Shown here: positions 1 through 64,000 of the stretch, in pieces
Position numbering within the stretch: position 1 is the stretch's first letter
Layout of the letters: every line of letters begins with the position of its first letter
Sequence record: PQ898602.1
DNA length: 64,000 bases
Strand: one strand, 5' to 3'
Translations under genes and position numbers: made by a program
The notes under the pieces: model-generated
Database searches by the model: none
Seen by the model: only the letters and a program-made list of their open reading frames with translations
Told to the model about the DNA's origin: nothing

Positions 1-2
1 AT

Positions 3-167
3 ATGATTAACGAAAACGTTTTCCAACGTTATCTTCCAGAGTTCGAGGGAAGTGGTAAGACCATCCATCAGTACATGGTTCCTGCATATTACTGGTTGGG
101 TTGGGGTATCAAAGGTAATCGCGAAATCTACGCATACGTTTATGCCAACAAACTCAAGTTTGGGTGA
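3..167 (+). CDS. C-terminal end of a probable phage lysozyme-like protein (5' end outside window)
   Basis: Frame-3 reading MINENVFQRYLPEFEG...YWLGWGIKGNREIYAY ending TGA 165-167; resembles the C-terminus of cyanomyovirus lysozyme-like proteins as recalled. Confidence 0.45.
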   Translation: MINENVFQRYLPEFEGSGKTIHQYMVPAYYWLGWGIKGNREIYAYVYANKLKFG

Positions 168-351
168 TTATACACCAGGGGGTCTTGACGTGACCCCCAC
201 CAATATACTAAGATTGATTAGTGAATTGGAAGGTTCTTACCAACTCCTCAAGTATATGGGGTTTTCTGAAGACCAAGAGACCATTGACAAACTCAAAAGT
301 AAGTACTATACTATGTACTTCAAGGAAAAGAAAAAGGTCGAGGGTCATTAG
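142..351 (+). CDS. hypothetical protein
   Basis: ORF 52..351; start at ATG 142 preferred to limit overlap with upstream gene; stop overlaps tRNA-Arg 5' end. Confidence 0.5.
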   Translation: MPTNSSLGDYTPGGLDVTPTNILRLISELEGSYQLLKYMGFSEDQETIDKLKSKYYTMYFKEKKKVEGH

Positions 352-413
352 TTAAGTGGATATAACCTCCGCCTTCTAAGCGGATGTCCCAGGTTCGAGT
401 CCTGGATGACCTG
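342..413 (+). tRNA. trnR: tRNA-Arg(UCU)
   Basis: Cloverleaf: GGGTCAT/ATGACCT acceptor, TCCGC-CTTCTAA-GCGGA anticodon arm, TTCGAGT T-loop. Confidence 0.95.
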
Positions 414-418
414 CCTAA

Positions 419-490
419 TCCTCTTTAGCTCAGCGGTAGAGCGAACGACTGTTAATCGTTTGGTCCCTGGTTCGATCCCAGGAAGGGGAG
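419..490 (+). tRNA. trnN: tRNA-Asn(GUU)
   Basis: TCCTCTT/AAGGGGA acceptor, AACGA-CTGTTAA-TCGTT arm, TTCGATC T-loop. Confidence 0.95.
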
Positions 491-612
491 TAGCGGACTT
501 GGCATACGTCCGTACTCACGTCTCCGAGAGAAAAAAGAATCGGAAATCCAACCCATGTGAGTGAGAGGTGGGATCCCTCTTGGTGCTACCGTTGCTGACG
601 AGTGGCGGTTAT
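491..612 (+). ncRNA. candidate multi-stem structured RNA between tRNA-Asn and tRNA-Leu
   Basis: Complementary segments GCGGAC/GTCCGT, CTCAC/GTGAG enclosing TCCGA/TCGGA, AGAGG/CCTCT, ACCG/CGGT; no credible + strand ORF. Confidence 0.5.
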
Positions 613-617
613 TATTA

Positions 618-699
618 GTCGATGTGGCGGAATTGGTAGACGCGCTGGTTTTAGGTACCAGTTCTTTCGAGAGTGAAGGTTCAAGTCCTTTCATCGACA
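618..699 (+). tRNA. trnL: tRNA-Leu(UAG)
   Basis: GTCGATG/CATCGAC acceptor, CTGGT-TTTAGGT-ACCAG arm, long variable arm. Confidence 0.95.
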
Positions 700-700
700 C

Positions 701-729
701 TTGACAATCATATTTTTCTCTGGTATGGT
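701..729 (+). promoter_or_regulatory. sigma70-like early promoter
   Basis: TTGACA-N17-TATGGT upstream of tRNA-Gly. Confidence 0.6.
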
Positions 730-737
730 TGTCTTAT

Positions 738-812
738 GCGGGTTTAGTTCAGTGGTAGAACGTCAGCCTTCCAAGCTGAATGTCATCGGTTCAAATCCGA
801 TAATCCGCTCCA
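738..812 (+). tRNA. trnG: tRNA-Gly(UCC), CCA encoded
   Basis: GCGGGTT/AATCCGC acceptor, TCAGC-CTTCCAA-GCTGA arm, ends T-CCA. Confidence 0.95.
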
Positions 813-884
813 GCTTGAATAGCTCAGCGGTAGAGCATCTCCTTTACACGGAGGCGGTCGGGGGTTCGATCCCCTCTTCAAGCA
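813..884 (+). tRNA. trnV: tRNA-Val(UAC)
   Basis: GCTTGAA/TTCAAGC acceptor, TCTCC-TTTACAC-GGAGG arm. Confidence 0.95.
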
Positions 885-917
885 TATATAAAGTCCAAAC
901 AAAAAGAAGATTCATTA

Positions 918-1124
918 ATGTGGAGAATCTGGTGTTATGCACTCGGACAAAAAGAAGGCAGATCCAAACGAGATGCGGACAATATTGCTATCATACGTAC
1001 TATTATACTCCTTTCTTATTTGGTTACTAATTTTTTTATTACTGCAGGAGTAATCAGACATTGGAATGCAAATACTTGTAAGGAATATTTGAATGGACAA
1101 AATCCCATATCTCAGGAAAGATAA
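918..1124 (+). CDS. hypothetical membrane protein
   Basis: 68 aa ORF with one hydrophobic segment; cyanophage-like. Confidence 0.6.
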   Translation: MWRIWCYALGQKEGRSKRDADNIAIIRTIILLSYLVTNFFITAGVIRHWNANTCKEYLNGQNPISQER

Positions 1125-1683
1125 TTTTTATACAAACTCAGAACTCTCTCTGATTATGAGAGAACTGAACTATCTTACTTCGCATAATATTATTCTAAGT
1201 GATGATGCGGAAGAATCTGGTGCTTTCAGTGCAGATATGACAAGTAAGAAAGCAATGTGGTTTAATGAAGTTTATAAACAACAAAGATTTTCTCCTACAT
1301 GGAGATTGACAGATAAAGTCCTACAGGGACCTACCCATGAGTTCTTTGAATTAAGTCCAATGAATAGAAATATTCTGGACACGAATGAGTATAGTCTTTT
1401 ATTGTCTTACTATGAAAATGATGGATTTTATAGAAGACATTGTGATTCTTGTCATTACACTGGATTGATTTGGTTCTGCAATCAACCACAAAAATTTACT
1501 GGAGGTGACTTAAAATTTCATGATTCTAATGAAATTGTTAAGTTTGACAACAACACATTAATTTTATTTCCTAGTTGGGCTGATCACGAAGTAATCCCCG
1601 TAAAACTAGATGCCCAGTATGAAAATAAACAAATGGGGAGATATTGTTTATCTATTTTCTTTAACATCGTACACCCAAATTAA
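1093..1683 (+). CDS. 2OG-Fe(II) oxygenase (prolyl-hydroxylase-like)
   Basis: HCD...GGDL...FPSWADHEV...R motifs. Confidence 0.85.
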   Translation: MDKIPYLRKDNFYTNSELSLIMRELNYLTSHNIILSDDAEESGAFSADMTSKKAMWFNEVYKQQRFSPTWRLTDKVLQGPTHEFFELSPMNRNILDTNEYSLLLSYYENDGFYRRHCDSCHYTGLIWFCNQPQKFTGGDLKFHDSNEIVKFDNNTLILFPSWADHEVIPVKLDAQYENKQMGRYCLSIFFNIVHPN

Positions 1684-1775
1684 TAATTTTTTAATGAATG
1701 TTACGAGATGAACATATTAGATTGACAACTAAGTGCTTGTAACTATTATATAGCCATGTACAACTCAATAATCAC

Positions 1776-1946
1776 ATGGACAAACACACCTATAATAATT
1801 GGGTGAAAGTTAAGGAAACCTTCGAGGCTTCTGGAAACACTAATAACATGTTTTATCAAAGGGCATGTGCCATAGTTGGAACTGGTAAAGATCCATTATC
1901 AAAATTTCTAGGAGACAAGGAGGAACCCCATGATGAGTCCGTATGA
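1776..1946 (+). CDS. hypothetical protein (56 aa, below ORF-track cut-off)
   Basis: MDKHTYNNWVKVKETFEASGNTNNMFYQRAC...; translated by hand. Confidence 0.6.
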   Translation: MDKHTYNNWVKVKETFEASGNTNNMFYQRACAIVGTGKDPLSKFLGDKEEPHDESV

Positions 1947-2133
1947 TGATGAGTCAGTTTCACGTACAGAAGTACAGGAGATGATTGATGCAGCAATTCG
2001 TCAACACAACCGCAATGCTTCTATCATCAGTATGTGTGTCGGGTGGGTTGTTTTGGCTCTCTTCGCTGAGGGTCTTTTGAGGTTGATAGGTGTAATTCCG
2101 CCAATCTTCCCATGGCTGAACATTCACTTGTAG
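1930..2133 (+). CDS. hypothetical membrane protein
   Basis: ORF with C-terminal TM helix; AGGAGG-like SD upstream. Confidence 0.65.
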   Translation: MMSPYDDESVSRTEVQEMIDAAIRQHNRNASIISMCVGWVVLALFAEGLLRLIGVIPPIFPWLNIHL

Positions 2134-2297
2134 ACTGGATTTGGGTGGTTGTCATCGGATTATTCGGTGCAACCATGATTATTCAGGGGCATTTTATCTA
2201 TCATGGTAAACATGGTTATTCCAGAAAAGACTATGATGACCAACAAAAAAAAGATCATGTTCGTAAACAAGTAGAAAGAGTTATCAAAGGTAAATGA
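2112..2297 (+). CDS. hypothetical membrane protein
   Basis: 61 aa ORF, N-terminal TM. Confidence 0.5.
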   Translation: MAEHSLVDWIWVVVIGLFGATMIIQGHFIYHGKHGYSRKDYDDQQKKDHVRKQVERVIKGK

Positions 2298-2443
2298 ACG
2301 AGGATCAAAAAAGAGAATTTTACAAATCACTCAGAGAAAGAGTTCATCAACTTAGAATGGGACATTTATTTGAAGAACCATGCCCACTCTATGAACCAGA
2401 GTGGGATTCAGATTGTCGTATGACTTACGATGATCATGAGTAA
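2294..2443 (+). CDS. hypothetical protein (49 aa)
   Basis: MNEDQKREFYKSLRERVHQLRMGHLFEEPCPLYEPEW...; ATGA-type overlap with upstream gene. Confidence 0.55.
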   Translation: MNEDQKREFYKSLRERVHQLRMGHLFEEPCPLYEPEWDSDCRMTYDDHE

Positions 2444-2557
2444 TTCTGAAGCAATAGAACTGATTAATGCCATGGCTCAGATGCTATACATGATGGTTGC
2501 TTGGTTGTCTGGAATATATCTTGGTTACATGATAGGTTTTAGAAACGGGAGTGGATC

Positions 2558-2662
2558 ATGAAAGGAAACACAACTCTAGTATTGTATTCTGCGATAATTT
2601 TTGGTATAATTGCTTTGTTTGTTGTATGGGGCGTAACCCATGCATATTCACCACTATATTGA
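2558..2662 (+). CDS. single-TM microprotein, NdhQ-like
   Basis: MKGNTTLVLYSAIIFGIIALFVVWGVTHAYSPLY; resembles the NdhQ C-terminal pattern SAxxxxGxIAxxxxWxxxxAY as recalled. Confidence 0.4.
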   Translation: MKGNTTLVLYSAIIFGIIALFVVWGVTHAYSPLY

Positions 2663-2665
2663 ACA

Positions 2666-3310
2666 ATGAAGATCTTTATTGACACCGCACAGACCTCTGA
2701 AATCCATAGTGCATTTCAGACTGGTCTAGTTGATGGTGTTACAACAAATCCATCTCTCATCATGAAGAGTGGTCGCGATCCTGAGGATGTGTATCAAGAA
2801 CTGATTGAAGCAGGTATTCCTGATATCAGTATGGAGGTTGTCGGTACTGTTGGTGAGATGTATAATGAAGGTATCCGTCTAGCTGAAAAGTTTGGAGACC
2901 AAGCCACTATCAAGTTGCCTTGCACTCCTGATGGTTTGCAGGTTTGTCGTCATCTGACCGCAAAAGATATTCGTACTAATGTTACCCTTATCTTCTCTGC
3001 TTCTCAGGCTGTACTTGCTGCAAAAGCTGGTGCAACTTACATTTCACCTTTTGTTGGTCGTCTTACCGATAATGGTTTTGATGGTCTTGAATTGATTCGT
3101 ACTATCTACGAAATCTATAAGAAGGACGGATGTCCTACCGAGATTCTTGCTGCATCTGTACGTAGTCCAGAAGTTGTTGCCCTTTGTTATCGTGAAGGTG
3201 CAGACATTTGTACTATTCCCCCAGGTGTTTTCAACAAGATGTATGAAAGTGTCCTGACCCGTGAAGGACTTGCTATTTTCCAAAAAGACTGGGATTCTAT
3301 CCAGAAGTGA
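2666..3310 (+). CDS. talC: transaldolase (TalC/FSA family)
   Basis: KIFIDTA, GVTTNPSL, catalytic IKLP, TNVTLIFS, YISPFVGR. Confidence 0.97.
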   Translation: MKIFIDTAQTSEIHSAFQTGLVDGVTTNPSLIMKSGRDPEDVYQELIEAGIPDISMEVVGTVGEMYNEGIRLAEKFGDQATIKLPCTPDGLQVCRHLTAKDIRTNVTLIFSASQAVLAAKAGATYISPFVGRLTDNGFDGLELIRTIYEIYKKDGCPTEILAASVRSPEVVALCYREGADICTIPPGVFNKMYESVLTREGLAIFQKDWDSIQK

Positions 3311-3319
3311 TGACAACTT

Positions 3320-3997
3320 ATGAAAAAAACTATTCTTGCTATGATTGCAGCAGTTTCTCTGGGAACTCCTGTATTTGCTGATCCAATCACCAAAGATGAG
3401 TTCTTCACCCCTCATGCTCAGGGGTGCATGTTGCTCCAAGAATGTACCGATCATGTTCAAGAACTTAAAACAGTTTCTGATCTCAACAAAAACGAGGAAC
3501 TGGCTGATGTTGATTACAGTATTGTTGCTGATGAGTTTAACTCTCTCGTCCGATCACTTAATAAGGTCGGAGCTAAAGTTTTTCTAGCAGATATGCGATA
3601 CTTCCCAATCGGTCATCGTGGTGTTTATCATACCGTAGGTAACAACTTCTTCTTGAATGTTGCCCATATGCATCGTCCTGGAGTGATGATGTCGGTAATG
3701 CGTCACGAAGGATGGCACGCTGCTCAAGATTGTATGGCAGGAACAATCAATAATAATTTCATTGCTATTATTCACAATCAAGAAGAAGTTCCTAAGATGT
3801 ATCAAGCAATCGCAAAGAGTGCTTATGCATCGCAACCACACGCTATTCCCTGGGAGAAAGAGGCATACTGGGCAGGTCACACTGAGGGTATGACTCAGGC
3901 GGCACTTGAGTCATGTGCTGCTGGTACCATGTGGACTGATTATGAACCAACACCTATGACACGCGAATGGCTTGAAGAAAACGGATACATTAAATAA
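3320..3997 (+). CDS. secreted protein with HExxH zinc-peptidase-like motif
   Basis: Signal peptide MKKTILAMIAAVSLGTPVFA; RHEGWHAAQ and downstream EKEAY. Confidence 0.6.
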   Translation: MKKTILAMIAAVSLGTPVFADPITKDEFFTPHAQGCMLLQECTDHVQELKTVSDLNKNEELADVDYSIVADEFNSLVRSLNKVGAKVFLADMRYFPIGHRGVYHTVGNNFFLNVAHMHRPGVMMSVMRHEGWHAAQDCMAGTINNNFIAIIHNQEEVPKMYQAIAKSAYASQPHAIPWEKEAYWAGHTEGMTQAALESCAAGTMWTDYEPTPMTREWLEENGYIK

Positions 3998-4017
3998 GAC
4001 AGACGAGGAAAGAAACC

Positions 4018-4194
4018 ATGTCACAATTCTGCTTCACCGATCTCTCTGATGAACAACGCCGATTGTTAATCGACGCAGTATGGATGAGACAAAGATCCTA
4101 TATTGCTGGAGATCGAATGTTCAGAGAGTATGGGAAGATGTTAGATGATTTGAGAATTGGTTTTGAAGATTACGTTCCATGTCAATACAGATGA
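4018..4194 (+). CDS. hypothetical protein (58 aa)
   Basis: Hand-translated MSQFCFTDLSDEQRRLLIDAVWMRQ...; ATGA overlap with zwf. Confidence 0.55.
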   Translation: MSQFCFTDLSDEQRRLLIDAVWMRQRSYIAGDRMFREYGKMLDDLRIGFEDYVPCQYR

Positions 4195-5528
4195 AAGCTA
4201 TTGTAATTTTCGGTGCAACAGGAGATCTCTGTAAGAGAAAACTTATCCCTGCACTTCATGAATTGTTCCAAAGAAACCTACTTCCAGAAAACTTTCTAAT
4301 TGTAGGATCTTCTCGGAGAGACCCAGGTACCAAGTCCTGGACTGATAGCCTCGGGGATTACCCCGAGGATTTTTTGCAAATGATGGACTATGTGTCCACT
4401 GATCTGGACAACCCAGAATCACTACATCATCTGGATTATCTAAAGGAGTACGATACAACTTACTTCCTTTCAGTTCCACCAGAGAGGTATGCAAATGCAA
4501 TTGTCAACCTTAAAGCATCGGGTGCTCTCGATGATCCCGAAAGGTCCAGATTGGTTATCGAAAAACCCTTTGGGCACGATTATAAATCTGCTGATAATCT
4601 ACAGTCAGTGGTGGGCAGACATTTACGCGAGAAACAAGTATATCGCATTGACCATTATCTTGGTAAAGATACTGTCAATAACATCCTTGCTACTCGTTTC
4701 AGTAATATTCTTCTTGAACCACTTTGGAATCGTCAGTACATAGAAGAAGTTCAAGTCTTTGCAACTGAAACTATCGGTTGTGAAGGTCGTGCTCAATACT
4801 ACGAAACTTCTGGTGCAGTGAGGGACATGTTGCAGAATCATCTGCTTCAAGTCCTTGCGTTGATTGCAATGGAACCTCCTTGTAAGAACGATGCAAAGGA
4901 GATTCGCAGAGAGAAAACTAAAGTTCTTGCTGCGACCAGACTTGGTGATGAAATGGTCCTTGGTCAATATCAATCGTATAGAGACGAGGATGGTGTTGAC
5001 GAGAATAGTACCACTCCAACATTTGTTGCTGGTAATCTATTCATTGACAACTGGAGATGGGAGGGTGTTCCTTTCCACTTCATGACTGGTAAGAAAATGC
5101 CAGTATCTTGTGTTGAGGTTGTGGTTAAATTTAAGTCACCACCGCAAACACTATTTGAAGGTCATGAGTGTAATGACAGAATCGTAATGCGATTCCAACC
5201 TGATCCTCACTTGGATATGAGAATCGATATCAAGTCTCCTGGACTTGACGATAGAGTTGAACCTGCAACACTGCAGTATCACTATCCAAAAGATAGAGCT
5301 GTAGATGGTTATGTTCGACTTCTGAATGATGCAATTACTGGTGATCAATCACACTTCGTTCATTCTGATGAAGTGTTAGAATCTTGGAGAATTGTTGATG
5401 ATCTCCTTTGTACTGGAGATCAATGTCGTATCAGAACCAAACCTTATATCTATCATGATGGACTATGGGGACCTTGGTACAAACTAGACCAAATCACTAA
5501 CTGGGACTTTCCACTGAGGTTAAATTAG
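4191..5528 (+). CDS. zwf: glucose-6-phosphate 1-dehydrogenase
   Basis: IFGATGDL, EKPFG, YRIDHYLGK, RDMLQNHLLQ. Confidence 0.97.
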   Translation: MKAIVIFGATGDLCKRKLIPALHELFQRNLLPENFLIVGSSRRDPGTKSWTDSLGDYPEDFLQMMDYVSTDLDNPESLHHLDYLKEYDTTYFLSVPPERYANAIVNLKASGALDDPERSRLVIEKPFGHDYKSADNLQSVVGRHLREKQVYRIDHYLGKDTVNNILATRFSNILLEPLWNRQYIEEVQVFATETIGCEGRAQYYETSGAVRDMLQNHLLQVLALIAMEPPCKNDAKEIRREKTKVLAATRLGDEMVLGQYQSYRDEDGVDENSTTPTFVAGNLFIDNWRWEGVPFHFMTGKKMPVSCVEVVVKFKSPPQTLFEGHECNDRIVMRFQPDPHLDMRIDIKSPGLDDRVEPATLQYHYPKDRAVDGYVRLLNDAITGDQSHFVHSDEVLESWRIVDDLLCTGDQCRIRTKPYIYHDGLWGPWYKLDQITNWDFPLRLN

Positions 5529-5616
5529 GAAATGGAAACATTATTTGTATTTCTTTTCATTACCTTGCTAACTACTAGTATGCATCTAACATGGCCAGGT
5601 AGATACCGAGGGTAAC

Positions 5617-5853
5617 ATGAAAAAACAATCCGAGGAAGAACGCAAAAAGAAAATAGAGGAGATTGCTAGACACATGCATCCGCATGATGACGAACCTGAT
5701 CCTACTGCATATATGGGGAACTATAACTTTCCTCAGATGCTTTTTGCTTTCTGCCTTGGATTTGTGACTATGTTTGTCTTATCAGTAAATGAGATAAACA
5801 ATTTCAAAGGATGTCCTTTACCAGAATATTTTATCAACGAAGGAAAACAATGA
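5617..5853 (+). CDS. hypothetical membrane protein
   Basis: 78 aa ORF, one TM; overlaps gnd start. Confidence 0.55.
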   Translation: MKKQSEEERKKKIEEIARHMHPHDDEPDPTAYMGNYNFPQMLFAFCLGFVTMFVLSVNEINNFKGCPLPEYFINEGKQ

Positions 5854-6893
5854 AAGTAGGACTAATCGGACTCGGACGGATGGGCGAAGGAATGTCCCGT
5901 CGAATGATGGACCGAGGAAACATCGAAGTTTATGGTTACAGACGAAACTATGACAAGGCACAAGAAGCAGCAAAGAGTGGGTATATTACTGCAGCTGCAG
6001 ATTCTCTGGAAAGCCTTGTTCAAGTAGTCAAAGACGGCGGATCTGCGGGTCAAGTACCTGGAATCTTCCAACTTGTTATCCCCGCAGAACTCGTACAGGA
6101 GACTATCAATGAGTTATTACCATTACTTAGTGATGGAGATATTGTTATTGATCATGGCAATTCCAATTTTAAGGACTCGCGCCGCAGAGCAGAGTCCCTG
6201 GAGAAATTGGGCATCCAATATATTGATTGTGGTACTAGTGGTGGTGTCTACGGCTTGGAGCGTGGATACTGTCTTATGGTTGGAGGCAGAGATCAAGCAG
6301 TCGGCGTATGCCGCCCTCTATTCGACGCCCTCGCACCAGGCATCAGTGCTGCCCCACGAACAAGTGACAGAGACAACTTCACTTGGTACCCAGAAGAATT
6401 TGGATGGATTCATGCAGGCGCCCCAGGTGCAGGTCACTTCGTGAAGATGGTTCACAATGGAATCGAATACGGAATTATGCAAGCATACGCCGAAGGATTT
6501 AATATCCTGCATGAGGCTAATGCTGGGTCGAAGTACGTTAAAGAGGGTGATGCAGAAGTCGCTCCAATGGATTGCCCAGAAGACTATTGTTATGACATTA
6601 ACGTTGCTAAAGTGGCTGAGTGTTGGCGCCGCGGTAGTGTTGTTGGTTCTTGGTTACTTGACCTTACTGCGGATGTATTACGCCGCGACCGAGAGCTTGA
6701 TGCTTTCGCTGGGGGTGTCTCCGATTCTGGCGAGGGACGTTGGACTGTTCACGCTGCTGTGGACCTTGGGGTACCCTCTCCTGTCATCAGTAGTGCATTG
6801 TGGTCGCGTTTTGAGTCGCGCCGTCTTGGTGCTTTCGCAGCCAAGGTTCTAAATGGTATGCGTGCTATGTTTGGAGGACATGATGTCCGATAG
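5850..6893 (+). CDS. gnd: 6-phosphogluconate dehydrogenase (short YqeC/GntZ type)
   Basis: GLIGLGRMG, DHGNS, DCGTSGG, HFVKMVHNGIEYG. Confidence 0.97.
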   Translation: MKVGLIGLGRMGEGMSRRMMDRGNIEVYGYRRNYDKAQEAAKSGYITAAADSLESLVQVVKDGGSAGQVPGIFQLVIPAELVQETINELLPLLSDGDIVIDHGNSNFKDSRRRAESLEKLGIQYIDCGTSGGVYGLERGYCLMVGGRDQAVGVCRPLFDALAPGISAAPRTSDRDNFTWYPEEFGWIHAGAPGAGHFVKMVHNGIEYGIMQAYAEGFNILHEANAGSKYVKEGDAEVAPMDCPEDYCYDINVAKVAECWRRGSVVGSWLLDLTADVLRRDRELDAFAGGVSDSGEGRWTVHAAVDLGVPSPVISSALWSRFESRRLGAFAAKVLNGMRAMFGGHDVR

Positions 6894-6972
6894 CACTCAT
6901 TGGATCTGCACAAAGTGTGGAGGCAAAGGATGTGAACATTGTAATGAAACAGGATGGGAACCTAAAAAATGA
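6883..6972 (+). CDS. 29-aa Cys-rich microprotein (CxxCxGxGCxxC zinc-finger-like)
   Basis: MSDSTHWICTKCGGKGCEHCNETGWEPKK, fills the gap between gnd and the next gene. Confidence 0.45.
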   Translation: MSDSTHWICTKCGGKGCEHCNETGWEPKK

Positions 6973-7442
6973 GTATTTGCATTGGAATGAATACGTTGTT
7001 AGCAACTGCTGCAACAATGATTGTTGGTGAAGTGACTCCCGAATCAGTTAGAACTTACGTTTCACTTAACGCTGATCCTTGGGACAATAATGCACAAATA
7101 GACTTTGAGGAACCAATGGGTTCTTTTGGTCTTGAATATGATATTCATACAAATGTCAGATTGTTTGCAGAGCATCTTTCGTCACCGATGCAATGTAATG
7201 ATCACCCAGGAGTAAATCATGCTGGAGTTAAACTTCTCGCACCAATCAATGACTTTACTCTTTACTCTGGGATCAGCATTAACAATTCTGATTTTGATAG
7301 TAATGATCGGTTTGAAGGACCACTGGTATCGTTAGGTGTGGAATATGGTGATGATTTTAAAGTCTATGCCGAACATCTTGCCAGTGTAAAATCAATTGAA
7401 GATGGTAGAACATCTTTCGGATTCAAGGTATTTTTCAAATGA
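6969..7442 (+). CDS. putative outer-membrane beta-barrel protein
   Basis: Alternating amphipathic strands; C-terminal SFGFKVFFK aromatic signature. Confidence 0.55.
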   Translation: MSICIGMNTLLATAATMIVGEVTPESVRTYVSLNADPWDNNAQIDFEEPMGSFGLEYDIHTNVRLFAEHLSSPMQCNDHPGVNHAGVKLLAPINDFTLYSGISINNSDFDSNDRFEGPLVSLGVEYGDDFKVYAEHLASVKSIEDGRTSFGFKVFFK

Positions 7443-7573
7443 TTCTAGCAAACGTTCTTTTATATGCATGTGTTCCATTTTGTCTAGTGACATTATTCTT
7501 TGGAACTAAAGGTGGTTACTATGATACTGATAAGTATGATGGTGATGGTACTGCACATAAGGTATTAAAATGA
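7439..7573 (+). CDS. ndhP: NDH-1 complex small subunit NdhP homologue (44 aa)
   Basis: MILANVLLYACVPFCLVTLFFGTKGGYYDTDKYDGDGTAH matches the NdhP signature LFFGTxxGxYDTDxYxGxGxAH. Confidence 0.8.
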   Translation: MILANVLLYACVPFCLVTLFFGTKGGYYDTDKYDGDGTAHKVLK

Positions 7574-7655
7574 ACCACGAACAAACACAACAGAATCACC
7601 CCGAATCGGAACAACAACCACATCCAGAATCAGAACAACACGGGCACGAAGAGTC

Positions 7656-7832
7656 ATGATTCACCACGTCCAATTGTTTGTTAGACATACTATGGAAAGT
7701 CCATGGGGGATAGGTATCCTGTCCCTCGCATTGGTAGTGGTTCCTATCATTGGGATGGATTTAGTTCATAAGTATGGTTGGGAACATTGGGAACCATTTA
7801 ATAAACCATTTGACAAGTGGTTTGAGAAATAG
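7656..7832 (+). CDS. hypothetical membrane protein (58 aa)
   Basis: Hand-translated ...LVVVPIIGMDLVHKYGWEHWEPF... Confidence 0.55.
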   Translation: MIHHVQLFVRHTMESPWGIGILSLALVVVPIIGMDLVHKYGWEHWEPFNKPFDKWFEK

Positions 7833-7838
7833 TATAAT
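7810..7838 (+). promoter_or_regulatory. consensus sigma70-like early promoter
   Basis: TTGACA-N17-TATAAT. Confidence 0.85.
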
Positions 7839-7844
7839 GCTATG

Positions 7845-7907
7845 GTTGAGAGATCAACTGCGGTGACCCCCTTGGTAGTTCAGGGTTAGCGGCGATAGGA
7901 ACTGCCA
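7845..7907 (+). ncRNA. candidate pseudoknotted leader RNA upstream of tRNA-Pro
   Basis: GTTGA-GAGA-TCAAC hairpin; stem CTGC..GACCC/GGGTT..GCGG; loop TGGTAGTTC complementary to downstream GAACTGCCA. Confidence 0.55.
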
Positions 7908-7910
7908 CCT

Positions 7911-7984
7911 CGGGTCTTAGTTCAGTTTGGTAGAACGCTGCTTTTGGGAAGCAGAGGCCACAGGTTCAAATCCTGTAGACCCGA
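7911..7984 (+). tRNA. trnP: tRNA-Pro(UGG)
   Basis: CGGGTCT/AGACCCG acceptor, CTGCT-TTTGGGA-AGCAG arm. Confidence 0.95.
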
Positions 7985-7994
7985 TTTTAGATTT

Positions 7995-8002
7995 TATAAA
8001 TA
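7995..8002 (+). promoter_or_regulatory. T4-type late promoter
   Basis: TATAAATA 11 nt before ATG 8014. Confidence 0.65.
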
Positions 8003-8013
8003 ATCTTCAACCG

Positions 8014-8190
8014 ATGGAAGTATATTCAGTGGAATATTGGCAAGAGAATTGGGACGAATTGATGGAGAGAGTGGAGAACGGAGAGACAATAGGTATAGAA
8101 AATAAAGAGACTGGAGAGAGATGCGTAATGGTTCCTGCAGATGACGAACTTCTTCGCATTTACACCGAACAAAACAACGAAGCTTCTTGA
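8014..8190 (+). CDS. small protein, Phd/YefM antitoxin-like
   Basis: SVEYWQENWDELMERVENGETIGIE...CVMVP pattern resembles the Phd/YefM fold; ORF-track start lies inside the tRNA so corrected to 8014. Confidence 0.45.
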   Translation: MEVYSVEYWQENWDELMERVENGETIGIENKETGERCVMVPADDELLRIYTEQNNEAS

Positions 8191-8215
8191 CGGATCACCC
8201 TCAACCCCTTATAAT
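8187..8215 (+). promoter_or_regulatory. sigma70-like early promoter
   Basis: TTGACG-N17-TATAAT. Confidence 0.75.
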
Positions 8216-8238
8216 ATAGAGGTCAACCACACAGGACG

Positions 8239-8454
8239 ATGACAATCGCAACTAAGTTCAAGAAAGACATTCAAACACTCCGCGCCGCCGCGGAAGGTGA
8301 TATTTTCCTTGATGTAAAGAATCCGAAACTTTTCAAAAAGGTACGCCGTTATTATGAAAACAATGGTGTAGTCTTCTCTGGTGATCCACTTGACGATTAT
8401 GAAATCATGATGGAACACATTTATAATGATCTTGAATCTGTGGAGGTGTCGTGA
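8239..8454 (+). CDS. hypothetical protein
   Basis: 71 aa ORF, SD-like AGGA; cyanophage-like. Confidence 0.65.
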   Translation: MTIATKFKKDIQTLRAAAEGDIFLDVKNPKLFKKVRRYYENNGVVFSGDPLDDYEIMMEHIYNDLESVEVS

Positions 8455-8690
8455 AAATTCTCCTAGAGCGTTTTCCGTATCGTTACGTGGAATGTGGAAC
8501 CCTAGAAAATGGGTTCCCTGACTATCGTATTCAAAAAGCCCATCATTATACTAAGAGGTACACTGACATGTATCTCCTTGATAATCAGATGCAACTTTTG
8601 ACTGCGATTGATGATTTCGAGTACACCAAATGGTTAGATCCTGAAGGTGTACCTTGTTACATCAAAGACTCGGTATCGTCTAGAAACTAG
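8451..8690 (+). CDS. hypothetical protein
   Basis: GTG start overlapping the upstream stop; 79 aa. Confidence 0.65.
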   Translation: MKILLERFPYRYVECGTLENGFPDYRIQKAHHYTKRYTDMYLLDNQMQLLTAIDDFEYTKWLDPEGVPCYIKDSVSSRN

Positions 8691-8736
8691 CCCTGGTCGG
8701 GATCCCCCCTTTCCCCTTTCTTTGGTTTACTAAATA
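8678..8736 (+). repeat. regulatory module A (CTAG-AAA-CTAG-CCCTGGT... followed by late promoter CTAAATA)
   Basis: AAACTAGCCCTGGT resembles AAACTTACCCTGGT at 10521; CTAAATA at 8730-8736. Confidence 0.45.
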
Positions 8737-8768
8737 ACTGAAGATAAAGAAGTTATCATTGTAATAAC

Positions 8769-9308
8769 ATGGCGGCAGTCTTAACTAACTCTGGTATTCA
8801 GTTTAGTGATAACACAACTTTGAACTCTAAGTATGGTATCATACCTCAAGGTTCTCAGATGTTGTTTCGTCAAAGTTCAGCCCCAAGTGGTTGGACTAAA
8901 CAAACTAGTAGTACCTATAACAATTCAGGCTGTAGAATTGTTACTGGTAATGTGGGTACTGGTGGAAACCAAGCTTTCACCAGTTCTTTTGCTCAAAGAA
9001 ACATTCAGAGTGGAGTTAGTGTTTCGGTAAACGGCGGTAACGTTCAAAACCATACACTAAGTACACCTCAAATTCCCTCCCACAACCACCCATACCAAAG
9101 ACCTAATGCGTCTAGAGGTTATCACGGCGCTACACCAAATAGTAGTGTTCCTGCCATCTATACTACTAATGGACAGAATACTGGTAACAGAGGTAGTAAT
9201 GCCCAGCACTCTCATGGTCGTAATGGATTTTCCTCTAGTGGTAACCTAGCTACCTCTATGGACTTGAGAGTAAAGTATACAGACGTTATTATCTGTAGTT
9301 TCAACTAA
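8769..9308 (+). CDS. tail-collar/short-fibre-like virion protein
   Basis: APSGWTK, HTLSTPQIPSHNH and HSH trimeric-fibre motifs. Confidence 0.6.
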   Translation: MAAVLTNSGIQFSDNTTLNSKYGIIPQGSQMLFRQSSAPSGWTKQTSSTYNNSGCRIVTGNVGTGGNQAFTSSFAQRNIQSGVSVSVNGGNVQNHTLSTPQIPSHNHPYQRPNASRGYHGATPNSSVPAIYTTNGQNTGNRGSNAQHSHGRNGFSSSGNLATSMDLRVKYTDVIICSFN

Positions 9309-9358
9309 GTTTCCTAGTTCTTAAAACTAGGTGGTGGAGTCAAACGACCCTATAAATA
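9309..9358 (+). repeat. regulatory module B (GTTTC-hairpin-TGG plus late promoter TATAAATA)
   Basis: GTTTCCTAGTTCTTAAAACTAGGTGG similar to 10558-10587; TATAAATA at 9351-9358. Confidence 0.5.
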
Positions 9359-9384
9359 GAAAAAGAATAAGATAGATTTCAGTA

Positions 9385-9975
9385 ATGGCTCTCTTTCGTA
9401 TTAGACAACAGGGAATTGACTTCCAAGACGGAAGTCGAATGACATCTCTGTTCGATATTATTCCCAAAAATACTGGAATGCTGATTCATGCTTCAGCAGC
9501 TCCTACTGGATGGACAAAGAGAACTGATAATAGTTTTAACAATGCTGCACTGAGAATTGTCAGTCAGACTGCTTGGGTACCTAACACTCAAACAGGCAGA
9601 ACTGCATTTACTCAGGCTTTTAAGGAACACCAAAAATCACACACAATTACGAGTACAATTTCGGGATTATCGGTAGGTAACCATACCCTAACAACTCCTG
9701 AGATACCTAAGCATAATCATAATATACCTAATGCTGGTAGTGGTTCTGGTGTTGCTAATAACACTCCTAGTAATCAAGGTGGACAACGTGCTGATATGAG
9801 TGACGGCACATCAGGTAACAGAGGTAGTGATAGTGCTCATAAGCATCCTGTCAGTTATACATCAGTATCAGGTCCTCTTACTACAAATCATAATATCGCC
9901 GTTAGATACGTAGATGTTATTCTGTGTAAATATAGCGGATTTGAGTACAGCGGCAATGCTGATTCTGGATCTTGA
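9385..9975 (+). CDS. tail-collar/short-fibre-like virion protein (paralogue of 8769)
   Basis: APTGWTK, HTLTTPEIPKHNH, GNRGS..HKH, V.YVDVILC. Confidence 0.6.
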   Translation: MALFRIRQQGIDFQDGSRMTSLFDIIPKNTGMLIHASAAPTGWTKRTDNSFNNAALRIVSQTAWVPNTQTGRTAFTQAFKEHQKSHTITSTISGLSVGNHTLTTPEIPKHNHNIPNAGSGSGVANNTPSNQGGQRADMSDGTSGNRGSDSAHKHPVSYTSVSGPLTTNHNIAVRYVDVILCKYSGFEYSGNADSGS

Positions 9976-9999
9976 TCAATTTCTTTTTTTATTATGTGA

Positions 10000-10503
10000 G
10001 TGATGTCACAAGATCATATAATTGTTGTAAATAACTTTCTTCCAGAAACTAAGTTTAAAAGTTTTCAAAAGTATTTTTTTGATACTTACACTGAAGAAAA
10101 TTGTTGTATCCACTATTATTCTGTAGGTGAAACGCATAGTCGTAGTGACATGTGTTTGCATTTATTAAATTATGCCTCAAATTATTTTGATCTATCCAAA
10201 TGTGTTGGATATGAATTGTGGTGTCAACACAATACCAAACCAGAATCAAAAGGTCCAAATGGTGGATGGCATTTTGACAAGGATGAGGTTCTTGAAGAAC
10301 AAACAGGAGAATTAAAATTTCCTCTGTGTTCAATAATCTATTACGTAAATGTTCAGTATCTAACTGGTGGATGTCTTTATGTTGAAGACATGAAGATTCC
10401 TCCTCAAAACAATCGACTTGTATTGATTCCTCCTGGAAAAGAACATTGTGTTGAAGAGTTTGGAGGGAAAAGAACATCTATGATAATCAATCCCTGGAAT
10501 TAG
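10000..10503 (+). CDS. 2OG-Fe(II) oxygenase
   Basis: WHFDKDE, GGCL, PPGKEHCV...R. Confidence 0.8.
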   Translation: MMSQDHIIVVNNFLPETKFKSFQKYFFDTYTEENCCIHYYSVGETHSRSDMCLHLLNYASNYFDLSKCVGYELWCQHNTKPESKGPNGGWHFDKDEVLEEQTGELKFPLCSIIYYVNVQYLTGGCLYVEDMKIPPQNNRLVLIPPGKEHCVEEFGGKRTSMIINPWN

Positions 10504-10600
10504 AGTCCTGGAATGACGATAAACTTACCCTGGTGCGGATGGGATAACTCCCGCCAGGTTTCTTGTTTCCTGTAAAAGAACAAGTGGCGTGCATGTAAAG
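10504..10600 (+). ncRNA. structured RNA, probably wcaG RNA motif (module C)
   Basis: GGTGCGGATGGG-ATAA-CTCCCGCC hairpin then CTTGTT/AACAAG hairpin and TGGCGTGCATG; lies upstream of the sugar-epimerase operon as expected for cyanophage wcaG RNAs; family name from memory. Confidence 0.6.
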
Positions 10601-10609
10601 ACCTAAATA

Positions 10610-10634
10610 AGAGAGTCACAGGACTCTCTTTTTT
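10610..10634 (+). terminator. intrinsic terminator-like hairpin
   Basis: GAGAGTC-ACAG-GACTCTC followed by T6; CTAAATA late promoter at 10603-10609. Confidence 0.65.
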
Positions 10635-10640
10635 AATGCG

Positions 10641-12233
10641 ATGAGGATACTAGCAATTCATGCAGGTCACGATTCAAATGCCTGTGTTTATGAAGAAGGT
10701 AAATTGGAAAAATATTTACTAACAGAGAGAGTTACTGGTAAGAAACACGATAGAGATATCTACTCACTATTACCTGAATTCCTATCTAGTCAAAAAGAAG
10801 AAGCAGATCGTATTTTGATTAGTGGAGAAAAAAGACTTCTAGATCTTATTGCAGAACATTATCCATTTGAAGTAGGTGGTCCAGGCCTACGTCAGACTAG
10901 AGGAGGTACGGTTGTTTTGTCTGTCGAAGGGCATCATCAACATCATGCCGATCTTGCATTTTGGAATAGTGGTTTTGATAAAAGTATTGTATTAGTTGTA
11001 GACTCTCAAGGTCATCATGTAAATAAACAAAAGAATGATCTTGTAGAATCTGAAAGCATTTATGTTTATGATAGGTTGAAAAAACCTTCGAGATTATATA
11101 AAAGTGTTATTAGATGTGTCCCCGAAGAAGGCGTAGATAGTGGTAGAAAATTTGAAAGAATTCAAACACAATATTCTCATAAGAATAATTTTGGTTTAGG
11201 ATCTTTTTATGATATTGCTGCAAAATATATTGGTGGAACTAACGATGATTGTGGTAAAGCGATGGCACTCGCTGCTTATGGTGAACCAACTCCAAAGTAT
11301 AAGTTCTTTTTGAAAGGTAATAGTTTCAATAATGAAGGTGCATTTGAACACTATGATGGTGACATTGCGAAGGGAATAACTAATGCGAATCATAAGAAGT
11401 ATGCGGATTTCTGCTACGAGACGCAGAGACAAACAGAAAAGGCATTGGGCGATCTTGTTGCGAGTTCAGTGGCCTCAACAGGTATAAAAAAAGTTTGTGT
11501 ATCTGGTGGATATGCAATGAATGTTGTTGCTAATTATTATCTAACTCAGAGATTTCCTGATGTTGATTTTTACTTTGAACCCATGTGTGGTGATAGTGGA
11601 CTATCAATTGGGTATGCAATGAGTCATTATGCTATGAAGGGTGGAGTTCCAGAACCATTAGGAACTACATTTTTACATGGAGAGGTTTATGAAAACAACC
11701 ATGTGGGTGAGGAGAAGAGTCTAAAGGACATTGCAAAACTCCTTTATGGTGATAAGTCTGTTGCAGTCTATAAGGGTCTTGCAGAAGCAGGTCAACGTGC
11801 TTTGGGTAATAGATCAATTCTGTTCAATCCATTGAATAGAAAGGCAAAAGAAATTGTTAATAAGATCAAAAAGAGAGAATGGTATAGACCTTTTGCTGCA
11901 GTTGTATTGGAAGAGGATGCTCATCTTTTCTTTGACAATGTGATTGCCAATGAATACATGACCATGTGTTTCCCAGTTAATAAAGGTCTAGGTCTTATGA
12001 TTCCTGGGGTTACTCATGTAGATAAAACATGCAGAGTTCAGACTGTTTCTAGTGGTTATCTTTATGAACTTCTAAAAGAGTTTAAAGAATTATCTGGGTA
12101 TGGTATTTTACTGAACACCAGTCTAAATCTCGCAGGTGATCCTCTGGTAGAGACTCCCGAACAAGCAGTGTCCCTTCTCAAAAACTCTAGTCTAGATCAC
12201 CTTTGGTTCGCAGATACTGGTCAAATGCTCTGA
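10641..12233 (+). CDS. carbamoyltransferase (NodU/CmcH family)
   Basis: GHDS, HHQHHA, SGGYAMN, RALGNRSIL, KKREWYRPFA, NTSLN. Confidence 0.9.
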   Translation: MRILAIHAGHDSNACVYEEGKLEKYLLTERVTGKKHDRDIYSLLPEFLSSQKEEADRILISGEKRLLDLIAEHYPFEVGGPGLRQTRGGTVVLSVEGHHQHHADLAFWNSGFDKSIVLVVDSQGHHVNKQKNDLVESESIYVYDRLKKPSRLYKSVIRCVPEEGVDSGRKFERIQTQYSHKNNFGLGSFYDIAAKYIGGTNDDCGKAMALAAYGEPTPKYKFFLKGNSFNNEGAFEHYDGDIAKGITNANHKKYADFCYETQRQTEKALGDLVASSVASTGIKKVCVSGGYAMNVVANYYLTQRFPDVDFYFEPMCGDSGLSIGYAMSHYAMKGGVPEPLGTTFLHGEVYENNHVGEEKSLKDIAKLLYGDKSVAVYKGLAEAGQRALGNRSILFNPLNRKAKEIVNKIKKREWYRPFAAVVLEEDAHLFFDNVIANEYMTMCFPVNKGLGLMIPGVTHVDKTCRVQTVSSGYLYELLKEFKELSGYGILLNTSLNLAGDPLVETPEQAVSLLKNSSLDHLWFADTGQML

Positions 12234-12275
12234 AATAAAGTATAATATATACTATGATATAATTACTCCTTTATC

Positions 12276-13322
12276 ATGAGTGAATACATTAAAAAGGCAC
12301 TTGTACTTGGTGCTGGTGGCTTCATTGGAAGTCATATGGTAAAACGCCTCAAATCCGAGGGATATTGGGTTCGTGGTGTTGACCTCAAGTACCCCGAGTT
12401 TTCTGTGACTGCTGCTGATGAGTTTGTCCAAGGAGACTTGCGGGATGTAGACTTCGTTCGCCGTTGCCTGGAGTTCAAAGGTGACAGAGGTAATTTCTAT
12501 AATTCAGTTCCTTATCAATACATTGAGCCTTTTGATGAAATCTATCAGTTTGCTGCTGATATGGGTGGGGCTGGTTTTGTCTTTACTGGCGAAAACGATG
12601 CTGATATTATGCATAATTCTGTTAGTATTAATCTGAATGTTCTTGAAGAACAACGTAAACTAAACGAATCTAAGGAAGTTAATAAGACTAAGATTTTCTA
12701 CTCTGGATCAGCTTGCATGTATCCAGAACATAATCAACTAGATCCTGATAACCCTGACTGCCGTGAAGAATCTGCCTACCCTGCGAACCCTGATTCGGAG
12801 TATGGATGGGAGAAACTCTTCAGTGAACGTCTATACTTTGCTTATAATCGTAATTACGGCATCCCTGTTCGCGTCACTCGTTACCATAACATCTTCGGAC
12901 CTGAAGGAACCTGGGAGGGTGGAAGAGAGAAAGCGCCAGCTGCAATCTGCCGTAAAGTCGCTTACCTCCCAGAGGTCGGTGGAGCTATCGAGGTGTGGGG
13001 AGATGGCCTACAGACTCGTTCCTTCCTGTTCATTGACGAATGCATTGAAGCGTCTCGACGACTCATGGACTCCGAGTTCATTGGACCAGTAAATATTGGT
13101 TCCGAAGAAATGGTTACTATCAATGAGTTGGTAGAAACCGCTGCTCGTGTTTCTGGTAAAGAAGTTACCAAGATGCACATTGACGGACCAACTGGTGTCC
13201 GTGGACGTAACTCTAACAATGACGTAGTTCGTAGAGAACTAGGTTGGGATTACTCTCAGTCTCTAGAAGAGGGTATCCGCAAAACATACGAATGGATTTC
13301 TGCACAAATCGCTAAGAACTAA
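12276..13322 (+). CDS. NAD-dependent epimerase, GDP-mannose 3,5-epimerase-like
   Basis: GAGGFIG, FAADMGGAGF, SACMYP, YGWEK, WGDGLQTRSF. Confidence 0.9.
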   Translation: MSEYIKKALVLGAGGFIGSHMVKRLKSEGYWVRGVDLKYPEFSVTAADEFVQGDLRDVDFVRRCLEFKGDRGNFYNSVPYQYIEPFDEIYQFAADMGGAGFVFTGENDADIMHNSVSINLNVLEEQRKLNESKEVNKTKIFYSGSACMYPEHNQLDPDNPDCREESAYPANPDSEYGWEKLFSERLYFAYNRNYGIPVRVTRYHNIFGPEGTWEGGREKAPAAICRKVAYLPEVGGAIEVWGDGLQTRSFLFIDECIEASRRLMDSEFIGPVNIGSEEMVTINELVETAARVSGKEVTKMHIDGPTGVRGRNSNNDVVRRELGWDYSQSLEEGIRKTYEWISAQIAKN

Positions 13323-13323
13323 A

Positions 13324-13893
13324 ATGAAAATTGAAATTGTAAAGGATCAGGTCCGTGAACTTGATCATGCTCATCTGAGACAACTTTCTCTCAATGAAAA
13401 TGACTGGTTGCCTGCAGGTCAGAGTGAGTATCGTTTTTATGCATACCTCTCTACTTTCTTTAATAACACCACTATCCTAGACATCGGTACTCGTACTGGT
13501 GGTTCTGCACTTGCACTTTCCTACAATCCTACCAATCAAGTTCGCAGTTATGACTTGATTGAACAGGGTGCAAGTTCTATTGAGAAAGAAAATATCACCT
13601 GGAACATTGGTGACTTCATGCAAGATGAAGAGATCGACTGGGACAATGTTTCGATTGTCATGATTGATGTCGATCCTCATGATGGATCCCAAGAACGTGT
13701 TATGATGGACTGGTTGCGTGAGAAGGGATGGAAAGGTCTACTTCTTCACGATGATATTGGACCTGGTTGGCCTGATATTCAATTGATGTGGGATGAAATT
13801 CCCGAACCTAAAATTGACGTTACTGAGATTGCTCATATGAGTGGTACTGGTCTTGTCAACTTTGGTGAAGCACACGAAATTGCTCTTGTCTGA
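13324..13893 (+). CDS. class I SAM-dependent methyltransferase
   Basis: ILDIGTRTGGS, IDVDPH, LLLHDD. Confidence 0.75.
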   Translation: MKIEIVKDQVRELDHAHLRQLSLNENDWLPAGQSEYRFYAYLSTFFNNTTILDIGTRTGGSALALSYNPTNQVRSYDLIEQGASSIEKENITWNIGDFMQDEEIDWDNVSIVMIDVDPHDGSQERVMMDWLREKGWKGLLLHDDIGPGWPDIQLMWDEIPEPKIDVTEIAHMSGTGLVNFGEAHEIALV

Positions 13894-14747
13894 TGAAAGT
13901 TTTAAATCTTGGTTCTAGTGGTCAGGTGGGTGCATACCTGACCGAATATCTTCGTAAGAAAGGTCATGAGGTAATTGAGTTCGATCGGAACCGACATCAT
14001 GGGGAAGATATGACTCAAATCCCCAACCACAATCTTGATCGTGCAGTGAGGGAATGTGACTTCTGTTTCTTCCTTGCATTTGATGTTGGTGGATCTCGTT
14101 ACCTGAAAAAGTATCAACATACCTTCAGGTTCCTTGATAACAATGCTCGATTGATGACACAGACCTTTGGTCTACTTGAGAAGTACAATAAACCATTTGT
14201 CTTCGCATCATCTCAGATGAGTAACATGTCTTACTCACCTTATGGTGTGATGAAACGAGTTGGAGAACTCTACACCAAGTCTCTTGGTGGTAAGATTGTT
14301 CACTTCTGGAATGTCTATGGTATTGAAAAAGACATGGACAAAGCACACGTCATCACTGACTTCATTAAAAAAGGATTTGAGACTGGTGACATCTCTATGT
14401 TGACAGATGGAACTGAACAACGTGAGTTCCTCTATGCAGAAGATTGTTGTGAAGCACTAGAGTCTGTCATGGAGAACTACGATGAACTAAGTTCAGATGA
14501 TAACCTCCATATCACATCCTTTGACGCTACTACTATTCTTGACATCGGACACATTATCCAAGGTCTATTTGCAGAGATTGGTCGTAGTGTGAGTGTCACA
14601 CCTGCAGAATCTAAGGATGAGGTTCAGAAAGATAAGAGGAATGAAGCTGATAAATTCATTACTAAGTATTGGAAACCTAAAACTACTATTCAAGAAGGTA
14701 TCCGTAACGTATTCAATGACATGAAAGGGGAGTTTAATAATGCCTGA
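13893..14747 (+). CDS. NAD-dependent epimerase/dehydratase (WcaG-like)
   Basis: GSSGQVG, YGVMK, NVYG, DGTEQREF. Confidence 0.85.
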   Translation: MKVLNLGSSGQVGAYLTEYLRKKGHEVIEFDRNRHHGEDMTQIPNHNLDRAVRECDFCFFLAFDVGGSRYLKKYQHTFRFLDNNARLMTQTFGLLEKYNKPFVFASSQMSNMSYSPYGVMKRVGELYTKSLGGKIVHFWNVYGIEKDMDKAHVITDFIKKGFETGDISMLTDGTEQREFLYAEDCCEALESVMENYDELSSDDNLHITSFDATTILDIGHIIQGLFAEIGRSVSVTPAESKDEVQKDKRNEADKFITKYWKPKTTIQEGIRNVFNDMKGEFNNA

Positions 14748-15381
14748 TATGTACCAGGAGGTAGATAATATCTTCCCCCAGTTTGCTAACAATGATTCCT
14801 GTGACATTGTATTCTTTTCCGAAGAGATTCAAGATCTAGACGAAGGATGTATTGTTGAGTTTGGTGTTGCATCTGCACAGACCACTATTGAGATGGCACG
14901 ATGTAATCCAGATCGACCTCTATTTGCTTTCGATCATTTCCTTGGTCTTGAACAAACCTCAAAACCTACTCCCGAACATGCTGGATGGGGTGAAGGTGCA
15001 TTCCGTGTTGGTGATCCAGATCATCCTTGGATCCCTGATTCTATCGAGGGTGTTTTCAAGAAACTGGAACGTTATAAGAATGTCAATCTATTCGTAGAAG
15101 ATGTTCATGAACTGAAAGATCCATCCGAGTATGGTATTGGTAAGGTTGCTGCAGTCAATGTTGACGTTGACATTTATGAACCTACAGTATCTTGTCTAAA
15201 TTATATTGATCGACTTGAATGGGATAAACTTTATATCCGATTCGATGACTGGCATGGTCACGATCCTCAGTTCGACCACCACGAAAGACTCGCTGCCCGT
15301 GAGTGGTTAGATAGAAATCCACATTATAAATTTGACATTCCTCAAAACGGACATGTCGGTGGTATGTACGTCTGGAGATGA
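14740..15381 (+). CDS. TylF/MycF-like O-methyltransferase
   Basis: IVEFGV, FDHFLG, VDVDIYEPT, RFDDW. Confidence 0.75.
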   Translation: MPDMYQEVDNIFPQFANNDSCDIVFFSEEIQDLDEGCIVEFGVASAQTTIEMARCNPDRPLFAFDHFLGLEQTSKPTPEHAGWGEGAFRVGDPDHPWIPDSIEGVFKKLERYKNVNLFVEDVHELKDPSEYGIGKVAAVNVDVDIYEPTVSCLNYIDRLEWDKLYIRFDDWHGHDPQFDHHERLAAREWLDRNPHYKFDIPQNGHVGGMYVWR

Positions 15382-15382
15382 C

Positions 15383-16186
15383 ATGGAAAAGTTCAAAATT
15401 AATCTAATTTGTAATGACTCCCTGAAACCATCTACATCAGATAAGAATGTTTCTCAACATACTGAATGGGTGTACGATGGTAGTGGTGCGGTAAGTCTTT
15501 ACGTCAATCAAAGATCGTTAGATGTTCTATCTGACGTATCTAATACACCAAAATATATTTGGTTGTTGGAATCTCAACAGATCATCTCAGGTGTGTATGA
15601 ATGGATCATCAACAATTATGATTTTGTTGCATCCAGAGTTGATGGTATCTTCTCTTGTGATGAGAACCTTTGTCAAAGATATGACAAGTTCAAGTATTGC
15701 ATCAGTAATGCTGCTCCTTGGATCGAAGAACGAGAGATTTATGAGAAGACTAAACTAGTCTCTATGATCTCCTCAAATAAATCTATGGTTCCTGGTCATG
15801 TCAAACGACTGGAATTTGTAGAGAAGTTCCGAGATCATGTTGACTTGTATGGTCGTGGATTCCGTGATCTTCCCCGAAAAGAAGAAGGACTTAAAGACTA
15901 CATGTTCTCTATCGCAGTAGAGAATGCCGTGTACGATACATACTTTACAGAGAAACTTACAGATTGTTTCGCTACTGGAACAATTCCTATCTTTTACGGA
16001 TCAAAGAAGGTCATCAAGAAATACTTCAACCCCGATGGGGTAATCTTCCTAGATGATAATTTCGACATTTCTACATTGACGGAAGATCTCTATTACTCTA
16101 AAATGGACGCGATCAAGGACAATTTTGAACGTGCTTGTCGTTGGCCAGTTGCAGAAGACTTTCTTTACAAACAATATTGGACATGA
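15383..16186 (+). CDS. glycosyltransferase, GT10 (fucosyltransferase)-like
   Basis: VDLYGRG, YMFSIAVEN, YFTEKLTDCF..GTIPIFYG. Confidence 0.75.
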   Translation: MEKFKINLICNDSLKPSTSDKNVSQHTEWVYDGSGAVSLYVNQRSLDVLSDVSNTPKYIWLLESQQIISGVYEWIINNYDFVASRVDGIFSCDENLCQRYDKFKYCISNAAPWIEEREIYEKTKLVSMISSNKSMVPGHVKRLEFVEKFRDHVDLYGRGFRDLPRKEEGLKDYMFSIAVENAVYDTYFTEKLTDCFATGTIPIFYGSKKVIKKYFNPDGVIFLDDNFDISTLTEDLYYSKMDAIKDNFERACRWPVAEDFLYKQYWT

Positions 16187-16962
16187 GTACATACAAAGGA
16201 TGGGAAGCGGAAGCTAAGTACGCTAACGAATATCTAGATGCCTGTCGTAGTGCAGTTGCAGATGATGAAATCTTCGCAAGATTCAAATCATTGGAAGGAT
16301 ACAAACATATCCTTGAACATGTAACTCCACGTCAGGGTGGAGAGTATCTTCTTGAGGCACTTGAAATGTCTGAAGAAGGTCTCTTGGAAAATATCGAAGC
16401 CTTTAAGGAGAATGATTCTATCGGTGCTCCCGATACATTTTCTTATAGAGAAACGGGTAAAATCTCTCCCACTACAATTCGATATATCAAAAACGTCTTT
16501 GAGATGGCTACTCTCCTTGGAGAGACTCCTATCAGTCGTGTAGTAGAAGTTGGTGGCGGGTATGGTGGTCTTTGCAAGACTCTCAGCGTAGTATGTGATT
16601 TCGACGAATATATTTTAGTAGACCTTCCTGAAGCAGTTGCAGTTCAGGAAAAATTCATTAGTAACTTCCCTGAACTTCATAAGAAGTGTAAGTTTGTAAG
16701 TTGTGATGACGTAGAAGAAGTAAAGGATGTAGATCTGTTTATTAGTAACTATGCACTATCTGAGTGTGATTATGATACTCAAGTGAACTACTATGATAAA
16801 TTGGTTGCAAACTCTAAGTATGCTTATATTATCTACAATCTTGTCAACTTTAATGATTTCTATTATAATAAATTTACAACTCGAATGAGTGAGACTTTCG
16901 AGTTCACCACTCATAAAGACTACGAGAACACAGTAATCCTAGCAAAAGAAAAGGGCCTATGA
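16183..16962 (+). CDS. putative sugar O-methyltransferase
   Basis: SPTTIRY, VVEVGGGYGGL, VDLPE, DLFISNYALSEC. Confidence 0.75.
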   Translation: MSTYKGWEAEAKYANEYLDACRSAVADDEIFARFKSLEGYKHILEHVTPRQGGEYLLEALEMSEEGLLENIEAFKENDSIGAPDTFSYRETGKISPTTIRYIKNVFEMATLLGETPISRVVEVGGGYGGLCKTLSVVCDFDEYILVDLPEAVAVQEKFISNFPELHKKCKFVSCDDVEEVKDVDLFISNYALSECDYDTQVNYYDKLVANSKYAYIIYNLVNFNDFYYNKFTTRMSETFEFTTHKDYENTVILAKEKGL

Positions 16963-17810
16963 ATCGTATCGAAGATTATGCAGAACTGACTGACAACATT
17001 GTTAAGTGGATTTCTGATTATTGTTTGTTGAATAAAAGGAAGACCCTAGTTGTGGGGATCTCTGGGGGTATCGACTCCTCGGTGGTCTCCACTCTCAGTG
17101 CATTGACAGGTATGAAAACCTACGTGGTTGGTATGCCTATCAATCAGATTGAGGGTCAAGAAGAACTTTCTGATGCCCATGGTGAATGGTTGCAGTCAAG
17201 ATTCAGTAATGTTACTTTTGTCAAGACTGACATGAGTAAAGTCTATGATAGTTTTCTTCAAACTATCAATGATGATATTGGTGCTAGATATGCGACTGAT
17301 AAACTCGCACAAGCCAATACCCGTTCCAGATTCAGGATGGTAACCTTATATCAGATTGCTGCATCTGTTGGAGGTATTGTCATCGGTACTGGAAACAAAG
17401 TAGAAGACTATGGAGTTGGTTTTTACACTAAGTATGGTGATGGTGGCATTGATATTGCTCCGATTGCTGATCTTTATAAAACAGAAGTTTGGGAACTAGG
17501 TGAAAGTCTAGGTATTGATCCACGTATCGTTTCTGCTGCACCAACTGATGGTCTTTGGGATGATGGACGTACTGATACTGATCAACTCGGTGTATCATAT
17601 GAACTCTTAGAGTGGGTCATGGAGTCTGGTGTTGCTGAGTGGATGCAAGGTAACCCTGAGGAACTTACTCAATGGCAAGGTAATGATCTTACTTCAGATC
17701 AGAAAGAAGCCATTGATCAGTACCGAAAGTTCCATAGACAAAATCGTCACAAGATGGATCCTATCCCCACATATAAAGTAGAATTTAAACCCGCACCTCA
17801 TTTTGTATAA
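16959..17810 (+). CDS. nadE: NH3-dependent NAD+ synthetase
   Basis: GISGGIDS, ANTRSRFRM, GTGNKVE, FYTKYGDGG, PIADLYKTEV, PTDGLW, DQLG.SY. Confidence 0.92.
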   Translation: MNRIEDYAELTDNIVKWISDYCLLNKRKTLVVGISGGIDSSVVSTLSALTGMKTYVVGMPINQIEGQEELSDAHGEWLQSRFSNVTFVKTDMSKVYDSFLQTINDDIGARYATDKLAQANTRSRFRMVTLYQIAASVGGIVIGTGNKVEDYGVGFYTKYGDGGIDIAPIADLYKTEVWELGESLGIDPRIVSAAPTDGLWDDGRTDTDQLGVSYELLEWVMESGVAEWMQGNPEELTQWQGNDLTSDQKEAIDQYRKFHRQNRHKMDPIPTYKVEFKPAPHFV

Positions 17811-17816
17811 AAAGTC

Positions 17817-18962
17817 ATGAAGATTGGTCTTATTGGTGCAGGACGACTTGGTATCTGTCTCGCTCTCTTGATTGAGAGGGCGGGATATAATGTTTTGGTA
17901 TCTGATATTCGTCCTGACTATGTTGCTGCATTAAATAAGAAACAGATAACCACGGAAGAACCCGATGTCCAATGGCTCCTCAGACAAACAGAATGGTTCG
18001 AGGCAACGTGGGACAACCAACGTGTCATCAACGAATGCGACCTTATTATTTGTCTTGTTGCAACTCCTTCTCGTAGTGATGGTTCTTATAATGTAGATGC
18101 CGTTTGGGAAGTTATAGAAGACTTCAAAGATTCAGAAGCGAAACTCAATGGAAAGACTTTGGTCATTGGTTGTACAACCAATCCTGGAGATTGCGAGAAG
18201 TTCCAAGAACACTTGGACTACTTCGGTGTGAGTGTTGTTTACAATCCCGAGTTCATCGCACAAGGAACAATCATAAGAGATTTGCAGAATGCAGACATGG
18301 TTCTCATTGGTGGTGCTGATGATGAGACCTTTGAGACTATGCAAAGAATCTATGAAAAAATTCAAGCACGCCCACCTCGGTGGGGTCGAATGTCTACAAC
18401 TGCTGCAGAACTTGTAAAGATTGCAGTCAATTGTTTCGTCACTACGAAGATTAGTTTTGCAAACATGGTCGGTGAGGTCATGATTGGTGCAGGACTTGAT
18501 GAGGAGATCGATACAGTTCTTCGTGCGATTGGTGACGACTCCCGAATCGGAAATAAATATCTCAAGTACGGGTATGGATTTGGTGGTCCATGTCTTCCCA
18601 GAGACAATCGTGCCTTTGCATCGTTTGCATCAAAGGTAGGAGTCAAGTATAATCTGGGTGATACTACTGATAACTTCAACAAAGAACACGCAAAGTTCCT
18701 GAAGAATTACTATATCAAACAGAACAAGGATAGTAGTGCATTCTACTTCCGATATGTCTCGTACAAACCTGGTACTGATATCCTGACTGAGAGTCAGCAG
18801 TATCGTCTATGTGTAGATCTTCTATATGAAGGTTACACCTGTTATGTTGATGATGTTGATAGTATTATTGCTCAACTGAAACAGGATCCTAGACTTAATG
18901 TCACCAGACTTAAGTTCGGGAAACCACCAGAACATGAACACGTTATTGAAATTAATCTATGA
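17817..18962 (+). CDS. ugd: UDP-glucose/GDP-mannose 6-dehydrogenase family
   Basis: GAGRLG, YNPEFIAQG, AELVKIAVN, GYGFGGPCLPRD. Confidence 0.9.
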   Translation: MKIGLIGAGRLGICLALLIERAGYNVLVSDIRPDYVAALNKKQITTEEPDVQWLLRQTEWFEATWDNQRVINECDLIICLVATPSRSDGSYNVDAVWEVIEDFKDSEAKLNGKTLVIGCTTNPGDCEKFQEHLDYFGVSVVYNPEFIAQGTIIRDLQNADMVLIGGADDETFETMQRIYEKIQARPPRWGRMSTTAAELVKIAVNCFVTTKISFANMVGEVMIGAGLDEEIDTVLRAIGDDSRIGNKYLKYGYGFGGPCLPRDNRAFASFASKVGVKYNLGDTTDNFNKEHAKFLKNYYIKQNKDSSAFYFRYVSYKPGTDILTESQQYRLCVDLLYEGYTCYVDDVDSIIAQLKQDPRLNVTRLKFGKPPEHEHVIEINL

Positions 18963-19819
18963 TTGGGTATAATAGACTTGGTAATAATGGACGTTTGGGA
19001 AACCAGATGTTCCAATATGCCTCATTGAGAGGTATTGCAGCGAAGAATGGATACGATTGGTGTATCCCGCCCGAAGACTGCCAACATAAAGATAACTATG
19101 GTCTTTTTGAAACTTTCAAGATGACCAACGTTGGCCCCAAGAATCTTGGATTTGTTCAAGGTGATTATGTTCAGGAGAACGATCATTGTTTCCTTCCTGA
19201 CTTCTTCGATAAACTACCTGACAATGTAAGTCTGGATGGATACTTCCAGACAGAAAAGTATTTTTCTCACATTGCAAATGAGATCCATGAAGATTTCACA
19301 TTTAGAGAAGATTATCTCGATCCTTGTACAGAGTTCATTAATAGTCTGGATAGGCCTCCTATTTTTCTGCATATTCGTCAGTCCGATAATATTGGACGAG
19401 AGGAATACCACCCCATCCTCCCTATTTCATATTTTGAAGAAGCACTGAAAGAGTTTCCTGAAGATACTCCTTGTTTTGTTCTCACCGACGATTTGGAATG
19501 GTGTAAGAAACAAGAGTTCTTCCAACAGGATAGATTCCTGTTCAATGAAAGTAATGGTAGATATACTTACAAGACCATTGATGGTACTGGTCGTATGCAG
19601 AACACTCTTCTTCCTCAGGTAGATCTCTGTCTGATGAGTTTGTGTTCTGGTGCCATCATTGCAAACTCATCCTTCTCTTGGTGGGGTGCCTGGTTGCAGA
19701 AGAATAGAGGTAAGATTGTTGCTCCAGATCCTGATAAGTGGTTTGGTACTGCAATGACTAACCTAGATACCTCAGACATCGTGCCTGATCGTTGGATTGT
19801 ACAAGAGTGGAGTAAGTAA
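18959..19819 (+). CDS. alpha-1,2-fucosyltransferase-like GT11, copy 1
   Basis: GRLGNQMFQYA, GYFQTEKYF, HIR, IIANSSFSWWGAWL. Confidence 0.88.
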   Translation: MIGYNRLGNNGRLGNQMFQYASLRGIAAKNGYDWCIPPEDCQHKDNYGLFETFKMTNVGPKNLGFVQGDYVQENDHCFLPDFFDKLPDNVSLDGYFQTEKYFSHIANEIHEDFTFREDYLDPCTEFINSLDRPPIFLHIRQSDNIGREEYHPILPISYFEEALKEFPEDTPCFVLTDDLEWCKKQEFFQQDRFLFNESNGRYTYKTIDGTGRMQNTLLPQVDLCLMSLCSGAIIANSSFSWWGAWLQKNRGKIVAPDPDKWFGTAMTNLDTSDIVPDRWIVQEWSK

Positions 19820-20715
19820 TGGCTGTAACATTTAAAGGGCTTGGTAATGAAGGTCGTCTGGGTAACCAGATGTTCCAATATGCATTCATCCGTGGAGTCG
19901 CTGCTAATCGTGGATTTGACTGGATGATTCCTCCTGAAGATGCAGATCGACTAGACAACTATGGTCTGTTTGATGCATTTGAACTAACTAACTGTGATCT
20001 AAATAAGAACACTGGAGAACCCTTCTACAAGACTGTAGAGTATAGGGACATGCATTTCAACGAAGAAATCTATGAACGTTGCGAAGACAATACCAATTTC
20101 TCTGGGAATTTCCAAACAGAAAAGTACTTCGATGCAATCGCTCCGTCTATCCGTGAGGATTTCACTTTTAAAAAGGCGTACCTGGAACCGTGTCAAGAGT
20201 TTGTTGATTCTCTTGGTGGACGTGATCAGTGCATCTTTTTGCACGTTCGTAGAGGTAACCCAAACCTTACTGGGCGGAGAGGGGAAAAGTGGTCTTACCA
20301 GATGGTGCAAGAGTACCACCCACTCTGTAAAGCTGACTATTATGATAGGGCGCTCCAAGAGTTCCCCGAAGACAAACAAGTCATCGTCGTCTCTGACGTA
20401 ATCGATTGGTGTAAGAAACAACCTTATCTTCAGGGAGATCGATTCCACTTCTCTGATGCATCTTATGAAGAGTTTGGTGATGGTGCTTCTGTGCCATATA
20501 TCGATCTTTGTTTGATGACTCTCTGTGGTGGTGCTATCATCGCCAACTCTTCTCTGTCTTGGTGGGGTGCATGGTTGCAAGGAGACGCAGGAAAGGTGGT
20601 TGCACCAGATCCCTGGTTTGGACCTGCATATTCCCACTACAATATGAAGGATATGATTCCAGAACGATGGGTTAAACTTCATAACGATCCCCGACCCATC
20701 CCTGCTGAACGATGA
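19819..20715 (+). CDS. GT11, copy 2
   Basis: GRLGNQMFQYA, HVRRG, ANSSLSWWGAWL. Confidence 0.88.
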   Translation: MAVTFKGLGNEGRLGNQMFQYAFIRGVAANRGFDWMIPPEDADRLDNYGLFDAFELTNCDLNKNTGEPFYKTVEYRDMHFNEEIYERCEDNTNFSGNFQTEKYFDAIAPSIREDFTFKKAYLEPCQEFVDSLGGRDQCIFLHVRRGNPNLTGRRGEKWSYQMVQEYHPLCKADYYDRALQEFPEDKQVIVVSDVIDWCKKQPYLQGDRFHFSDASYEEFGDGASVPYIDLCLMTLCGGAIIANSSLSWWGAWLQGDAGKVVAPDPWFGPAYSHYNMKDMIPERWVKLHNDPRPIPAER

Positions 20716-21536
20716 AAGATTTAACATTCCTATTACCATGTCGTATTGAATCTGAAGATAGACTCAAGAACGTCATTACATCGACTACATATCTACTGAA
20801 GAACTTCCCTGATGCAAAAGTAATTGTAAAGGAAGTAGATGTTAGATCACACTTCAAATTCAGAGCATTACCAGTCATTCAAAAGTATGTTGGTACTCAA
20901 AAACTGAGACATATTTTTGAAGAAAGTGAAGAAAGGTTCTTTCACAAGACTCGCATCCTGAATGATCTTCTGGTTGCTGCAGACACAGACATCGTGTATA
21001 ATCATGATGTAGATGTAGTACTGCCTAAAAAGAGTTACGAGATTGCATACAATGCAATTAAGAACCAAGGTGTAGACTGCATGTATCCTTTTGGTGCAGG
21101 TGTCTATCAATGGGCTGTAAACTACTCTGAGCCCGTTTTCAATCAGTTCCTGGATTCTAACTTTGACTTCGATGTCTTAACTGACTCAAAGTTTAGAGTT
21201 GCTTCTTCTATTGGTTGGGGACAAATGTTGAAGAGAGAAGTGGAAATCAAAGCAGGACTCTGGAATGAGAACTTTATCTCATGGGGTGCTGAGGATTGTG
21301 AGTTCTACTTCAGACTTTGTTCTCTCGGATTCAAGGTAGGTAGAGTCGTTGCAGACATCTACCACTTTGAACATGGTAGAACTTTCAACTCCCATTATCA
21401 CAATCCAAAATTCATGGATAACCACAACCTGTGGCAATCAATCAGGACGTGGGATTCAACCAAACTCAAAAACTATTATCGATCACAAGATTACATTCGC
21501 CAGAGAGGAGACCAGTTAAATGTTAGCGTTCAATGA
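20712..21536 (+). CDS. glycosyltransferase (GT2/GT7-C galactosyltransferase-like)
   Basis: DRLKN, HDVDV, WNENFISWGAEDCEF, YHFEH. Confidence 0.8.
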   Translation: MKDLTFLLPCRIESEDRLKNVITSTTYLLKNFPDAKVIVKEVDVRSHFKFRALPVIQKYVGTQKLRHIFEESEERFFHKTRILNDLLVAADTDIVYNHDVDVVLPKKSYEIAYNAIKNQGVDCMYPFGAGVYQWAVNYSEPVFNQFLDSNFDFDVLTDSKFRVASSIGWGQMLKREVEIKAGLWNENFISWGAEDCEFYFRLCSLGFKVGRVVADIYHFEHGRTFNSHYHNPKFMDNHNLWQSIRTWDSTKLKNYYRSQDYIRQRGDQLNVSVQ

Positions 21537-22374
21537 ACTAGGTAATAGTGGTCGTCTGGGTAACCAGATGTTCCAGTATGCAGCCCTAAGAGGTATTGCT
21601 GCAAACAAAGGATATGACTGGTGTATTCCACCTTTCGGTATCCAACGCATTGACAACTATAGTCTTGCGAATTGTTTCCTCATGGAAGATGTAAAGTCCA
21701 CAAACCAGTATCTTCTGGATCGTGGATTTGCTCCTGTGGTTATGGAGAAACAATATCACTTTGATCAGGAACTTCTTGATCTCTGCCCCAATGATGTTTC
21801 CATTCAAGGATTCTTTCAAACTGAAAAGTACTTTGCAGGTATCCGTGATGTGATCCGCAAAGAGTTTACTTTCCATGAAGATCTGGTGACTCCTATTGTT
21901 GAGTTCTTGAATGAACTCAAAGATCCTATCTTCCTTCATGTTCGTCGTGGTGACCCCAATCTTGTAGATGCCCGTGGATTCAAATGGTCTTACACTCAAT
22001 GCTCTTCGCAACATCCTCCTCAGACTCTGGAATACTATGAGGAAGCCCTCAAGAGGTTCCCAGAGGATCAGGAAGTTGTAATCGTCTCAGACTCGCCTGA
22101 GTGGGTCATGGAACAAGAACTCTTCAAACCCGATAGGTTCTACGTCTCTACACCCGAAGAGAAGTATCCTGATGGTTCCTACACCCCTTATGTGGACCTG
22201 TCTATTATGGCTCATTGTAAGGGTGGTATTATTGCAAACTCGTCTCTCTCCTGGTGGGGTGCTTGGTTGCAGAATGGTGCTGGTAAGATTATCGCACCTA
22301 AGAATTGGTTCGGACCTGACTATGCCGACAAAGACACCAGTGATCTGTATTGTGAGGGTTGGGAAGTTATCTGA
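21520..22374 (+). CDS. GT11, copy 3
   Basis: GRLGNQMFQYA, HVRRGD, ANSSLSWWGAWL. Confidence 0.88.
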   Translation: MLAFNELGNSGRLGNQMFQYAALRGIAANKGYDWCIPPFGIQRIDNYSLANCFLMEDVKSTNQYLLDRGFAPVVMEKQYHFDQELLDLCPNDVSIQGFFQTEKYFAGIRDVIRKEFTFHEDLVTPIVEFLNELKDPIFLHVRRGDPNLVDARGFKWSYTQCSSQHPPQTLEYYEEALKRFPEDQEVVIVSDSPEWVMEQELFKPDRFYVSTPEEKYPDGSYTPYVDLSIMAHCKGGIIANSSLSWWGAWLQNGAGKIIAPKNWFGPDYADKDTSDLYCEGWEVI

Positions 22375-23165
22375 TGGATAAGAATAAGTCCGTATCTAAA
22401 CTCAATGGTATGGGACCAATCTATTATATTAATCTAGATGGTCAACCAGAACGAAGGGAATACATGGAGAACATGTTTGCCCACTGGGAAATTACCGATT
22501 ATGAAAGAATCTCTGCCTACGATGGTAGAGAAGATGATCTGAGTGATATTCTCACTGGTAGATATCCTCAGAACATGAGTTCTGGTGAGATTGGATGTAC
22601 GACATCTCACCTGAAACTTCTTAAACATTTTCTAGAAACTTCCGATGCACCATATTGTGTGGTCATGGAAGATGATGTTGATATTAACACTGCAAAGTTC
22701 TGGTCATTTTCTTGGAATCAGTTCCTTGCACGGGTTCCTTATGACTATGATGTAGTTCAACTTGCAGTGATCTGCCCTGGAACTCTTCATGTCAACCTCC
22801 ACAGGAGATTCGTTAATGACTTCTCCACCGCCTGCTACATGATCACTCGCCATCATGCGGAAAAGGTAGTAAGGTTACATTGTCGAGGTGACAAGTACAA
22901 ACTGGATCACGCAGTCAAACCCCGTGCAGTCGCGGATGATTTGATTTACAATTCAGGAAATACTTTTGCCATTCCTATCTTTCTCTATAAGATTGAGATG
23001 GGTTCATCAATCCACCCAGAACACATTGAGGTCTTCCACAGAGGTTCCCATGATGGTCTGAGAGACCTTTGGCTTACCCGAGGATCTGATCTTGAGATTG
23101 ATCGACTCATGGATTTTGACCCATATCTAGGTCGGACATCCGAAAAACAACAACAAGTGACTTGA
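22374..23165 (+). CDS. glycosyltransferase family 25 (LPS biosynthesis-like)
   Basis: YYINLD...ERR, GEIGC..SH, VVMEDDV. Confidence 0.85.
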   Translation: MDKNKSVSKLNGMGPIYYINLDGQPERREYMENMFAHWEITDYERISAYDGREDDLSDILTGRYPQNMSSGEIGCTTSHLKLLKHFLETSDAPYCVVMEDDVDINTAKFWSFSWNQFLARVPYDYDVVQLAVICPGTLHVNLHRRFVNDFSTACYMITRHHAEKVVRLHCRGDKYKLDHAVKPRAVADDLIYNSGNTFAIPIFLYKIEMGSSIHPEHIEVFHRGSHDGLRDLWLTRGSDLEIDRLMDFDPYLGRTSEKQQQVT

Positions 23166-23195
23166 CAATACTCAAAAATTAAGTTACTATAAATA
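23162..23195 (+). promoter_or_regulatory. overlapping early (TTGACA-N17-TACTAT) and late (TATAAATA) promoters
   Basis: TTGACA 23162, TACTAT 23185, TATAAATA 23188. Confidence 0.7.
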
Positions 23196-23310
23196 AATTG
23201 TCACACTGGTAGTGTGCCAGTTGTTGACATTACTTAACAACGGAACCATGTCGAGGTTCCTTTCATCCGTAGGTTTAACTCTACGAGACATAATTACGAG
23301 GTACAAACTA

Positions 23311-23688
23311 ATGTTCAAATCTGTATTCGCAGCTGTCGCTGCTGCTCCTTTCCTTGCGTCCGCTGCCCTTGCAGGCCCTTACGTAAACGTCGAGACCAAT
23401 GCTGGCTGGACTGGTGATGACTACACCGGCGCCACCACAGACGCTCACGTTGGCTACGAAGGCGCCCTTGGTGATTCTGGTGCATCCTACTACGTTCAGG
23501 GTGGCCCTGCTATCGTTTCTGTTGATGGTGAAGAACTCTCCACCCGTTTCTCTGGTAAAGCCGGTGTTGGCATCCCCGTGACGGATGCACTCGGTGTATA
23601 TGGTGAAGTCAGCTTCATTACCGCAGAAGACGAGTTCCTGGATGACCTGGGTGTCGGCGGTAAGTTGGGCGTTAAGTACAACTTCTGA
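23311..23688 (+). CDS. small outer-membrane beta-barrel protein
   Basis: Signal peptide ...ASAALA-GPYVNVE; ends GVKYNF. Confidence 0.7.
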   Translation: MFKSVFAAVAAAPFLASAALAGPYVNVETNAGWTGDDYTGATTDAHVGYEGALGDSGASYYVQGGPAIVSVDGEELSTRFSGKAGVGIPVTDALGVYGEVSFITAEDEFLDDLGVGGKLGVKYNF

Positions 23689-23712
23689 TCCTTAAATTAG
23701 GATATCCTAACC

Positions 23713-23736
23713 ACCTCCCTAAGGGGAGGTTTTTTT
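23713..23736 (+). terminator. intrinsic terminator
   Basis: ACCTCCC-TAAG-GGGAGGT followed by T-run. Confidence 0.8.
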
Positions 23737-23750
23737 ATGGTTAAAAATAG

Positions 23751-23824
23751 TTTAACCTTGTCAATATATTATGAGGTCTTTCTTAACTACTTCTTAGTGG
23801 ACATAGACTTCAGGTTAAGTTAAG
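23751..23824 (+). promoter_or_regulatory. possible Pho-box-like (SphR) half sites upstream of the omp-pstS pair
   Basis: TTTAACCT 23751; CTTAACTA 23782 and CTTAGTGG 23793 at 11-bp spacing; inverted GGTTAAG 23813; only partial matches. Confidence 0.3.
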
Positions 23825-23857
23825 ATATTCAAGTACAAAACACAAAGGTACAAACAA

Positions 23858-24226
23858 ATGAAAGCATTCGCAGTTGCCCTGCTCGGTTTGGCGGTTACCG
23901 CCCCCGCAATGGCAGGTCCATACGTATCCACCAAGTCCGAATTCAAGGGTGACGAGGAAGGGTATGCTAAAACAGTTCATCAAGGACGCCTGGGTTATGG
24001 GTGGAAACTTGAAAGTGGTATCAAACCATACGTTGAAGTTGGTGGTGGTCTCTCCGCTGCTGATGGTGTAGAAGTCTTCGATGGTGATACCTTCACTGTT
24101 GCTGAAGTCGGTGCAGCAATCCCCATTACCGAAAAACTTTCTGCAAAGGCAAAGTTTGAACATAAGTGGGGTCAAGATGAAGCCCGCGATTGGAAGTTTG
24201 AAGTCGGCACCAAGTACAAGTTCTGA
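23858..24226 (+). CDS. small outer-membrane beta-barrel protein (paralogue of 23311)
   Basis: Signal peptide ...APAMA-GPYVS; ends GTKYKF. Confidence 0.7.
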   Translation: MKAFAVALLGLAVTAPAMAGPYVSTKSEFKGDEEGYAKTVHQGRLGYGWKLESGIKPYVEVGGGLSAADGVEVFDGDTFTVAEVGAAIPITEKLSAKAKFEHKWGQDEARDWKFEVGTKYKF

Positions 24227-24236
24227 TAGGAAATAA

Positions 24237-25205
24237 ATGAAACTCAAAGCACTCGCAGCAGTTATTGCTGCCACCCCTCTCATGGTTGCCTGTGGTTCTT
24301 CCACAGAGAAAGCAGAAACGTTTAAACTAAATGGAGCAGGTGCTACCTTCCCTGCCCCTCTATACAACTCCTGGTTCCAAGATATGGCTAAGGAGACGGG
24401 TAACCAAGTCAACTATCAAGCAGTTGGTAGTGGTTCTGGTGTTCGTCAGTATCATGCTAAGACTGTTGACTTTGGTGCCAGTGATGGTGCTGTGAGTGAT
24501 GCCAAACAGAAACTGCCGATGGTCCACGTACCTATGACTGGTGGTGCTATTGTTCCTGCATACAACTATCCTGGTTGTGATGCCAAGATGACTCAGACAC
24601 AACTTGCTGATGTCTTCCTTGGTAAGATTACTAACTGGTCTGCCTTCGGGTGTGATGATAAGAATATCGTCACTGTATGGAGGTCTGATGGCTCGGGCAC
24701 CACCAAAGGTTTTACCAACTCTCTGTCCGCTTTCTCTCCTGAGTGGAAGAAGAATGTAGGAACTGGTAAGGCAGTTGCTTGGCCAGTTGGTGTTGGTGGT
24801 AAAGGTAACTCTGGTGTTGCTGCCACTATCAAGAATCAACCTGGTTCTATTGGTTATCTAAATTATGGTTATGTAAATGGTGGAAAGTTCCAACAGGTTG
24901 CCCTCCAGAACAAGGCAGGAAACTTCGTCAAAGCAGATGCTGCAACCTCTGCTGCTGGACTTAGTAAGATTGTACTTGACGATCAGCTTCGTGGGGCTGA
25001 CCCTAACCCTGCTGGTGATAATGCTTACCCGATTGTTTCATTGACTTGGATCCTTGCCTATCCAGAGTCGTCTCCTGGTGTCAAGGAAACCCTTCGTTAT
25101 ATGTTGAGCGAAAAGTCACAGGCAAAGTCTGATGCTTTGGGATATGTACCTCTCCCAGAGGATCTTCGACAAAAGGCTCTTGCTGCTGTAGACTCTATCA
25201 ACTAA
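24237..25205 (+). CDS. pstS: phosphate ABC transporter substrate-binding lipoprotein
   Basis: Lipobox MVAC, GAGATFPAPLY, GSGSG, DFGASD, RSDGSGTT. Confidence 0.96.
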   Translation: MKLKALAAVIAATPLMVACGSSTEKAETFKLNGAGATFPAPLYNSWFQDMAKETGNQVNYQAVGSGSGVRQYHAKTVDFGASDGAVSDAKQKLPMVHVPMTGGAIVPAYNYPGCDAKMTQTQLADVFLGKITNWSAFGCDDKNIVTVWRSDGSGTTKGFTNSLSAFSPEWKKNVGTGKAVAWPVGVGGKGNSGVAATIKNQPGSIGYLNYGYVNGGKFQQVALQNKAGNFVKADAATSAAGLSKIVLDDQLRGADPNPAGDNAYPIVSLTWILAYPESSPGVKETLRYMLSEKSQAKSDALGYVPLPEDLRQKALAAVDSIN

Positions 25206-25241
25206 TAGTAGTATAATGGGGAATAACCTTCCCCTTTTTTT

Positions 25242-25442
25242 ATGAAAAAGAAAGTACAAAAGATGTTGGAATGGTTCTATCAGGATTCTGATAGGGGTGT
25301 GCAAAATATTTCCGAGTGTAGAAGTCTCTACGATCTTGTGGAGAAACTCCAATATCGACTTGAAGATATGGAGAATGAACACATGCAACTCATAGTTCGG
25401 ATTGCCCATCTTGAAGGAAAGTTGGAGAATCACCAACATTAG
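25242..25442 (+). CDS. hypothetical coiled-coil protein
   Basis: 66 aa ORF after a hairpin and T-run. Confidence 0.55.
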   Translation: MKKKVQKMLEWFYQDSDRGVQNISECRSLYDLVEKLQYRLEDMENEHMQLIVRIAHLEGKLENHQH

Positions 25443-25465
25443 TATTCGTCACTACAAAGGATCTC

Positions 25466-25494
25466 TTGCCAGGGGTTCTTTTTTACTATATAAT
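25466..25494 (+). promoter_or_regulatory. sigma70-like early promoter
   Basis: TTGCCA-N17-TATAAT before the hli cluster. Confidence 0.65.
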
Positions 25495-25521
25495 ATGTAA
25501 AGATTTGTTACTGGAGGTAAC

Positions 25522-25740
25522 ATGACTGTAACGACCAACGAACACGGACAACAAAATTTGTTCGCAAGAGAACCACAAATGTACGTCTCTAAGACCGACG
25601 CTGAGCGTTATGGTTACGAGACCTATGCAGAACGTGCAGAGAAACTGAATGGTCGTGTTGCCATGCTTGGTTTTATCGCCGCAGTACTTTCTTACGCTAC
25701 CACTGGTAGTCTTTTCTTCTTTGGAGCATTCGGTATCTGA
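25522..25740 (+). CDS. hli: high-light inducible protein
   Basis: AEKLNGRVAMLGF. Confidence 0.92.
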   Translation: MTVTTNEHGQQNLFAREPQMYVSKTDAERYGYETYAERAEKLNGRVAMLGFIAAVLSYATTGSLFFFGAFGI

Positions 25741-25961
25741 TGGAAAACTCCCTTCTTGAAATTCTCACTTATTATGTTATTGGAGGTGCCCTTTTAGTTG
25801 GTGCCCCAGGAGTATTCTTTTTCATTGTATTCCAACCCGCCCTTCAAAATACTAAGGGTCGAATGGTTGGATACAAAGACCACAAAACATATGGTGATTC
25901 TTCTATCTACGAAAACACACCAAGTGACAACACTAAGTTTTTTCTTGTACTAGATAGTTGA
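25740..25961 (+). CDS. hypothetical membrane protein
   Basis: 73 aa, one TM. Confidence 0.6.
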   Translation: MENSLLEILTYYVIGGALLVGAPGVFFFIVFQPALQNTKGRMVGYKDHKTYGDSSIYENTPSDNTKFFLVLDS

Positions 25962-25975
25962 AACGCTTTAATATT

Positions 25976-26128
25976 ATGACCAACGAAAACGCTCTCTGGG
26001 AAGACATGCGTAAACTCAATGCCCTATACGAAGAACTCTGCTGGGGGCACGATGATGAACTAGTATTCACTCACGAAGAAGGCAGAGTCGTAATCTTTAA
26101 CAAAACTCAGGAGAAAACCAATGACTGA
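25976..26128 (+). CDS. hypothetical protein (50 aa)
   Basis: Hand-translated MTNENALWEDMRKLNALYEELCWGHDD... Confidence 0.55.
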   Translation: MTNENALWEDMRKLNALYEELCWGHDDELVFTHEEGRVVIFNKTQEKTND

Positions 26129-26228
26129 AAGAGCAGAACGTATTAATGGTTGGGCAGCAATGCTCGGAGTAGTTGCAGCAATGGGTTCCTATGCCGCAAC
26201 TGGTCAGATTATCCCTGGCATTTGGTGA
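26121..26228 (+). CDS. hli: minimal high-light inducible protein (35 aa)
   Basis: MTERAERINGWAAMLG...TGQIIPGIW; missed by ORF track; SD AGGAG upstream. Confidence 0.9.
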   Translation: MTERAERINGWAAMLGVVAAMGSYAATGQIIPGIW

Positions 26229-26350
26229 TGCTGATTTTTGCAGCATCTATGGTTGCAGGATTCGTCGTCGCTTCACTTTTAAGAAGCGATGACGATGACT
26301 CAGATGGTCCAGATGGGGGAATCCTGACACCCATTGCCAATCCTATCTAA
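26228..26350 (+). CDS. small membrane protein with acidic tail
   Basis: MLIFAASMVAGFVVASLLRSDDDDSDGPDGGILTP. Confidence 0.5.
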   Translation: MLIFAASMVAGFVVASLLRSDDDDSDGPDGGILTPIANPI

Positions 26351-26385
26351 AAACATATAAAATATAAGAGTCTTATTAAAACACA

Positions 26386-26685
26386 ATGGCTGATTACAAA
26401 GTTACTCTGGTAGACACTGACGGAAAAGAACATACCTTTGTTTGCGATGAAGATGAAACCATTCTTGATCGTGCAGAAGAAGCAAATGTAGATGCAGAAC
26501 TTCCTTATTCTTGTAAAGCTGGTGCATGTTCTGCATGTGCTGGTAAGATCACGGAAGGAACTGTTGACCAAGAAGATCAATCTTTCCTTGATGACGATCA
26601 GATCGAAGCAGGTTTTGTTCTCACCTGTGTTGCACGACCCACTAGTGATGTTCGCATCCTCCTTGCACAAGAAGAAAACATCTGA
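26386..26685 (+). CDS. petF: plant-type [2Fe-2S] ferredoxin
   Basis: [15 protein letters not shown]...LTCVA. Confidence 0.96.
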
Positions 26686-26687
26686 TT

Positions 26688-27224
26688 ATGCCTCGTCTAT
26701 CACCTGAAGAAGTATCTAAAGTCCCCTCCGTGGACTTTATGTTCCGTGAAGACGGAGAGTTTGTTGCTCGTTCTACCGAAGAACTTTTTGGTGGTAAACG
26801 TGTAGTTCTCTTCGCACTCCCTGGTGCATTCACTCCTACTTGCAGTGCTTACCAACTCCCTGGTTATGAAGCCTTCTACGATATGTTCCGTGAACAAGGT
26901 ATCGATGAGGTTTTCTGTCTCTCTGTAAACGATGCATTTGTAATGAATGCCTGGGGTAAAGACCAAGGTATCGAAAAAGTCAAACTCATTCCAGATGGTA
27001 ATGGCGAGTTTACTAGTTACATGGGATTACTCGTTAAGAAGTTCAACCTAGGTTTTGCGTCACGTTCTTGGCGTTATGCCATGGTGGTCAATGATATGGT
27101 TATTGAACAAATCTTCGCAGAAGATGGAATCGGTGACAACGTGGATGAAGATCCCTATGAGTGGTCAACTCCAGAAAAACTACTAGAATATGTGAAGGGT
27201 GAAGAACCCGTAATCGCACAATAA
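26688..27224 (+). CDS. peroxiredoxin (Prx5/type II)
   Basis: LPGAFTPTCS peroxidatic Cys, SVNDAFVM.AW, RSWRYAM. Confidence 0.93.
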   Translation: MPRLSPEEVSKVPSVDFMFREDGEFVARSTEELFGGKRVVLFALPGAFTPTCSAYQLPGYEAFYDMFREQGIDEVFCLSVNDAFVMNAWGKDQGIEKVKLIPDGNGEFTSYMGLLVKKFNLGFASRSWRYAMVVNDMVIEQIFAEDGIGDNVDEDPYEWSTPEKLLEYVKGEEPVIAQ

Positions 27225-27228
27225 ATAC

Positions 27229-27252
27229 GAGGAGGGAAACCTCCTCCTTTTT
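27229..27252 (+). terminator. GNRA-loop terminator-like hairpin immediately before glgP
   Basis: GAGGAGG-GAAA-CCTCCTC-CTTTTT; ATAAATA at 27221-27227. Confidence 0.7.
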
Positions 27253-27255
27253 AAT

Positions 27256-29631
27256 ATGTTAAAAACCAGCATCACGGATAGAGTCGAGAGTCATCTCCTC
27301 TACACATTGGGTAAGAACCCAGATAATGCTACATCACATGACGTATACACTGCTTTGTGTTATGCGGTTCGAGACAGAATGGTTGAAAACCATTTAGTTC
27401 CCAAGTCTCCCCGTAAAGAAGTTGCGTATCTTTCTGCAGAATTTTTGATTGGACCTCAACTGAGTAACAATCTTCTCAACTTAGATATCCGCAAAGATGC
27501 TGAGAGTGCAGTTGGTAAGTTCGGATATGGTCTAGAAGAGATTCTGGATCATTCTGTTGAACCTGGACTTGGTAATGGTGGTCTAGGTAGACTTGCTGCA
27601 TGTTATATGGAATCCATGGCGACTCTGAGAGTTCCTGCCACTGGATATGGTATTAGATATAAGTATGGTATTTTCAAACAAACTATCAAAGATAACCAAC
27701 AGGTAGAGGTTACCGACAACTGGTTGCATGGTGATTGGCCATGGGAACTCTGTTACCCCGATGAGTCGGTAATGGTTGGATTTGGTGGTAAGGTAGAACG
27801 ATATGGTAATAAGGTTCGGTGGGTTCCTGAAAAGAATGTCGTCGCAGTGCCTTATGATGTTCTGCAAGCAGGATACAAGGTAGATAGTTGTGCAAAGATC
27901 CGCCTCTGGAGAGCAGACGCGATTGATGTATTTGACTTCAAAGCATTTAACCAGGGAGACTATCTTGGTTCTGTCGAGAATAGTGTGACCTCAGAGACTA
28001 TCTCTAAAGTTCTTTATCCTAATGATGGTACAGACCAAGGAAAGGAACTTCGACTGAAACAACAATTCTTCTTTGTAAGTGCTTCTCTTCAGGACATGAT
28101 TAGAAGTTTGGAAGAACGCGATCTTCCTGTGGAAGAGTTCTACAAACATTATCAAGTTCAGTTGAATGATACTCACCCATCAGTTGCAGTTGCAGAACTG
28201 ATGAGAATCCTTATGGATGATTATCACTTTGAGTGGGATCTTGCATGGGACATTACTAGTAAGTCTATCGCATATACAAATCACACACTGCTTCCTGAAG
28301 CACTGGAGAAGTGGAGTGTAAGTCTTTTCGAGAAACTTCTACCTAGACATTTGGAGATCATTTATGAAATCAACTCCAGATTCCTCCAGATCGTTAGAAT
28401 GCACTACCCTGGAGACGAGGAAACCCTTCGCAAACTTTCTATCATTGATGAGACGGGTGGTAGATATGTCAGAATGGCCAATCTTGCAACAGTCGGATCT
28501 CACCATATCAATGGTGTTGCGGCACTTCACTCAGATCTGATTACCAAGAACCTGATGCCCGAGTTCTATGATCTCTGGCCTCATAAGTTTACCAACGTGA
28601 CTAATGGTGTAACACCACGTCGTTGGTTGGCAGATTCCAACCCTGCACTTGCAGAAGTTCTTGATGAATATGTTGGTGAGGATTGGGTATCTCACATGGA
28701 TCGTCTTAGTGAATTGGAGAACTATGCAGATGATCCAGTTGTTCTTGAGAAGATCGGTGCAACAAAACTTATTGGAAAACATAAGCTTGCACAATACATA
28801 AAGAAGACACTTGGCATTTCTGTTGATCCGTCAAGTATGTTTGATGTGCAGGTAAAGAGAATTCATGAGTACAAACGACAGCATCTCCTTGCTCTATGGA
28901 TTGTGTCTCGGTATTTGTATATCAAAAATCATAAAGACGATTATGTTGTTCCACGTACAGTAATCTTTGGTGGTAAAGCCGCACCTGGTTACTACATGGC
29001 GAAAGAGATCATTCGTTTCATTTGTAATGTTGCGGAGACTATCAACTCTGACCCAGACATGGATGGGAAGTTACGTGTGGTCTTCCTACCAAACTATAGT
29101 GTGAAGTTGGGTGAGAAAGTTTATCCTGCTGCAGATCTCTCTGAACAGATCTCAACCGCAGGTAAGGAGGCGTCTGGTACTGGTAACATGAAGTTCCAGA
29201 TGAATGGTGCTTTGACTATTGGTACACTCGATGGTGCAAACGTTGAGATCCGTGATCTGGTTGGTGAAGAGAACTTCTTCCTCTTTGGTAAGACTGAAGA
29301 AGAGATTGGTCAACTATGGGCGAATGGATACAAACCTCAGTTCCATATGAGTGCTTCTCTATTTGAAGCAATCGAACTCATCAGATCGGGTCACTTCTCC
29401 AATGGTGATAAAAATGCATTCAATTCCATCATTGATAATTTGATGGAGAGTGATCCATTCTGTGTTTGTGCAGACTTCTCTGACTACTGCCGTGCTCAGA
29501 ACGTTGTGGATAACACATGGGGTAACAGAAAGGAATGGAATCGTAGATCTCTGATGAACATTGCGAGATCTGGATTCTTCTCTTCGGATAGATCTATTCA
29601 AGACTACTGCGATAACATTTGGAAAGTATGA
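27256..29631 (+). CDS. glgP: glycogen/alpha-glucan phosphorylase (GT35)
   Basis: 791 aa; SAEFLIGPQL, GLGNGGLGRLAACY, QLNDTHP, YTNHTLLPEALE, NGVAALHS, VKRIHEYKRQ, GGKAAPGY, EASGTGNMK (PLP lysine). Confidence 0.97.
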   Translation: MLKTSITDRVESHLLYTLGKNPDNATSHDVYTALCYAVRDRMVENHLVPKSPRKEVAYLSAEFLIGPQLSNNLLNLDIRKDAESAVGKFGYGLEEILDHSVEPGLGNGGLGRLAACYMESMATLRVPATGYGIRYKYGIFKQTIKDNQQVEVTDNWLHGDWPWELCYPDESVMVGFGGKVERYGNKVRWVPEKNVVAVPYDVLQAGYKVDSCAKIRLWRADAIDVFDFKAFNQGDYLGSVENSVTSETISKVLYPNDGTDQGKELRLKQQFFFVSASLQDMIRSLEERDLPVEEFYKHYQVQLNDTHPSVAVAELMRILMDDYHFEWDLAWDITSKSIAYTNHTLLPEALEKWSVSLFEKLLPRHLEIIYEINSRFLQIVRMHYPGDEETLRKLSIIDETGGRYVRMANLATVGSHHINGVAALHSDLITKNLMPEFYDLWPHKFTNVTNGVTPRRWLADSNPALAEVLDEYVGEDWVSHMDRLSELENYADDPVVLEKIGATKLIGKHKLAQYIKKTLGISVDPSSMFDVQVKRIHEYKRQHLLALWIVSRYLYIKNHKDDYVVPRTVIFGGKAAPGYYMAKEIIRFICNVAETINSDPDMDGKLRVVFLPNYSVKLGEKVYPAADLSEQISTAGKEASGTGNMKFQMNGALTIGTLDGANVEIRDLVGEENFFLFGKTEEEIGQLWANGYKPQFHMSASLFEAIELIRSGHFSNGDKNAFNSIIDNLMESDPFCVCADFSDYCRAQNVVDNTWGNRKEWNRRSLMNIARSGFFSSDRSIQDYCDNIWKV

Positions 29632-30308
29632 ACGTCTGGGTTGGGTACGATACCCGTGAACATGATGCTTTCGAGGTCTGTAGATATAGTATTCATAAAC
29701 ACAGACCCGAAGTAGAAGTACATGCAATCGAACAAAAAAATATGAGATTACTGGGTCTTTATACTAGACCTGTTGATGATCTTGCTTCGACCGAGTTCTC
29801 TCTGACTCGGTTTCTTACTCCTGCCCTATCAGAATTTAAGGGGTGGTCACTCTATTGTGATTGTGACTTCCTCTTTTTAGATGATATTCAGAAGTTGTTT
29901 GATCTTGCAGATCCTAAGTATGCTGCAATGGTAGTTAAACATGACTATAAACCAAAGGGTCGTTATAAGATGGATGGACGTTTCCAATGGTCATATCCAA
30001 GAAAGAACTGGAGTTCTCTGATTCTATTCAATAACGAACACCCAGCACATCAGTCTCTGGATGTCAACAACATGTCTCCTGTTGAGTTGCATCGATTTAC
30101 TTGGATTGATGATAAAGATCTAGGTGAACTACCTGGATGTTGGAACTGGTTGGTTGGTTATGATGATGATTCATGGCCATATAAAGATCCATCTGCACTT
30201 CATTATACCGACGGCGGTCCATGGTTTGAGGAGACTAAGGATTGCGACTACGCCGATCTATGGAACAATTCTTATGAAGAGTGGAGTAAGACTAAGATTT
30301 CTGGATAA
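29628..30308 (+). CDS. glycosyltransferase (GT8-like phage type)
   Basis: STEFSLTRFL, DCDFLF, YPRKNWSSLILFN, LHYTDGGPWF. Confidence 0.8.
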   Translation: MNVWVGYDTREHDAFEVCRYSIHKHRPEVEVHAIEQKNMRLLGLYTRPVDDLASTEFSLTRFLTPALSEFKGWSLYCDCDFLFLDDIQKLFDLADPKYAAMVVKHDYKPKGRYKMDGRFQWSYPRKNWSSLILFNNEHPAHQSLDVNNMSPVELHRFTWIDDKDLGELPGCWNWLVGYDDDSWPYKDPSALHYTDGGPWFEETKDCDYADLWNNSYEEWSKTKISG

Positions 30309-30984
30309 CTATACCTGTACGGAGATTGCATTTACATCTCCTCCTAGGTTTTGTGATTTTGAATATCAGAAAGATCAATATGTCACTGAGTCTTTTATCC
30401 GTAAAGGTTTGAAAGATTTTTACAAGGATATTCAAGCACTTAAAAAAATTTACGATACTCCTATAGACATATGTGATCCATACTTCCATCACATAGATAA
30501 CTTTCCTTCTAGGTTTACTAAGTTTGCATATCTCCGTAAAGAATTTTCTGAAGGTGTTCCCATGGAACGCCCGATATTTTATGGATCAGATTCTGATTTT
30601 CTTATAGGTTCTGGTAGATGTCTTATCGTTGGAACTTACTTCAAAGATAAGAAGATTGATATGGTAAGAGTCAATGAAAGAAAATTTATTGAGTCAACCA
30701 AAAAAATATATGACTTGATTCATAGTTTAAAGAATGAAAGTGAGGATGTCGTACTTCATGTTGAGAAGTCGGATTTTATAGATGCCTATAAGATAATGGA
30801 TATTACATTTGGAAAGTTGGAAGATTGCATAACTCGTAGTGGTGGTGTTCTTGATTTTTGGCATGAACAACCTGACTTTCAAATATTGAGAAGAAAGGTA
30901 AGGAAAATAATTCAGTCAACTAATATAGATAATATTAACCAATTGTATGATGTTCTAGATGAAATATCATTATTATTATACTAG
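30274..30984 (+). CDS. uncharacterised protein, paralogue family X copy 1 (ParB/Srx-like core)
   Basis: FTKFAYL..RPIFY..LIGSGRCLIVGTYFKDK. Confidence 0.6.
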   Translation: MKSGVRLRFLDNYTCTEIAFTSPPRFCDFEYQKDQYVTESFIRKGLKDFYKDIQALKKIYDTPIDICDPYFHHIDNFPSRFTKFAYLRKEFSEGVPMERPIFYGSDSDFLIGSGRCLIVGTYFKDKKIDMVRVNERKFIESTKKIYDLIHSLKNESEDVVLHVEKSDFIDAYKIMDITFGKLEDCITRSGGVLDFWHEQPDFQILRRKVRKIIQSTNIDNINQLYDVLDEISLLLY

Positions 30985-30985
30985 T

Positions 30986-31735
30986 ATGAAGAGGTGGCTT
31001 CAACACCACGAAGAATTTGAACCTGATAACTTTAGTGTTTCACTTTCTTATTTTGAAAATGTAAATATCCCTCAGAGGTTTTCTCTAGATTATCTTTCTG
31101 ATTTTATCGGGCAGGTTCAAAAGTTTAAGTCACTAAAGAGTTCTAAAGATGTGAAACTATCATATCTTGAAACAAAAGTCAGTATGTTTACTAAGTATCC
31201 ATACTTGTACAACTCTCTTAGAAAACACAACAAGGCTCTGTATCCAGTTGTTGTTAATTATGATCAACATACTTTATCTTCTGGAACTGGTAGACTTCTT
31301 TTAATGACGAAGTATTTTCCAGATATGAAAATAGATCTCGTCTTGAATGACCATAAAAATCCTCAATATAGAAACTATGAAGAGTTTATAGAAGAACGTA
31401 TTTTGCCCAAGTGGGATTTGGATGATACGTATTCATGTTATTCCGATTTCTTTACTGGTGAGGTGGGTGTTCCTCAACGCATGAATACATTATGTGGATT
31501 TGAGTTTGCTAAAGAAGGATATGAAAAGACATGCCCTACTAAAACATCAGCACAGAAGATACCATATGCAAGAGTAATTTCTAGTGATTATGCCATGTGG
31601 GAAAGAGTTCATTCTATACTGATGGAATCTAATCCCATGACACTTGTCCAGTATGATGAGTTGCTAGATAGAATTATATTTGATAATATTGAATATGTTG
31701 ATAGTACACAAGTTGAAGACTTATTAAAGACATGA
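30986..31735 (+). CDS. family X copy 2
   Basis: FTKYPYLY..YPVVV..SSGTGRLLLMTKYFPDM. Confidence 0.6.
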   Translation: MKRWLQHHEEFEPDNFSVSLSYFENVNIPQRFSLDYLSDFIGQVQKFKSLKSSKDVKLSYLETKVSMFTKYPYLYNSLRKHNKALYPVVVNYDQHTLSSGTGRLLLMTKYFPDMKIDLVLNDHKNPQYRNYEEFIEERILPKWDLDDTYSCYSDFFTGEVGVPQRMNTLCGFEFAKEGYEKTCPTKTSAQKIPYARVISSDYAMWERVHSILMESNPMTLVQYDELLDRIIFDNIEYVDSTQVEDLLKT

Positions 31736-32436
31736 CTACTATCGTAATTCCTGCAAGACTTAAGAGTGAAAGACTCAGAGAGAAAGCCATCGAAGACATT
31801 GATGGTCTTACTCTTATACAAAGAGTGGTAAAACAATGTTTAAAAACGCCATTTTCTGTAACTTTGGTAACTGACTCGCTCAAAATAGCAGATTCTATTT
31901 GCCCAAGGAATGTCAATATCCTTTGTTTCGATGAAAATGCATCTTCTGGGACAGAAAGAATTGCAAATGCCATAGAAATGATCCCTGGTGATGATATTAT
32001 TAATGTTCAGGGAGACCAACCATTCATTGATCCTGGTGCCATCATAGAGATGTCCGAGGTGATGGAACAGATGCAAGAGTACCAAGTTGTTACTCCTTAC
32101 AAATACTATGATCGCAGAAGTGATTATGGTGTTAGTGGTAGTAGATCGAAGGTAGTTACTAGTCAGAGTGGCAGAGTCATGTACTTTAGTCGATATCCTC
32201 TGGGAACAGATCGACTCAAGATTCACATGGGGATCTATGGTTATCGTAGAAAGTTCTTGGAGAACTTCCACACATTAAAAACCTCCCGACTAGAAGAAGA
32301 CGAGAGGTTGGAACAGATTAGATTTTTGGATAATGATATTCCAGTCTATGCTTACGAAACTAAGTATGACGTTTTTTCTGTGGATGTGCCAGAAGACCTA
32401 GAACACGCTCGAAAGATAGCTTGGGAATGTGACTAG
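31732..32436 (+). CDS. kdsB: CMP-Kdo synthetase (3-deoxy-manno-octulosonate cytidylyltransferase)
   Basis: IPARLKSERL..K, SGTERI, NVQGDQP, YFSRYP, HMGIYGY, LEQIRFL, SVDVPEDL. Confidence 0.92.
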   Translation: MTTIVIPARLKSERLREKAIEDIDGLTLIQRVVKQCLKTPFSVTLVTDSLKIADSICPRNVNILCFDENASSGTERIANAIEMIPGDDIINVQGDQPFIDPGAIIEMSEVMEQMQEYQVVTPYKYYDRRSDYGVSGSRSKVVTSQSGRVMYFSRYPLGTDRLKIHMGIYGYRRKFLENFHTLKTSRLEEDERLEQIRFLDNDIPVYAYETKYDVFSVDVPEDLEHARKIAWECD

Positions 32437-33132
32437 AGGAATCTGGGAGTGTCGGTCTGAGAGTGCCCTAGAGGGATCTGGATGCACCTCAGCAAAGAAT
32501 GCTTCTGCACCCCAGATCTTTGCACTCTGTGCAAGAGGTTGTGCATACAACCAGTTACCACCAGTTGTGGATTCTCCACCTTCCTGAGTGGAATGAGTTG
32601 AATCAAAACAAACTTTGAATCCAGCACTCTTTAGTTTATGAATGGTTCGGAAGTCAACTACCAGGTTGTCATAACCGAAAGATGTACCACGTTCGCAGAT
32701 GTAAAAGTCTTCGCAACCATATGCTTCCATATTCTCACCCAGGAGAATTGCTTGACGAGGGGACATGAATTGTCCTTTTTTGACATTGACTAATTTACCA
32801 GACTCTGCAACTGCTTGGAGCAAGTCGTTTTGACGACATAAAAATGCAGGGACTTGGTATGCGTCTACATAGTTGGATAGGATCGCAACGTCTTGTGGTT
32901 CATGGACATCAGTGATGACTTTGTAACCTGCATCACGCAGTTTTTCAAAGATCTTGATTGCAAATCTAAGTCCATGTCCACGAAAACTTTTATGACTGGA
33001 TCGGTTTGCCTTATCAAAGGATGCCTTGAAGTAGTAGTCTACACCTTCGGGTAGATTCTCAGTAATAGTTTTCGCTACTAGGAATGCATCTTCTTCAGAT
33101 TCCAGTAGACAGGGACCTGCAAATAATTTCAT
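32398..33132 (-). CDS. kdsA: Kdo-8-phosphate synthase (metal-dependent type)
   Basis: AGPC, FKASFDKANRSS, TDVHE, PAFLCRQ, VKKGQF, CERGTSFGY, FDSTHS, EVHPDP..ALSD. Confidence 0.93.
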   Translation of the reverse strand: MKLFAGPCLLESEEDAFLVAKTITENLPEGVDYYFKASFDKANRSSHKSFRGHGLRFAIKIFEKLRDAGYKVITDVHEPQDVAILSNYVDAYQVPAFLCRQNDLLQAVAESGKLVNVKKGQFMSPRQAILLGENMEAYGCEDFYICERGTSFGYDNLVVDFRTIHKLKSAGFKVCFDSTHSTQEGGESTTGGNWLYAQPLAQSAKIWGAEAFFAEVHPDPSRALSDRHSQIPLVTFPSYLSSVF

Positions 33133-33155
33133 TCTATGATAGAATACTTTCATTA

Positions 33156-33164
33156 ATTATACCA
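33156..33164 (-). promoter_or_regulatory. extended -10 promoter candidate for kdsA
   Basis: TG-G-TATAAT on the minus strand, 24 nt upstream of the ATG at 33132. Confidence 0.45.
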
Positions 33165-34060
33165 TGATGGCATCATATTTTCCAGAGTACAACAGACTAA
33201 GAGAGTGTTGGGTTGGTCGTGCATATGATTCTTCACTCGTAACTGATACATTTGTTAAAGATATCCTTGATGAAACCGAAGAGGATCTGGTAAACTTTAG
33301 TCAAATGTTAAGAGATTTGGAAGTCGAAGTCAAACGACCGACTTACAAGAATCCTGATGTTACTCGGAAACCACAACTTCTACACGCACGGGATCACCTC
33401 CAATATCTTAACGGCAAACTTTATGTCGGTCCAAGGTATGAAGACAATATTGCTGATTGGTTGGAGTTGCTTGATGGTAGAACTCCTTTTGTCACTCTGG
33501 ATAATCTATGTGCGCCTTCTGTAGTTCGTGCCGACAGAGTTTACTTTGATGCGGTATCATGGACACGTAAACGTTTTGAGTATTTTCAACATGGGAATCC
33601 TGATCTGCCTTGTGTTTTTGAACGACTCTCTTCTCGCGATTTTAACATCGAACGTCATACAGATGGTGTATTCTGTGTAGTCAAGGAAGGTGTAATCATC
33701 TCTACTCCACAAGGGCGTAACCTAGAGTATCTATTCCCTGAGTGGGATATCTTATATCTCGACCAGAATACTCAAGATCTCAATGATATGGCGAAGACCA
33801 AAGGTAAGTTTATTTGGTCTCCAGATCAGATCCCTGATGATTACAGGGACTGGGTGGGATATTCACCTGAGACTTTCTTTGATGTCAATGCACTTGCTGT
33901 CGATGAGAAACACTTCATGTGTACTCGATACAATAAACAGGTGTTCGATTTCCTGAAGAAACATAAGGTGGAACCAATTATCGTACCCTTCCGTCATAGA
34001 TACCTATGGGATGGTGGACTCCATTGTATGACTTTCGATTTCATTAGAGATGTTAGTTAA
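33164..34060 (+). CDS. amidinotransferase family protein (copy 1)
   Basis: RLRECWVGR, HARD, RHTDGVF, FDVNAL, GGLHCMT (catalytic His and Cys). Confidence 0.8.
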   Translation: MMASYFPEYNRLRECWVGRAYDSSLVTDTFVKDILDETEEDLVNFSQMLRDLEVEVKRPTYKNPDVTRKPQLLHARDHLQYLNGKLYVGPRYEDNIADWLELLDGRTPFVTLDNLCAPSVVRADRVYFDAVSWTRKRFEYFQHGNPDLPCVFERLSSRDFNIERHTDGVFCVVKEGVIISTPQGRNLEYLFPEWDILYLDQNTQDLNDMAKTKGKFIWSPDQIPDDYRDWVGYSPETFFDVNALAVDEKHFMCTRYNKQVFDFLKKHKVEPIIVPFRHRYLWDGGLHCMTFDFIRDVS

Positions 34061-34745
34061 TAAACAAGGAATAGTCGATGCAGAGTTGCAGACGTTTCCG
34101 TGGGAACATATTTTAGTTGATAATTTTATTGAAGAAAATACCTTCAATGAACTTCTGAAGATTGCAGATCATATTAAAAGTATTGAATCTACCTTCAAAG
34201 AATCTATTCATTATGTACCAGAATATAATGAATGTGTATTTAATTTGAAACACCTCATTCAGATTGGTGTAGATCCAAAGGTTGTTGAACTTTATGCAAA
34301 AGTTCTGGATGATATCAAGGAACTGAAAACTACAATATGGGATAAGTTTTCTGATCATCGGCATTGTGAAGAGGATAGGACTTATTGTAATGGTCATTTA
34401 AACTGGACAGGTTCTGGTGGTTACTATCACATTCATCCAGATTCCCATACTAAAAGTGTAAGTATTATTGTTTACTTTGATCCTGACGAAAATAACACTA
34501 CGACTCTTTGGGGTAAACCTGGAGTCGAATCTACATGTGTTAGACCTGAGTGGAAAAGGAACAGAGCCGTTGTATTCTGCCCTAACAAATCCACTTGGCA
34601 CTCTGTAGATACTACACATAGTAATAGGATGACTCTTGCATGTTTTATTGAGTTTGTTCCTGAAGATAAAAGTTCATACGGAAAGTTCACTGTAGAAAAT
34701 ATCAGATTCAGTAAAGATTACTCAGTAACTCAACTTAGAATCTGA
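34050..34745 (+). CDS. 2OG-Fe(II) oxygenase-like
   Basis: PWEHILVDNF, HIHPD, EWKRNRAVVF..TWHSV..R. Confidence 0.75.
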   Translation: MLVNKQGIVDAELQTFPWEHILVDNFIEENTFNELLKIADHIKSIESTFKESIHYVPEYNECVFNLKHLIQIGVDPKVVELYAKVLDDIKELKTTIWDKFSDHRHCEEDRTYCNGHLNWTGSGGYYHIHPDSHTKSVSIIVYFDPDENNTTTLWGKPGVESTCVRPEWKRNRAVVFCPNKSTWHSVDTTHSNRMTLACFIEFVPEDKSSYGKFTVENIRFSKDYSVTQLRI

Positions 34746-35470
34746 TGAAAGTTCGTTGTATATACGAAGAGAATATAAGAAATAGACTTCCTAATGTATA
34801 CATACCCATTCAGAAGTTCTGTAAGTTTCAATATTTGCGTGATGTAAATCTGAATAGTGCAAAGTATGATCGTATATTTGATCTATCCTTTGATGAGTTC
34901 AAACGTAATGTGAATTTCATTGCACAGAGAAAAGAGAACTGGAATAACTATAGAGTTTCATCAATACTTAAATTACCCATTCTATACAGAGACATGATGA
35001 ACTATGGGAAGTGGAGAGACCCTATCGTCTTCACCCCATATGAACATACTATACCCGATGATGGTTCTGGAAGAACATTGGTAAGTAAGATTTTCTTTCC
35101 AGACATGCCTTATGATCTTTTGTATTATGAAAAGGAACATGATGATCTGAAATCCTTAAAAGAACTGATTAATATCTTTCATGATAATGTTAATCCAGGT
35201 TCCTACAAAGTCATTGATGTTTATTACAAGTTATATGGTGACTTTGCATATAGTAGACAGATTGAGTTTTTGAAAGAAGAGAAAGAAGTAAAAGAATTTT
35301 GTGGTAGTTGGACTTTGGATATTGTTCAGGAGTTGACTTCTACCCTATTCAAAGAAATGATCAGAAAGATTCGTAGTGATCCGCCTCAGACAGATGATGA
35401 TTATATTGAGTTATTAAAAGACCTTGTAAAGATGGATTATAAATTTAATAGTAAGTCTATATCTTATTGA
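34745..35470 (+). CDS. family X copy 3
   Basis: LKLPILY..DPIVF..DDGSGRTLVSKIFFPDM. Confidence 0.6.
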   Translation: MKVRCIYEENIRNRLPNVYIPIQKFCKFQYLRDVNLNSAKYDRIFDLSFDEFKRNVNFIAQRKENWNNYRVSSILKLPILYRDMMNYGKWRDPIVFTPYEHTIPDDGSGRTLVSKIFFPDMPYDLLYYEKEHDDLKSLKELINIFHDNVNPGSYKVIDVYYKLYGDFAYSRQIEFLKEEKEVKEFCGSWTLDIVQELTSTLFKEMIRKIRSDPPQTDDDYIELLKDLVKMDYKFNSKSISY

Positions 35471-36150
35471 AAATGTTCTACAACATTGATAGTATTCTCA
35501 AATCTGAACTTCGTAAGGAACCTTGGGAACATAAAGTTGTTGATAATTCAATCAATCCAGAGGTCTTCAAGACTCTCTCCCTTATTCCTAAGATGATCCT
35601 GAATAAGAATAGGAGAGGGACACCTTTGATGAGTAAGTTCATTCATGAATCCAAGGTGGATTATGAGGGTGCTGTTATGGATCTTGAAGAACTACTTAGA
35701 GTGGGTCTTGCGGAAAATATGGTAGAACTTCTTTATGATTGTGGTAAGTCTTTGTTTGATGCTAAAGATCAGATCTTAGAACAATTCTCTTCTTACCAGA
35801 AGTCTTCTGATGGAGAATATCTTTTTGATGTAAACTTGCAGTTTTTATTCCCAGGAAATGAAGTGAGTTTGCATGATGGTGGGTACAATAGGACTCTTTC
35901 ATGTGTTACTTACCTGAGCCCAGATATACAATCGGGAACACGGCTCGGTGATTCAACAGAAGTTGAATGGAAGAAAAATAGATCAATAATCTTTGCCCCA
36001 CATAAAGGAGTGACTTGGACTTCTTATGAAAATCCCTATGAGATGCAGTCGTTCCGATTTGTCATCAGTACTTTTGTTGAATTTGTAGAATATAAGAATA
36101 TCGAATTTTCTACTGGTAAGAAGTTTAAATTCTTGACTGGTTCCAAATGA
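35467..36150 (+). CDS. degenerate 2OG-Fe(II) oxygenase-like paralogue of 34050
   Basis: PWEHKVVDNS, EWKKNRSIIF; HxD reads HDG and the distal His reads T. Confidence 0.65.
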   Translation: MKMFYNIDSILKSELRKEPWEHKVVDNSINPEVFKTLSLIPKMILNKNRRGTPLMSKFIHESKVDYEGAVMDLEELLRVGLAENMVELLYDCGKSLFDAKDQILEQFSSYQKSSDGEYLFDVNLQFLFPGNEVSLHDGGYNRTLSCVTYLSPDIQSGTRLGDSTEVEWKKNRSIIFAPHKGVTWTSYENPYEMQSFRFVISTFVEFVEYKNIEFSTGKKFKFLTGSK

Positions 36151-36887
36151 ATATTTCTTACTATGGTCACCCTCTGGAGATGTATCCTGGGTGTGTGAAT
36201 AAAGAGACTGAAGAAGATACAAGGGTATGTAAACAATACTACTTTGAAGAAGAACCAAAGATATTGAACTATGAATATCTTTCCGAGACTACTCTGTCAA
36301 AGAAAGATATGACTCATACGATCTCAGTTTTCATGGAGGATGTGAACCATGTGAAGGATGGGAAGTACGATGATCCTGATGATGTTGTGGTGAATACGCC
36401 TACACACTTCACCAAACTTCCAACTCTTTACAGACAACTAAAAGAGGATCCATGCCTTCACTATCCAATATGGTATTACCCTAATGGGAACATGTTCAGT
36501 GGTTTGGGTAGAACTCTGATCATCACTAGGTATTTCAGAGAGATGACTTTGGATAAAGTCGTTTGCAATACTCAAGATGGTGGTTCAGTGCAGGACTTGA
36601 TTGATCGTATTAGTCGGAGTCGATACTGGAAAAACAAGTCCTTGACAGGGATGAATGCAGTTGTTATGATTGCGAACGTCGAAGCGCCACCGCATCAACT
36701 CTTTGTCCGTCAGTTGGAGTTTTCGGATAAGACATCCGACCAATTCCTTTCTGGACCTTGGGTGGAGTCATACCTCCATATGGATGACCTTTGGAGAGAG
36801 ATGAAGAAACTCATTATCTCTTTCAATACGTCAGAACCAAGAGACTACTTGCGGCTTCTAGATAAATTGATTCGGATTGACGCTTGA
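36147..36887 (+). CDS. family X copy 4
   Basis: FTKLPTLY..YPIWY..FSGLGRTLIITRYFREM. Confidence 0.6.
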   Translation: MNISYYGHPLEMYPGCVNKETEEDTRVCKQYYFEEEPKILNYEYLSETTLSKKDMTHTISVFMEDVNHVKDGKYDDPDDVVVNTPTHFTKLPTLYRQLKEDPCLHYPIWYYPNGNMFSGLGRTLIITRYFREMTLDKVVCNTQDGGSVQDLIDRISRSRYWKNKSLTGMNAVVMIANVEAPPHQLFVRQLEFSDKTSDQFLSGPWVESYLHMDDLWREMKKLIISFNTSEPRDYLRLLDKLIRIDA

Positions 36888-36917
36888 CATTATACGGAAA
36901 TCCGTATATTATAAATA
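36884..36917 (+). promoter_or_regulatory. overlapping early and late promoters of psbA
   Basis: TTGACA-N17-TATTAT with TATAAATA at 36910-36917. Confidence 0.7.
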
Positions 36918-36959
36918 AATCAACGGATTAAGAAACGTAACGTTTTCTAATCTATTGTA

Positions 36960-37075
36960 AACTCTCCGTAAACCGAGACCTCTAGGGAGTATAAATCACG
37001 TCTCTAATACCCGAGCCGGAGGGTGGCACGGGAATACTTATAACTGGTTCGTCCCCCGAACTTTTACTTAACCCT
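36960..37075 (+). ncRNA. psbA 5' leader RNA, probably PhotoRC-II motif
   Basis: GAGAC...GTCTC and CCCG..CGGG pairings in the psbA 5' UTR; family assignment from recall and position. Confidence 0.55.
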
Positions 37076-37086
37076 TTTTCAAAACA

Positions 37087-38163
37087 ATGGCTACAACTCT
37101 TTCAAGACAACAAACATCTACCTGGGAAGACTTTTGTTCCTGGGTGACCAGCACCAATAATCGTCTGTATGTCGGTTGGTTCGGAGTCCTCATGATTCCT
37201 ACCCTTCTTGCCGCAACAGTCTGCTTCATCACTGCTTTCATCGCTGCCCCACCAGTTGACATCGATGGAATCCGCGAACCAGTTGCTGGTTCTCTAATGT
37301 ATGGTAATAATATCATCTCTGGTGCCGTCGTACCATCGTCTAACGCAATCGGTCTTCACTTCTATCCCATCTGGGAAGCCGCCTCTCTCGATGAGTGGCT
37401 CTACAATGGTGGTCCTTTCCAACTTGTAGTATTCCACTTCCTGATCGGCATCTATGCCTACATGGGTCGTGAGTGGGAACTCTCTTATCGTCTGGGTATG
37501 CGCCCTTGGATCTGTGTTGCATACTCCGCACCTGTTGCTGCTGCTTCTGCAGTCTTCCTCGTCTATCCTTTCGGTCAAGGTAGTTTCTCCGATGCTATGC
37601 CTCTTGGTATCTCTGGTACTTTTAACTATATGCTTGTATTCCAAGCAGAACACAATATCCTTATGCATCCGTTCCACATGCTCGGTGTTGCTGGGGTATT
37701 CGGTGGATCTCTGTTCTCTGCTATGCACGGAAGTCTGGTTACTTCTTCTCTCGTCCGTGAGACGACTGAAACTGAGTCCCAGAACTATGGTTACAAGTTC
37801 GGTCAAGAAGAAGAGACCTACAACATCGTCGCCGCTCATGGTTACTTCGGTCGTTTGATCTTCCAATATGCATCCTTTAACAACTCACGTTCTCTGCACT
37901 TCTTCCTCGCTGCGTGGCCTGTTATCGGCATCTGGTTCACTGCTCTTGGTGTTAGCACCATGGCATTCAACCTTAACGGATTCAACTTCAACCAGTCTAT
38001 CCAAGACAACCAAGGACACGTCCTTAACACTTGGGCAGACGTTCTGAACCGCGCTGGTCTCGGTATGGAAGTCATGCACGAGCGTAATGCTCACAACTTC
38101 CCTCTGGACCTTGCTGCTGCTGAGTCCACTCCTGTTGCGCTTTCCGCACCTTCTATCGGTTGA
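37087..38163 (+). CDS. psbA: photosystem II D1 protein (intron-free)
   Basis: [14 protein letters not shown]...[13 protein letters not shown]. Confidence 0.99.
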
Positions 38164-38184
38164 TCAAAAAATCGGTTATAATAG

Positions 38185-38208
38185 GGAGGTCTTAGGACCT
38201 CCTTTTTT
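38185..38208 (+). terminator. intrinsic terminator after psbA
   Basis: GGAGGTC-TTAG-GACCTCC-T6. Confidence 0.8.
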
Positions 38209-38231
38209 ATTCTAAAGTTTTGTAAAGTTTT

Positions 38232-38594
38232 ATGATTGGCAAACTCGACCCCGAAGAAAATGTTATGAATGATGATTCTGTAATTGCAAAACGCAAAGCA
38301 ATCGCTGTATGCAACCAAGGTGTAGTCCAAGACCTTTACGACACAATCGCTAAACTTGGATGGGATTGCTATGACGACATTGATGTTGAGATTGGTGGTA
38401 CTTCAGTTTCTGGTATTGATGTTGGTGAGGAGTACAACAAAAAGTGGCAGTCGCCTCTAGGTACTCGGAAGTATAATAAAGATGCATTTATTATTATCAA
38501 GAACCAAGGTCGTCGTGATTTGACTAAATCACAACCTTTCCCTGAAGGTGAGTTCAAACCCCAACATCCTCATGAACCTTATACCTCCAACTAG
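38232..38594 (+). CDS. hypothetical protein
   Basis: 120 aa ORF between psbA and psbD. Confidence 0.7.
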   Translation: MIGKLDPEENVMNDDSVIAKRKAIAVCNQGVVQDLYDTIAKLGWDCYDDIDVEIGGTSVSGIDVGEEYNKKWQSPLGTRKYNKDAFIIIKNQGRRDLTKSQPFPEGEFKPQHPHEPYTSN

Positions 38595-38802
38595 TCCTGA
38601 ATACTTTAACCAAACTTCAGAAGATCCATACGATCGACATACTTACAGGTTGCACCTTTCAAATGGTGAACATCGAGACTTCAACTCATGGGAAGAAACC
38701 GCTGGTGCATGGTTTCAATTACCTGCATTGTTTACTTCCCACGTTGAAGTGTTAGATAAACCTGACAAGAAACCTAAACGACAGACTAAAGGATTTAAAT
38801 AA
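38572..38802 (+). CDS. hypothetical protein
   Basis: ORF ending 2 nt before psbD. Confidence 0.6.
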
Positions 38803-38804
38803 CT

Positions 38805-39860
38805 ATGACAACTTCAACTTTAAATATTCCACAGAGGGGGTGGTTCGATGTCCTTGATGACTGGCTTAAACGAGATCGCTTTGTCTTTGTGGGTTGGTCT
38901 GGACTACTTCTTTTTCCCACTGCTTATCTTGCAATTGGTGGCTGGCTTACTGGCACGACGTTTGCTACGAGCTGGTACACCCACGGACTCGCAACTAGTT
39001 ACCTTGAGGGTGCTAATTTTCTTACAGCGGCAGTGTCAACTCCTGCTGACGCTATGGGTCATTCTCTTCTTCTACTTTGGGGTCCTGAGTCTCAGGGAGA
39101 TTTCGTCCGCTGGATCCAGCTTGGGGGACTCTGGGCTTTTGTGGCGCTCCACGGAGCCTTCGCTCTGATTGGTTTCATGTTGCGTCAGTTTGAACTTGCA
39201 CGTCTTATCGGTATCCGTCCGTACAATGCGATTGCGTTCTCTGGTCCCATTGCTGTTTTTGTTAGCGTTTTTCTCATCTACCCTCTCGGACAATCCAGTT
39301 GGTTCTTTGCGCCGTCTTTCGGTGTCGCGGCGATTTTCCGCTTCCTTCTCTTCCTCCAGGGTTTTCATAACTGGACGCTCAATCCCTTCCATATGATGGG
39401 TGTTGCAGGTATCCTGGGTGGTGCATTGCTTTCTGCGATTCATGGTGTTACAGTAGAGAACACGTTGTATCAAGATGGTGAACAAGCAAACACATTCAAA
39501 GCATTTGACTCAACCCAAGAAGAAGAAACCTACTCCATGGTTACCGCCAACCGATTTTGGTCACAAATTTTCGGTATTGCATTTAGTAATAAGAGGTGGC
39601 TTCATTTCTTCATGTTGTTTGTGCCTGTTATGGGTCTTTGGACTTCTTCTATCGGCATCATCGGACTTGCACTCAACCTTCGGGCGTATGATTTCGTCTC
39701 GCAAGAAATCCGTGCCGCAGAAGACCCCGAGTTTGAGACGTTCTATACTAAGAACATCCTGCTCAACGAAGGTCTACGTGCTTGGATGGCGCCAGTAGAT
39801 CAACCTCACGAACAATTCATCTTCCCTGAGGAAGTTCTTCCCCGTGGTAATGCACTCTAA
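38805..39860 (+). CDS. psbD: photosystem II D2 protein
   Basis: [16 protein letters not shown]...[10 protein letters not shown]. Confidence 0.99.
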
Positions 39861-40053
39861 ATAACCAATGCATGATCACGAATCAACAATACCTATGTGG
39901 GTCTACCTGACCGGCATAGGTCTTTTTCTTTTTACAATATTGTGTTTTGGGATAATGTTAGCGGGAATGGTATACACATGATTACCTCGGAGATGCCTTA
40001 TAAACTAAGAGAAATTATAATGGATACATGGCCACAACTCTACTGGTTGAAAG

Positions 40054-40710
40054 ATGCAAAAGACAAAGATAACAAGAATAAATTACGCAATAGAGACTTA
40101 TCGAAAGAATTGTAGTAGTTATACATTTGAACTATCTAAATCTAGAGTTGTTAAAGATGGAAATTATCGAGAGTGTCTTTTAGGAAAAAATGCAATATAC
40201 ATTCCAATCGATAAATGTGCTTCCAATTCCATGAGGAAATGTTTGATCGAAAAAGGTTTCATTTCCATGGAAAAAATTAAAGATCATGATACAGCACTTG
40301 AAAGATTTAAAGATTGGAATCATTTTGCAGTGGTTAGACAACCAATAAGCAGGTATGTGTCTGGACTAACTGAATTCATATTCAGATATTCACATGAATC
40401 AAATAAATGTTATGAGTATCTCGAAAAGTCATTGAGTGAAAATAAATTTATTTTTGATGGTCACACTATGCCTATGGATTGCACTCTTTACTTTAGGGAC
40501 AATGTAAAACTTTTCAAACTGAACGATAGTTTGCATGGTCAAGTTTCAAATTATCTTGGATTGGATTTGTTTCCAATGGAAAATTTGAATAGAAGTCTTG
40601 ATTCTTTTAAGGAATCCGCACAAAAATTGTTTGATAGATATTGTAAGAACAACCCAGAATTTTATGAATTTTGTAAAAAAGATTTTGACATCTGGGAAAG
40701 TGCATGTTAA
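40054..40710 (+). CDS. sulfotransferase family 2-like protein
   Basis: YIPIDKCASNS (5'-PSB) and VVRQPISRYVSG (3'-PB) motifs. Confidence 0.7.
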   Translation: MQKTKITRINYAIETYRKNCSSYTFELSKSRVVKDGNYRECLLGKNAIYIPIDKCASNSMRKCLIEKGFISMEKIKDHDTALERFKDWNHFAVVRQPISRYVSGLTEFIFRYSHESNKCYEYLEKSLSENKFIFDGHTMPMDCTLYFRDNVKLFKLNDSLHGQVSNYLGLDLFPMENLNRSLDSFKESAQKLFDRYCKNNPEFYEFCKKDFDIWESAC

Positions 40711-40733
40711 ACTAGAAAAAAATTATCGAAACT

Positions 40734-41006
40734 ATGTTGTATCTGTTTTCTAAAACTGAATGTGGACCCTGCATTCTAGTAAAGAAATACTTTGCTGCGA
40801 TGAATGATTCTCGAACAGAATCAATCAAAGAAGTTTATTTGGATGATGGTGTAGGTGAAGAGGCACTAGACTTTGCTCGTAAATATAGTGTTACCGCAAC
40901 TCCTGTTCTTATTGTCACTGATGAAAATGGTGAAAAGGTAGAAGAGTTTGAGGGTGGTGTACCTATCACTAAAAACATTACACGACTATTGGACACTTAC
41001 GCATGA
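40734..41006 (+). CDS. thioredoxin/glutaredoxin-like protein
   Basis: CGPC active site, cis-Pro TPVL. Confidence 0.85.
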   Translation: MLYLFSKTECGPCILVKKYFAAMNDSRTESIKEVYLDDGVGEEALDFARKYSVTATPVLIVTDENGEKVEEFEGGVPITKNITRLLDTYA

Positions 41007-41428
41007 CTGAAGCCTACGTTCAGAGAGTATGGTTCTCTGTTATCTACAAAGCAACTGGAAAGAAGAAATGTGATTGTGGATGGGAAGTAGATGCAATGAA
41101 CATTGTCGCTATGAATCCACAAGAACTGACATATGTAAGGAGTGATGCACACCTTATGGGTCAGGTAGTTGATGTTACTCCCCCGCCTGCACTTCCCACC
41201 AATGAAGTCGTCAAGGCTGACGGATACTCTACTAGTGAGGAACCATTCAGACCTAGAGAAATCTCTTCGGAAATTGTGGTAAATATGGATGGAGGAGTTG
41301 GTGGATCTTGGGAGGAGAGAGAAGTTGAATATGAACATATCAACGATGATCCTCATGATGGTTGGTGGTTAAAACCTGAACATCAAAAGAGTCTACCCGA
41401 ATCCGATTTAGAACCATTCGTACCATGA
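41003..41428 (+). CDS. hypothetical protein
   Basis: 141 aa ORF, ATGA overlap. Confidence 0.65.
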   Translation: MTEAYVQRVWFSVIYKATGKKKCDCGWEVDAMNIVAMNPQELTYVRSDAHLMGQVVDVTPPPALPTNEVVKADGYSTSEEPFRPREISSEIVVNMDGGVGGSWEEREVEYEHINDDPHDGWWLKPEHQKSLPESDLEPFVP

Positions 41429-41567
41429 CTAACGAACTTCCAGAGTGGAAAAAGAGAGCACTCTCTGATCCATCACTCAAAGAAAAACAGGTTGACATTC
41501 TTATGAATGGACCTAAGAAGTTGACAGATGCGTGGTTTCTTCAAGCAATGAAATACAAATACGACAG

Positions 41568-41891
41568 ATGAGTACACCTGCACAACAACACAACGCACTC
41601 CTCGCAGTTGGGGAGTTGATGAAAATCATGATTGACGAGGAAAGATATCCAGATCTTCCCGAGAAGATTAGGTTGTCTGTTAAAGCACTCCTCCGCGACT
41701 ATCCAGATCGGTCTGTAATTGATTCTCTATATGAGGGTCAGACTTATGGAGAAGTTCCTGAAGATGACTCGGATATTACTGAGGAAGAACGAGAAAGTAA
41801 TGACAGGTTTTATAACAATAATCAAACCTGGGATACTCCTGGATACAAATGGAAAACTCAAGTAGAATTCTCTCCTGCAGAGGATGCTTGA
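41568..41891 (+). CDS. hypothetical protein
   Basis: ORF; start corrected to ATG 41568. Confidence 0.6.
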   Translation: MSTPAQQHNALLAVGELMKIMIDEERYPDLPEKIRLSVKALLRDYPDRSVIDSLYEGQTYGEVPEDDSDITEEERESNDRFYNNNQTWDTPGYKWKTQVEFSPAEDA

Positions 41892-41916
41892 CAAACACTC
41901 GGACATGCATTACTAT
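41888..41916 (+). promoter_or_regulatory. sigma70-like early promoter for tRNA-Ala
   Basis: TTGACA-N17-TACTAT. Confidence 0.7.
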
Positions 41917-41925
41917 GTCTTTACT

Positions 41926-41998
41926 GGGGGATTAGCTCAATTGGTAGAGCACCTGCTTTGCAAGCAGGGGGTTAGCGGTTCGAGTCCGCTATTCTCCA
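41926..41998 (+). tRNA. trnA: tRNA-Ala(UGC)
   Basis: GGGGGAT/ATTCTCC acceptor with G3:U70, CCTGC-TTTGCAA-GCAGG arm. Confidence 0.95.
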
Positions 41999-41999
41999 T

Positions 42000-42575
42000 A
42001 TGAAATATTCTATTTACGATAACATCTTCTCTGAAGATGCTAGAATATATCTTCAGGAACTGGCACTTTCTGAAGCATATGTTAATATGCATTATCCAAA
42101 CGGGTATCGTGCATCAGACTTTGATATGTCTGGTGGACCTAAGATTGATAAAAGAGTACTTGAAGAGATAAGAGAAAAGGTACCCGTACTTAAAGGATTA
42201 AAGTATACCAGATCTTGGAGTTTTGTTTATAACTCACAATGCAATGGTGTAAACCCACATGCAGACCCTAGTTTATATAATTTAAATGTGTGGGTTACTC
42301 CAGATGAATCTGTAGAAGATTGGAACAAGAATGGTTTGAGAATTTACGAAAAAGATCGTGGTGATTTAACTCATGATGATTATAATCGTAATCAAGATCT
42401 AATTACTAAAATGATTCAAGACTCTGATTGGAAAGTTGTTCCCTATAAGTGCAATCGAGGAGTTTTATTTCCTGGAAAATTATTTCATGCCACAGATAAA
42501 GTGCATATGAAACCTGGTGATCATAACCGCAGAATTAACTATACATTTCTTTTTGAACCCTATCATACCTATTGA
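42000..42575 (+). CDS. 2OG-Fe(II) oxygenase-like
   Basis: HAD, YKCNRGVLF..LFHAT..RINYTFLF. Confidence 0.8.
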   Translation: MKYSIYDNIFSEDARIYLQELALSEAYVNMHYPNGYRASDFDMSGGPKIDKRVLEEIREKVPVLKGLKYTRSWSFVYNSQCNGVNPHADPSLYNLNVWVTPDESVEDWNKNGLRIYEKDRGDLTHDDYNRNQDLITKMIQDSDWKVVPYKCNRGVLFPGKLFHATDKVHMKPGDHNRRINYTFLFEPYHTY

Positions 42576-42598
42576 CAGACTGCATAGATAGAGTATAA

Positions 42599-42823
42599 TT
42601 GTCATGTAATACTCACAAGTTTATGCTAATGAACGTACCAACTCAAAGTGAGTTGACGCATATGCAACTCCAAGCTATGTTGAGGGAGAACAAATTCCCT
42701 AGTAGTCAACTCATGTATCTTGGTGAACGTGAAGGTGAACACTGGTATCTCATTGCAGGTGAACACGAAGTGCCTGTGAGTGATATCGTCGGTCTAGATC
42801 AAGTAATCGAGGAGGAAGAATGA
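42599..42823 (+). CDS. hypothetical protein
   Basis: ORF after TTGACA-N16-TATAAT (42572-42599); true start probably a downstream ATG. Confidence 0.55.
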   Translation: MSCNTHKFMLMNVPTQSELTHMQLQAMLRENKFPSSQLMYLGEREGEHWYLIAGEHEVPVSDIVGLDQVIEEEE

Positions 42824-43020
42824 GTTCCGATCAATACGTAATCGATGATGGAGAATCTAAACAAGACAAATGGAATCGAGGTCTTGACATCTTCATTGAA
42901 TCTGTAATTAAACCAGATCCTGCACTACGACAATGCGCCCACAATCAAAGATGTTTTCATGAATTGATGGACGTTAGGGAACAGGTTTTGCAACATCTCA
43001 ATTCTATGAGATGGAACTGA
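42820..43020 (+). CDS. hypothetical protein
   Basis: 66 aa, SD GGAGG. Confidence 0.65.
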   Translation: MSSDQYVIDDGESKQDKWNRGLDIFIESVIKPDPALRQCAHNQRCFHELMDVREQVLQHLNSMRWN

Positions 43021-43021
43021 T

Positions 43022-43270
43022 ATGGGATACTACTTCTTCCTGATTGTTTTCTGTACTGCCGCATGGTGCATCGCGATGGACGAATCTGTGGCAAAAGCCT
43101 TTATCTACGTTTATGACTATGCTGTGGTGAGATTCCGAAAGTGGAAGTGGTGGCTTTTAAACAATCCCAAAAATCCTATTGTCAGGTATTTCATAAATCG
43201 TCGTTCTCATAAGATGGCGGAAGAACTTCTTAAACAACTAAAAGATCATGAGTCGAAAGAAGAAAGTTAG
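43022..43270 (+). CDS. hypothetical membrane protein
   Basis: 82 aa, N-terminal TM. Confidence 0.55.
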   Translation: MGYYFFLIVFCTAAWCIAMDESVAKAFIYVYDYAVVRFRKWKWWLLNNPKNPIVRYFINRRSHKMAEELLKQLKDHESKEES

Positions 43271-43505
43271 TTACTACATCGAAACCATCGAAAAAGACGA
43301 CTATGTGAAATACACTGGTTGTAGTAAAGAACAAGTTAGGTGGGGAAACAATGACGATCCAGAACCTTTCCTTGTTCAAGGTGGTATATACTATGTGGAG
43401 AATACGATTGTTAAGTCTTCACATACAAAACTAGTCCTTCGAGGTGTTGAAGGTCAGTTCAATAGTGTATGTTTTGAACGAATTGGAAAAGCAGAATGTC
43501 CATGA
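43248..43505 (+). CDS. hypothetical protein
   Basis: 85 aa ORF. Confidence 0.6.
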   Translation: MSRKKKVSYYIETIEKDDYVKYTGCSKEQVRWGNNDDPEPFLVQGGIYYVENTIVKSSHTKLVLRGVEGQFNSVCFERIGKAECP

Positions 43506-43678
43506 ACAAAGTTGATGCCATCTGGATTTGTCGCAGGATGATGAAGATTTGGCATCCAGAATTCTATGGGGATCTCCCCGCCAAACAAAAATATTGGACC
43601 CACTTTCTTGACAACCTCAAAGAAGGTGGGTATATTGATGAGGAAGATTACAACACCTGGAAGAACCCTTTCAAATGA
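43496..43678 (+). CDS. hypothetical protein
   Basis: 60 aa ORF. Confidence 0.55.
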   Translation: MSMNKVDAIWICRRMMKIWHPEFYGDLPAKQKYWTHFLDNLKEGGYIDEEDYNTWKNPFK

Positions 43679-43818
43679 AGTGTGAAGTCCAACTCTATGT
43701 CGCTGGTAAAGTCTTCAAAGAAGAAGTGTATGCCCGTGACTATCAAGAAGCACGGGAAGTTGCCCTTGCTCGTAATCCAAATGCAAAAGTCATCGGCGTA
43801 ACCGCTGTATTCAAATGA
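43675..43818 (+). CDS. hypothetical protein (47 aa)
   Basis: Hand-translated MKCEVQLYVAGKVFKEEVYARDYQEAREVALARNPNAKVIGVTAVFK; ATGA overlaps on both sides. Confidence 0.65.
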   Translation: MKCEVQLYVAGKVFKEEVYARDYQEAREVALARNPNAKVIGVTAVFK

Positions 43819-44027
43819 AACAAGACAAACAGAAACTCAGAGCACAAGTGAAGTCTAGGTTCTACTATTACTTCTGGGGTCTTGCAACTATTGCGGTAGT
43901 CTTCGGTCAACTCTATGTTGGAACTGGATATCGCATCTTGCATCAAGACATGAGAGAACTTCTTCACAAGGTAGATGGAGTTCTACTACATAAAAATGAA
44001 GTGAGTCCATATAGGGGTGTAATGTGA
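43815..44027 (+). CDS. hypothetical membrane protein
   Basis: 70 aa, one TM. Confidence 0.55.
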   Translation: MKQDKQKLRAQVKSRFYYYFWGLATIAVVFGQLYVGTGYRILHQDMRELLHKVDGVLLHKNEVSPYRGVM

Positions 44028-44497
44028 GCGAAGTAAGTTATAAAAAACACCGAGTATTTCGGGAAACAGACTCCGTAGTTTTCTACGACATTTCGGTGGA
44101 GGAATCAAATGCAAGTGACCTGGTTGTTCATACTGGACCTGCCATCTCGCCCCCGAATGACATCGTTGGTGCGAAACAATTTTACATTCACTATCATCAG
44201 GTAGATCACAATCGTGTCCTGTCTGGTACTCGTACTTTTGAGTTAGTGAATCCTGAGTGGAAGTTCCCGTATCATATTGTTCACCTTAATAGAACAAGTG
44301 GTGCATTAGTAGTTCCCAAAATGACTTTCCATCGTTCCATGTCTGGTGACGATGGTTCTATTGTAATTAACCAAGCTGTCCGTGACGATGAGTTTAACCC
44401 TGACACAGAGTTCATCCCCGTTTCCGCCGCTGAAAACGAAGACCTTTACAACATCCTTCGACATGAAAAACCAGTCATCCACCACGTCGGAGAATAA
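44024..44497 (+). CDS. cupin-fold protein
   Basis: YIHYHQVDHN, LVVPKMTFHRS. Confidence 0.65.
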   Translation: MSEVSYKKHRVFRETDSVVFYDISVEESNASDLVVHTGPAISPPNDIVGAKQFYIHYHQVDHNRVLSGTRTFELVNPEWKFPYHIVHLNRTSGALVVPKMTFHRSMSGDDGSIVINQAVRDDEFNPDTEFIPVSAAENEDLYNILRHEKPVIHHVGE

Positions 44498-44669
44498 GTT
44501 TCCTTTTGAAGGATTTCCTGTTCGACTTGAGATTTACGAAGGAAAAGGTAAACAAAAAACTACCCGAGTTTGTCACTTTCAATGTGTAGAACATGCAGAA
44601 CGTCAGATTGATCGATACAAACTAAAGAAACGTCAGTATAAAATGGAAATCAGAAAGGACGTTAAATAG
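44382..44669 (+). CDS. hypothetical protein
   Basis: ORF; true start uncertain, probably nearer 44490. Confidence 0.4.
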   Translation: MTMSLTLTQSSSPFPPLKTKTFTTSFDMKNQSSTTSENKFPFEGFPVRLEIYEGKGKQKTTRVCHFQCVEHAERQIDRYKLKKRQYKMEIRKDVK

Positions 44670-44689
44670 TAGTATGAATCAGTTAAAGT

Positions 44690-45025
44690 ATGCATGTAAA
44701 CAAACCTTGGGGTTGGTATAAAGACCTAAAGAGAACTCCTCAACTAGTGGTCAAACAACTATACGTCAAACCTTTTTCTAGATTTTCTTTACAGAAACAC
44801 TTCAAAAGAGAAGAAGCATGGTATATTGTTTCTGGAATTGGAAAGGTGACGATTGATCAAATGATCTATACAGTTGGACCTGGTGATACTTACATTGTTA
44901 AACCAGGTCAAGTTCATCGACTTGAAGCATATGCAGATGGTGTTGAATTTGTTGAAGTTCAACGTGGTGAGTGTTTTGAAGATGACATTGAGAGACTAGA
45001 AGATGACTTTGGAAGAACGATTTAG
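44690..45025 (+). CDS. mannose-6-phosphate isomerase type II C-terminal cupin
   Basis: KPWGWY, SLQKHFKREEAW, HRLE, EVQRGE..EDDIERLEDDFGR. Confidence 0.85.
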   Translation: MHVNKPWGWYKDLKRTPQLVVKQLYVKPFSRFSLQKHFKREEAWYIVSGIGKVTIDQMIYTVGPGDTYIVKPGQVHRLEAYADGVEFVEVQRGECFEDDIERLEDDFGRTI

Positions 45026-45515
45026 AGTTTATGATTCATTCCTGCCTCAGGATGAGTATAATAAACTTGTTCATGTTTCCCTTGGTGGTCCTGACATAAA
45101 ATGGAACTGGCAAGCCAGTAATCCTGGTGATCCAATCTTTTTGATTCGTAACGTAGATGAAGATTCTTTTTATAATACTCATCTTCTTTCTTATATTCAA
45201 TCTTGTATTGATTTAAAAGTTGAACCACTAAGAATCTACTTCAATGCACAAACACCAAATCTTCATGGTTGTTATCATCAAGATGATGGCGATATGACTG
45301 CAATACTTTATATCAATCAACGTCCATATGAACATAAGTGGGGTGGTTGGACCGAGTTATGGGATCAGGATACGGGAGAAGATGCAATGATTCGCCCTCT
45401 GGATAACCGCCTTCTTTTGTTTGATGCTAAACTTACTCACAGAGGAACTGCTTTCCTCGGTCATACGGATCCAATTAGAGTCAACTTAACTTATAAAATG
45501 CAATTTGTGTCATGA
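45003..45515 (+). CDS. 2OG-Fe(II) oxygenase
   Basis: YHQDD, WGGWT, NRLLLFD..LTHRG..R. Confidence 0.8.
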   Translation: MTLEERFRVYDSFLPQDEYNKLVHVSLGGPDIKWNWQASNPGDPIFLIRNVDEDSFYNTHLLSYIQSCIDLKVEPLRIYFNAQTPNLHGCYHQDDGDMTAILYINQRPYEHKWGGWTELWDQDTGEDAMIRPLDNRLLLFDAKLTHRGTAFLGHTDPIRVNLTYKMQFVS

Positions 45516-45793
45516 CTTACAAGCCAAGACTGGATGATTATGTAAGGTGGAATCGTTCTTCAGGTTCCATTGATGAGGGATGGGTTTACTTTATATCAGA
45601 TGAATATATTTCTATCGAGGTTCTTGCTAAATGTAAGACCGATGAAAATGTGAAAGACTGCCCACTTCATAAGAAAATTCATGTCTTGATTGTATGTCAG
45701 CATTGGTATTGGGATGAGTTGGAATATGTGAGTAATCGAAGAGGTGAAGATGATACATATAAATCACAAGAACATCGGTATCAAGATCCTTGA
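45512..45793 (+). CDS. hypothetical protein
   Basis: 93 aa ORF. Confidence 0.6.
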   Translation: MTYKPRLDDYVRWNRSSGSIDEGWVYFISDEYISIEVLAKCKTDENVKDCPLHKKIHVLIVCQHWYWDELEYVSNRRGEDDTYKSQEHRYQDP

Positions 45794-45991
45794 CAAACTG
45801 ATGTACATCAAGTAACATAAAAACATTACGAGAATACTTATGGGCAAAACTCACAAAAGACAATACACAACTAAGTCTGGAGACACCTTTGAGTGGGACG
45901 AGACTGATGAAGTTCGTGCCGCAGTAGAAAGACTGCACCAAACCATCCGCGAACTTGAAAAGAAAAACGCACCTGATTATGGAGTTGGAAA

Positions 45992-46204
45992 ATGAAACTA
46001 CTTACACTTGAAGACTATCAAAAGGCAGGAGAAACATTCTGGCCCAAATACTTTTATGTTGCAAAAGAACTTGGTGAAGATGCCAAGGCAGAAGACATTC
46101 TGAAAGTTATGGAAGCAGTAGGTAGTGTTGCACTGCGACTCGCTCTCGAAGAGAAAGAAGGACCTTTTGGATTCAACAAAAAAGACGAAGAAACTAATGA
46201 CTGA
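45992..46204 (+). CDS. hypothetical protein
   Basis: 70 aa ORF. Confidence 0.65.
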   Translation: MKLLTLEDYQKAGETFWPKYFYVAKELGEDAKAEDILKVMEAVGSVALRLALEEKEGPFGFNKKDEETND

Positions 46205-46466
46205 ACAAGAAAAAGATCAACTCGCTGTATGTAAAGAACAGGGACTCCCTGACAATGCAACATTGATTGATGATGTTTTTTATGTCTGGAAAACTCGTTT
46301 CGGTTTGTTTTCTACAATGACAAAACAAGGTAGAAAAATGTTGACGGGTCACACAATGGATGGTGTCATCGACATGACACGTTGGCACCTCAAGTGTGAA
46401 CAGGAGGGAACTCTTCACCTTTATACTAGAGTGGTAAATAGTGGAGTAGTTGGTGGTAAACTCTGA
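46197..46466 (+). CDS. hypothetical protein
   Basis: ORF; start corrected to ATG 46197. Confidence 0.6.
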   Translation: MTEQEKDQLAVCKEQGLPDNATLIDDVFYVWKTRFGLFSTMTKQGRKMLTGHTMDGVIDMTRWHLKCEQEGTLHLYTRVVNSGVVGGKL

Positions 46467-46648
46467 TGTATGAGGAACTAAATTGCTTTGAAGAAGCACT
46501 GAAACACTTTGGCACCCGTGTTGAAATTATCTGCGCTATGGAACTTGGTGGTAGACTCAAGACAGAAGATGCATACCAGATGATCAAAGACGAACTTAAA
46601 GAAGTGAAAAAGTGCCGTAAGAGGTTCAATAAAGATGAGCAGTGTTAA
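46466..46648 (+). CDS. hypothetical protein
   Basis: 60 aa ORF. Confidence 0.6.
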   Translation: MYEELNCFEEALKHFGTRVEIICAMELGGRLKTEDAYQMIKDELKEVKKCRKRFNKDEQC

Positions 46649-47267
46649 TGGTAACCTTTGGATTTGGAAATATGAAAAGAAGTTAGACTCTGACTTCTGT
46701 AGGAATGTTATACGAAAATTTGATAGAGACTTCAATCTTTATCATGGTGTAACTTTAGGTGATAAACCACAATATACAAGAAAAATATCCACAGACCTGG
46801 CGATCTCCGATCTCCCTGCATGGAGAGAAGAAGATACAATATTTGGGGAACATCTCCACGAAGGTCTTAATGCTTTCTGGAATTATTGTGAAGACAAACT
46901 ATTAGGTTATGAATTAGATTGGGACTATCCTGTTGACGACACTGGATATCAAATTCAAAGAAGTAAAGGTGGTGAGGGAAAATATGATTGGCATCACGAT
47001 GCATTTTATGACCCCAATGCATTTGACTGGTGCGAAGAATATGGACCTGCTAAAAGATACTTTACTTTTATTTGGTATCTGAATGATGTTCCTGGACCTG
47101 GAGGATACACTGAGTTTTACGACGGAACTCAAATTCAACCAGAAGAGGGTCAGCTGATTCTCTTTCCCTCAACTCACACTTTTATCCATAGGGGAGTCAG
47201 GCCACCCGTTGGACAAGACAAATATATATGTACAGGTTGGATCTATCATCCAATGAATCAAAGTTGA
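46635..47267 (+). CDS. 2OG-Fe(II) oxygenase (prolyl 4-hydroxylase-like)
   Basis: YDWHHD, TFIWYLNDV..GG.T.F, FPSTHTFIHRG..KY. Confidence 0.88.
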   Translation: MSSVNGNLWIWKYEKKLDSDFCRNVIRKFDRDFNLYHGVTLGDKPQYTRKISTDLAISDLPAWREEDTIFGEHLHEGLNAFWNYCEDKLLGYELDWDYPVDDTGYQIQRSKGGEGKYDWHHDAFYDPNAFDWCEEYGPAKRYFTFIWYLNDVPGPGGYTEFYDGTQIQPEEGQLILFPSTHTFIHRGVRPPVGQDKYICTGWIYHPMNQS

Positions 47268-47292
47268 CTTTTGATTTTTTCAGAAGTATAAT
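47264..47292 (+). promoter_or_regulatory. sigma70-like early promoter
   Basis: TTGACT-N17-TATAAT. Confidence 0.65.
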
Positions 47293-47312
47293 TATCTTAT
47301 TGTGGTATCACT

Positions 47313-47702
47313 ATGTTTAAATCAAACAACGAAGTTGGACAATATTGTCCACTTGTCAAGAAAAACTGCATTGAAAACAAGTGTGCTTGGTGGATGCATG
47401 TCAGAGGTTTGAATCCTCAAACTGGTGAAGATATTGATCACTGGGGATGTGCAGTTACTTGGTTGCCTATGTTGACTATTGAAAACTCTCAACAACAACG
47501 TCAAACTGGTGCTGCTGTAGAGTCATTCCGAAATGAAGTTGTTAAATCAAACAGGATGAATAGAGACCTATATATGGAAGGTCTAAAAGCCATGGCTGAC
47601 GGGTCTCCTATCCTTCCCGTTCAGGTCACACCACTGACTAATCAAAACCTTTTAGAAGAAGAACCTACGGAGGAACCGAAAAATGAGGATGGTAGTAACT
47701 AG
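47313..47702 (+). CDS. Cys-rich hypothetical protein
   Basis: CPLVKKNC...CAWW...WGC. Confidence 0.65.
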   Translation: MFKSNNEVGQYCPLVKKNCIENKCAWWMHVRGLNPQTGEDIDHWGCAVTWLPMLTIENSQQQRQTGAAVESFRNEVVKSNRMNRDLYMEGLKAMADGSPILPVQVTPLTNQNLLEEEPTEEPKNEDGSN

Positions 47703-48111
47703 GGATGGAATGATCCAAATCGATGGATATGGTTACGACGGATGTAATATTTCTTTCGTAAGTGACATGAGTTGGATCCCTGGATATGATAGAAAGGAGT
47801 GGGGTGTATTCCATGCCCTACAATGGTATGATAAACCTGAATGGGATGATCCTACTGAAGACGAAATGGAAGGTTATCCTTACGGAGAGATTGAGTTTAC
47901 CAACTATCCGCCTGCACATAAAATTACTGAACTGGGTATCTTTGAAGCCGCAGTCGTTGAGTGGGAAAGACAAAAGAAAGCAGAAGAAAGTAGAATTGCT
48001 GCTGAAGAAGAGGAAAGAAAGGCAGAAGAAGCACGTCTTGCTGAGGAAGAGGCTAAAACTCTTGACACTTATCTAGAATTTGACTTGGAAGATTTATTGA
48101 CTGATCTCTGA
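47683..48111 (+). CDS. hypothetical protein (possible tail-fibre assembly-like)
   Basis: HALQWYD..GEIEF, acidic coiled-coil tail. Confidence 0.55.
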   Translation: MRMVVTRDGMIQIDGYGYDGCNISFVSDMSWIPGYDRKEWGVFHALQWYDKPEWDDPTEDEMEGYPYGEIEFTNYPPAHKITELGIFEAAVVEWERQKKAEESRIAAEEEERKAEEARLAEEEAKTLDTYLEFDLEDLLTDL

Positions 48112-48112
48112 C

Positions 48113-49396
48113 ATGAAACAAACACTTATTGATAATAATTACCTAGTAATTAAAAACTTTATCGATGTAGAAAGAGCTGCTGCATTATGTGAAGAGTTTA
48201 AAGATCATTGCGAAAGTAATAATCTACCTGGAGATCAACAGGTAGAAGAATCTCATGCTGCATATAATTACATGAGTTTCTTGGAACTTCTTACGGAGAA
48301 AACTCCAGAAGTTTCTAGAGCAATTGAAGAAAATGTACTTCCTACGTACACTTATGCTAGGATTTACAAGAATGGTGCAATCCTGAAACCTCATATGGAT
48401 AGGGATGCATGTGAGATTTCTTTGACCGTTCACCTTGATGGTGATATGGGGTGGCCAATCTTTGTTCAGACTCCTGACGGATCAACTGCAGAAGTTGTTC
48501 TTGAACCAGGAGATGCTTTAGTCTATTTGGGATGTGAAGCTCTTCATTGGAGAGAAGAGTTCAATGGGAATTATTATGGTCAAGCATTCTTGCATTATGT
48601 AAGAAGTCGTGGACCCCGTGCATACGCATTCTTTGATAATGATAAGGATTCTGTCACCCCAAGGACTCAAATTGATGAAGAAAAGAAAGTCGATTGGAAA
48701 GAAGTACCTAAACTAGACAAACCAGAATCTACAGAAAAGAGAGATAAGTTCCGTTTCAATAAGAAACCACAATTCACTCCCTCTGCAAGAGAAGAGAGAG
48801 TTCTCCAATCTAAAAAAGAAGAGTTGTTGACTTCCACTCTTGAAAGTTATATCAAAATTTTTGAAGATGAAGTTCCTACAGAACTTTGTAACCGCATTCT
48901 CGACGAGTATGTAAACTCTGATGACTGGGTTCCCGCAGAAGTTATTGATAAGAATGCACCCGTCAACAAAGACATCAGAAATTGTAGTTGTGTCTACATG
49001 AGTAGTCCTGAATGTATTGAAAAAAATCAGGTAGTTAGATCTAAACTAGATGAAGATCTTCATGCAGTTATGATGAAAGTTGCAGAAAAATATGCAGGGC
49101 TTTTCCCGAATATTAACATCTCTATGGATACTGGTTACAATCTTCTGAGATATGAAACAGGTCAATTCTATACAACTCATTGTGATGACTACAAGGATGA
49201 CCCAAGAGTTCTCTCATGTACTGTTTCTCTGAATCATGAGTATGATGGTGGTGAATTTTCATTCTTCAATGATGAAATGTTAGTTCGCACGAATACTGGT
49301 GGTGTAATTTGTTTCCCATCTAACTTCATGTACCCTCATGGTGTTCGAGAAGTTGTTAAAGGCACTCGATACGCAATCGTTACTTGGTTTAGATGA
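48113..49396 (+). CDS. tandem two-domain 2OG-Fe(II) oxygenase
   Basis: Domain 1: HMDR..CEIS..HWRE..FLHYV; domain 2: HCD..GGEF..FPSNFMYPHGV..RY. Confidence 0.85.
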   Translation: MKQTLIDNNYLVIKNFIDVERAAALCEEFKDHCESNNLPGDQQVEESHAAYNYMSFLELLTEKTPEVSRAIEENVLPTYTYARIYKNGAILKPHMDRDACEISLTVHLDGDMGWPIFVQTPDGSTAEVVLEPGDALVYLGCEALHWREEFNGNYYGQAFLHYVRSRGPRAYAFFDNDKDSVTPRTQIDEEKKVDWKEVPKLDKPESTEKRDKFRFNKKPQFTPSAREERVLQSKKEELLTSTLESYIKIFEDEVPTELCNRILDEYVNSDDWVPAEVIDKNAPVNKDIRNCSCVYMSSPECIEKNQVVRSKLDEDLHAVMMKVAEKYAGLFPNINISMDTGYNLLRYETGQFYTTHCDDYKDDPRVLSCTVSLNHEYDGGEFSFFNDEMLVRTNTGGVICFPSNFMYPHGVREVVKGTRYAIVTWFR

Positions 49397-50184
49397 CCAC
49401 ACTTAATTCTATACCTCCTATCCGTTACTTGAACTTAGACAAGAACGAAGATAGGAGGTTTTTTATTGAGAAACAATTTGAGAAGTATGGTGTTACCAAC
49501 TTCAAAAGGATTAGTGCGGACAGATATGGTGTAGATAAGTATGATGAGTGGAGTTTTGAAGGAGAGTTAAATGAGAGACCTAGACTCTCCACTCTTTTGA
49601 ATCAGTTTCAAAGTATCATTGACTGGTATCATGAGGATAGTTCGGAAACATGTATTATTGCTGAAGATGATCTCAATCTAGATCTTTGTAAGTATTGGAG
49701 ATTTGATTGGAACTACTTTGAGTCACATCTACCATGCAACTGGGATTGTATTCAACTTCATGTTGTGGGTGAGAAGTATATTCCGATGGGATTGTCGATA
49801 AGAAACAGAACTCTTCACTCTGCTGCTTGTTATCTAATCAATAGAGACTTTGCAAGAAAGTTAAAGAAGATATTCTATAGACAGGGAACATTTGAGTTTC
49901 CGATAAACTATGGATACCACCATTCTTGGCCTCAATATCATTATCAGTCTGCAGATTTCTTACCATATAATATTGGAGTTACCTATTCATTTCCCTTGTT
50001 TATTACCAACTCTAGTTTCAAGAGTGATAGTTTGGAAGGTAAGTTGATAAACCAAATGGTAATCAAATCAGATAAAGTTGTTGCAAATTGGTGGGTAAAT
50101 AGATCAAAAGACTACTCTCTGGATGATTTGTTCTGTTGTCAGAATCCAGATCGAATGAAACTTATTGTTCCAATCAAACAATGA
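49393..50184 (+). CDS. GT25-like glycosyltransferase
   Basis: YLNLD..DRR, IIAEDDL, WDCIQL, CYLINRDFA. Confidence 0.7.
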   Translation: MTTLNSIPPIRYLNLDKNEDRRFFIEKQFEKYGVTNFKRISADRYGVDKYDEWSFEGELNERPRLSTLLNQFQSIIDWYHEDSSETCIIAEDDLNLDLCKYWRFDWNYFESHLPCNWDCIQLHVVGEKYIPMGLSIRNRTLHSAACYLINRDFARKLKKIFYRQGTFEFPINYGYHHSWPQYHYQSADFLPYNIGVTYSFPLFITNSSFKSDSLEGKLINQMVIKSDKVVANWWVNRSKDYSLDDLFCCQNPDRMKLIVPIKQ

Positions 50185-50990
50185 ATAAACTAGAAGGGTT
50201 ACCAAAAATATATTATATCAATCTCGATGATCGCCCTGATCGTAGAGAGTATATGGAAGACCAGTTTAGGTGGTGGGAGATTAGTAACTATGAACGTGTG
50301 AATGCTTCTAGATTTAGAAAAGAAGAGTGGTCCGATTGGTGTGACATGGTTCACTATCCAGAATTCTATCCTTCACATAGACATAGATCAGTTGCAGTTT
50401 CTTTATCACACTTTGAATGTTTGAGAGAGTGGTACGAAACTACTAATGAAGATCAAGTCATTATCTTGGAGGATGATACCGACTTTAGTAATGTTGAAAA
50501 CTGGAACTTTACTTGGAAAGATGTAATGGATCGTTTGCCTTTTGATTGGGAGGCGTTTCAGTTCTGTTATAACTCTGTAGATTACTTTAGATGTAACCTT
50601 CACCTTAAAAGTCAGACCAGTTTTAATGGTCCAATTCTACTGACTAGACCTTATGTGAAGAAACTATTAGATCTTTATTTTAAAAAAGGAAAGTATAATT
50701 TCATCACAAAATATTTTGGATCACCTTATCTGGGTTATCCTATCAATGATGATAAACATTGTATCAGAGATGTTGATAACATGATTGGGCATCATGGAAG
50801 AGTTTATCAAATGCCTCTTGTAGGTCAGAATACTGTGCTTGATGAAGAACGTCGAACTCCCCATCTTTTCTGTTCTGCATCATTGAAAAGATTCTGGGCA
50901 AAGGAACATGACATTGATGATCTTTTCTCATATAATACTGATAAAGATTTGAGTATGACATATAAACTAAATCCTGGTATCCGAAAATGA
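50181..50990 (+). CDS. GT25-like glycosyltransferase
   Basis: YYINLDDRPDRR, SLSH, IILEDD. Confidence 0.75.
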   Translation: MNKLEGLPKIYYINLDDRPDRREYMEDQFRWWEISNYERVNASRFRKEEWSDWCDMVHYPEFYPSHRHRSVAVSLSHFECLREWYETTNEDQVIILEDDTDFSNVENWNFTWKDVMDRLPFDWEAFQFCYNSVDYFRCNLHLKSQTSFNGPILLTRPYVKKLLDLYFKKGKYNFITKYFGSPYLGYPINDDKHCIRDVDNMIGHHGRVYQMPLVGQNTVLDEERRTPHLFCSASLKRFWAKEHDIDDLFSYNTDKDLSMTYKLNPGIRK

Positions 50991-51676
50991 AGAAGTATTG
51001 TCTTAATCATACTCAAGAACTCAGAGATCATACAGAAAAGGAGATCCGTTCTCTGGGGTGGGATAACTTTGAAGGTGTAGTTTATCCAGAACCTTTGGAT
51101 GATCAGAACAAATCAGAACTCATCCTTGGAGTTCTTGATAGGTGGTTGAAAGAAAGTCATGATGACATGGTAATGATCACCTTTGATGATCTATTCTATG
51201 GGTTCTATCGACACTCTGGTTTCAATCTAGATCTTATCGTAAATAAAACACCAGAAGACTGGGATAATATCTTGTTGGGATTTGAGAATCTCCATGGAAC
51301 TATTCCATTCTTCATGCATAAGACTATGGAGTCTCATTTGTCTGGTCCTACCATCTTGAAGAGATCGTATGCTGACAGGTTGGTAAACATTGTTGGAGAT
51401 TCTCCACAGGTTTGTGATAACTTGTGGAAAGATAATTTTTCATATCATTATTTCTTAAACAAATGTGGTAAGAGTTATGCATATCCACTCTTACCTAGAC
51501 ATTATAAATTAGTAAGTGACTCTAGAGTAGATCTAGAGAGACAAACAAGAATGTATTCTATATTCTGGACCAAGTATTATGGTAAGGAGTATCCTAAAGA
51601 AAACTTCTTCAAACTAGAGAGTGAACCATGCCTTAATACGGACAGATTACTCTATCGCAATAGGAAATTGATTTAA
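50987..51676 (+). CDS. divergent GT25-like protein
   Basis: YCLN, ITFDD (EDD degenerate), PEDWDNILL, ILKRSYADRL. Confidence 0.5.
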   Translation: MKKYCLNHTQELRDHTEKEIRSLGWDNFEGVVYPEPLDDQNKSELILGVLDRWLKESHDDMVMITFDDLFYGFYRHSGFNLDLIVNKTPEDWDNILLGFENLHGTIPFFMHKTMESHLSGPTILKRSYADRLVNIVGDSPQVCDNLWKDNFSYHYFLNKCGKSYAYPLLPRHYKLVSDSRVDLERQTRMYSIFWTKYYGKEYPKENFFKLESEPCLNTDRLLYRNRKLI

Positions 51677-52263
51677 TGTTTCACTTAGTCCGTCAGTTTG
51701 AGAGAGAAATTGCAAGATTCTATGGTGCTCCTTATGGTATCGCCACTGATTCGTGTACCCATGCGATTGAGTTGTGTCTTCGTTATGGTGGATTCAATAA
51801 CGTAACCATACCGACTCACACATATGTCTCAGTTCCAATGACCTGTAACAAACTAGGTCTTGATTGGGAATGGAAAGAAGAGAAATGGAATGACTGGTAT
51901 CTGATTGGTAACACAAACATTGTTGATGCTGCAGTTCTGTGGGGTGCTGACACATATCTACCTGGAACATTCATGTGCCTCAGTTTCCAGTACAAGAAAC
52001 ACCTATCTCTTGGTCGAGGTGGTATGATTTTATGTTCCGATGAGGATGCTGTTCGTGCATTACGGAAGATGGTTTACGATGGTCGTGATATCTTAGAACC
52101 CTGGAGAGATCAGAACATTTCCACCATGGGTTATCACTATTACATGACGCCCGAGGTGGCAAAAATGGGTATTGATTTACTAAATGGTCGGAAAAAATTT
52201 CCGGCAAAAAAATGGAGCCACAGGGATTATCCTAATTTGTCGGACATGGAGGTGTTCAAATGA
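51676..52263 (+). CDS. truncated-format DegT/DnrJ/EryC1/StrS PLP aminotransferase (195 aa)
   Basis: FEREIA..YGIATDSCTHAI, DAA, SFQYKKHL..GRGG, GYHYYM. Confidence 0.8.
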   Translation: MFHLVRQFEREIARFYGAPYGIATDSCTHAIELCLRYGGFNNVTIPTHTYVSVPMTCNKLGLDWEWKEEKWNDWYLIGNTNIVDAAVLWGADTYLPGTFMCLSFQYKKHLSLGRGGMILCSDEDAVRALRKMVYDGRDILEPWRDQNISTMGYHYYMTPEVAKMGIDLLNGRKKFPAKKWSHRDYPNLSDMEVFK

Positions 52264-53060
52264 GAGAGATTCCGAACCTTGATGTTCATATTACGCATGA
52301 TTGCAATTTTCAGTGTGAGAACTGCTCTCATTTTATGCAACATAAGTTTCGGGGAACTCATATCTCTTTAGAAGAAATAGAATCCTGGTATTCAAAGTGG
52401 TATCAACGTATTCTTCCTACTAACCTAGGTTTGCTTGGAGGAGAACCTTTCCTTCATCCAAATCTCCCAGAGATGTGTCATCTTTCTAGGAAGTATTTTC
52501 CCAACTCTGAAATAGAAGTAGTAACAAATCTGACTCTGGTGCATTTACACCCAGAACTTTGGAAAGACCTAATCAAATCTGATATTATTCTTTCCATTTC
52601 AATTCATAGTCGAGATCCTGACTACGCAAAAGTATTGCAACCCAAATTGGAAATCGCAAAAGAATGGAAACGAAGAGGTGCGAAGGTAAGAGTTGTAGAT
52701 TCTGTAAAAGAATGGAATAAAGTCTATATGGGTGATGGCGAAGATATTCTTCCTTATGAACATTTGAATCCTCAGGAAAGTTGGAATAATTGCCCTGTTG
52801 GTCAAATCTGTTTTCAACTACATGAAGGTCATATCTGGAAGTGTGCTCCACTCGCATTCTTACCTATGATGAAGAAGAAGTATCCGAATATTTCCGATAA
52901 GTGGGATCCATATCTAACGTACAAACCATTAACTTCTGATTGTAGTGATGAAAAACTTGAAAGTTTCTTCAATAGAGGATGTGAAATGTATTGTTCAATG
53001 TGCCCATCAGTAAGAGAACATCAAGATAAACAAAATCCATTGATTAATAGAATACGATGA
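52260..53060 (+). CDS. radical SAM protein with C-terminal Cys cluster (SPASM/twitch-like)
   Basis: CNFQCENC, LLGGEPFLHP, VVTN, C..C..WKC, CEMYCSMC. Confidence 0.88.
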   Translation: MREIPNLDVHITHDCNFQCENCSHFMQHKFRGTHISLEEIESWYSKWYQRILPTNLGLLGGEPFLHPNLPEMCHLSRKYFPNSEIEVVTNLTLVHLHPELWKDLIKSDIILSISIHSRDPDYAKVLQPKLEIAKEWKRRGAKVRVVDSVKEWNKVYMGDGEDILPYEHLNPQESWNNCPVGQICFQLHEGHIWKCAPLAFLPMMKKKYPNISDKWDPYLTYKPLTSDCSDEKLESFFNRGCEMYCSMCPSVREHQDKQNPLINRIR

Positions 53061-53893
53061 AACTGAAAGGATTACCTGAAATATATTATCTTAATCTTGA
53101 CGAAAGACCTGATCGAGTTGAATATACGGAAACTCAATACGAAAAACATGGTATCACCAACTTCCGTAGATGGTCTGCATCTGAATATCAACTCTATAAC
53201 TTCAAAGAGTGGAGGAGTAAGGTCAGATTAAATGATATGACCGAGTGTAAGAAGTTGAAACAACATATCATTGAGATTGCGATCTCCATGTCTACAATGG
53301 ATATGTTAAGACACTGGTATGAGAACTCCACGGAACCCTATGTCCTCTTAATGGAGGATGATTATGATCTTCAGTGGATTGATTACTGGCATTTTGACTG
53401 GGAATATCTAATGAATCATCTTCCCTTTGATTGGGATTGTATTCAGTTGAGTTTTGAGAATGAAAAGGTCATTCCCTGTTTCCTTCACCCCATCCATCCA
53501 TACCACTGCACTGGTGCTGCACTTATTAATAGACCATATGCAGAAAAGTTGATAAGACTATTATATAAGGATGGAAAGTATGATTTTTCCCAACGGATTC
53601 AAAATTACAAGTGGGGAAAAATGCTGGACATGCCTAATAGGACTATTGACTACTTCTTATGTCATGCAGGCAGAACGTATTCTATTCCTCTGATTAGTCT
53701 TAATCCTGGTATGGGAAGTTATAGTAAAAATATAAAGAGAAATGATAGACCCGACTTGGATCTTGCCTGGAGGGCCTATAATAAGTGGTGGAAAGAGTTG
53801 CGAGATGATTACTCTCTAGAAGAGTTTTTCATGTTCGGTAAACCAAATGATAGATATATTACAAGGAAAGAACCAGGTCTGGACAAGTATTAA
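53057..53893 (+). CDS. GT25-like glycosyltransferase
   Basis: YYLNLDERPDR, LLMEDD, LPFDWDCIQL. Confidence 0.75.
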   Translation: MKLKGLPEIYYLNLDERPDRVEYTETQYEKHGITNFRRWSASEYQLYNFKEWRSKVRLNDMTECKKLKQHIIEIAISMSTMDMLRHWYENSTEPYVLLMEDDYDLQWIDYWHFDWEYLMNHLPFDWDCIQLSFENEKVIPCFLHPIHPYHCTGAALINRPYAEKLIRLLYKDGKYDFSQRIQNYKWGKMLDMPNRTIDYFLCHAGRTYSIPLISLNPGMGSYSKNIKRNDRPDLDLAWRAYNKWWKELRDDYSLEEFFMFGKPNDRYITRKEPGLDKY

Positions 53894-54387
53894 TGGATCA
53901 CATTAAACCACAATGGGATATCGAAGATTTTAAGAATCTTGATTATACCTATGCAACTCATAATGATCCTCTGTTAGTGAACGAATATTTGTGGGCAGGT
54001 CATAATAAGGAGAAACTTTCCATCTATAAATATCATGAACCCAATCCCATGCCGACGTGTATGGAATATGTGAAAGGTCTTTTCTCGGATTGGGATAGTG
54101 TTGGACTTGCCGTTAATTATTTCAAACCAGGTCAATATCTACCACTTCACGTAGATCTATTTGGTAGATATTTGAAAATCCATAACACCAAACCCGAGAA
54201 TGTAAATCGGTGCATGGTAATGTTAGAGGATAGTTCACCTGGTCAGATTTTACAGATTGACGATGTATGTCACTGCAAGTGGAAATCGGGAGACTGCTTC
54301 TACTGGGAATACGAAACACCTCATGCTTTCTATAACATGAGTATGATAGATCGATACGCAATTCAAGTTACTGGTGTAGTGAGATGA
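53893..54387 (+). CDS. 2OG-Fe(II)/AspH-like cupin oxygenase
   Basis: LPLHVD, GQIL, WKSGD, TPHA..N..R..IQVTG. Confidence 0.65.
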   Translation: MDHIKPQWDIEDFKNLDYTYATHNDPLLVNEYLWAGHNKEKLSIYKYHEPNPMPTCMEYVKGLFSDWDSVGLAVNYFKPGQYLPLHVDLFGRYLKIHNTKPENVNRCMVMLEDSSPGQILQIDDVCHCKWKSGDCFYWEYETPHAFYNMSMIDRYAIQVTGVVR

Positions 54388-55343
54388 AAAGTACAAATGA
54401 GTGGGATCCACTCAAAAAAGTGATTGTTGGTGTTGCTGATTATGCAAGAATCCCTGAGATGGATAAAAGTCTCAGACACATCAACTATGCAGATAGACAA
54501 GATGTTTCCGATGTCATCAGTGGATTGTATCCCAAACAAGTCATTGATGAAGCAAATGAAGATCTAGAAAACTTTGCAAACTTCCTAAGAGTTTGTGGAG
54601 TGGAGGTAGTAAGGCCGCATCCTGAACCAACTGGATATTACAACTTCTGCCCCAGAGATGTTGTCGTTGTTCATGGTGAAACGGAGATTGCGGCTCCGAT
54701 GCCTTTGAAAGCAAGACGATTTAACTTTGGGTCGATTGCACATTATTTGAACAACCTTACACCTGTTACTTGCACTTACAATGATGCATTGTATAACGAG
54801 AATTGTATTGGTGATAAGGACACTCTTGCACTGACAGAGTACGAACCTGCCTTTGATGCTGCCAACATCATCAGAGCGAACGATCAGATCCTCTACCTCC
54901 TGTCTAATAGTGGTAACAGGAAAGGTGCCCAGAAACTCCAGACACTCCTGCCAGAGACCGAGGTACACCTCTTAGAGGGTGTTTATAGTTATATGCATAT
55001 AGACACGACTGTCGCGTTCCTGAGGGAGGGCCTGCTACTTGCCAACCCCGAAAGGATTAAGGATCGTGATGTCCTTCCTGGTCCATTCAAAGACTGGGAT
55101 ATTATCTGGTGTCCAGAACCAGTTGACATCGGACATTACCCTGGATATAACAATGCTTCCACTTGGATTAACATGAACTTATTCAGTATTAATCCCAATC
55201 TGGTTGCTCTTGAGATGAATCAAGAACCCACTAGAAAAGTCCTGGAACAACATGGTATCGAGTGTGCAATGTTGCCTATGAGACATTCTAGAACTCTAAG
55301 TGGATGTTTCCACTGCGTAACCTTAGACCTGGAGAGAGGATGA
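54384..55343 (+). CDS. amidinotransferase (StrB1/AGAT-like, copy 2)
   Basis: NEWDPLKKVIVG, CPRD, FDAAN, YMHIDTT, GCFHCVTLD (Asp-His-Cys triad). Confidence 0.9.
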   Translation: MKSTNEWDPLKKVIVGVADYARIPEMDKSLRHINYADRQDVSDVISGLYPKQVIDEANEDLENFANFLRVCGVEVVRPHPEPTGYYNFCPRDVVVVHGETEIAAPMPLKARRFNFGSIAHYLNNLTPVTCTYNDALYNENCIGDKDTLALTEYEPAFDAANIIRANDQILYLLSNSGNRKGAQKLQTLLPETEVHLLEGVYSYMHIDTTVAFLREGLLLANPERIKDRDVLPGPFKDWDIIWCPEPVDIGHYPGYNNASTWINMNLFSINPNLVALEMNQEPTRKVLEQHGIECAMLPMRHSRTLSGCFHCVTLDLERG

Positions 55344-56146
55344 AAGCAGTAAGTATCATTACTGCATGTAAGAATAGGGAACTTTCACTAAGAGTCTCCC
55401 TAATGACTTGGATGCAGTTCAAAGAAGTTGCAGAGATTATCATTGCTGATTGGAGTTCTGATAAATCTCTAAATTATCTGACTGAATGGGATAAAAGGAT
55501 TAAAGTCATCAGTGTCCCAAATCAAAAGTATTTCAATCAACCTCAACCACTCAATATCGCTGCAAGTGTTGCATCATCACAAAAGATCTTGAAGTTGGAC
55601 AATGATCACATTTTGAATCCATACTACAATTTCTTCAAAGACTATAAGATCAACGAAGAGAGTTTCCTGTGTGGTAGAAATGATTATGACTCGGATGTAT
55701 ATCGTGGTATTTGGGGAATGCTTTATGTCTACCGCAAAAACTTTTGGAACGTCGGTGGATTCAACGAAGACATGGGTCAATACTACTCATATGAAGATGA
55801 TGATATGACTCATCGACTTGAATTGAGTGGTCTCCAAATGAAAAAGATCATTCCAGAGACACATAGAATCATTCACATGCCTCACCCAGATGGTAAGAGA
55901 ATTGAACATTTCCAAGGGGATGCTGAGTTGAGTGACTATGAAGTCAGACTTCGCAAAAAAATGGGTGAAAGATTCTCTGGAAATTCGCTAGATAAGAGAG
56001 TGGGTGGTATAATGTCTTCAAGGCATAATTACAACAATAGGATGCAGTTCGACCTCAGTGAGGTCAAAGAACCTGTAGTACAAAGAAAGTATCATTGGAA
56101 CCTGGAGAAAATCAATGACCAAGAATACCGAGCGACTCCAGCATGA
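55340..56146 (+). CDS. GT2/GT7-C-like glycosyltransferase
   Basis: ITACKNR, ADWSS, KLDND, VGGFNE..YEDDD..RL, IHMPH. Confidence 0.8.
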   Translation: MKAVSIITACKNRELSLRVSLMTWMQFKEVAEIIIADWSSDKSLNYLTEWDKRIKVISVPNQKYFNQPQPLNIAASVASSQKILKLDNDHILNPYYNFFKDYKINEESFLCGRNDYDSDVYRGIWGMLYVYRKNFWNVGGFNEDMGQYYSYEDDDMTHRLELSGLQMKKIIPETHRIIHMPHPDGKRIEHFQGDAELSDYEVRLRKKMGERFSGNSLDKRVGGIMSSRHNYNNRMQFDLSEVKEPVVQRKYHWNLEKINDQEYRATPA

Positions 56147-56345
56147 AGGTGAAAAGAAGTTTCACCCATCTGGACTGAATATCATCGAAAACTCTGATGG
56201 ATCTTTCTCATTTGAGTGGGATCCTGAAGATGATCGTTGGAAATGGATGAACAACTTGACAGATGACCAGATCAAGTCTATTATCGAGGAAGGAATTCAA
56301 AAACAAGCATTTCTAGAGGAACTCGCAAATGAATACGACCTATGA
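56115..56345 (+). CDS. hypothetical protein
   Basis: 76 aa ORF. Confidence 0.55.
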   Translation: MTKNTERLQHEGEKKFHPSGLNIIENSDGSFSFEWDPEDDRWKWMNNLTDDQIKSIIEEGIQKQAFLEELANEYDL

Positions 56346-56865
56346 GTCGCAACGAAAGGAACGACTCTCTGATGTGATCTTTGATTACCTTCAAGATGAG
56401 GACACCAGTCCTGAAAAACTCTACACTGATATTCGAGAAGAGATTATCAATGCACTAGAGCACTTTGAAAAATACGCTGACAGGTGTCGTCGTGCTCGGG
56501 ATTTGATCACGGATGACTTCTTCCCCACTAATAGTGACTACAAAGAACATTGTTACTATGATTCGGAGTCTGAAGGTAGAGACTTCTATAGCAACGATAC
56601 GCATCCAGAAATTTCACCACCAGATCTTACTGATGCACGTATTCAGGCCACATCTCCTTTCAATGATGGTTGGACCCAAGAGTTTTACCGAGAACAGATC
56701 TCACGAAACGATCCCGATCGAATTGATTACAAGGATCCTTGGGTCTATGAGTCTCCAGACGGAGGAAAAACTATTACCAAACGTAAACCAGGGTCTCTGG
56801 AAAAGTATCCCATCACTCGGGATGAAATTAACGAACACTACAAAAATCTTGGAAACGCTGACTAA
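56329..56865 (+). CDS. hypothetical protein
   Basis: 178 aa; C-terminal VYESPDGGKT motif. Confidence 0.65.
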   Translation: MNTTYESQRKERLSDVIFDYLQDEDTSPEKLYTDIREEIINALEHFEKYADRCRRARDLITDDFFPTNSDYKEHCYYDSESEGRDFYSNDTHPEISPPDLTDARIQATSPFNDGWTQEFYREQISRNDPDRIDYKDPWVYESPDGGKTITKRKPGSLEKYPITRDEINEHYKNLGNAD

Positions 56866-57083
56866 TGCTATCTACATCCGTAAATGAATCTCTGACTGAC
56901 GCAGAACAATCACTTAGGAATGCTCTTGCTTTTGCTGCAAGGGGTGAACGACCTTTGGTCTGCACCACAATCGCAGACATGATTTCTAAGATTGAGAGTC
57001 TAAAGTCTACAGACGAAATCTTGGACAAACTTGAAAATCGTAAGGAAGGGGATTCTGGATCCTTTGGTTCTTGGTTTGAATAG
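56865..57083 (+). CDS. hypothetical protein
   Basis: 72 aa ORF. Confidence 0.65.
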   Translation: MLSTSVNESLTDAEQSLRNALAFAARGERPLVCTTIADMISKIESLKSTDEILDKLENRKEGDSGSFGSWFE

Positions 57084-57109
57084 ATAGTATGTTGTTGCAT
57101 AGTTAGCTT

Positions 57110-57583
57110 ATGGATCTTCCCATAACGCCTAATCAAACAATATTAGTACTTAATTCAAGTTACGAACCCATAAACTTCACCAGTTGGCGAAGAGCGATAG
57201 TCTTATTACTCAAGGAGAAGGCACATGTCCTCTCTGGTCGAGTAATAAGACTTTTAAATTATGTACGTTTGCCATTATCTAAGATCATGAGTATTACTCC
57301 ATCCCGTGCAATGATCTATAAAAGAGATCATAATACATGTCAATATTGTGGATCAAAATCGAAACTCACTATTGATCATGTACTCCCACGTTCAAAAGGA
57401 GGAGACAACTCATGGGAGAATCTGGTAGTTGCCTGTTCTTCGTGTAATACGAAAAAAGGTGATAGACTACTAGAACAAACCAACATGAAACTATCATGTC
57501 AACCTAGGGCACCAATCAATAAAATGGTATTCGATTTGAATCATACCAAGGTTGATGAATGGAAAGAGTATAATTACTCTTAA
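57110..57583 (+). CDS. HNH endonuclease
   Basis: RDHNTCQYCG..TIDHVLPRSKGG..WENLVVACSSCNTKKG. Confidence 0.92.
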   Translation: MDLPITPNQTILVLNSSYEPINFTSWRRAIVLLLKEKAHVLSGRVIRLLNYVRLPLSKIMSITPSRAMIYKRDHNTCQYCGSKSKLTIDHVLPRSKGGDNSWENLVVACSSCNTKKGDRLLEQTNMKLSCQPRAPINKMVFDLNHTKVDEWKEYNYS

Positions 57584-57669
57584 CATGATCCCAAAGAAAA
57601 CATTAAGAACACTAGATAGTACAATGTTATGTGTTATGATTTGATCATAACCAAGGAGGCACCCCAATC

Positions 57670-57891
57670 ATGACTCTTCCAAACGAAGGTAAAAAACTCG
57701 ATGATAACGAGATTTACAGCATCAATAATGCAGTAAAACAAGCAGGCATCACTCAAATTCATCCAGAAAAGATGGAAGCGTGGGGTGATCATCTGGTATC
57801 ACAACTTAAAAAATCCGAGGAGGAAGATGTCATGAAAAATGCAAAAGGTTGTGGTAAACACTGGAGAACATCTGGACCATTATCCGATTGA
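57670..57891 (+). CDS. hypothetical protein
   Basis: 73 aa, SD AGGAGG. Confidence 0.6.
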   Translation: MTLPNEGKKLDDNEIYSINNAVKQAGITQIHPEKMEAWGDHLVSQLKKSEEEDVMKNAKGCGKHWRTSGPLSD

Positions 57892-57928
57892 TGTGGTAAA
57901 CTCTAAATATGGCATTATCATTAGATAA

Positions 57929-58174
57929 ATGAAATTTAAACTTTATACAAAAAAAGATTGCCCGTATTGTTATCGTGCTAAAACCGCGATTGAACTTTGT
58001 GGGCATGAATTAGATGTAGTCACCCTGGATGAAGACTTTAGTAGACTCGAATTTTATGATAAGTTCGGTCAAGGAAGTACTTTTCCTCAGGTATTAATGG
58101 AAGATAAACATCTTGGGGGATGTGTTGAAACCATTCGTTATCTACGTCAACTAGAAAGAAACTCGGTATCCTAA
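57929..58174 (+). CDS. glutaredoxin
   Basis: CPYC, TFPQV, GG. Confidence 0.92.
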   Translation: MKFKLYTKKDCPYCYRAKTAIELCGHELDVVTLDEDFSRLEFYDKFGQGSTFPQVLMEDKHLGGCVETIRYLRQLERNSVS

Positions 58175-58175
58175 T

Positions 58176-58370
58176 ATGGATAAGCCCCAAGGACTCCACA
58201 TAAATAGAGGTGTGGAATTACTATTAAGAAGAAGGAGGAGGGAACCGCCTGAAGAACCAAAAACATTTGAATTTAGTTTTGGTAAGATGGTTTCTCTCTT
58301 CAAAAGAGAGATTCATGTTACACTAGACTTTTCATTCGATATAAGAAAGAAAGTAATCTCTCGGAGGTAG
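58176..58370 (+). CDS. hypothetical protein
   Basis: 64 aa ORF. Confidence 0.55.
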   Translation: MDKPQGLHINRGVELLLRRRRREPPEEPKTFEFSFGKMVSLFKREIHVTLDFSFDIRKKVISRR

Positions 58371-58374
58371 GGCC

Positions 58375-58599
58375 ATGACAGCGCCAATTATTGCCATTTA
58401 TTGTATGGTAACACTTATGTTCTTAATGATCGGTGGTATCATCGGTTGGTTGGCCAAAGAACACGTATTATTCACCACTCCACAACAAGTTTTCGCTCAT
58501 CCCGAAATGTTCGATGAGAATGGTCAGATTATTCCTGATGAAGTAATTGCAGTACGATTTGAAAATAGCTATGACGACTACGAAGAAGACGACGACTAG
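58375..58599 (+). CDS. hypothetical membrane protein
   Basis: N-terminal TM, HPEMFDENG. Confidence 0.65.
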   Translation: MTAPIIAIYCMVTLMFLMIGGIIGWLAKEHVLFTTPQQVFAHPEMFDENGQIIPDEVIAVRFENSYDDYEEDDD

Positions 58600-59128
58600 A
58601 ACTCCTCGTAAAGCCGCAACACCTAAACCTGCGGCTAAGAAGACTACGACTCGTAAACCAGCGAAACCTAAAACAGAGAAGATTACTCTAACACCAACTT
58701 CATTGGTTCATGATATCTTCTCTGCCATTTCCTCAGAGAGAACCAAGGCAAAGAAACTTGAGATCCTGAGGAACTACAACGAGAACTTTATCAAAGCGGT
58801 TCTGATTTGGAATTTTGATGAGACTATCGTCTCGGTTCTCCCAGAGGGAGAAGTTCCAATTCAACAAAAAGAAAACGCAGATAAGAATCCTAATACCAAC
58901 ATTCGCAAAGAGTGGGATAAGTTCTACAACTTTGTGAAAGGTGGAAATGATGGGATGTCTCGTCTCAAAAAAGAAACCATGTTCATTAATATCCTTGAGC
59001 AACTGCACCCTGGTGAAGCAGAGGTTGTTTGTCTTGCAAAGGATAAAAAACTTGATACAAAATACAAACTGACTCGGGAACTTGTTTCCGAAGCATATCC
59101 AGACATCACTTGGGGAAATCGTTCGTAA
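58571..59128 (+). CDS. hypothetical protein with Lys/Thr/Ala-rich N-terminal tail
   Basis: TTTKKTTTRTPRKAATPKPAAKK followed by a globular domain with LHPGEAE. Confidence 0.7.
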   Translation: MTTTKKTTTRTPRKAATPKPAAKKTTTRKPAKPKTEKITLTPTSLVHDIFSAISSERTKAKKLEILRNYNENFIKAVLIWNFDETIVSVLPEGEVPIQQKENADKNPNTNIRKEWDKFYNFVKGGNDGMSRLKKETMFINILEQLHPGEAEVVCLAKDKKLDTKYKLTRELVSEAYPDITWGNRS

Positions 59129-59391
59129 TGGGAAAAGGGATCAACATTATTCAGACTAACTGCGACAAAAGTGCTGGGCAGGATAAAAGTCTCCCTCGGA
59201 ATGCATACTTGGTAGTATATTCCGAGGATGGTGAAGAAAAATTTGACATTGTTTGTGGTCTACAAGTTGACATTTTTGACCACTATCACGACCAGAATAA
59301 ACAAGTGAGGGCTATCGAATGGACGGACGGGACGATCAACCCGAAGTTTTGGGGTTACCAAGCAAAGGATTCGGGAAAGAAAAAAAAGTAG
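59128..59391 (+). CDS. hypothetical protein
   Basis: 87 aa; start overlaps the upstream stop. Confidence 0.65.
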   Translation: MGKGINIIQTNCDKSAGQDKSLPRNAYLVVYSEDGEEKFDIVCGLQVDIFDHYHDQNKQVRAIEWTDGTINPKFWGYQAKDSGKKKK

Positions 59392-59553
59392 TAAAGGGTG
59401 ATCTGAACCTTACCATCGATGTCGATGAACTGCACAAAAAAGTGCGGAAGGAATATAAGAAGATCAAAAAATATATGAACTCATCCATATATACTGTTGC
59501 TATGATGGATGGTAACGAGAAAATTGTTACCGATTTGCTCAAGGAACAGGAGG

Positions 59554-59880
59554 ATGGGTGATCATTACCTTTTAAATCTATATGGTTGCAGTTTCAATAG
59601 TCTTAATAATGAGGAATACTTAAAAGACCTTATTGAGACTGCTGCGTTATGCAGTGGTGCAACCATTCTAAAGATCATTGGAAAAAGTTTTCAACCGCAG
59701 GGTGTAACCATTATTGGTCTCCTTGCGGAAAGTCATATCAGTATCCATACGTGGCCCGAGAAAGGTGAGGCTGCGGTGGATATTTTTACTTGTGGGGATT
59801 GTTTGCCAAAGATTGGTTGTGATATTATTATTGAACAAATTCAATGTAATAGACATACCCTCCAACTTATTAAAAGATGA
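59554..59880 (+). CDS. speD: S-adenosylmethionine decarboxylase proenzyme
   Basis: F.PQGVT..LLAE|SHISIHTWPE..A.VDIFTCG; SD AGGAGG. Confidence 0.92.
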   Translation: MGDHYLLNLYGCSFNSLNNEEYLKDLIETAALCSGATILKIIGKSFQPQGVTIIGLLAESHISIHTWPEKGEAAVDIFTCGDCLPKIGCDIIIEQIQCNRHTLQLIKR

Positions 59881-60416
59881 GAAACAAATCCTATAGATAT
59901 ACCTTTTCTTCGGAACCTCTATTCACTATTCCTCTCTTTAGTGCTGATTTGTCTCTGGACAATGAAAGCATCCTTGACTATTGCACAAACTTGTGGGATA
60001 GGGATCCTGGTCGGGATGTCAGTAATTCTGGTGGTTGGCAATCTAATGATATTCCAGTCTTACCTGAAGAACTAGAAAGACTCTTTGTGGATATTCATAC
60101 ATTTGCTGAAGAATGTTGCGAGGAACTTGAAATATCACCAGTAAAAGTCTATAATATGTGGGTCAATATTAATCAATATAAAGATTTTAATTGGCCACAT
60201 GATCATTCCGATTCTGCTCTTGCTGGGGTTTATTATGTGAAAGCTCCAAACAATTGTGGAGATATTGCATTTGAACATCCTGTAGAAGATAAGATGACTA
60301 TCATGCCTTCTGTGGAGGGTAGACTTTATATCTTCCCTGCTTGGTTACGACACCGAGTTAATCCAAACATGAGTAGAGAAGAGAGAGTTTCTATCTCTTT
60401 CAATCTAGACCACTAG
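59877..60416 (+). CDS. 2OG-Fe(II) oxygenase (TIGR02466-like)
   Basis: MWVNIN..N.PHDH..GVYYV, FPAWLRHRV.PN..RVSISFN. Confidence 0.85.
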   Translation: MRNKSYRYTFSSEPLFTIPLFSADLSLDNESILDYCTNLWDRDPGRDVSNSGGWQSNDIPVLPEELERLFVDIHTFAEECCEELEISPVKVYNMWVNINQYKDFNWPHDHSDSALAGVYYVKAPNNCGDIAFEHPVEDKMTIMPSVEGRLYIFPAWLRHRVNPNMSREERVSISFNLDH

Positions 60417-60443
60417 AATAAATACACCAGAAAGAGGACTACT

Positions 60444-60758
60444 ATGCTTTCGACTGCTTATCGTCTCCGACTAGAATCTATTTGTAGATGTATTGCCAAT
60501 AAGGAACAAGTTCCTTTGGAAGATATGATCTGGGCAGAGAAACTCGCCAAGAGACATACAACTGCTAGAGACTGGCTAAACAAAGCACGTCGTCATGCTG
60601 CCCAAAACATTGAAGAGGGTACCATGGATGATTTTATGAATAAGATGGGACTAGGAGACCCCGACCCATCTAATTACAAAACGGGGTTTGATGGTGCAGA
60701 CGACATTAATGAGTGGTTCGGAAGAGACAAACCCGATGACTGGAGACAACGTGACTGA
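60444..60758 (+). CDS. hypothetical protein
   Basis: 104 aa, SD GAGGA. Confidence 0.7.
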   Translation: MLSTAYRLRLESICRCIANKEQVPLEDMIWAEKLAKRHTTARDWLNKARRHAAQNIEEGTMDDFMNKMGLGDPDPSNYKTGFDGADDINEWFGRDKPDDWRQRD

Positions 60759-61255
60759 TGAGAATTGTCCATGACAACTCCATTTCAAAGTCCGATTGTG
60801 ATTTCTTAATTCAAGAATATGAAAGGAGGGGTCCTTCTGATAGATGGTGCGACTCTGATCACTTAAGATTTGGATTAAAAAATTTCTCTGAAAATCAGAG
60901 GATGCTTGATATACTGAATAAAATTGCTAGTGTAACTGGTTATGATATTGATTGGGGTGCGATTGTAAAACGATCCCCAGGAACAGAGCATTCAAAACAT
61001 TTTGATATTGCTGAGGAATCTACAATTTTGTCTTCAGTAACATATCTGAATGATGATTTTACTGGTGGTGAAACATATATCATTAATGACATAACTCTCA
61101 GGAAACATGTTCGAGATGTTAGTGTCAAAATTTCTCCCAAAACTGGAAGGACATTATATTTTGATGGGAAACAATACGAACATGGAGTTACTGAAGTAAA
61201 AGATTCCCATAGATACACACTAGCAATCTGGTATAAAAAACATGAGTCAGTTTGA
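60758..61255 (+). CDS. 2OG-Fe(II) oxygenase
   Basis: KHFD, YLNDDFTGGET, HGV..RYTLAIWY. Confidence 0.85.
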   Translation: MRIVHDNSISKSDCDFLIQEYERRGPSDRWCDSDHLRFGLKNFSENQRMLDILNKIASVTGYDIDWGAIVKRSPGTEHSKHFDIAEESTILSSVTYLNDDFTGGETYIINDITLRKHVRDVSVKISPKTGRTLYFDGKQYEHGVTEVKDSHRYTLAIWYKKHESV

Positions 61256-61508
61256 AAAGATTACTCCTGAGACATATGAAAAAATGAATGAGGAGTTTGA
61301 AGAGGAGGGGCTTGCTTTCCGAATAAATATTCCTACTCAGGAAGAAATCGATGAGTGGAGAAAACGTGGACAACAAGGAGATTCCATGGTGGAAACTACA
61401 TGAAATCGCTGACCAACTTAATGGTAAATTGAATCACATTACCTGTGTAGACCACACTGGTAAAACTTGTAAAAGAATTGTAATCGAGTACACGGAGGAA
61501 ACAAAGTA

Positions 61509-61742
61509 ATGGAAGCCGTAATCTATTCCAACGGAAATCAGGAATGCGAACGTGCTAAAGTTCTGTTAGAAAAACTCAACTTCCAGATTCAAGTATATAA
61601 ATTAAATCAACACTTCTCTGAAAGAGGTTTTGTAGAGGAGTTCGGTGAAGAGGCAGAATACCCACAAGTTAATATCGGTTTCAGACACGTTGGTGGGTTA
61701 AAAGAAACATTAAACTACTTCAAACAACATAAACTACTATGA
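61509..61742 (+). CDS. glutaredoxin-like protein with a single Cys
   Basis: GNQEC replaces CxxC; YPQV..HVGG. Confidence 0.7.
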   Translation: MEAVIYSNGNQECERAKVLLEKLNFQIQVYKLNQHFSERGFVEEFGEEAEYPQVNIGFRHVGGLKETLNYFKQHKLL

Positions 61743-61927
61743 ATCCAATAATCCTAATTGCTTGTTTTTTACCTATTGTAGTGATTTGGATTGTAATGAA
61801 AGTGGCCGTTTGGTTCTATGCAGTCAACGACGAACAAAAGTATGTCAGAGAAGAATCCAAAAAACCCCATGGACCCTATCTGGCAGATGCATATGCAGAT
61901 GTTGATGAAGAGGAAGAAGGTGATTGA
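61739..61927 (+). CDS. hypothetical membrane protein
   Basis: 62 aa, N-terminal TM. Confidence 0.55.
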   Translation: MNPIILIACFLPIVVIWIVMKVAVWFYAVNDEQKYVREESKKPHGPYLADAYADVDEEEEGD

Positions 61928-62065
61928 AATCTCTGAAAAAATTGACAAATCTCTTTTTGAGTATTATTCTGAGATAGGAAAACCAGTTCCAAAGTGGAGA
62001 CTGAAGAAAGACCCCGACTGGTGGACAAGGTATCTCGATGATTTAGGAATAGACCCCCGTAATCC

Positions 62066-63475
62066 ATGAACATTGTTGTAGTAGGTGGTGGAACCTCTGG
62101 ATGCATATCTGCACTGATCCTTAAACAAAGGTTCCCACAATATGATATCCATATAATTGAATCATCAAAGATCGGTACCATTGGAGTGGGAGAAGGTTCC
62201 ACTGAACATTGGACCGATTTTTGTGATTATGTAGATATCGATATGGGAGATGTGCTCCGAGAGTGTGGTGCAACATTCAAGATGGGAATCCTCTTTGATA
62301 AGTGGGATGATGAACCATTCATGCACTCTCTACTACCAGATACCTGTAGAAATGATCATGGATACTACTATACATATGCACACCAGATTGTAAACAACTA
62401 TCCCAAGAGGGATATGCAATCTGAATATGTTTGGAATAACGAGTGCCCTGAAGATGGATTGGAAGTTCGTCAGTTGCACTTCGATACTGATAAACTCAAT
62501 AAGTTTTTACATAAGAAATGTTTTGAACGTGGTATCAGTGTTCATGTTGATGATATCAAATACGTTCATGTTGGTGAAGGTATTGAGTATGTAGAAGGAA
62601 ATAAAAGATATTATGCTCATGTATTCATTGATTGTACGGGATTCCGAAGACTTCTGATTAGTAAACTGGGTGTAGGTTGGAAATCATATAGTGAGTATCT
62701 ACCTTTAAACTCTGCAATCACCTTTCCCACTGCAGAACAAAAAGAATATAACATGTGGACTAAGGCAACTGCCTATGATGCGGGATGGGGATGGACTATT
62801 CCAACCAGGGATAGAACTGGAAACGGATATGTTTTCTGCGACAAGTTCATCACCACTGATGAAGCTAAGGATGAGATGCGAAAACATCATGGTCAGTACA
62901 TCCGATTCGGTAAGGAATTTAAGTTTGATCCTGGACGTGTAGAAAAATTCTGGGAACGTAATTGTATTGCTGTTGGTCTTGCTGGTAGTTTCGTTGAACC
63001 ACTTGAAGCATCGTCTATTGGATCAACTATTCAACAGGTATTCGCTCTTACTCAGATGTTGCCTTCCTGGAGTCAGGATAGATACAATAAGGTTGTAATT
63101 GATATATTTGACAACATTGTTGACTATATCGTTGCACACTATCTGACTCGTAGAGAAGACACTCCATTTTGGAAATACATAAAAGAGAATCTGAAGATAC
63201 CTAAATCTTTACAGGATTTACTTTCAATGTGGGAAAACAGATTGCCACATTCTTCAGACATGTACATTCCATGGGAAATGTTCCATGCTGCGAACTATGT
63301 TCCTATTCTTCATGGTCTAAACTGGTTCAATGTCAACAAAATAAAGCATGAATACAATTCTTTTCCTAATCACCAAAGAATAGAAAAAGAAATGAAAGAC
63401 TTGAAAGACTTTTACAAACGTGTTCCGAAGAAGGGACATAAACGTACTCTTCAGATGTTGACAAAACGGCGCTGA
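62066..63475 (+). CDS. flavin-dependent (tryptophan) halogenase, PrnA/VirX1-like
   Basis: GGGTSG, IGVGEGS, ATFKMGI (catalytic Lys), DCTGF, WGWTIP, FVEPLEAS. Confidence 0.92.
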   Translation: MNIVVVGGGTSGCISALILKQRFPQYDIHIIESSKIGTIGVGEGSTEHWTDFCDYVDIDMGDVLRECGATFKMGILFDKWDDEPFMHSLLPDTCRNDHGYYYTYAHQIVNNYPKRDMQSEYVWNNECPEDGLEVRQLHFDTDKLNKFLHKKCFERGISVHVDDIKYVHVGEGIEYVEGNKRYYAHVFIDCTGFRRLLISKLGVGWKSYSEYLPLNSAITFPTAEQKEYNMWTKATAYDAGWGWTIPTRDRTGNGYVFCDKFITTDEAKDEMRKHHGQYIRFGKEFKFDPGRVEKFWERNCIAVGLAGSFVEPLEASSIGSTIQQVFALTQMLPSWSQDRYNKVVIDIFDNIVDYIVAHYLTRREDTPFWKYIKENLKIPKSLQDLLSMWENRLPHSSDMYIPWEMFHAANYVPILHGLNWFNVNKIKHEYNSFPNHQRIEKEMKDLKDFYKRVPKKGHKRTLQMLTKRR

Positions 63476-63486
63476 CCTCTTATAAT
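63458..63486 (+). promoter_or_regulatory. consensus sigma70-like early promoter
   Basis: TTGACA-N17-TATAAT. Confidence 0.8.
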
Positions 63487-63508
63487 CAAACCATATTATA
63501 CCATTATC

Positions 63509-63700
63509 ATGGACTACAAACCCTATTCTCAGGAATGGAATCGTAAAAGATACCTTCGAGAAGCCTTGGAGAGTTACTTCAATGATTACGTCGATACTGA
63601 TGTAATCTACGAAGATATCATGGATATTCTCCATGAGAGGTCCGAACGTGCATACGACGAATTCAGTCGCAGTGACGAGTTATCTAAGAAGTTTCTCTAA
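63509..63700 (+). CDS. hypothetical protein
   Basis: 63 aa ORF after the promoter. Confidence 0.6.
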   Translation: MDYKPYSQEWNRKRYLREALESYFNDYVDTDVIYEDIMDILHERSERAYDEFSRSDELSKKFL

Positions 63701-63727
63701 ATACTTATTGTTCGGTTTTCCGCACAT

Positions 63728-63982
63728 ATGAAGTTAGAGGAAGCATGTTACTCTTTAAAACTTGAATGCGCTCTTAGAGATCTAGGTTTTGTAGATATTG
63801 GTTGGAAATGTGTTGCCCACGCAGGAATCTTCTTCGTGCAACCAGTAGGTATCCCAGATGATCCAGATGGTGATCTTCTGGGATTTTCGTTGTCTATACC
63901 ATATAAGAAGAAAAATGAAAAATATAGATTGTTAGGGACTGCAAAGAAAGCCCTAGACATCGCTCAGGGAATTGATACATAG
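63728..63982 (+). CDS. hypothetical protein
   Basis: 84 aa ORF. Confidence 0.6.
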   Translation: MKLEEACYSLKLECALRDLGFVDIGWKCVAHAGIFFVQPVGIPDDPDGDLLGFSLSIPYKKKNEKYRLLGTAKKALDIAQGIDT

Positions 63983-64000
63983 TGTAGTTGCAAATACTCA

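Follow-up and report, generated by a model that had tools for sequence, protein, structure and literature searches.

Introduction

The wcaG RNA was described by Weinberg et al. (2010; PMC2864571) as a single element of 98 nt located in a presumed 5′ UTR. The same authors regarded the duplicated UGGYG of this RNA as a possible protein-binding site and reported matches that lack P1, P2 or P3 (PMC2864571). Promoter-early stem-loops (PeSLs), which combine an early promoter of the sigma-70 type with a terminator-like stem-loop and are scattered in many copies over hyperplastic genome regions, are known from phages of the T4 type (Arbiol et al., 2010, PMC2839356; Comeau et al., 2014, PMC4122927), and the late promoters of T4-type phages carry the motif TATAAATA or NATAAATA, with CTAAATA in Aeh1, approximately 6 nt upstream of the site where transcription of the late gene starts (PMC2984593, PMC1524935). 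In the literature no PeSL has been reported in cyanophages. Two further systems, HK022 put and the Bacillus EAR element ('epsC motif'), are cis-acting structured RNAs of phage or polysaccharide operons that act on the polymerase. They are part of the transcript itself and precede terminators as well as long sugar-gene clusters, and the terminator they influence may be some way off.

The window analysed here is a stretch of 64 kb from the 244-kb genome of the marine Synechococcus phage S-SCSM2R (PQ898602.1), and 88% of the window is coding. It contains three modules that are very probably a four-unit array of the wcaG class, split by genes, whose proposed autonomous units would serve as homology arms. 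The wcaG RNA and its duplicated UGGYG were previously described; what is added here is the series of separable units with genes between them. The units are designated M (unit 1), X (unit 2), P (unit 3) and T (unit 4), and the features annotated below lie on the + strand.

The canonical wcaG RNA and the surrounding genes

Module 3 consists of units 3 and 4 and extends over positions 10501..10598, where the GenBank record PQ898602.1 carries the ncRNA feature wcaG. It matched the Rfam model RF01761 with 82.5 bits compared to a gathering score of 42 bits, and is thus a member of this RNA class. The RNA begins with a type-a hairpin (GUC/GAC, 10505-10517) which is followed by a linker and CCCUGGUG, continues with P2, formed by CGGAUGGG..CCCGCC at 10536-10555, and ends with a GUUUC-hairpin-GUGG element at 10558-10587 and the tail GUGGCGUGCAUG, a variant that is also present in relatives. 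The three hairpins are joined by UGGUGCGGAUGGG, CCCGCCUGGUUUC and GUGGCGAGCCUG, all within 10528-10595. The P1 of module 3 is the type-a GUC/GAC hairpin and not the P1 of the model, and cmscan flagged three non-standard pairs. The likeness to the described wcaG RNA extends over the three hairpins, the series UGGUGCGGAUGGG, CCCGCC and GUGGCG tail, the cyanophage host and the position upstream of sugar-nucleotide genes. The manA RNA, which an earlier sequence-only reading of this DNA had also considered, gave no match within the window by Rfam scan. In S-B43 a manA RNA does occur, elsewhere in that genome.

A promoter-like site of the sigma-70 type was located at 8187..8215 (TTGACG, 17 nt, TATAAT; 11/12 matches), and is the likely start of an early transcript that would carry all of the units. 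Two small conserved ORFs lie at 8239..8690, phrog_552 (8239-8454) and phrog_481 (8451-8690), and these are usually found upstream of the array in relatives. Gene A (8769..9308, 179 aa) is located between units 1 and 2, and gene B (9385..9975, 196 aa) downstream of unit 2. Both are tail-fibre-like paralogues, 36% identical to one another; the S-SCSM1 member of their family is a virion tail fibre protein whose gene lies elsewhere in that genome. The next gene, 2OG-Fe(II) oxygenase-like, occupies 10003..10503 and its stop codon adjoins the first wcaG hairpin; this family is also found upstream of the P unit in the locus L104. Downstream of module 3 there is an intrinsic-terminator-like hairpin with a U run at 10609..10634 (z -5.87), with no -10 element downstream of it, and a carbamoyltransferase gene at 10641..12233, with which the downstream sugar-modification cluster opens.

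A putative divergent wcaG-like copy

Modules 1 and 2 each consist of one unit, and they are the putative first and second halves of a divergent wcaG-like copy. Unit 1 (8666..8709; 49.1 bits with the covariance model R2) begins with an AGAC/GUCU hairpin at 8666-8681 that overlaps the end of the phrog_481 ORF, and continues with the linker AGAAACUAG, with CCCUGGUC at 8691-8698 and with a small GC element, GGGAUCCCCCC, at 8699-8709; the unit 1 element is also present at the orthologous site in S-SCSM1. Unit 2 (9309..9350; 62.9 bits with the model R1) is built from GUUUC, a CCUAGUU/AACUAGG hairpin at 9313-9331, UGGUG and a small hairpin, GAGUCAAACGACCC, at 9337-9350. Module 1 gave no match to the Rfam wcaG model and module 2 only a weak partial match of 23.3 bits at 9271-9345, compared to the gathering score of 42, and each alone is not a member of wcaG (RF01761). 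Taken together as a second wcaG copy the halves lie 600 nt apart in the window and are not scorable as one.

The motifs from which the sequence-only reading started were all recovered in the window and are non-random. AAACTAGCCCTGGT at 8684-8697 and AAACTTACCCTGGT at 10521-10534 are the only two matches of their 14-mer repeat in the window, compared to 0.26 expected, and two matches were reached by 2 of 100 shuffles. GTTTC-hairpin-TGG was found at 9309-9334 and 10558-10587, and the loose pattern GTTTC..GTGG nine times compared to 5.2 expected. The pattern GTGGTGGAGTCA-N-GACCC, derived from S-B43 and S-SCSM1, had a single window match, at module 2, and is present in at least 120 viral contigs. 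The first-unit-type model R2 was trained on other phages and the S-SCSM2R unit, and matched the region 10504-10534, which lies outside the training set, with 26 bits (E 1e-8). The first repeat noticed is therefore explained as a common hairpin-plus-linker. A search of the 244-kb genome with R1 and R2 returned units only at 8655-8718, 9297-9355 and 10504-10534.

Structure and covariation of the units

The units share a plan in which a covarying hairpin is directly followed by an invariant UGGY(G/C) and then by a short GC-rich hairpin or a tail. The stem of unit X was 99.8% paired with 69 compensatory cells, a level reached by none of 500 shuffles, and the stem of unit M was 89.8% paired with 29 compensatory cells. 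As G-U pairs are present in the stems, the pairing is one at the level of RNA. The small GC hairpins of M and X are without covariation support, being invariant or poorly alignable. Single-sequence folding of the three modules was no better than that of shuffled sequences (z 0.33, -1.47 and -0.06), and it is covariation, not single-sequence folding, that supports the predicted structure of the modules. When 24 complete arrays were aligned with MAFFT and folded with RNAalifold, the consensus was poorly resolved, since one position is taken by either of two hairpin types that differ in length; the hairpins of each unit type were therefore tested separately. Apparent 'joints' in metatranscriptome contigs (for example 9343 to 10527) were rejected as RNA processing, as they represent the contiguous units of other phages.

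Late-promoter motifs

Motifs of the late-promoter type were found at 8730..8736 (CTAAATA), 9351..9358 (TATAAATA) and 10603..10609 (CTAAATA), each 34-39 nt upstream of an ATG. The 64-kb window contains 11 copies of CTAAATA/TATAAATA on the + strand and none on the - strand, and seven of the 11 are intergenic. The motif at 8730 lies 39 nt upstream of gene A and is conserved in the locus L098, and the motif at 9351 lies 34 nt upstream of gene B. The CTAAATA at 10603 is a doubtful promoter between the 3′ tail of wcaG and the terminator hairpin, a position that reads CTTATAA or CTTACAA in relatives. Of the three late promoters proposed in the sequence-only reading, the first two are credible candidates and the third is not conserved. 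The genes downstream of the 8730 and 9351 motifs are of virion type, and the predicted late promoters can credibly be assigned to these inserted genes and not to the RNA. The late motif was tied to the two paralogues of the window and, in relatives, to the fam2 cassette, while other cassettes between units are without it; the motif is not part of the RNA units, and a role of these units as late-expression cassettes is not supported.

Arrays in other cyanophages

The survey was based on about 180 (182) dereplicated cyanophage loci, IMG/VR contigs included. Loci were fetched by exact seeds from the tails of P and X. The counts are those among the matches listed, so that the survey frequencies are biased. 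Pattern matches in the GC-rich contigs L138, L154, L163 and L168 were discarded as chance matches within coding DNA.

Among the matches listed, the units kept a fixed order across about 180 dereplicated contigs and were usually contiguous, as in S-B43, S-B05 and many IMG/VR contigs. The arrays of most relatives consist of up to four head-to-tail units directly 3′ of a gene, and end approximately 32 nt upstream of an intrinsic terminator. Of the 132 loci considered among the matches listed, 116 had a terminator downstream of their final unit, and in 78 of these 116 a -10-like hexamer (TATAAT) followed the U run. TTGACA or TTTACA was present 17 nt upstream of the -10 in 34 of the 132 loci listed, compared to 10.5 expected; its distance from the T tail is also approximately 17 nt, which places it inside the terminator hairpin region.

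In about 45 of the 182 loci (approximately a quarter, among the matches listed) one or more genes were located exactly between units. These genes belong to at least 13 families, several of which occupy more than one unit context. Among the matches listed, X was preceded by the end of an ORF in 82 cases and by M in 44, P was preceded by the end of an ORF in 31, by M in 28 and by X in 81, and P and T, where both were present, were adjacent in 109 of 109. In the array of locus L147 the Rfam wcaG model matched both halves, with 67.6 and 45.9 bits compared to the gathering score of 42, while 15 of the 16 contiguous arrays tested gave one Rfam match only, to the downstream copy, with the upstream pair below threshold. 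The wcaG seed alignment itself includes a sequence of the M+X type whose flank contains a P+T copy. The view that the three modules belong to a single RNA array is supported by the contiguous equivalents in many cyanomyoviruses. In the comparison that had been suggested as its test, the array is unbroken in many of these phages, and in others variable genes lie between its units.

Direction of change

In contigs that were at least 90% identical, indels lay exactly at unit borders. One gene indel of 1055 nt was flanked by two copies of the -10, and the microhomology at junctions amounted to only a few bases. The tree of the flank gene gave at least 10 state changes and placed the window among phages with contiguous arrays, with M and X contiguous in 10-11 of the 14 members of its own clade. 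Because of this nesting insertion is the likelier direction in the S-SCSM2R lineage, and the genes were likelier inserted into a contiguous array than lost elsewhere, a call that uses a 270-nt marker and midpoint-free parsimony and assumes the absence of recombination between flank and array. The idea of an array split by inserted genes is thus favoured for this lineage. The further idea that the RNA units are recombination points is consistent with the indels of close relatives, and it is through comparison of genomes that such a role is suggested.

Discussion

The wcaG RNA was presented as a single element, whereas in the phages compared here the family takes the form of one to four separable units in series, and genes can lie between the units, also within a copy. 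A terminator closes the array, often with a -10 box behind it, and the array therefore resembles a 3′ or intercistronic element more than a leader. The closest parallel for the exchange of genes is the PeSL, also a short conserved stem-loop motif that flanks variable ORFs in a hyperplastic region and bounds indels between close relatives, as the units do. The terminator after the array in relatives resembles a PeSL through the TATAAT that follows the U run (78 of 116, among the matches listed), but this holds for a subset only, as a strict -35/-10 composite is found in 34 of the 132 loci listed. The differences are that units 1 and 2 lack both a U run and a -35/-10 pair and adjoin motifs of the late type, and that the wcaG-type units are not promoter-terminator composites, the adjoining promoters here belonging to the inserted genes. 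The units are also found at one locus of the 244-kb genome and not at high density across it, so that the notion of a genome-wide PeSL-like system was dropped, and for the same reason a dedicated recombination function is something we only infer. HK022 put and Bacillus EAR offer a functional analogy, which would explain why the units tolerate separation by genes; the likeness is one of general description, and the wcaG units have no sequence or structure similarity to either.

In the S-SCSM2R lineage, the upstream copy would have been bisected by a tail-fibre-like gene with a putative late promoter, and a second tail-fibre-like gene and the 2OG oxygenase would part this copy from the canonical wcaG. 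The units may act independently on an early polycistronic transcript, most likely as repeated UGGYG-presenting sites for a protein or the RNA polymerase just upstream of the terminator, and such independence would account for their tolerance of separation. Since the units are conserved islands on either side of each gene, they could also be the homology arms for a swapping of gene cassettes between co-infecting phages. We propose only tentatively, and as a rather doubtful assignment, that they are position-independent cis modules, each of which would offer a UGGYG at the base of a hairpin to a multimeric protein or to the transcribing polymerase. Together they would set read-through or RNA fate at the composite terminator/promoter downstream, and at the same time they would be portable DNA homology arms between which genes with their own promoters could be inserted or removed. 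If true, cyanophages would have their own equivalent of PeSL shuffling, with a riboswitch-candidate RNA as its basis.

The direction of change could be the reverse, with each unit a 3′ element (a stabiliser or processing site) of its own gene and the arrays, canonical wcaG included, remaining after gene loss. Unit hairpins usually overlap or adjoin the stop codon of the gene upstream and move together with it, a gene after M is the commoner state on the tree (36 of 62 loci), and the M tail GGGAGCAAACCCC provides a Shine-Dalgarno-like GGAG 10 nt upstream of the start of the 77-aa fam0 gene, although this tail is also kept in arrays that have no fam0 gene. This reading is possible but not favoured, as M and X are contiguous in most of the window's own clade, the gene A/B family sits at another place in S-SCSM1, and the invariable adjacency of P and T fits a functional two-unit RNA and not debris. 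It is unlikely that the units are cis-acting aptamers that sense a metabolite and control the next gene from its 5′ UTR, with rows of units as tandem switches. Such a role would agree with the earlier classification of wcaG as a probable cis-regulatory riboswitch candidate, with the highly conserved junction nucleotides between its covarying stems, and with the ability of the M tail to sequester the GGAG upstream of fam0. It is opposed by the CTAAATA or TATAAATA that lies between unit and next gene after units 1 and 2 and after X in 11 of 11 fam2 cassettes; the motif being 3′ of the unit, transcripts from these promoters would lack the unit. The terminator and -10 box after the last unit are a further objection, as is the lack of a conserved alternative pairing of the RNA with the variable terminator stems among the sequences compared. 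One such pairing, GGAUGGG/CCCAUCU in the locus L096, was rejected as it was absent from the other terminators compared. The halves stay conserved 600 nt apart, which also argues against a single compact aptamer.

An action at the level of DNA, in which the repeats are targets of homing endonucleases or recombinases and the RNA structure is incidental, is very unlikely. T4-like cyanophages do have homing endonucleases beside mobile cassettes and the invariant cores of 12-14 nt could be recognition sites, but the stems keep their pairing through compensatory changes and through G-U pairs, whose counterparts on the opposite DNA strand would be mismatched, every unit has the same sense orientation as the genes around it, and the cassettes examined contained no endonuclease gene. 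Least probable is an accidental resemblance of modules 1 and 2 to wcaG, with only module 3 real. The weak significance of the 14-mer repeat in the shuffles and the near-expected frequency of the loose GTTTC..GTGG pattern would allow it; however, both modules match covarying elements in dozens of phages at the same relative position, and the covariance models together with these conserved elements rule out the chance similarity that would have undermined the original observation.

A gene-split array of wcaG-class units therefore remains the preferred reading, in which the units appear to work as separable modules marking the borders of swappable genes. The wcaG RNA has been a riboswitch candidate since 2010, and the present analysis shifts which experiments make sense. 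Conserved halves that are split by genes, up to four units in series, and a terminator usually with a -10 box speak against the idea of one compact metabolite aptamer within a 5′ leader, and the same three points favour a repeated series of putative binding sites that would act autonomously and lie 3′ of genes or between cistrons. The locus is a concrete illustration of a possible route for the exchange of auxiliary and tail-fibre genes among cyanophages, by way of fixed 'sockets' within a sugar-modification region that is hypervariable, and such an exchange bears on the evolution of host range and surface modification in abundant marine viruses.

Identity of the modules and the surrounding genes

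The motifs noted by the sequence-only reading in three intergenic modules (8666-8709, 9309-9350 and 10501-10598) were all present at the positions given. By count alone the two repeats stood out little: the 14-mer repeat gave two matches in the window against 0.26 expected, which is weakly significant, and the loose GTTTC..GTGG pattern occurred close to its expected count. The reality of the modules was settled because independent models match them. Module 3 is a full-length wcaG RNA (RF01761, 82.5 bits with the Rfam model), already annotated as an ncRNA in the GenBank record, and module 2 gave a sub-threshold wcaG match of 23.3 bits that lacked the central hairpin. The first repeat corresponds to a hairpin, here called type a, and its linker; R2, a covariance model built for units of the module 1 type, matched it at 10504-10534 (E 1e-8). 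In S-SCSM1, AAACTAGCCCTGGTCGG comes after the same small ORF as module 1 and leads straight into the carbamoyltransferase gene. In S-B43 and S-B05 an element beginning CACTGGTCGG is followed head to tail by a near-identical module 2 element (GTTTC-hairpin-GTGGTGGAGTCA..GACCC), a canonical wcaG and a terminator. S-B43 also carries a manA RNA (RF01745, 82.5 bits; L008:1541-1751) within a tRNA cluster, approximately 3 kb upstream of its wcaG array.

Window position 8400 corresponds to 188586 of PQ898602.1 (S-SCSM2R, 244 kb), and every gene of the region lies on the + strand. Two small ORFs (phrog_552, 8239-8454; phrog_481, 8451-8690) are followed by gene A (8769-9308, 179 aa), gene B (9385-9975, 196 aa, 36% identical to gene A), a 2OG-Fe(II) oxygenase-like gene (10003-10503) and a carbamoyltransferase gene (10641-12233; Pfam Carbam_trans_N and Carbam_trans_C, phrog_1601) with sugar epimerases after it. 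The GenBank product names SSCSM2R_231 to _235 (8568-12233) look shifted or mis-assigned: the oxygenase-like gene is labelled 'baseplate protein' and the carbamoyltransferase '2OG-Fe(II) oxygenase'. For the phrog_481 ORF the annotation covers just 40 aa, starting at 8568, whereas the 79-aa GTG-start form matches the whole family profile. A 'VapB46 antitoxin' CDS (7927-8190) overlaps a tRNA-Pro gene on the same strand (7911-7984) and is probably a spurious ORF call. The tRNA genes found in the window with Rfam comprise five clustered at 342-884 and singles at 7911-7984 and 41926-41998.

Unit grammar and RNA structure

Scans of IMG/VR for the central hairpin of wcaG and for the module 2 tail gave at least 120 contigs each. 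Across the contigs listed the units share one grammar: a hairpin comes first, UGGY(G/C) next, and a GC-rich tail or small hairpin last. Four tails were distinguished: M (CCCUGGUC-GGGAG..CCCC), X (UGGUG-GAGUCA..GACCC), P (UGGUG-CGGAUGGG..CCCGCC) and T (GUGGCG(A/U)GC(C/A)UG). Module 1 of the window is an M unit, module 2 an X unit and module 3 a P unit followed by a T unit. The hairpin is either type a, AGUCnCGGnnnGACU followed by an A-rich linker, or type b, consisting of GUUUC, stem, loop and stem. Among the loci listed, type a almost always precedes M, type b always precedes T, and either may precede X and P; type a is found on only six P units, the wcaG of the window included. The T tail has two versions, GUGGCGAGCCUG and GUGGCGUGCAUG (24 arrays, alignment columns 222-233; window 10584-10595), which differ at two co-changing positions, A..C versus U..A, and the second runs on into a conserved (U)AAAGACCU.

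The Rfam wcaG equals P followed by T, and the M and X units of contig L096 match no Rfam family. In contig L147 the wcaG model matches both the M+X pair (45.9 bits) and the adjacent P+T pair (67.6 bits), so that the four-unit array can be read as a tandem pair of wcaG-like copies; among 15 further contiguous arrays the downstream copy alone passes the threshold and the upstream copy fails. In the wcaG seed alignment itself, one M+X-type sequence is flanked by a P+T copy. Five loci (L183, L167, L160, L198 and L187) show the element in its minimal form: a single X-type unit with an intrinsic terminator directly after it and neither P nor T.

Across 67 sequences, 99.8% of the X hairpin cells were paired, with compensatory changes at four of seven pairs (69 cells), a level reached by none of 500 shuffles. 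For the M hairpin the paired fraction was 89.8% and 29 cells were compensatory; pairing fell short because some alignment rows are misregistered by one column. G-U pairs in both hairpins indicate pairing at the RNA rather than the DNA level. Single-sequence folding energies of the modules were unremarkable, and the small GC hairpins had no covariation support.

Contiguous and split arrays

A total of 182 dereplicated loci were compared, a seed-biased sample of listed matches on metagenomic contigs. Within these the order M, X, P, T was held with few exceptions and contiguous forms predominated (X-P-T 39, M-X-P-T 12, X-T 11, M-P-T 10), with more than 110 nt between units in approximately 45 loci. 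With relaxed detection in the loci listed, X was preceded by an ORF end in 82 cases and by M in 44, P by an ORF end in 31, M in 28 and X in 81, and T came directly after P in 109, the two never being apart where both occur.

The DNA between units contained at least 13 gene families. These included a 77-aa membrane protein (phrog_2318), always in the M-to-X gap; a 66-aa (64-70-aa) protein, fam1, which has an ACACACA leader and sits upstream of P after X or M; a coiled-coil protein (phrog_35121) located after X and before P or T, with CTAAATA right after GACCC in 11 of 11 cases; a mannose-6-phosphate isomerase of the cupin type; a 2OG oxygenase; and, among others, a methyltransferase-like protein. 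The ACACACAnACACACA leader of fam1 always precedes GGAG and ATG (L013, L027, L038, L039, L052, L067, L073, L081, L090, L179 and L206) and may be a CA-rich translational enhancer or binding site. The unit hairpin overlaps or adjoins the preceding gene's stop codon, and the tail stays with the downstream part, which places the cassette junction at the UGG.

Recent changes were seen between closely related contigs. L013 and L086 share 90-93% identity on either flank and are set apart by a 248-nt cassette, inserted precisely where the X tail meets the following GUUUC hairpin, and in four further contig pairs the phrog_481 gene is present or absent with a breakpoint directly 5' of the M hairpin. 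Another pair, L079 and L103 (99.7% identity across the array), is distinguished by an epimerase gene of 1055 nt that has a copy of a -10 box on each flank. On a tree of 62 loci the state 'gene after M' required at least 10 changes, compared to 15-23 with shuffled labels.

The window, its near-twin L098 and S-SCSM1 fall inside a clade with 95-96% support whose other members have contiguous M and X. Both S-SCSM2R copies of the gene A/B family, its only two, are at the wcaG locus. Among cultured phages gene B has homologues in S-SCSM1 only. There the A/B homologue (SSCSM1_244, L213:2492-3028), whose annotation is virion tail fibre protein, lies at another locus beside the short tail fibre gene, with GATAAATA located 35 nt before it. 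Since the window nests among contiguous M-X relatives and the gene B homologue lies elsewhere in S-SCSM1, the more parsimonious direction for this lineage appears to be that late structural genes entered a contiguous array (the sequence-only reading had proposed an ancestral array split by inserted genes), given a short tree marker (270 nt upstream of M) and assuming that flank and array did not recombine.

Promoters and terminator

The late-promoter consensus of cyanophages and T4-like phages is NATAAATA, with CTAAATA in Aeh1 (PMC2984593, PMC1524935). CTAAATA/TATAAATA occurred 11 times on the + strand of the 64-kb window and not on the - strand; 7 of the 11 were intergenic, against a coding share of 88%. 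One TATAAATA motif, at 36910, lies just upstream of a PhotoRC-II RNA (RF01717, 71.4 bits, 36949-37045). The motifs at 8730 and 9351 are kept in L098 and lie 34-39 nt upstream of virion-type genes. The third proposed late promoter, at 10603 between the T tail and a terminator hairpin (10609-10634, folding z -5.87), is doubtful because relatives with the same T-tail variant have CTTATAA or CTTACAA at this position. If it were active, one might speculate that transcripts would begin near 10615, within the hairpin's 5' arm, and would escape termination.

Of 132 relatives, 116 have a terminator beyond the T tail, at a median distance of 32 nt, and in 78 of these 116 a TATAAT-like hexamer follows the U run. 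TTGACA or TTTACA was found 17 nt upstream of the -10 in 34 of the 132, compared to 10.5 expected, beginning a median of 17 nt past the T tail and thus within the terminator hairpin region (for example L145, L014, L019 and L062). Given a promoter past the terminator, the array would be the 3' end of the upstream transcription unit rather than a leader of the sugar genes; in the window this unit would begin at a promoter-like site at 8187-8215. The composite resembles that of the promoter-early stem-loops (PeSLs) of enterobacterial T4-like phages. No report of PeSLs in cyanophages was found in the literature, one paper judging them unlikely in S-PM2, and such a composite terminator/early promoter seems to be unreported for cyanophages.

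Possible roles of the units

The units are conserved, covarying, ordered and tolerant of separation by genes, and they bound recent indels. In the whole S-SCSM2R genome they occur at the wcaG locus only, and are a local hotspot rather than a dispersed repeat family. In Weinberg et al. (2010; PMC2864571) wcaG is a riboswitch candidate from cyanophage and marine sequences, located upstream of exopolysaccharide or high-light genes, with some matches lacking P1, P2 or P3; the authors also pointed to its two UGGYG copies as possible sites of protein binding. The literature search found no text on wcaG arrays of up to four units, on genes between the units or on a terminator/promoter after the array.

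We favor a reading in which the units would be repeated UGGYG sites for a protein or polymerase, acting on the early transcript just before the terminator. Units serving as 3' stabilizing or processing elements owned by each gene would be our second preference, and metabolite aptamers our third. From the sequence comparisons it is also plausible that the units are recombination points between phages: the conserved 12-14-nt cores flanking each cassette would provide homology, between which co-infecting phages would exchange DNA.

Follow-up and report, generated by a model that had tools for sequence, protein, structure and literature searches.

Marine virus ecology has long asked how cyanophages meet the carbon, reductant and energy costs of replicating, especially at night, at depth or once CO2 fixation has been shut down. 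In a model reportedly put forward by Thompson et al. in 2011, the carbon auxiliary metabolic genes (AMGs) of cyanophages shift carbon out of the Calvin cycle and into the pentose-phosphate pathway (PPP). The accepted picture of CP12, TalC, Zwf and Gnd is silent on the source of glucose 6-phosphate (G6P), a gap that a phage glycogen phosphorylase (GlgP) would fill. On the host side, the C-terminal extension of GlgP is described in published work as a cyanobacteria-specific regulatory peptide. In Synechocystis GlgP1 this peptide is a thioredoxin-controlled redox switch (Cys837–Cys842), and its deletion lowered, rather than raised, activity. Energy limits cyanophage development, and the host glgX gene is induced during infection of Synechococcus WH7803 by S-PM2 (PMC5931967). 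On the viral side, glycogen synthase genes (glgA) have been reported from Pacific Ocean viromes, as metagenome fragments only (PMC10452541). The only trace of a cyanophage glgP in the literature searched is a second-hand remark in that review, by which Waldbauer et al. 2019 reportedly noticed homologs in viral fragments or the genomes of phages.

The DNA analysed here (the window, 64,000 nucleotides) is 100% identical to the genome of the cultured T4-like cyanophage S-SCSM2R (PQ898602), an isolate whose genome is complete and circular. It holds a gene labelled "carbohydrate phosphorylase" in GenBank, which the S-SCSM2R paper (PMC12801897) nowhere mentions. The predicted protein matched the Pfam family PF00343 at 1032.7 bits (cutoff 27), covering profile positions 3–713 of 713, and the NCBIfam model TIGR02093 at 1125 bits (cutoff 552.9), and its top sequence match was PDB 9wvu (974 bits). 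A first-pass annotation of the sequence had described a full-length 791-residue GT35 enzyme with every diagnostic motif, including the pyridoxal phosphate (PLP) lysine; these end-to-end matches and the positions of the motifs bear this out. The features of the locus are collected below.

Features of the S-SCSM2R window around the glycogen phosphorylase gene (nucleotide positions in the window unless residues are given)
Feature	Position	Strand	Remarks
TalC transaldolase, pentose-phosphate AMG	2666..3310	+	GenBank annotation
Zwf glucose-6-phosphate dehydrogenase	4191..5528	+	GenBank annotation
Gnd 6-phosphogluconate dehydrogenase	5907..6893	+	GenBank annotation
NDP-sugar epimerases, UDP-glucose 6-dehydrogenase (17817-18962), glycosyltransferase run	12276..23165	+	GenBank; Table 1 of PMC12801897
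petF (ferredoxin) and peroxiredoxin genes	26386..27224	+	GenBank annotation; Redoxin/AhpC Pfam matches
Hairpin GAGGAGG-GAAA-CCTCCTC with T-run	27229..27252	+	ends 4 nt 5' of the GlgP start codon
GlgP-like GT35 alpha-1,4-glucan phosphorylase (SSCSM2R_260, XQU50173.1)	27256..29631	+	ATG start, 791 aa
SSCSM2R_261, next CDS 3' of GlgP	29628..30308	+	'GT24' in GenBank, a predicted label
psbA and psbD	37087..39860	+	GenBank; define the photosynthesis AMG island holding GlgP in the S-SCSM2R lineage
SAEFLIGPQL	GlgP residues 60-69		
Gly-rich loop GNGGLGRLAAC	GlgP residues 106-116		
LYPND	GlgP residues 253-257		
TNHT	GlgP residues 341-344		
TNGVTPRRW	GlgP residues 449-457		
KRIHEYKRQ	GlgP residues 534-542		
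EASGTGNMK	GlgP residues 638-646		PLP lysine K646 = nt 29191-29193

The phage enzyme belongs to the GT35 family and its active site is intact. The glycine-rich loop, TNHT, TNGVTPRRW and KRIHEYKRQ align without gaps with solved structures. We take the phosphate- and glucosyl-binding residues to be, in rabbit numbering, the glycine-rich loop, His377, Asn484, Lys568, Arg569, Tyr573 and Lys574. The PLP motif EASGTGNMK is present in all 240 sequences of the phage clade and is invariant in the alignment of phage and host proteins, and the catalytic motifs are kept in 239–240 of the 240. An AlphaFold2 (AF2) model (pLDDT 76, pTM 0.79, with low confidence at the active-site loops 612–661) has the two-domain GT-B phosphorylase fold, with TM scores of 0.92 to 9wvu and 0.91 to both E. 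coli GlgP and rabbit GP. Viral structures in BFVD gave no match to GT35 at E ≤ 0.001. We consider it likely that the product is a PLP-dependent alpha-1,4-glucan (glycogen) phosphorylase competent in catalysis, and that the gene acts as a phage AMG, feeding glycogen into the PPP by the mechanism proposed below.

Phylogenetic analysis placed the phage GlgPs in a monophyletic group (support 100/100), sister to the likewise monophyletic picocyanobacterial GlgPs (99/98); the cyanobacterial look noted in the first-pass annotation thus held up in a phylogeny against hosts. Identity to all picocyanobacterial GlgPs was 63–66%, and to other cellular enzymes at most 55%. A search against representatives clustered at 50% identity, which merges phage and host copies, gave a best match of 52%. 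The phage gene has a GC content of 42% and a GC3 of 38%, like its neighbours, whereas the values for host-type glgP are 60% and 77%. Between phage copies dN/dS was 0.06–0.15, at dS of 0.7–2.2, and purifying selection is strong. Recent transfer from a current host was rejected on the uniform identity to picocyanobacterial GlgPs and the saturated dS, and adding AT-rich Prochlorococcus sequences (probably high-light) did not bring the phage clade inside the host crown. A proteobacterial origin was also discarded. Nevskiales and Accumulibacter were the next best genomes after one Synechococcus metagenome-assembled genome because the exact-word scan favoured them, and in the tree they fall outside the clade of phages and picocyanobacteria. 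Likewise, contigs of 481–482 kb were dismissed as evidence for a cellular source of the gene, as their local order (petF-GlgP-psbA-psbD-petE-talC) is that of a cyanophage; in length they are roughly double 240 kb. We propose that the phage genes descend from a single old capture of a picocyanobacterial glgP. By its genomic features GlgP counts as an AMG, being a host-derived metabolic gene that is under purifying selection in a bona fide phage genome and whose function lies outside the replication and structural core.

The rarity of GlgP is one of cultured phages and publications, not of nature. Across 50,697 deposited phage records, S-SCSM2R was the sole cyanophage with GlgP, against about 78 deposited cyanophage records with zwf (tblastn) and about 460 with talC, whereas homologs 70–91% identical were found on at least 215 IMG/VR viral contigs. 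For comparison, Zwf was found on 317 IMG/VR contigs against 215 for GlgP, and regA on at least 600. Zwf and regA were used as abundance yardsticks in place of TalC, whose scan of IMG/VR gave 40 matches because the exact 8-mers of S-SCSM2R TalC are poorly conserved. Apart from that second-hand remark, the literature and the cyanophage AMG lists that were searched contained no description of a cyanophage glgP, in line with the earlier statement that the gene lies outside the standard set. The first-pass annotation had also made its novelty depend on glgP not already being common in cyanophages; this stands for cultures and the literature, but not for metagenomes, and the gene was already in GenBank. 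A ratio of 1 to about 78 in isolates, set against 215 to 317 in IMG/VR, shows how much AMG content can escape culture collections.

The phage proteins differ from those of their hosts mainly at the ends. The host N-terminal extension of approximately 24 residues and the C-terminal extension of 11–16 residues, together with their conserved cysteines, are absent from 240 of 240 phage copies, and the tail after FSSDR is 12–15 residues long in phages against 23–30 in hosts. The host cysteines are Cys16 and Cys837. A further host cysteine, Cys311, is replaced by a fixed alanine in the phage copies. With both extensions lost, the phage enzyme is probably independent of host control, and we infer that it has escaped host regulation. 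Since deletion of the GlgP1 tail lowers activity, the loss cannot simply be read as making the enzyme constitutively active, which counts against the explanation that we favour. The loss of termini in phage GlgPs is in effect a natural experiment on the control of the cyanobacterial enzyme.

The second informative feature lies next to the gene in relatives of S-SCSM2R. Of 81 viral loci, 19 encode a phosphohexomutase of the HAD type (family PF03332) immediately 3' of GlgP on the same strand. It scored 75–90 bits against PF03332 (cutoff 22.4) and aligned over its full length with the phosphomannomutase 2i54 (1e-28), with FDVDGTLT and FFGDK..GGND conserved and the DVDGT and GDK..GGND motifs intact. 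The linked gene is thus classed as a predicted HAD-IIB phosphohexomutase of the phosphomannomutase type, with glucose or mannose phosphate as its putative substrate. That phosphomannomutases (1e-28) resemble it in sequence more than the HAD alpha-phosphoglucomutase does (1e-7) counts against the favoured pathway. So does the lack of a linked PF03332 mutase in S-SCSM2R, which would therefore need the phosphoglucomutase of its host.

The best explanation for the phage gene would be phosphorolysis of glycogen without expenditure of ATP. During infection, phage GlgP would use inorganic phosphate to cleave host glycogen to glucose 1-phosphate (G1P), with no ATP spent. A phosphohexomutase would convert the G1P into G6P, that of the host in S-SCSM2R and, in many uncultured relatives, probably the phage HAD-type enzyme. 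G6P, the substrate of Zwf, lies one mutase step downstream of the GlgP product, and phage Zwf and Gnd would oxidize it. TalC would contribute, CP12 would block the Calvin cycle, and the outcome would be NADPH and ribose 5-phosphate for phage nucleotide synthesis. The explanation is supported by TalC, Zwf and Gnd in the window, by CP12 in the S-SCSM2R genome (its gene lies outside the window), by the linked mutase and by the regA and nrdB contexts described below. The lost host regulatory termini, the linked phosphohexomutase of the relatives and the presence of Zwf, Gnd and TalC in the window are the most informative features, and the first-pass annotation had noted none of them. Activity on glycogen in vivo, the timing of expression and the metabolic fate of G1P are what we infer beyond these observations.

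The surroundings of the gene bear on a different use of G1P, namely as a precursor of nucleotide sugars (UDP-, dTDP- and ADP-glucose and their derivatives) for the unusually large phage complement of glycosyltransferases and sugar-modifying enzymes, which would remodel the host envelope or glycosylate virions, with the PPP not the main purpose. In S-SCSM2R, GlgP shares its island with 13 glycosyltransferases, two NDP-sugar epimerases, UDP-glucose 6-dehydrogenase, KdsA/KdsB and RmlC and is not part of a nucleotide module, which speaks for such a use and against PPP supply. The 239-kb independent uncultured viral genome L015 has the same synteny as S-SCSM2R, and the glycosyltransferase neighbourhood recurs there and in L051 and L054. 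Moreover, the phosphomannomutase-like linked enzyme is of a family that normally makes sugar 1-phosphates for GDP-mannose. The context is T4-like in 79 of the 81 viral loci. However, 71 of the 81 have GlgP in a replication/nucleotide module (regA or nrdB 5'; purM, purC, purS and gp43 nearby) with no glycosyltransferase near. In 50 of the 81, the gene directly follows regA within gp44-regA-[GlgP]-purM-gp43, and in a further 21 it directly follows nrdB. The position in the glycosyltransferase/psbA island has a nested place in the tree and appears to be derived, and the annotation of the window includes no phage NDP-glucose pyrophosphorylase. Elsewhere among the relatives, psbA lies 0.2–1.7 kb downstream of GlgP in L005, L162, L051 and L054, and L008 and L009 have Gnd homologs 7–8 kb 3' of it. 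The next gene in S-SCSM2R, called a glycosyltransferase in GenBank and in the first-pass annotation, has neither a glycosyltransferase domain nor any Pfam or NCBIfam match; it belongs to phrog_28018, a PHROG family of unknown function, and in L015 the gene after GlgP is its homolog, at 76% identity. The 4-nt overlap (ATGA, 29628–29631) claimed with that gene is real, and the flanks are phage genes as stated (hli, petF and peroxiredoxin upstream; psbA and psbD downstream). The hairpin 5' of GlgP (predicted fold −14.8 kcal/mol, z = −4.2 by terminator scan and RNA folding) has structural counterparts of differing sequence upstream of GlgP in L015, L162/L005/L002 and L006–L009, and may be a terminator-like or cassette-boundary element. 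We regard nucleotide-sugar supply as the main role of GlgP as unlikely.

We hold it to be more unlikely still that the enzyme acts mainly on soluble maltodextrins, as E. coli MalP does, or in the synthetic direction, building or priming glucans, with no degradation of glycogen granules. GT35 reactions are reversible, and the 791 residues are a MalP-like length. Furthermore, the protein missed the equivalog cut-offs for E. coli GlgP (903.4 against 1546, NF011562) and MalP (918.1 against 1273, NF011561) with about equal scores, so that, by sequence, a preference for glycogen over maltodextrin is putative, a point against the glycogen explanation. On the other hand, the nearest cellular relatives are the 840-residue picocyanobacterial GlgPs, each of which is, to our knowledge, the single GT35 enzyme of its genome. 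Cellular ratios of phosphate to G1P favour phosphorolysis, and for the synthetic direction a viral glgA has been separately reported. A last reading, to which the lack of any function assigned to the gene in the S-SCSM2R paper might point, is that the gene plays no part in infection and is a passenger taken from a host, a chimera of the assembly or a relic in decay. It is effectively refuted and has a negligible chance of being right. The genome is the complete circular one of an isolate, the synteny recurs in independent metagenomic contigs, the base composition is phage-like (GC3 38% against 77% in host-type glgP), dN/dS is low over deep divergence, the catalytic motifs are intact, and the phage clade is monophyletic and well apart from hosts. 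The earlier view that the gene is not a host contig fragment is upheld by the same isolate genome, synteny (including that with the 239-kb contig) and composition.

Returning to glycogen phosphorolysis, we tentatively suggest, at somewhat less than even odds, that T4-like cyanophages carry a widespread and previously unrecognized 'glycogen-mobilisation module'. It would consist of a terminus-stripped GlgP that goes on degrading glycogen under conditions that restrain the host enzyme (reduction of thioredoxin in the light, for instance), plus, in many lineages, a HAD-type mutase for G1P to G6P. If this is true, then with Zwf, Gnd, TalC and CP12 included, phage genes would encode nearly every step between the storage polymer and NADPH and ribose 5-phosphate. 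The lineages that carry the module hardly occur in culture collections, and S-SCSM2R would offer a first laboratory model of it. With a glycogen phosphorylase encoded by the phage, the glycogen reserves of the host, which change with time of day and nutrient status, would affect the success of infection. S-SCSM2R has a very broad host range, and its growth on Synechococcus WH7803 makes the glycogen idea directly testable.

Compared with known systems, phage GlgP is closest to the picocyanobacterial enzymes (Prochlorococcus, marine Synechococcus and Cyanobium-type; ~840 residues), with which it has the GT35 fold and 305 invariant alignment columns in common, all catalytic and PLP residues being conserved. 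The picocyanobacterial proteins have an N-terminal PTPGCYADP and a C-terminal ITCD motif, both of which are missing from the phage proteins (791–801 residues), and the phage gene is AT-rich like the phage, unlike picocyanobacterial glgP. The best structural match is the Crocosphaera alpha-glucan phosphorylase 9wvu, at 55% identity. Whereas this enzyme and Synechocystis GlgP1 and GlgP2 have the C-terminal regulatory peptide, phage GlgP ends where its catalytic core does, a trait it has in common with GlgPs from outside the cyanobacteria. E. coli GlgP and MalP have the family, fold and active-site motifs in common with it (~47% identity), but it is the ortholog of neither and branches with cyanobacteria. 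Like GlgP, the cp12, talC, zwf and gnd genes of T4-like cyanophages are host-derived genes of central carbon metabolism, and they are co-encoded in S-SCSM2R (listed in PMC12801897). GlgP differs from them in being missing from the published AMG lists searched and in its predicted action upstream, on the storage polymer. The viral glgA would act on the same host polymer in the opposite direction, with an enzyme of a different family (GT5).

The GlgP ORF was uninterrupted, and the carbohydrate phosphorylase profile PF00343 of Pfam covered its product along the whole profile length (1032.7 bits; cut-off 27), as did TIGR02093 of NCBIfam (1125 bits; cut-off 552.9). All of the motifs listed in the table, including the PLP lysine, could be located and aligned gap-free with those of solved phosphorylases, bearing out the first-pass annotation of an intact 791-residue GT35 enzyme. 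The AlphaFold model of GlgP (pLDDT 76, pTM 0.79) superposed on the Crocosphaera α-glucan phosphorylase (PDB 9wvu) with a TM score of 0.92, and on both E. coli GlgP and rabbit muscle phosphorylase with 0.91. A GT35 family is already present in PHROGs v4 as phrog_23782, tagged 'unknown function', and gave 930 bits to the protein of window 27256-29628.

Positions of GlgP, its motifs and other features (window positions unless a locus or residues are named)
Feature	Position	Strand	Remarks
GlgP ORF	27256-29631	+	ATG start, 791 codons
Gly-rich loop GNGGLGRLAAC	GlgP residues 106-116		
TNHT	GlgP residues 341-344		
TNGVTPRRW	GlgP residues 449-457		
KRIHEYKRQ	GlgP residues 534-542		
EASGTGNMK	GlgP residues 638-646		PLP lysine K646
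CDS 3′ of GlgP	29628-30308	+	'glycosyltransferase family 24 protein' in GenBank and Table 1 of PMC12801897
Hairpin and T-run	27229-27252		stable; ends a few bases 5′ of the GlgP start codon
TalC	2666-3310		
Zwf	4191-5528		
Gnd	5907-6893		
'VapB46 antitoxin' CDS	7927-8190		call looks doubtful because of overlap with tRNA-Pro 7911-7984 on the same strand
wcaG RNA	10501-10598		Rfam 82.5 bits; just 5′ of a 2OG-Fe(II) oxygenase gene, itself before sugar-epimerase genes
PhotoRC-II RNA	36949-37045		Rfam 71.4 bits; just 5′ of psbA
PF03332 gene 3′ of GlgP	L065:11573-12277; L042:2955-3671		viral loci; also L056, L066, L074, L071, L059, L044 and others

The window showed 100% identity to Synechococcus phage S-SCSM2R. 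Its record, PQ898602.1, is the circular 244,186 bp genome of a T4-like cyanomyovirus from the South China Sea, isolated on Synechococcus WH7803, and the window is its final 64 kb. GenBank labels the gene (SSCSM2R_260) 'carbohydrate phosphorylase'; in its annotation, hli, petF and peroxiredoxin flank the gene at one end, psbA and psbD at the other. Its GC and GC3 contents (42% and 38%) resemble those of the adjoining phage genes, compared with 60% and 77% for host-type glgP, and L015, an uncultured viral contig of 239 kb that is independent of the isolate, was collinear with S-SCSM2R across ~18 kb around GlgP. These results agree with the earlier assignment of GlgP to the phage rather than to a host fragment. 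The same annotation had a 4-nt overlap with a following phage glycosyltransferase; the ATGA overlap is there, but the identity of the second gene stands as a GenBank label, since the CDS contained no Pfam or NCBIfam domain and its sole match was phrog_28018, a PHROG of unknown function. An ENA contig (L162, 481,176 bp) carried a GlgP copy 86% identical in the context petF-GlgP-psbA-psbD-plastocyanin-talC, and phage-type GlgP in cyanophage context was also seen on two further contigs in the 400-480 kb range (P0043, 482,719 bp; P0143, 401,277 bp). L162 and P0043 are approximately twice the 240-kb genome size, and so may be concatemeric assemblies rather than larger genomes.

When 50,697 deposited phage records were searched by tblastn, GT35 was found in no cyanophage besides S-SCSM2R, compared with ~460 cyanophage records with TalC and ~78 with Zwf by the same method. 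The other GT35 matches fell on bacterial contigs misclassed as phage, on short pieces of host DNA or on faecal contigs lacking annotation; H22, H23, H26 and H33, for example, were bacterial WGS contigs (one a 582-kb Salmonella contig) or host fragments. In IMG/VR, by rough exact-word scans, at least 215 contigs encoded GlgP relatives of 70-91% identity, and 317 contigs encoded Zwf in a like-for-like scan. The best 120 matches in a large protein database were all at least 72% identical to GlgP, each representing a 90%-identity cluster of its own; the two leading matches (98% and 97%) indicate that S-SCSM2R has close relatives in the wild. GlgP lay directly 3′ of regA in 11 of 73 regA-bearing viral loci, which had been picked because their RegA closely resembled that of a phage with GlgP. 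Many GlgP contigs had a GC content of 33-36%. GlgP is strongly under-represented in culture collections relative to uncultured data, a contrast that is large despite the rough counts; the gene is rare among deposited phages but not in nature.

The nearest cellular genome match to GlgP was an 840-residue GlgP (65% identity) from a Synechococcus MAG, encoded on a contig of 2.5 Mb, all further cellular genome matches being at most 55% identical. Used as a query, this MAG protein retrieved GlgPs of Prochlorococcus (MIT 9313, MIT 1300 and MIT 1341), Vulcanococcus and Synechococcus, to all of which the phage protein was 63-66% identical. Maximum-likelihood trees (LG+C20) were built from 63 sequences (quick) and from 57 (careful), the latter including AT-rich, probably high-light, Prochlorococcus. 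In both trees the phage GlgPs were monophyletic (100/100), as were the picocyanobacterial GlgPs (99/98), and the two clades grouped as sisters, with a long branch of full support separating them from filamentous cyanobacteria and proteobacteria, in keeping with the cyanobacterial affinity suspected earlier. The simplest reading of the trees is that phages acquired the gene once, long ago, from the picocyanobacterial lineage and that it then diversified among them, although faster phage evolution may have pulled the phage clade out of the host crown.

Pairwise dN/dS among phage GlgP copies was 0.06-0.15, with dS from 0.7 to saturation. We compared residues between 240 phage-clade and 165 picocyanobacterial GlgPs. 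The catalytic motifs were kept in 239-240 of the 240 phage proteins, all of which lacked the N-terminal ~24 residues, usually bearing PTPGCYADP in hosts, and the C-terminal 11-16 residues, which in hosts bear an I-T-C-D/E motif. A cysteine was present among the last eight residues in 147 of the 165 host proteins, and slightly further in for most others, compared with none in the C-terminal extension for the 240 phage proteins; host Cys311 was replaced by a fixed alanine. The C-terminal extension has been described as unique to cyanobacterial GlgPs, and the phage enzyme is without it. In Synechocystis GlgP1 it forms a Cys837-Cys842 redox switch whose oxidised form is active, reduction by thioredoxin A leaving 10-20% activity, and the tail-deleted GlgP1 is a low-activity enzyme. 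We infer that phage GlgP has shed host control, with the caveat that tail deletion lowers GlgP1 activity.

Across 81 viral loci, GlgP started at -55 to +7 bp relative to the regA end in 50, within the conserved T4-like module gp44 clamp loader, DNA methyltransferase, purC, endonuclease VII, regA, [GlgP], purS/purM, gp43 (DNA polymerase), UvsX and gp41 (helicase). Some of these phages had an Hsp20-family small heat-shock gene directly 3′ of GlgP (L017:12469-12900 and L037:6064-6495). GlgP lay at most 200 bp 3′ of the ribonucleotide reductase small subunit gene in 21 loci, and within 592 bp in two more, several having talC or gnd a few kb beyond. The remaining loci placed it in a glycosyltransferase/hli/psbA island, including the S-SCSM2R lineage (the window, L005, L015 and L162) and, separately, L051 and L054. 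Because the regA context spans the entire phage clade in the GlgP tree, with the others nested at three separate places, the regA-gp43 slot is probably ancestral and the gene would have moved several times. The hairpin 5′ of GlgP recurred in L015, L162, L005, L002 and L006-L009 with its structure kept in three unrelated stem sequences, preceded by a near-consensus promoter (TTGACG-17-TATAAT) in L005 and L162 and by a close variant with a 19-nt spacer (TTGACG, TATAAT) in L002. It resembles the promoter/stem-loop cassettes proposed as gene shufflers in T4-type phages. Window 25200-31000 held 13 terminator-like hairpins, compared with 3.3±1.6 expected from shuffles, many of them between short AMG genes.

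S-SCSM2R also encodes TalC, Zwf and Gnd in the window and CP12 elsewhere in the genome, phosphoglucomutase being the one missing step between the GlgP product and the Zwf substrate. In 19 of the 81 loci, a gene for a ~235-residue protein lay directly 3′ of GlgP on the same strand, in several cases overlapping or 3-6 bp apart. This protein matched PF03332, the HAD-type phosphomannomutase family, at 75-90 bits (cut-off 22.4), and aligned full-length to solved phosphomannomutases (PDB 2i54, 1e-28), with DVDGT and GDK..GGND intact; alignment to HAD-type α-phosphoglucomutase was weaker. Its PHROGs entry, phrog_29277, is of 'unknown function'. Hexose 1-phosphates and hexose 6-phosphates are interconverted by PF03332-family enzymes, some of which work well on glucose phosphates. 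That this gene lies so close to GlgP favours a route of two steps from glycogen to G6P in the phages concerned, completed by this predicted phosphohexomutase. The only isolates with the gene were P-TIM68, S-SSM7 and S-SSM6a, in all three as 'hypothetical' and without GlgP; S-SCSM2R lacks it.

All of our statements on phage GlgP function are inferences. Phage GlgP would phosphorolyse host glycogen to G1P, sparing the ATP needed by a hydrolysis-plus-kinase route, and G1P would pass via a mutase to phage Zwf and Gnd, whose flux would yield NADPH and ribose-5-phosphate for nucleotide synthesis. This is the best-supported reading, because replication and nucleotide-metabolism neighbourhoods predominate, the mutase is linked, pentose-phosphate AMGs are co-carried, and cyanophage development is reported to be energy-limited, with host glgX induced during WH7803 infection (PMC5931967). 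In the main rival reading, G1P would go into nucleotide sugars for the many glycosyltransferases of the phage. This suits the gene's surroundings in S-SCSM2R but not most GlgP contexts, and G1P could meet both fates. Less probably, GlgP is limited to maltodextrins or synthetic in direction; its score fell below both E. coli equivalog cut-offs of NCBIfam. The idea of a passenger gene without function can effectively be rejected.

The description of S-SCSM2R, which discusses many new AMGs, mentions neither the GlgP gene nor glycogen, its sole 'phosphorylase' being a mannosylglucose phosphorylase, ORF194 (PMC12801897); GlgP was therefore deposited and labelled but left uninterpreted. In a full-text literature search, no description of a cyanophage glycogen phosphorylase came up, and BFVD held no viral protein structure resembling GT35. 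As recounted in a review (PMC10452541), Waldbauer et al. 2019 included glycogen phosphorylase among host proteins with homologues in phage genomes or viral metagenome fragments. GlgP joins the known class of cyanophage AMGs of central carbon metabolism. As far as can be told, the new findings are that the phage clade is large and forms a single group, that its genes occupy conserved slots, that both host termini have been lost, that a predicted phosphohexomutase is linked to GlgP, and that the gene is strongly under-represented among cultured phages.

Follow-up and report, generated by a model that had tools for sequence, protein, structure and literature searches.

Introduction

The ParB/sulfiredoxin (Srx) fold is shared by the ParB/SopB/KorB CTPases and by sulfiredoxin, SerK and SbnI, small soluble proteins which carry out nucleotide-dependent chemistry rather than DNA segregation. 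The SbnI gene sits within a biosynthetic gene cluster. A PF02195-seeded survey (PMC12704722), from which the Box I and Box II motif definitions used here are taken, describes single-domain or short orphan ParB/Srx proteins of phages, in which Box III is often missing. According to the same survey, ParB-fold fusions to methyltransferases and acetyltransferases bind ATP or GTP, while 17 of the 28 purified recognised ParB-fold proteins bound no NTP in vitro.

Here we compare these systems with a locus in the 64,000-nt window of record PQ898602.1, the whole stretch of DNA analysed, which comes from the marine cyanophage Synechococcus phage S-SCSM2R.

Results

A rare family in four copies

The window encodes four related proteins, A to D:

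30274..30984, plus strand: paralogue A, 236 aa, SSCSM2R_262, 'hypothetical protein' in GenBank, intact ORF
30959..31735, plus strand: paralogue B, 258 aa (249 aa if the start is 30986), SSCSM2R_263
34745..35470, plus strand: paralogue C, 241 aa, SSCSM2R_268
36147..36887, plus strand: paralogue D, 246 aa, SSCSM2R_270, the protein chosen for modelling

A, B, C and D are true paralogues. All four ORFs are intact and begin with ATG, and the family proposed in the earlier note is thus borne out, with lengths of 236, 249, 241 and 246 aa as given there. The motif order it described is present in the four-way alignment with one exception: the first position of the first motif, claimed to be F or L, is so in A, B and D but is I in C. 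The start of B also needs correction. It is most likely 30959, as in GenBank, rather than 30986, because the orthologues retain nine additional N-terminal residues, which correspond in the alignment to the first strand of A, C and D. Purifying selection acts on all four genes, with dN/dS values between 0.06 and 0.20 (A and C, 0.16-0.20; B, 0.20; D, 0.06).

The family has no match in Pfam, PHROG, NCBIfam, PADLOC or PDB sequences. Its own HMM recognises paralogue A at 159 bits. None of 57 members matched PF02195 (ParB), searches of these members revealed neither an HTH nor any other DNA-binding domain, and a PDB profile search with the family found nothing. Among 1.8 billion proteins the family amounts to 62 clusters at 50% identity, all from marine phage-like contigs, and among 50,697 deposited phage records S-SCSM2R alone carries it. 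Hence, A-D belong to a rare, unnamed protein family restricted to marine phages, whose members are soluble proteins of ~240 aa and mildly acidic (median pI 5.7; 72% below pI 7).

Gene neighbourhood and mosaicism

The paralogues lie among the following genes, which overlap or abut from a phosphorylase gene through D:

26688..27224, plus strand: peroxiredoxin gene, conserved anchor on the left of the slot occupied by the cassette
29619..30308, plus strand: GT8-like glycosyltransferase-like gene (GenBank start 29628, annotated 'GT family 24')
31732..32436, plus strand: kdsB, CMP-Kdo synthetase (PF02348, E 9e-34), part of an inserted Kdo module
32398..33153, minus strand: kdsA, Kdo-8-phosphate synthase (PF00793, E 7e-45), the block's only minus-strand gene
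33164..34060, plus strand: amidinotransferase-like gene, ORF266, 298 aa, weak match to solved amidinotransferases
34050..34745, plus strand: ox1, 2OG-Fe(II) oxygenase (prolyl-hydroxylase-like PF13640, E 1.5e-6)
35467..36150, plus strand: ox2, 2OG oxygenase-like, ORF269
36949-37045, plus strand: PhotoRC-II RNA (Rfam RF01717, 71 bits), right anchor together with psbA
37087-38163, plus strand: psbA, conserved right anchor of the slot

The neighbours named earlier are of unequal standing. While kdsA and kdsB are solid, the GT8-like gene matches PF01501 at E ~1e-3, below the Pfam cut-off, in 4/4 orthologues, among which its D-x-D is invariant. The amidinotransferase-like protein resembles solved amidinotransferases in their C-terminal third only (E 2e-3), and ox2, which has no Pfam hit, is assigned by its 29% identity to ox1. 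The published virion proteome includes the amidinotransferase-like protein and ox2, as well as one protein of unknown function without identification; the text of that paper mentions none of A-D (PMC12801897).

In four phage lineages, the interval from the peroxiredoxin gene to psbA contains the GT8-like gene together with 3-5 family copies. The GT8-like gene stands directly before the main tandem run in the window and in the related phages L002, L003, L007/8/20/21 and L009; L007/8/20/21 have one further family copy upstream on the other strand, and one contig carries five copies in tandem. L007 has five family copies but a single transferase, so the copies and the enzymes are not paired one to one. 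GT8-like homologues are also present in other phages without the family. Of the neighbours noticed earlier, the constant partner of the main array is the GT8-like gene. The Kdo/amidinotransferase/oxygenase genes constitute a mobile module of their own, which in related phages is located elsewhere or is absent nearby.

A distant subfamily, which occurs without any GT, always directly follows a radical-SAM/SPASM gene and has an AsnB-like gene in its vicinity; in L014 the radical-SAM gene has a relative of ox1/ox2 just upstream. In another lineage the family adjoins a methyltransferase and a GNAT, a pairing reminiscent of the methyltransferase and acetyltransferase fusions described for the ParB fold. 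Neither a ParA partner nor a DNA-modification gene was found as a constant neighbour of the family.

The slot contains different, unrelated genes in different cyanophages, and within the cassette divergence is uneven. Compared with L003, dS is 1.5-2.7 for A, C, ox1 and ox2 and 0.18-0.43 for flanking genes. Paralogue C shares only 39% identity with its L003 counterpart, with dS saturated, whereas kdsA and kdsB are 97-99% identical between phages. GC is 0.32-0.35 in A (0.318), B, C and ox1, against 0.40 for the window. Individual family copies and the neighbouring oxygenases are thus exchanged between phage lineages as divergent alleles.

A conserved core resembling the ParB/Srx fold

A K, a P, a G-x-G-R and a D are common to A-D at fixed positions, within these cores:

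30508..30732, plus strand: A core, mapped from the alignment; K83, P100, G112-x-G114-R115, D129
31181..31402, plus strand: B core; K70, P87, G100-x-G102-R103, D117 (numbering from 30986)
34958..35182, plus strand: C core; K76, P93, G107-x-G109-R110, D124
36402..36614, plus strand: D core, residues 86-156, from model secondary structure, column conservation, hhalign register and Foldseek hits

Among the 57 members, in D numbering, these columns are conserved as K90 53/57, P107 56/57, G119 53/57, G121 51/57, R122 53/57 (with K in the other 4) and D136 46/57. AlphaFold2 modelled D with pLDDT 88.2 and pTM 0.86 (all five models, pLDDT 87-88). In the model, helix 91-100 is followed by a loop ending at P107 and by strands 108-110 and 116-118; G119-x-G121-R122 caps helix 120-129, and D136 opens strand 135-146, after which comes helix 148-156. 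Model and column conservation together place the G-x-G-R at a strand-to-helix junction, after a helix, a loop and an invariant Pro. To this core the model adds a sheet at the N-terminus, a beta-hairpin and, at the C-terminus, a helical bundle.

The best Foldseek match in the PDB was the pNOB8 ParB-N domain (5k5d_B, E 0.03, probability 0.44). ParB 6sdk was also matched, and sulfiredoxin 6ky4 was recovered with both independently built models over 71 columns (target-normalised TM 0.41-0.45). In the viral library BFVD, 20 of the top 50 hits had informative names, and 17 of these were ParB/Srx proteins; a putative modification methylase was among the best hits. Every hit had E of at least 0.03, none reaching E 1e-3, and whole-chain TM was ~0.2. 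SerK, a suggested comparison, was absent from the best 50 fold hits, as was SbnI. An hhalign comparison with a real ParB profile (20 SopB-type ParBs) was not significant (P 0.08, probability <1%); in its sole alignment, ParB Box I, the loop Pro and GxRR are matched in register by residues 92-127 of the family. As the Pro-to-GxxR hairpin in this alignment is 6 residues shorter than in the compared ParBs, the spacing, which had been claimed to be that of the ParB/Srx fold, is not simply that of ParB. No equivalent of Box III was identified in the family.

Because no single structural hit is significant and the hhalign P is 0.08, a very divergent ParB/Srx (ParB-CTPase) nucleotide-binding fold is a probable, not a proven, assignment for the core; the top PDB hit, the BFVD hits and the motif register favour it. 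Alternatively, the likeness could be superficial, a common helix-hairpin-helix with a glycine-rich turn within a new alpha/beta fold, and the proteins could have structural, host-interaction or anti-defence roles and merely share a variable island with sugar genes. The lack of any passing statistical test (Foldseek, hhalign and zero HMM hits) would agree with this, as would the variable slot and the size of the core, ~70 of ~240 residues, flanked by a sheet and helices that ParB lacks. Nevertheless, the dominance of ParB/Srx among the named BFVD hits is not easily due to chance, two independent models return the same families, the near-invariant residues are those which define Box I and Box II, and transferase, oxygenase or radical-SAM company is found in two independent genomic settings. 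We thus regard a chance resemblance as unlikely.

Discussion

We tentatively favour a ParB/Srx-fold family which acts in a nucleotide-dependent manner beside group-transfer and oxidative enzymes, a reading that as a whole falls somewhat short of an even chance. The core would consist of a Box I-like helix with a loop ending in the invariant Pro, and a Box II-like G-x-G-R with the Arg capping the next helix. In each copy this Arg may bind a nucleoside triphosphate or a nucleotide-linked donor, with the near-invariant Lys and the Asp as candidate partners. The nucleotide could then be used to phosphorylate or activate an acceptor, as in the ParB-fold enzymes SerK, SbnI and sulfiredoxin; a kinase or activator role in glycan or DNA-base tailoring, as proposed earlier, would be of this kind, and the gene context fits tailoring chemistry. 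Or the copies could be nucleotide-gated partners of the adjacent enzymes (GT8-like, 2OG oxygenases, methyltransferase, GNAT, radical SAM). Differences in specificity among the copies would reside in the variable N-terminal sheet and the 140-200 region, and replacement of one copy by another would then alter the product, most likely a glycan.

The same fold might instead serve a non-enzymatic function, as a nucleotide-gated switch or regulator of the DndB or EdeB type, or as an NTPase working with a DNA-modifying enzyme; phage DNA or host-takeover targets, not a glycan, would then be the substrates of the GT8-like protein and the oxygenases. Characterised ParB-fold proteins are mostly DNA-associated switches and in phages most of them are fusions with DNA methyltransferases (PMC12704722), the modification methylase among the BFVD hits points the same way, and multi-copy recombining accessory genes are typical of phage-host conflict loci. 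Such a role is nonetheless doubtful for acidic proteins without a DNA-binding domain, which have no constant ParA or DNA-modification neighbour and whose neighbouring oxygenases match a prolyl-hydroxylase-like family rather than one of nucleic-acid oxygenases.

Proteins are often the substrates of GT8/GT24-type and P4H-type enzymes. That the paralogues are themselves such substrates, hydroxylated and glycosylated by the neighbouring oxygenases and GT8-like glycosyltransferase so as to diversify a surface or virion-associated product, would suit the Pro and Tyr positions that are near-invariant or highly conserved in them, the several copies per enzyme in L007 and the two cassette proteins in the virion, but is very improbable, as the virion proteins named are enzyme-like and include no paralogue (PMC12801897), the G-x-G-R/Lys/Asp pattern typifies ligand pockets, not acceptor loops, and the distant subfamily lacks any GT.

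With the nucleotide-dependent reading in mind, the family can be compared with known systems. The orphan phage ParB/Srx proteins are its best Foldseek matches; like it, they are phage-encoded, come without ParA and HTH, and have the same helix-loop-Pro, hairpin and GxxR capping helix. The family differs in that its core is embedded in 240 aa with extra elements and in that PF02195 is blind to it, and therefore the PF02195-seeded survey could not find it. Arrays of 3-5 paralogues beside a GT8-like gene, such as the family forms, are unreported for ParB-fold proteins in that survey (PMC12704722). Sulfiredoxin is a recurrent structural hit, but the family has no sequence match to sulfiredoxin, SerK or SbnI in the PDB, and where sulfiredoxin has its catalytic Cys in the P-motif, A-D carry L, S, T or S, then G. 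The ParB/SopB/KorB CTPases provide the top PDB hit and the Box I and Box II register. In contrast to them, the family is acidic, has a shorter hairpin and lacks an HTH, a dimerisation domain, a ParA neighbour and a parS context, and the statistical support for the likeness is insignificant. Finally, the locus resembles mosaic O-antigen/capsule loci and the variable regions of T4-like cyanophages, where conserved sugar-nucleotide genes likewise stand beside divergent tailoring alleles; here, however, the variable genes are not recognisable glycosyltransferases, flippases or polymerases but one uncharacterised family together with 2OG oxygenases.

Four intact paralogues of a rare marine-phage family

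Synechococcus phage S-SCSM2R (PQ898602.1, 244 kb) is a T4-like cyanomyovirus whose isolation host is WH7803, and window positions 30274-36887 match it with 100% identity. In GenBank, the paralogous genes A, B, C and D are labelled SSCSM2R_262, 263, 268 and 270 respectively, each as a "hypothetical protein", and none of them is mentioned in the text of the paper describing this phage (PMC12801897). The cassette in which they lie is as follows.

27256-29631, plus strand: full-length carbohydrate (glycogen-type) phosphorylase gene, 791 aa (PF00343, 1033 bits), directly 5' of the GT8-like gene
29619-30308, plus strand: GT8-like gene
30274-30984, plus strand: gene A
30959 or 30986-31735, plus strand: gene B
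31732-32436, plus strand: kdsB
32398-33153, minus strand: kdsA
33164-34060, plus strand: amidinotransferase-like gene
34050-34745, plus strand: ox1, a 2OG oxygenase gene
34745-35470, plus strand: gene C
35467-36150, plus strand: ox2, an oxygenase gene
36147-36887, plus strand: gene D
36949-37045: PhotoRC-II RNA (71 bits)
37046-37062: terminator-like hairpin, just 5' of psbA

All four ORFs possess an ATG start and an intact reading frame, with the lengths that the earlier note had assigned to them. On sequence grounds, gene B probably starts at 30959, because the nine additional residues are retained in its orthologues and line up with the first strand in the other paralogues; the four proteins span 236-258 aa. 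A 4-way alignment showed the shared motifs in the order proposed earlier, except that the first motif of gene C begins with Ile. Membership of one paralogue family was confirmed as well, as A-D scored 159-222 bits against an HMM of 57 members (A-D included), and the same HMM found no further family ORF in the 64 kb window. When compared with orthologues on two metagenomic contigs, A-D gave dN/dS values of 0.06-0.20 and are therefore all constrained protein-coding genes. Proteins of the family are soluble, lack a transmembrane segment and have a median pI of 5.7, which is mildly acidic.

None of A-D had a match in Pfam or PHROGs, and no family of Pfam, NCBIfam or PADLOC was matched by two or more of the 57 members. 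A word-indexed search found 13 relatives among 5.8 billion proteins. Among 1.84 billion representatives clustered at 50% identity, an exhaustive HMM search detected 62 relatives at E <= 1e-3, of which 32 reached E <= 1e-10. Named cluster members were all "hypothetical protein" or a bare metagenome gene label, and the contigs with family members bear cyanophage or other marine-phage genes. When 50,697 phage records were searched by tblastn, with D, B, P0075 (a relative) and P0123 (a distant relative) as queries, S-SCSM2R was the sole match. Scanning of IMG/VR gave no confirmed locus with the alignment A2, and with P0075 only two loci, both from a lineage already included here.

In this tblastn search P0123 matched gene D at E 1e-4, and a distant subfamily was therefore confirmed from the reverse direction. 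Its members (219-290 aa) always lie directly after a radical-SAM/SPASM gene, the end of which they overlap, with an AsnB-like amidotransferase gene nearby. The loci of this conserved trio were found on three marine phage-like contigs.

L011: 2246-3798
L014: 9096-10660
L015: 9091-10873

The radical-SAM gene of L014 is immediately preceded by a relative of ox1/ox2, and a related ORF occurs on L011.

Gene cassette and its constant GT8-like partner

The run of plus-strand genes that begins with the phosphorylase gene and ends with D is tightly packed, with gaps of -39 to +10 nt, and kdsA alone is encoded on the opposite strand. A terminator-like hairpin is located 3' of the peroxiredoxin gene, and the PhotoRC-II RNA, preceded by a strong promoter-like site, lies 3' of D and 5' of psbA. 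This promoter-like site is sigma-70-like and near-consensus (11/12 matches), and it overlaps the stop codon of D; the site, the RNA and the terminator-like hairpin 5' of psbA fall within window 36884-37062.

The order of this slot is common to four phage lineages: petF, peroxiredoxin, an optional phosphorylase gene, the GT8-like gene, several family copies and psbA. The copy number is four in the window and in L002, five in L003, five, including one on the opposite strand, in L007/L008/L020/L021, and three in L009, and the contig L013 consists of five tandem family copies and nothing else. L002 and L003, contigs of the S-SCSM2R lineage, carry the phosphorylase gene, which is missing from the slot in L007 and L009. 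The fifth paralogue of L003 (4140-4919, 259 aa) is nearest to D (29% identity) and is inserted between the GT8-like gene and A. Longer members of 348 and 354 aa with an extra N-terminal segment occur at L009 3744-4790 and L013 3135-4199, respectively. In the L009 protein this segment matches the C-terminal helix region of the family, and its sequence suggests a partial internal duplication.

The GT8-like gene is the constant partner of the array, with 49-94% identity between lineages. It may belong to GT8, as assigned earlier. Its DxD motif, D81-x-D83, is invariant among the orthologues, and its Pfam match stays under the curated cut-off: PF01501 was found in 4/4 orthologues at E about 1e-3, and the window's own protein scored 17.9 bits against a cut-off of 24.3 bits. 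No match of this protein to PDB sequences was obtained. Homologues of the gene occur in the Pelagibacter phage Mosig, Caulobacter jumbo phages and the Stenotrophomonas phage DLP_6, and tblastn from family members gave no match in these phages. The Mosig homologue is the nearest from an isolated phage (41% identity) and is situated amid two methyltransferases, a sulfotransferase and three hypotheticals of 239-276 aa, in the region L019 6946-11903. These hypotheticals, in the sole such neighbourhood scanned, did not match the family HMM; the gene group may be a cassette analogous to that of S-SCSM2R.

The family had also been described as sitting among kdsB, kdsA, an amidinotransferase and oxygenases. 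The neighbourhood survey showed that this is true in the S-SCSM2R lineage, but that these genes are not a constant partner. Instead, kdsB, kdsA, the amidinotransferase-like gene and one 2OG oxygenase form a separate, mobile-like module (window 31732-34745). This Kdo module lies within the array in the S-SCSM2R lineage and about 5 kb beyond psbA/psbD in L008/L020 (16064-19100, 61-76% identity). It was not seen near the array in L007 or L009, and the L009 array holds a methyltransferase and a GNAT in its place.

Replacement of alleles within the cassette

Between the window and the closely related contig L003, amino-acid identity is 92-97% for kdsB, the GT8-like gene and the amidinotransferase-like gene, while D shares 89%, B 75%, A 60%, ox1 56%, ox2 47% and C 39%. 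The dS values were 1.5-2.7 (saturated) for the divergent genes versus 0.18-0.43 for the flanking genes, with dN/dS of 0.16-0.29. The divergent genes have thus been swapped for old, divergent alleles rather than evolved fast in place. Gene order differs as well, reading C, ox1, ox2, D in L003 (8682-10867) and ox1, C, ox2, D in the window. A, B, C and ox1 are AT-rich (GC 0.32-0.35), compared with 0.41 for D and 0.40 for the window, and GC troughs of 0.345 were located at 30001-32000 (A and B) and 34001-36000 (ox1, C and ox2) in surroundings of 0.40-0.45. The genes in these troughs are the most divergent set between the related phages.

Predicted structure and the ParB/Srx fold

The AlphaFold2 model of protein D built from 16 sequences was mediocre (pLDDT 72.7), while that from 57 sequences was confident (pLDDT 88.2, pTM 0.86), with all five models at 87-88. 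The latter has the following parts.

N-terminal part: three-stranded sheet 2-48, then a long helix 52-70
Core, first half: helix 91-100, loop 101-107 ending in P107, strands 108-110 and 116-118
Core, second half: G119-x-G121-R122 capping helix 120-129; strand 135-146 opened by D136; helix 148-156
C-terminal part: beta-hairpin 170-193 and three helices 204-241

All conserved columns fall within the core of D: K90 (53/57), P107 (56/57), G119 (53/57), G121 (51/57), R122 (53/57, plus 4 K) and D136 (46/57).

The ParB-CTPase fold is defined by three boxes (PMC12704722). Box I, the C-motif, contacts the base and comprises a helix of ~12 residues and a loop of ~6 residues ahead of the first core strand; Box II, the P-motif, is a GxxR with a conserved Arg at a strand-to-helix junction and contacts phosphate; and Box III, a second phosphate/Mg motif, is frequently missing from orphan members (PMC12704722). 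In the model of D, a Box I is present in topology and register (helix 91-100, loop 101-107 with P107, strand 108-110). The GxGR motif, previously proposed to be of the ParB/Srx kind, does resemble Box II, as G119-x-G121-R122 follows strand 116-118 and opens helix 120-129. No equivalent of Box III was found in the family, D136 being the sole conserved acidic residue downstream.

The best PDB match of D in Foldseek was 5k5d_B, the N-domain of pNOB8 ParB (E 0.03, probability 0.44). Arabidopsis sulfiredoxin 6ky4 was matched by both D models with TM values of 0.41 and 0.45 (target-normalised, 71 columns), and a CDP-bound ParB by the first model only. Nothing was found with the D models at E <= 1e-3. 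Among the top 50 matches in the viral structure library BFVD, 20 were informatively named and 17 of these were ParB/Sulfiredoxin, ParB or ParB-like. One of the three others was a modification methylase, which is a common fusion partner of the ParB fold (PMC12704722). Foldseek matches to pyruvate kinase and F1-gamma were set aside at probability <= 0.08.

Profile comparisons were made with two sphingomonad plasmid SopB-type ParBs, found via their ParA neighbour, and 18 relatives, all with PF02195; the diversity of this profile is low (Neff 2.9). The single hhalign alignment between the family and these 20 ParBs had a probability of 0.7% and P 0.084, which is not significant. Its register places family residues 92-127 onto the Box I helix, the loop Pro and the GxRR of ParB, with GxGR on GxRR and a family hairpin shorter by 6 residues. 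PF02195 was found in 0/57 members at E <= 1, and PDB searches with the 4-sequence and 57-sequence profiles gave noise only. A match to Rab6 (E 0.03) with the 4-sequence profile was gone with the 57-sequence profile and was therefore treated as noise. P1 ParB (accession from PMC5241659) gave no hhalign match to the family, and was dropped as a comparator because Pfam finds no PF02195 in it.

Box I/II topology, register and the ParB/Srx Foldseek matches are consistent with the ParB/Srx-like core proposed earlier, but sequence and profile similarity does not support it, and no match was significant. That the family core adopts the ParB/Srx fold is probable but unproven. The same insignificant scores would suit a look-alike fold with an unrelated role; beside the concordant boxes and the ParB-dominated BFVD names, we regard this explanation as unlikely.

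Proposed role and alternatives

The conserved Lys, the Gly-rich turn, whose Arg sits where a helix begins, and the downstream Asp would make up a typical phosphate-binding constellation, possibly the counterpart of the NTP site in ParB-fold proteins. Sulfiredoxin, SerK and SbnI are non-DNA members which employ the fold for phosphotransfer. All three are placed in the ParB-fold tree (PMC12704722). Known fusions, which bind either ATP or GTP, join the fold to methyltransferases and acetyltransferases (PMC12704722). Hence A-D may be tailoring enzymes that depend on a nucleotide, or else nucleotide-gated proteins that act together with the neighbouring transferases and oxygenases; their variable parts would presumably set the specificity. 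We tend to favour this reading because of the residue constellation, the known phosphotransfer members and the enzyme fusions.

A non-catalytic switch, regulator or DNA-modification partner would agree with the modification methylase among the BFVD matches. The mildly acidic, soluble proteins without an HTH argue against a classical DNA-binding ParB role, not decisively, and such a function for A-D appears doubtful. The adjoining genes might also suggest that A-D are protein substrates of the GT and hydroxylases, which we consider highly improbable for proteins with so conserved a putative phosphate site.

In its full form, the tailoring-enzyme reading is offered tentatively. Marine phages might have recruited the ParB-CTPase fold as an expanding paralogue array of nucleotide-dependent tailoring enzymes or specificity subunits, possibly dependent on cytidine nucleotides or CMP-sugars. 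These would partner GT8-like, 2OG oxygenase and radical-SAM enzymes, and be exchanged like serotype determinants so that a glycan of Kdo type, or some other secondary product, is varied on the virion or the infected cell. If true, this would be the first viral ParB-fold family of glycan or small-molecule enzymes.

The proteome of CsCl-purified S-SCSM2R virions contains the amidinotransferase-like protein (ORF266) and ox2 (ORF269), together with one protein of unknown function (PMC12801897). This suggests that cassette products are packaged or very highly expressed, and a cassette product could act on the host surface or on phage recognition. The cassette next to psbA in ocean cyanophages is compact and recombining, composed of the GT8-like gene, the array of paralogues and, optionally, a module of Kdo, amidinotransferase and oxygenase genes. 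As S-SCSM2R is a cultured phage bearing it, a descriptive study of structure, expression and composition is feasible.

Comparison with known systems

The ParB-CTPase fold serves as a DNA-segregation switch and also in a few phosphotransferases. A recent survey regards it as a versatile nucleotide-binding module; since that survey was seeded from PF02195, the present family is out of its reach (PMC12704722). If the fold holds, the family is a new clade without a sequence-level link to known members, occurring in 3-5 copies per genome and linked not to DNA but to the chemistry of sugars, oxidation and radical-SAM enzymes.

Compared with canonical ParABS ParBs, in which both domains are seen, no HTH_ParB or SopB_HTH match was found in any of the 57 members, and no family cassette contains a ParA-like gene. 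Sulfiredoxin has a size of about 90-140 aa and a catalytic Cys within the P-motif, whereas A-D are larger (236-258 aa) and their P-motifs (G-L-G-R, G-S-G-R, G-T-G-R and G-S-G-R, respectively) are without Cys. The free-serine kinases SerK and SbnI were absent from the PDB sequence matches and the top 50 Foldseek PDB matches, and their likeness to the family is at the general fold level only. Fusions of the ParB fold to methyltransferases and acetyltransferases, on the other hand, mirror the gene neighbourhoods of the family. The family would be a sequence-orphan variant of a known fold class, unusual in that its several copies recombine and that its context is not one of DNA. The pattern of alleles recalls that of serotype-type glycan loci, in which conserved sugar-nucleotide genes are combined with exchanged tailoring genes.
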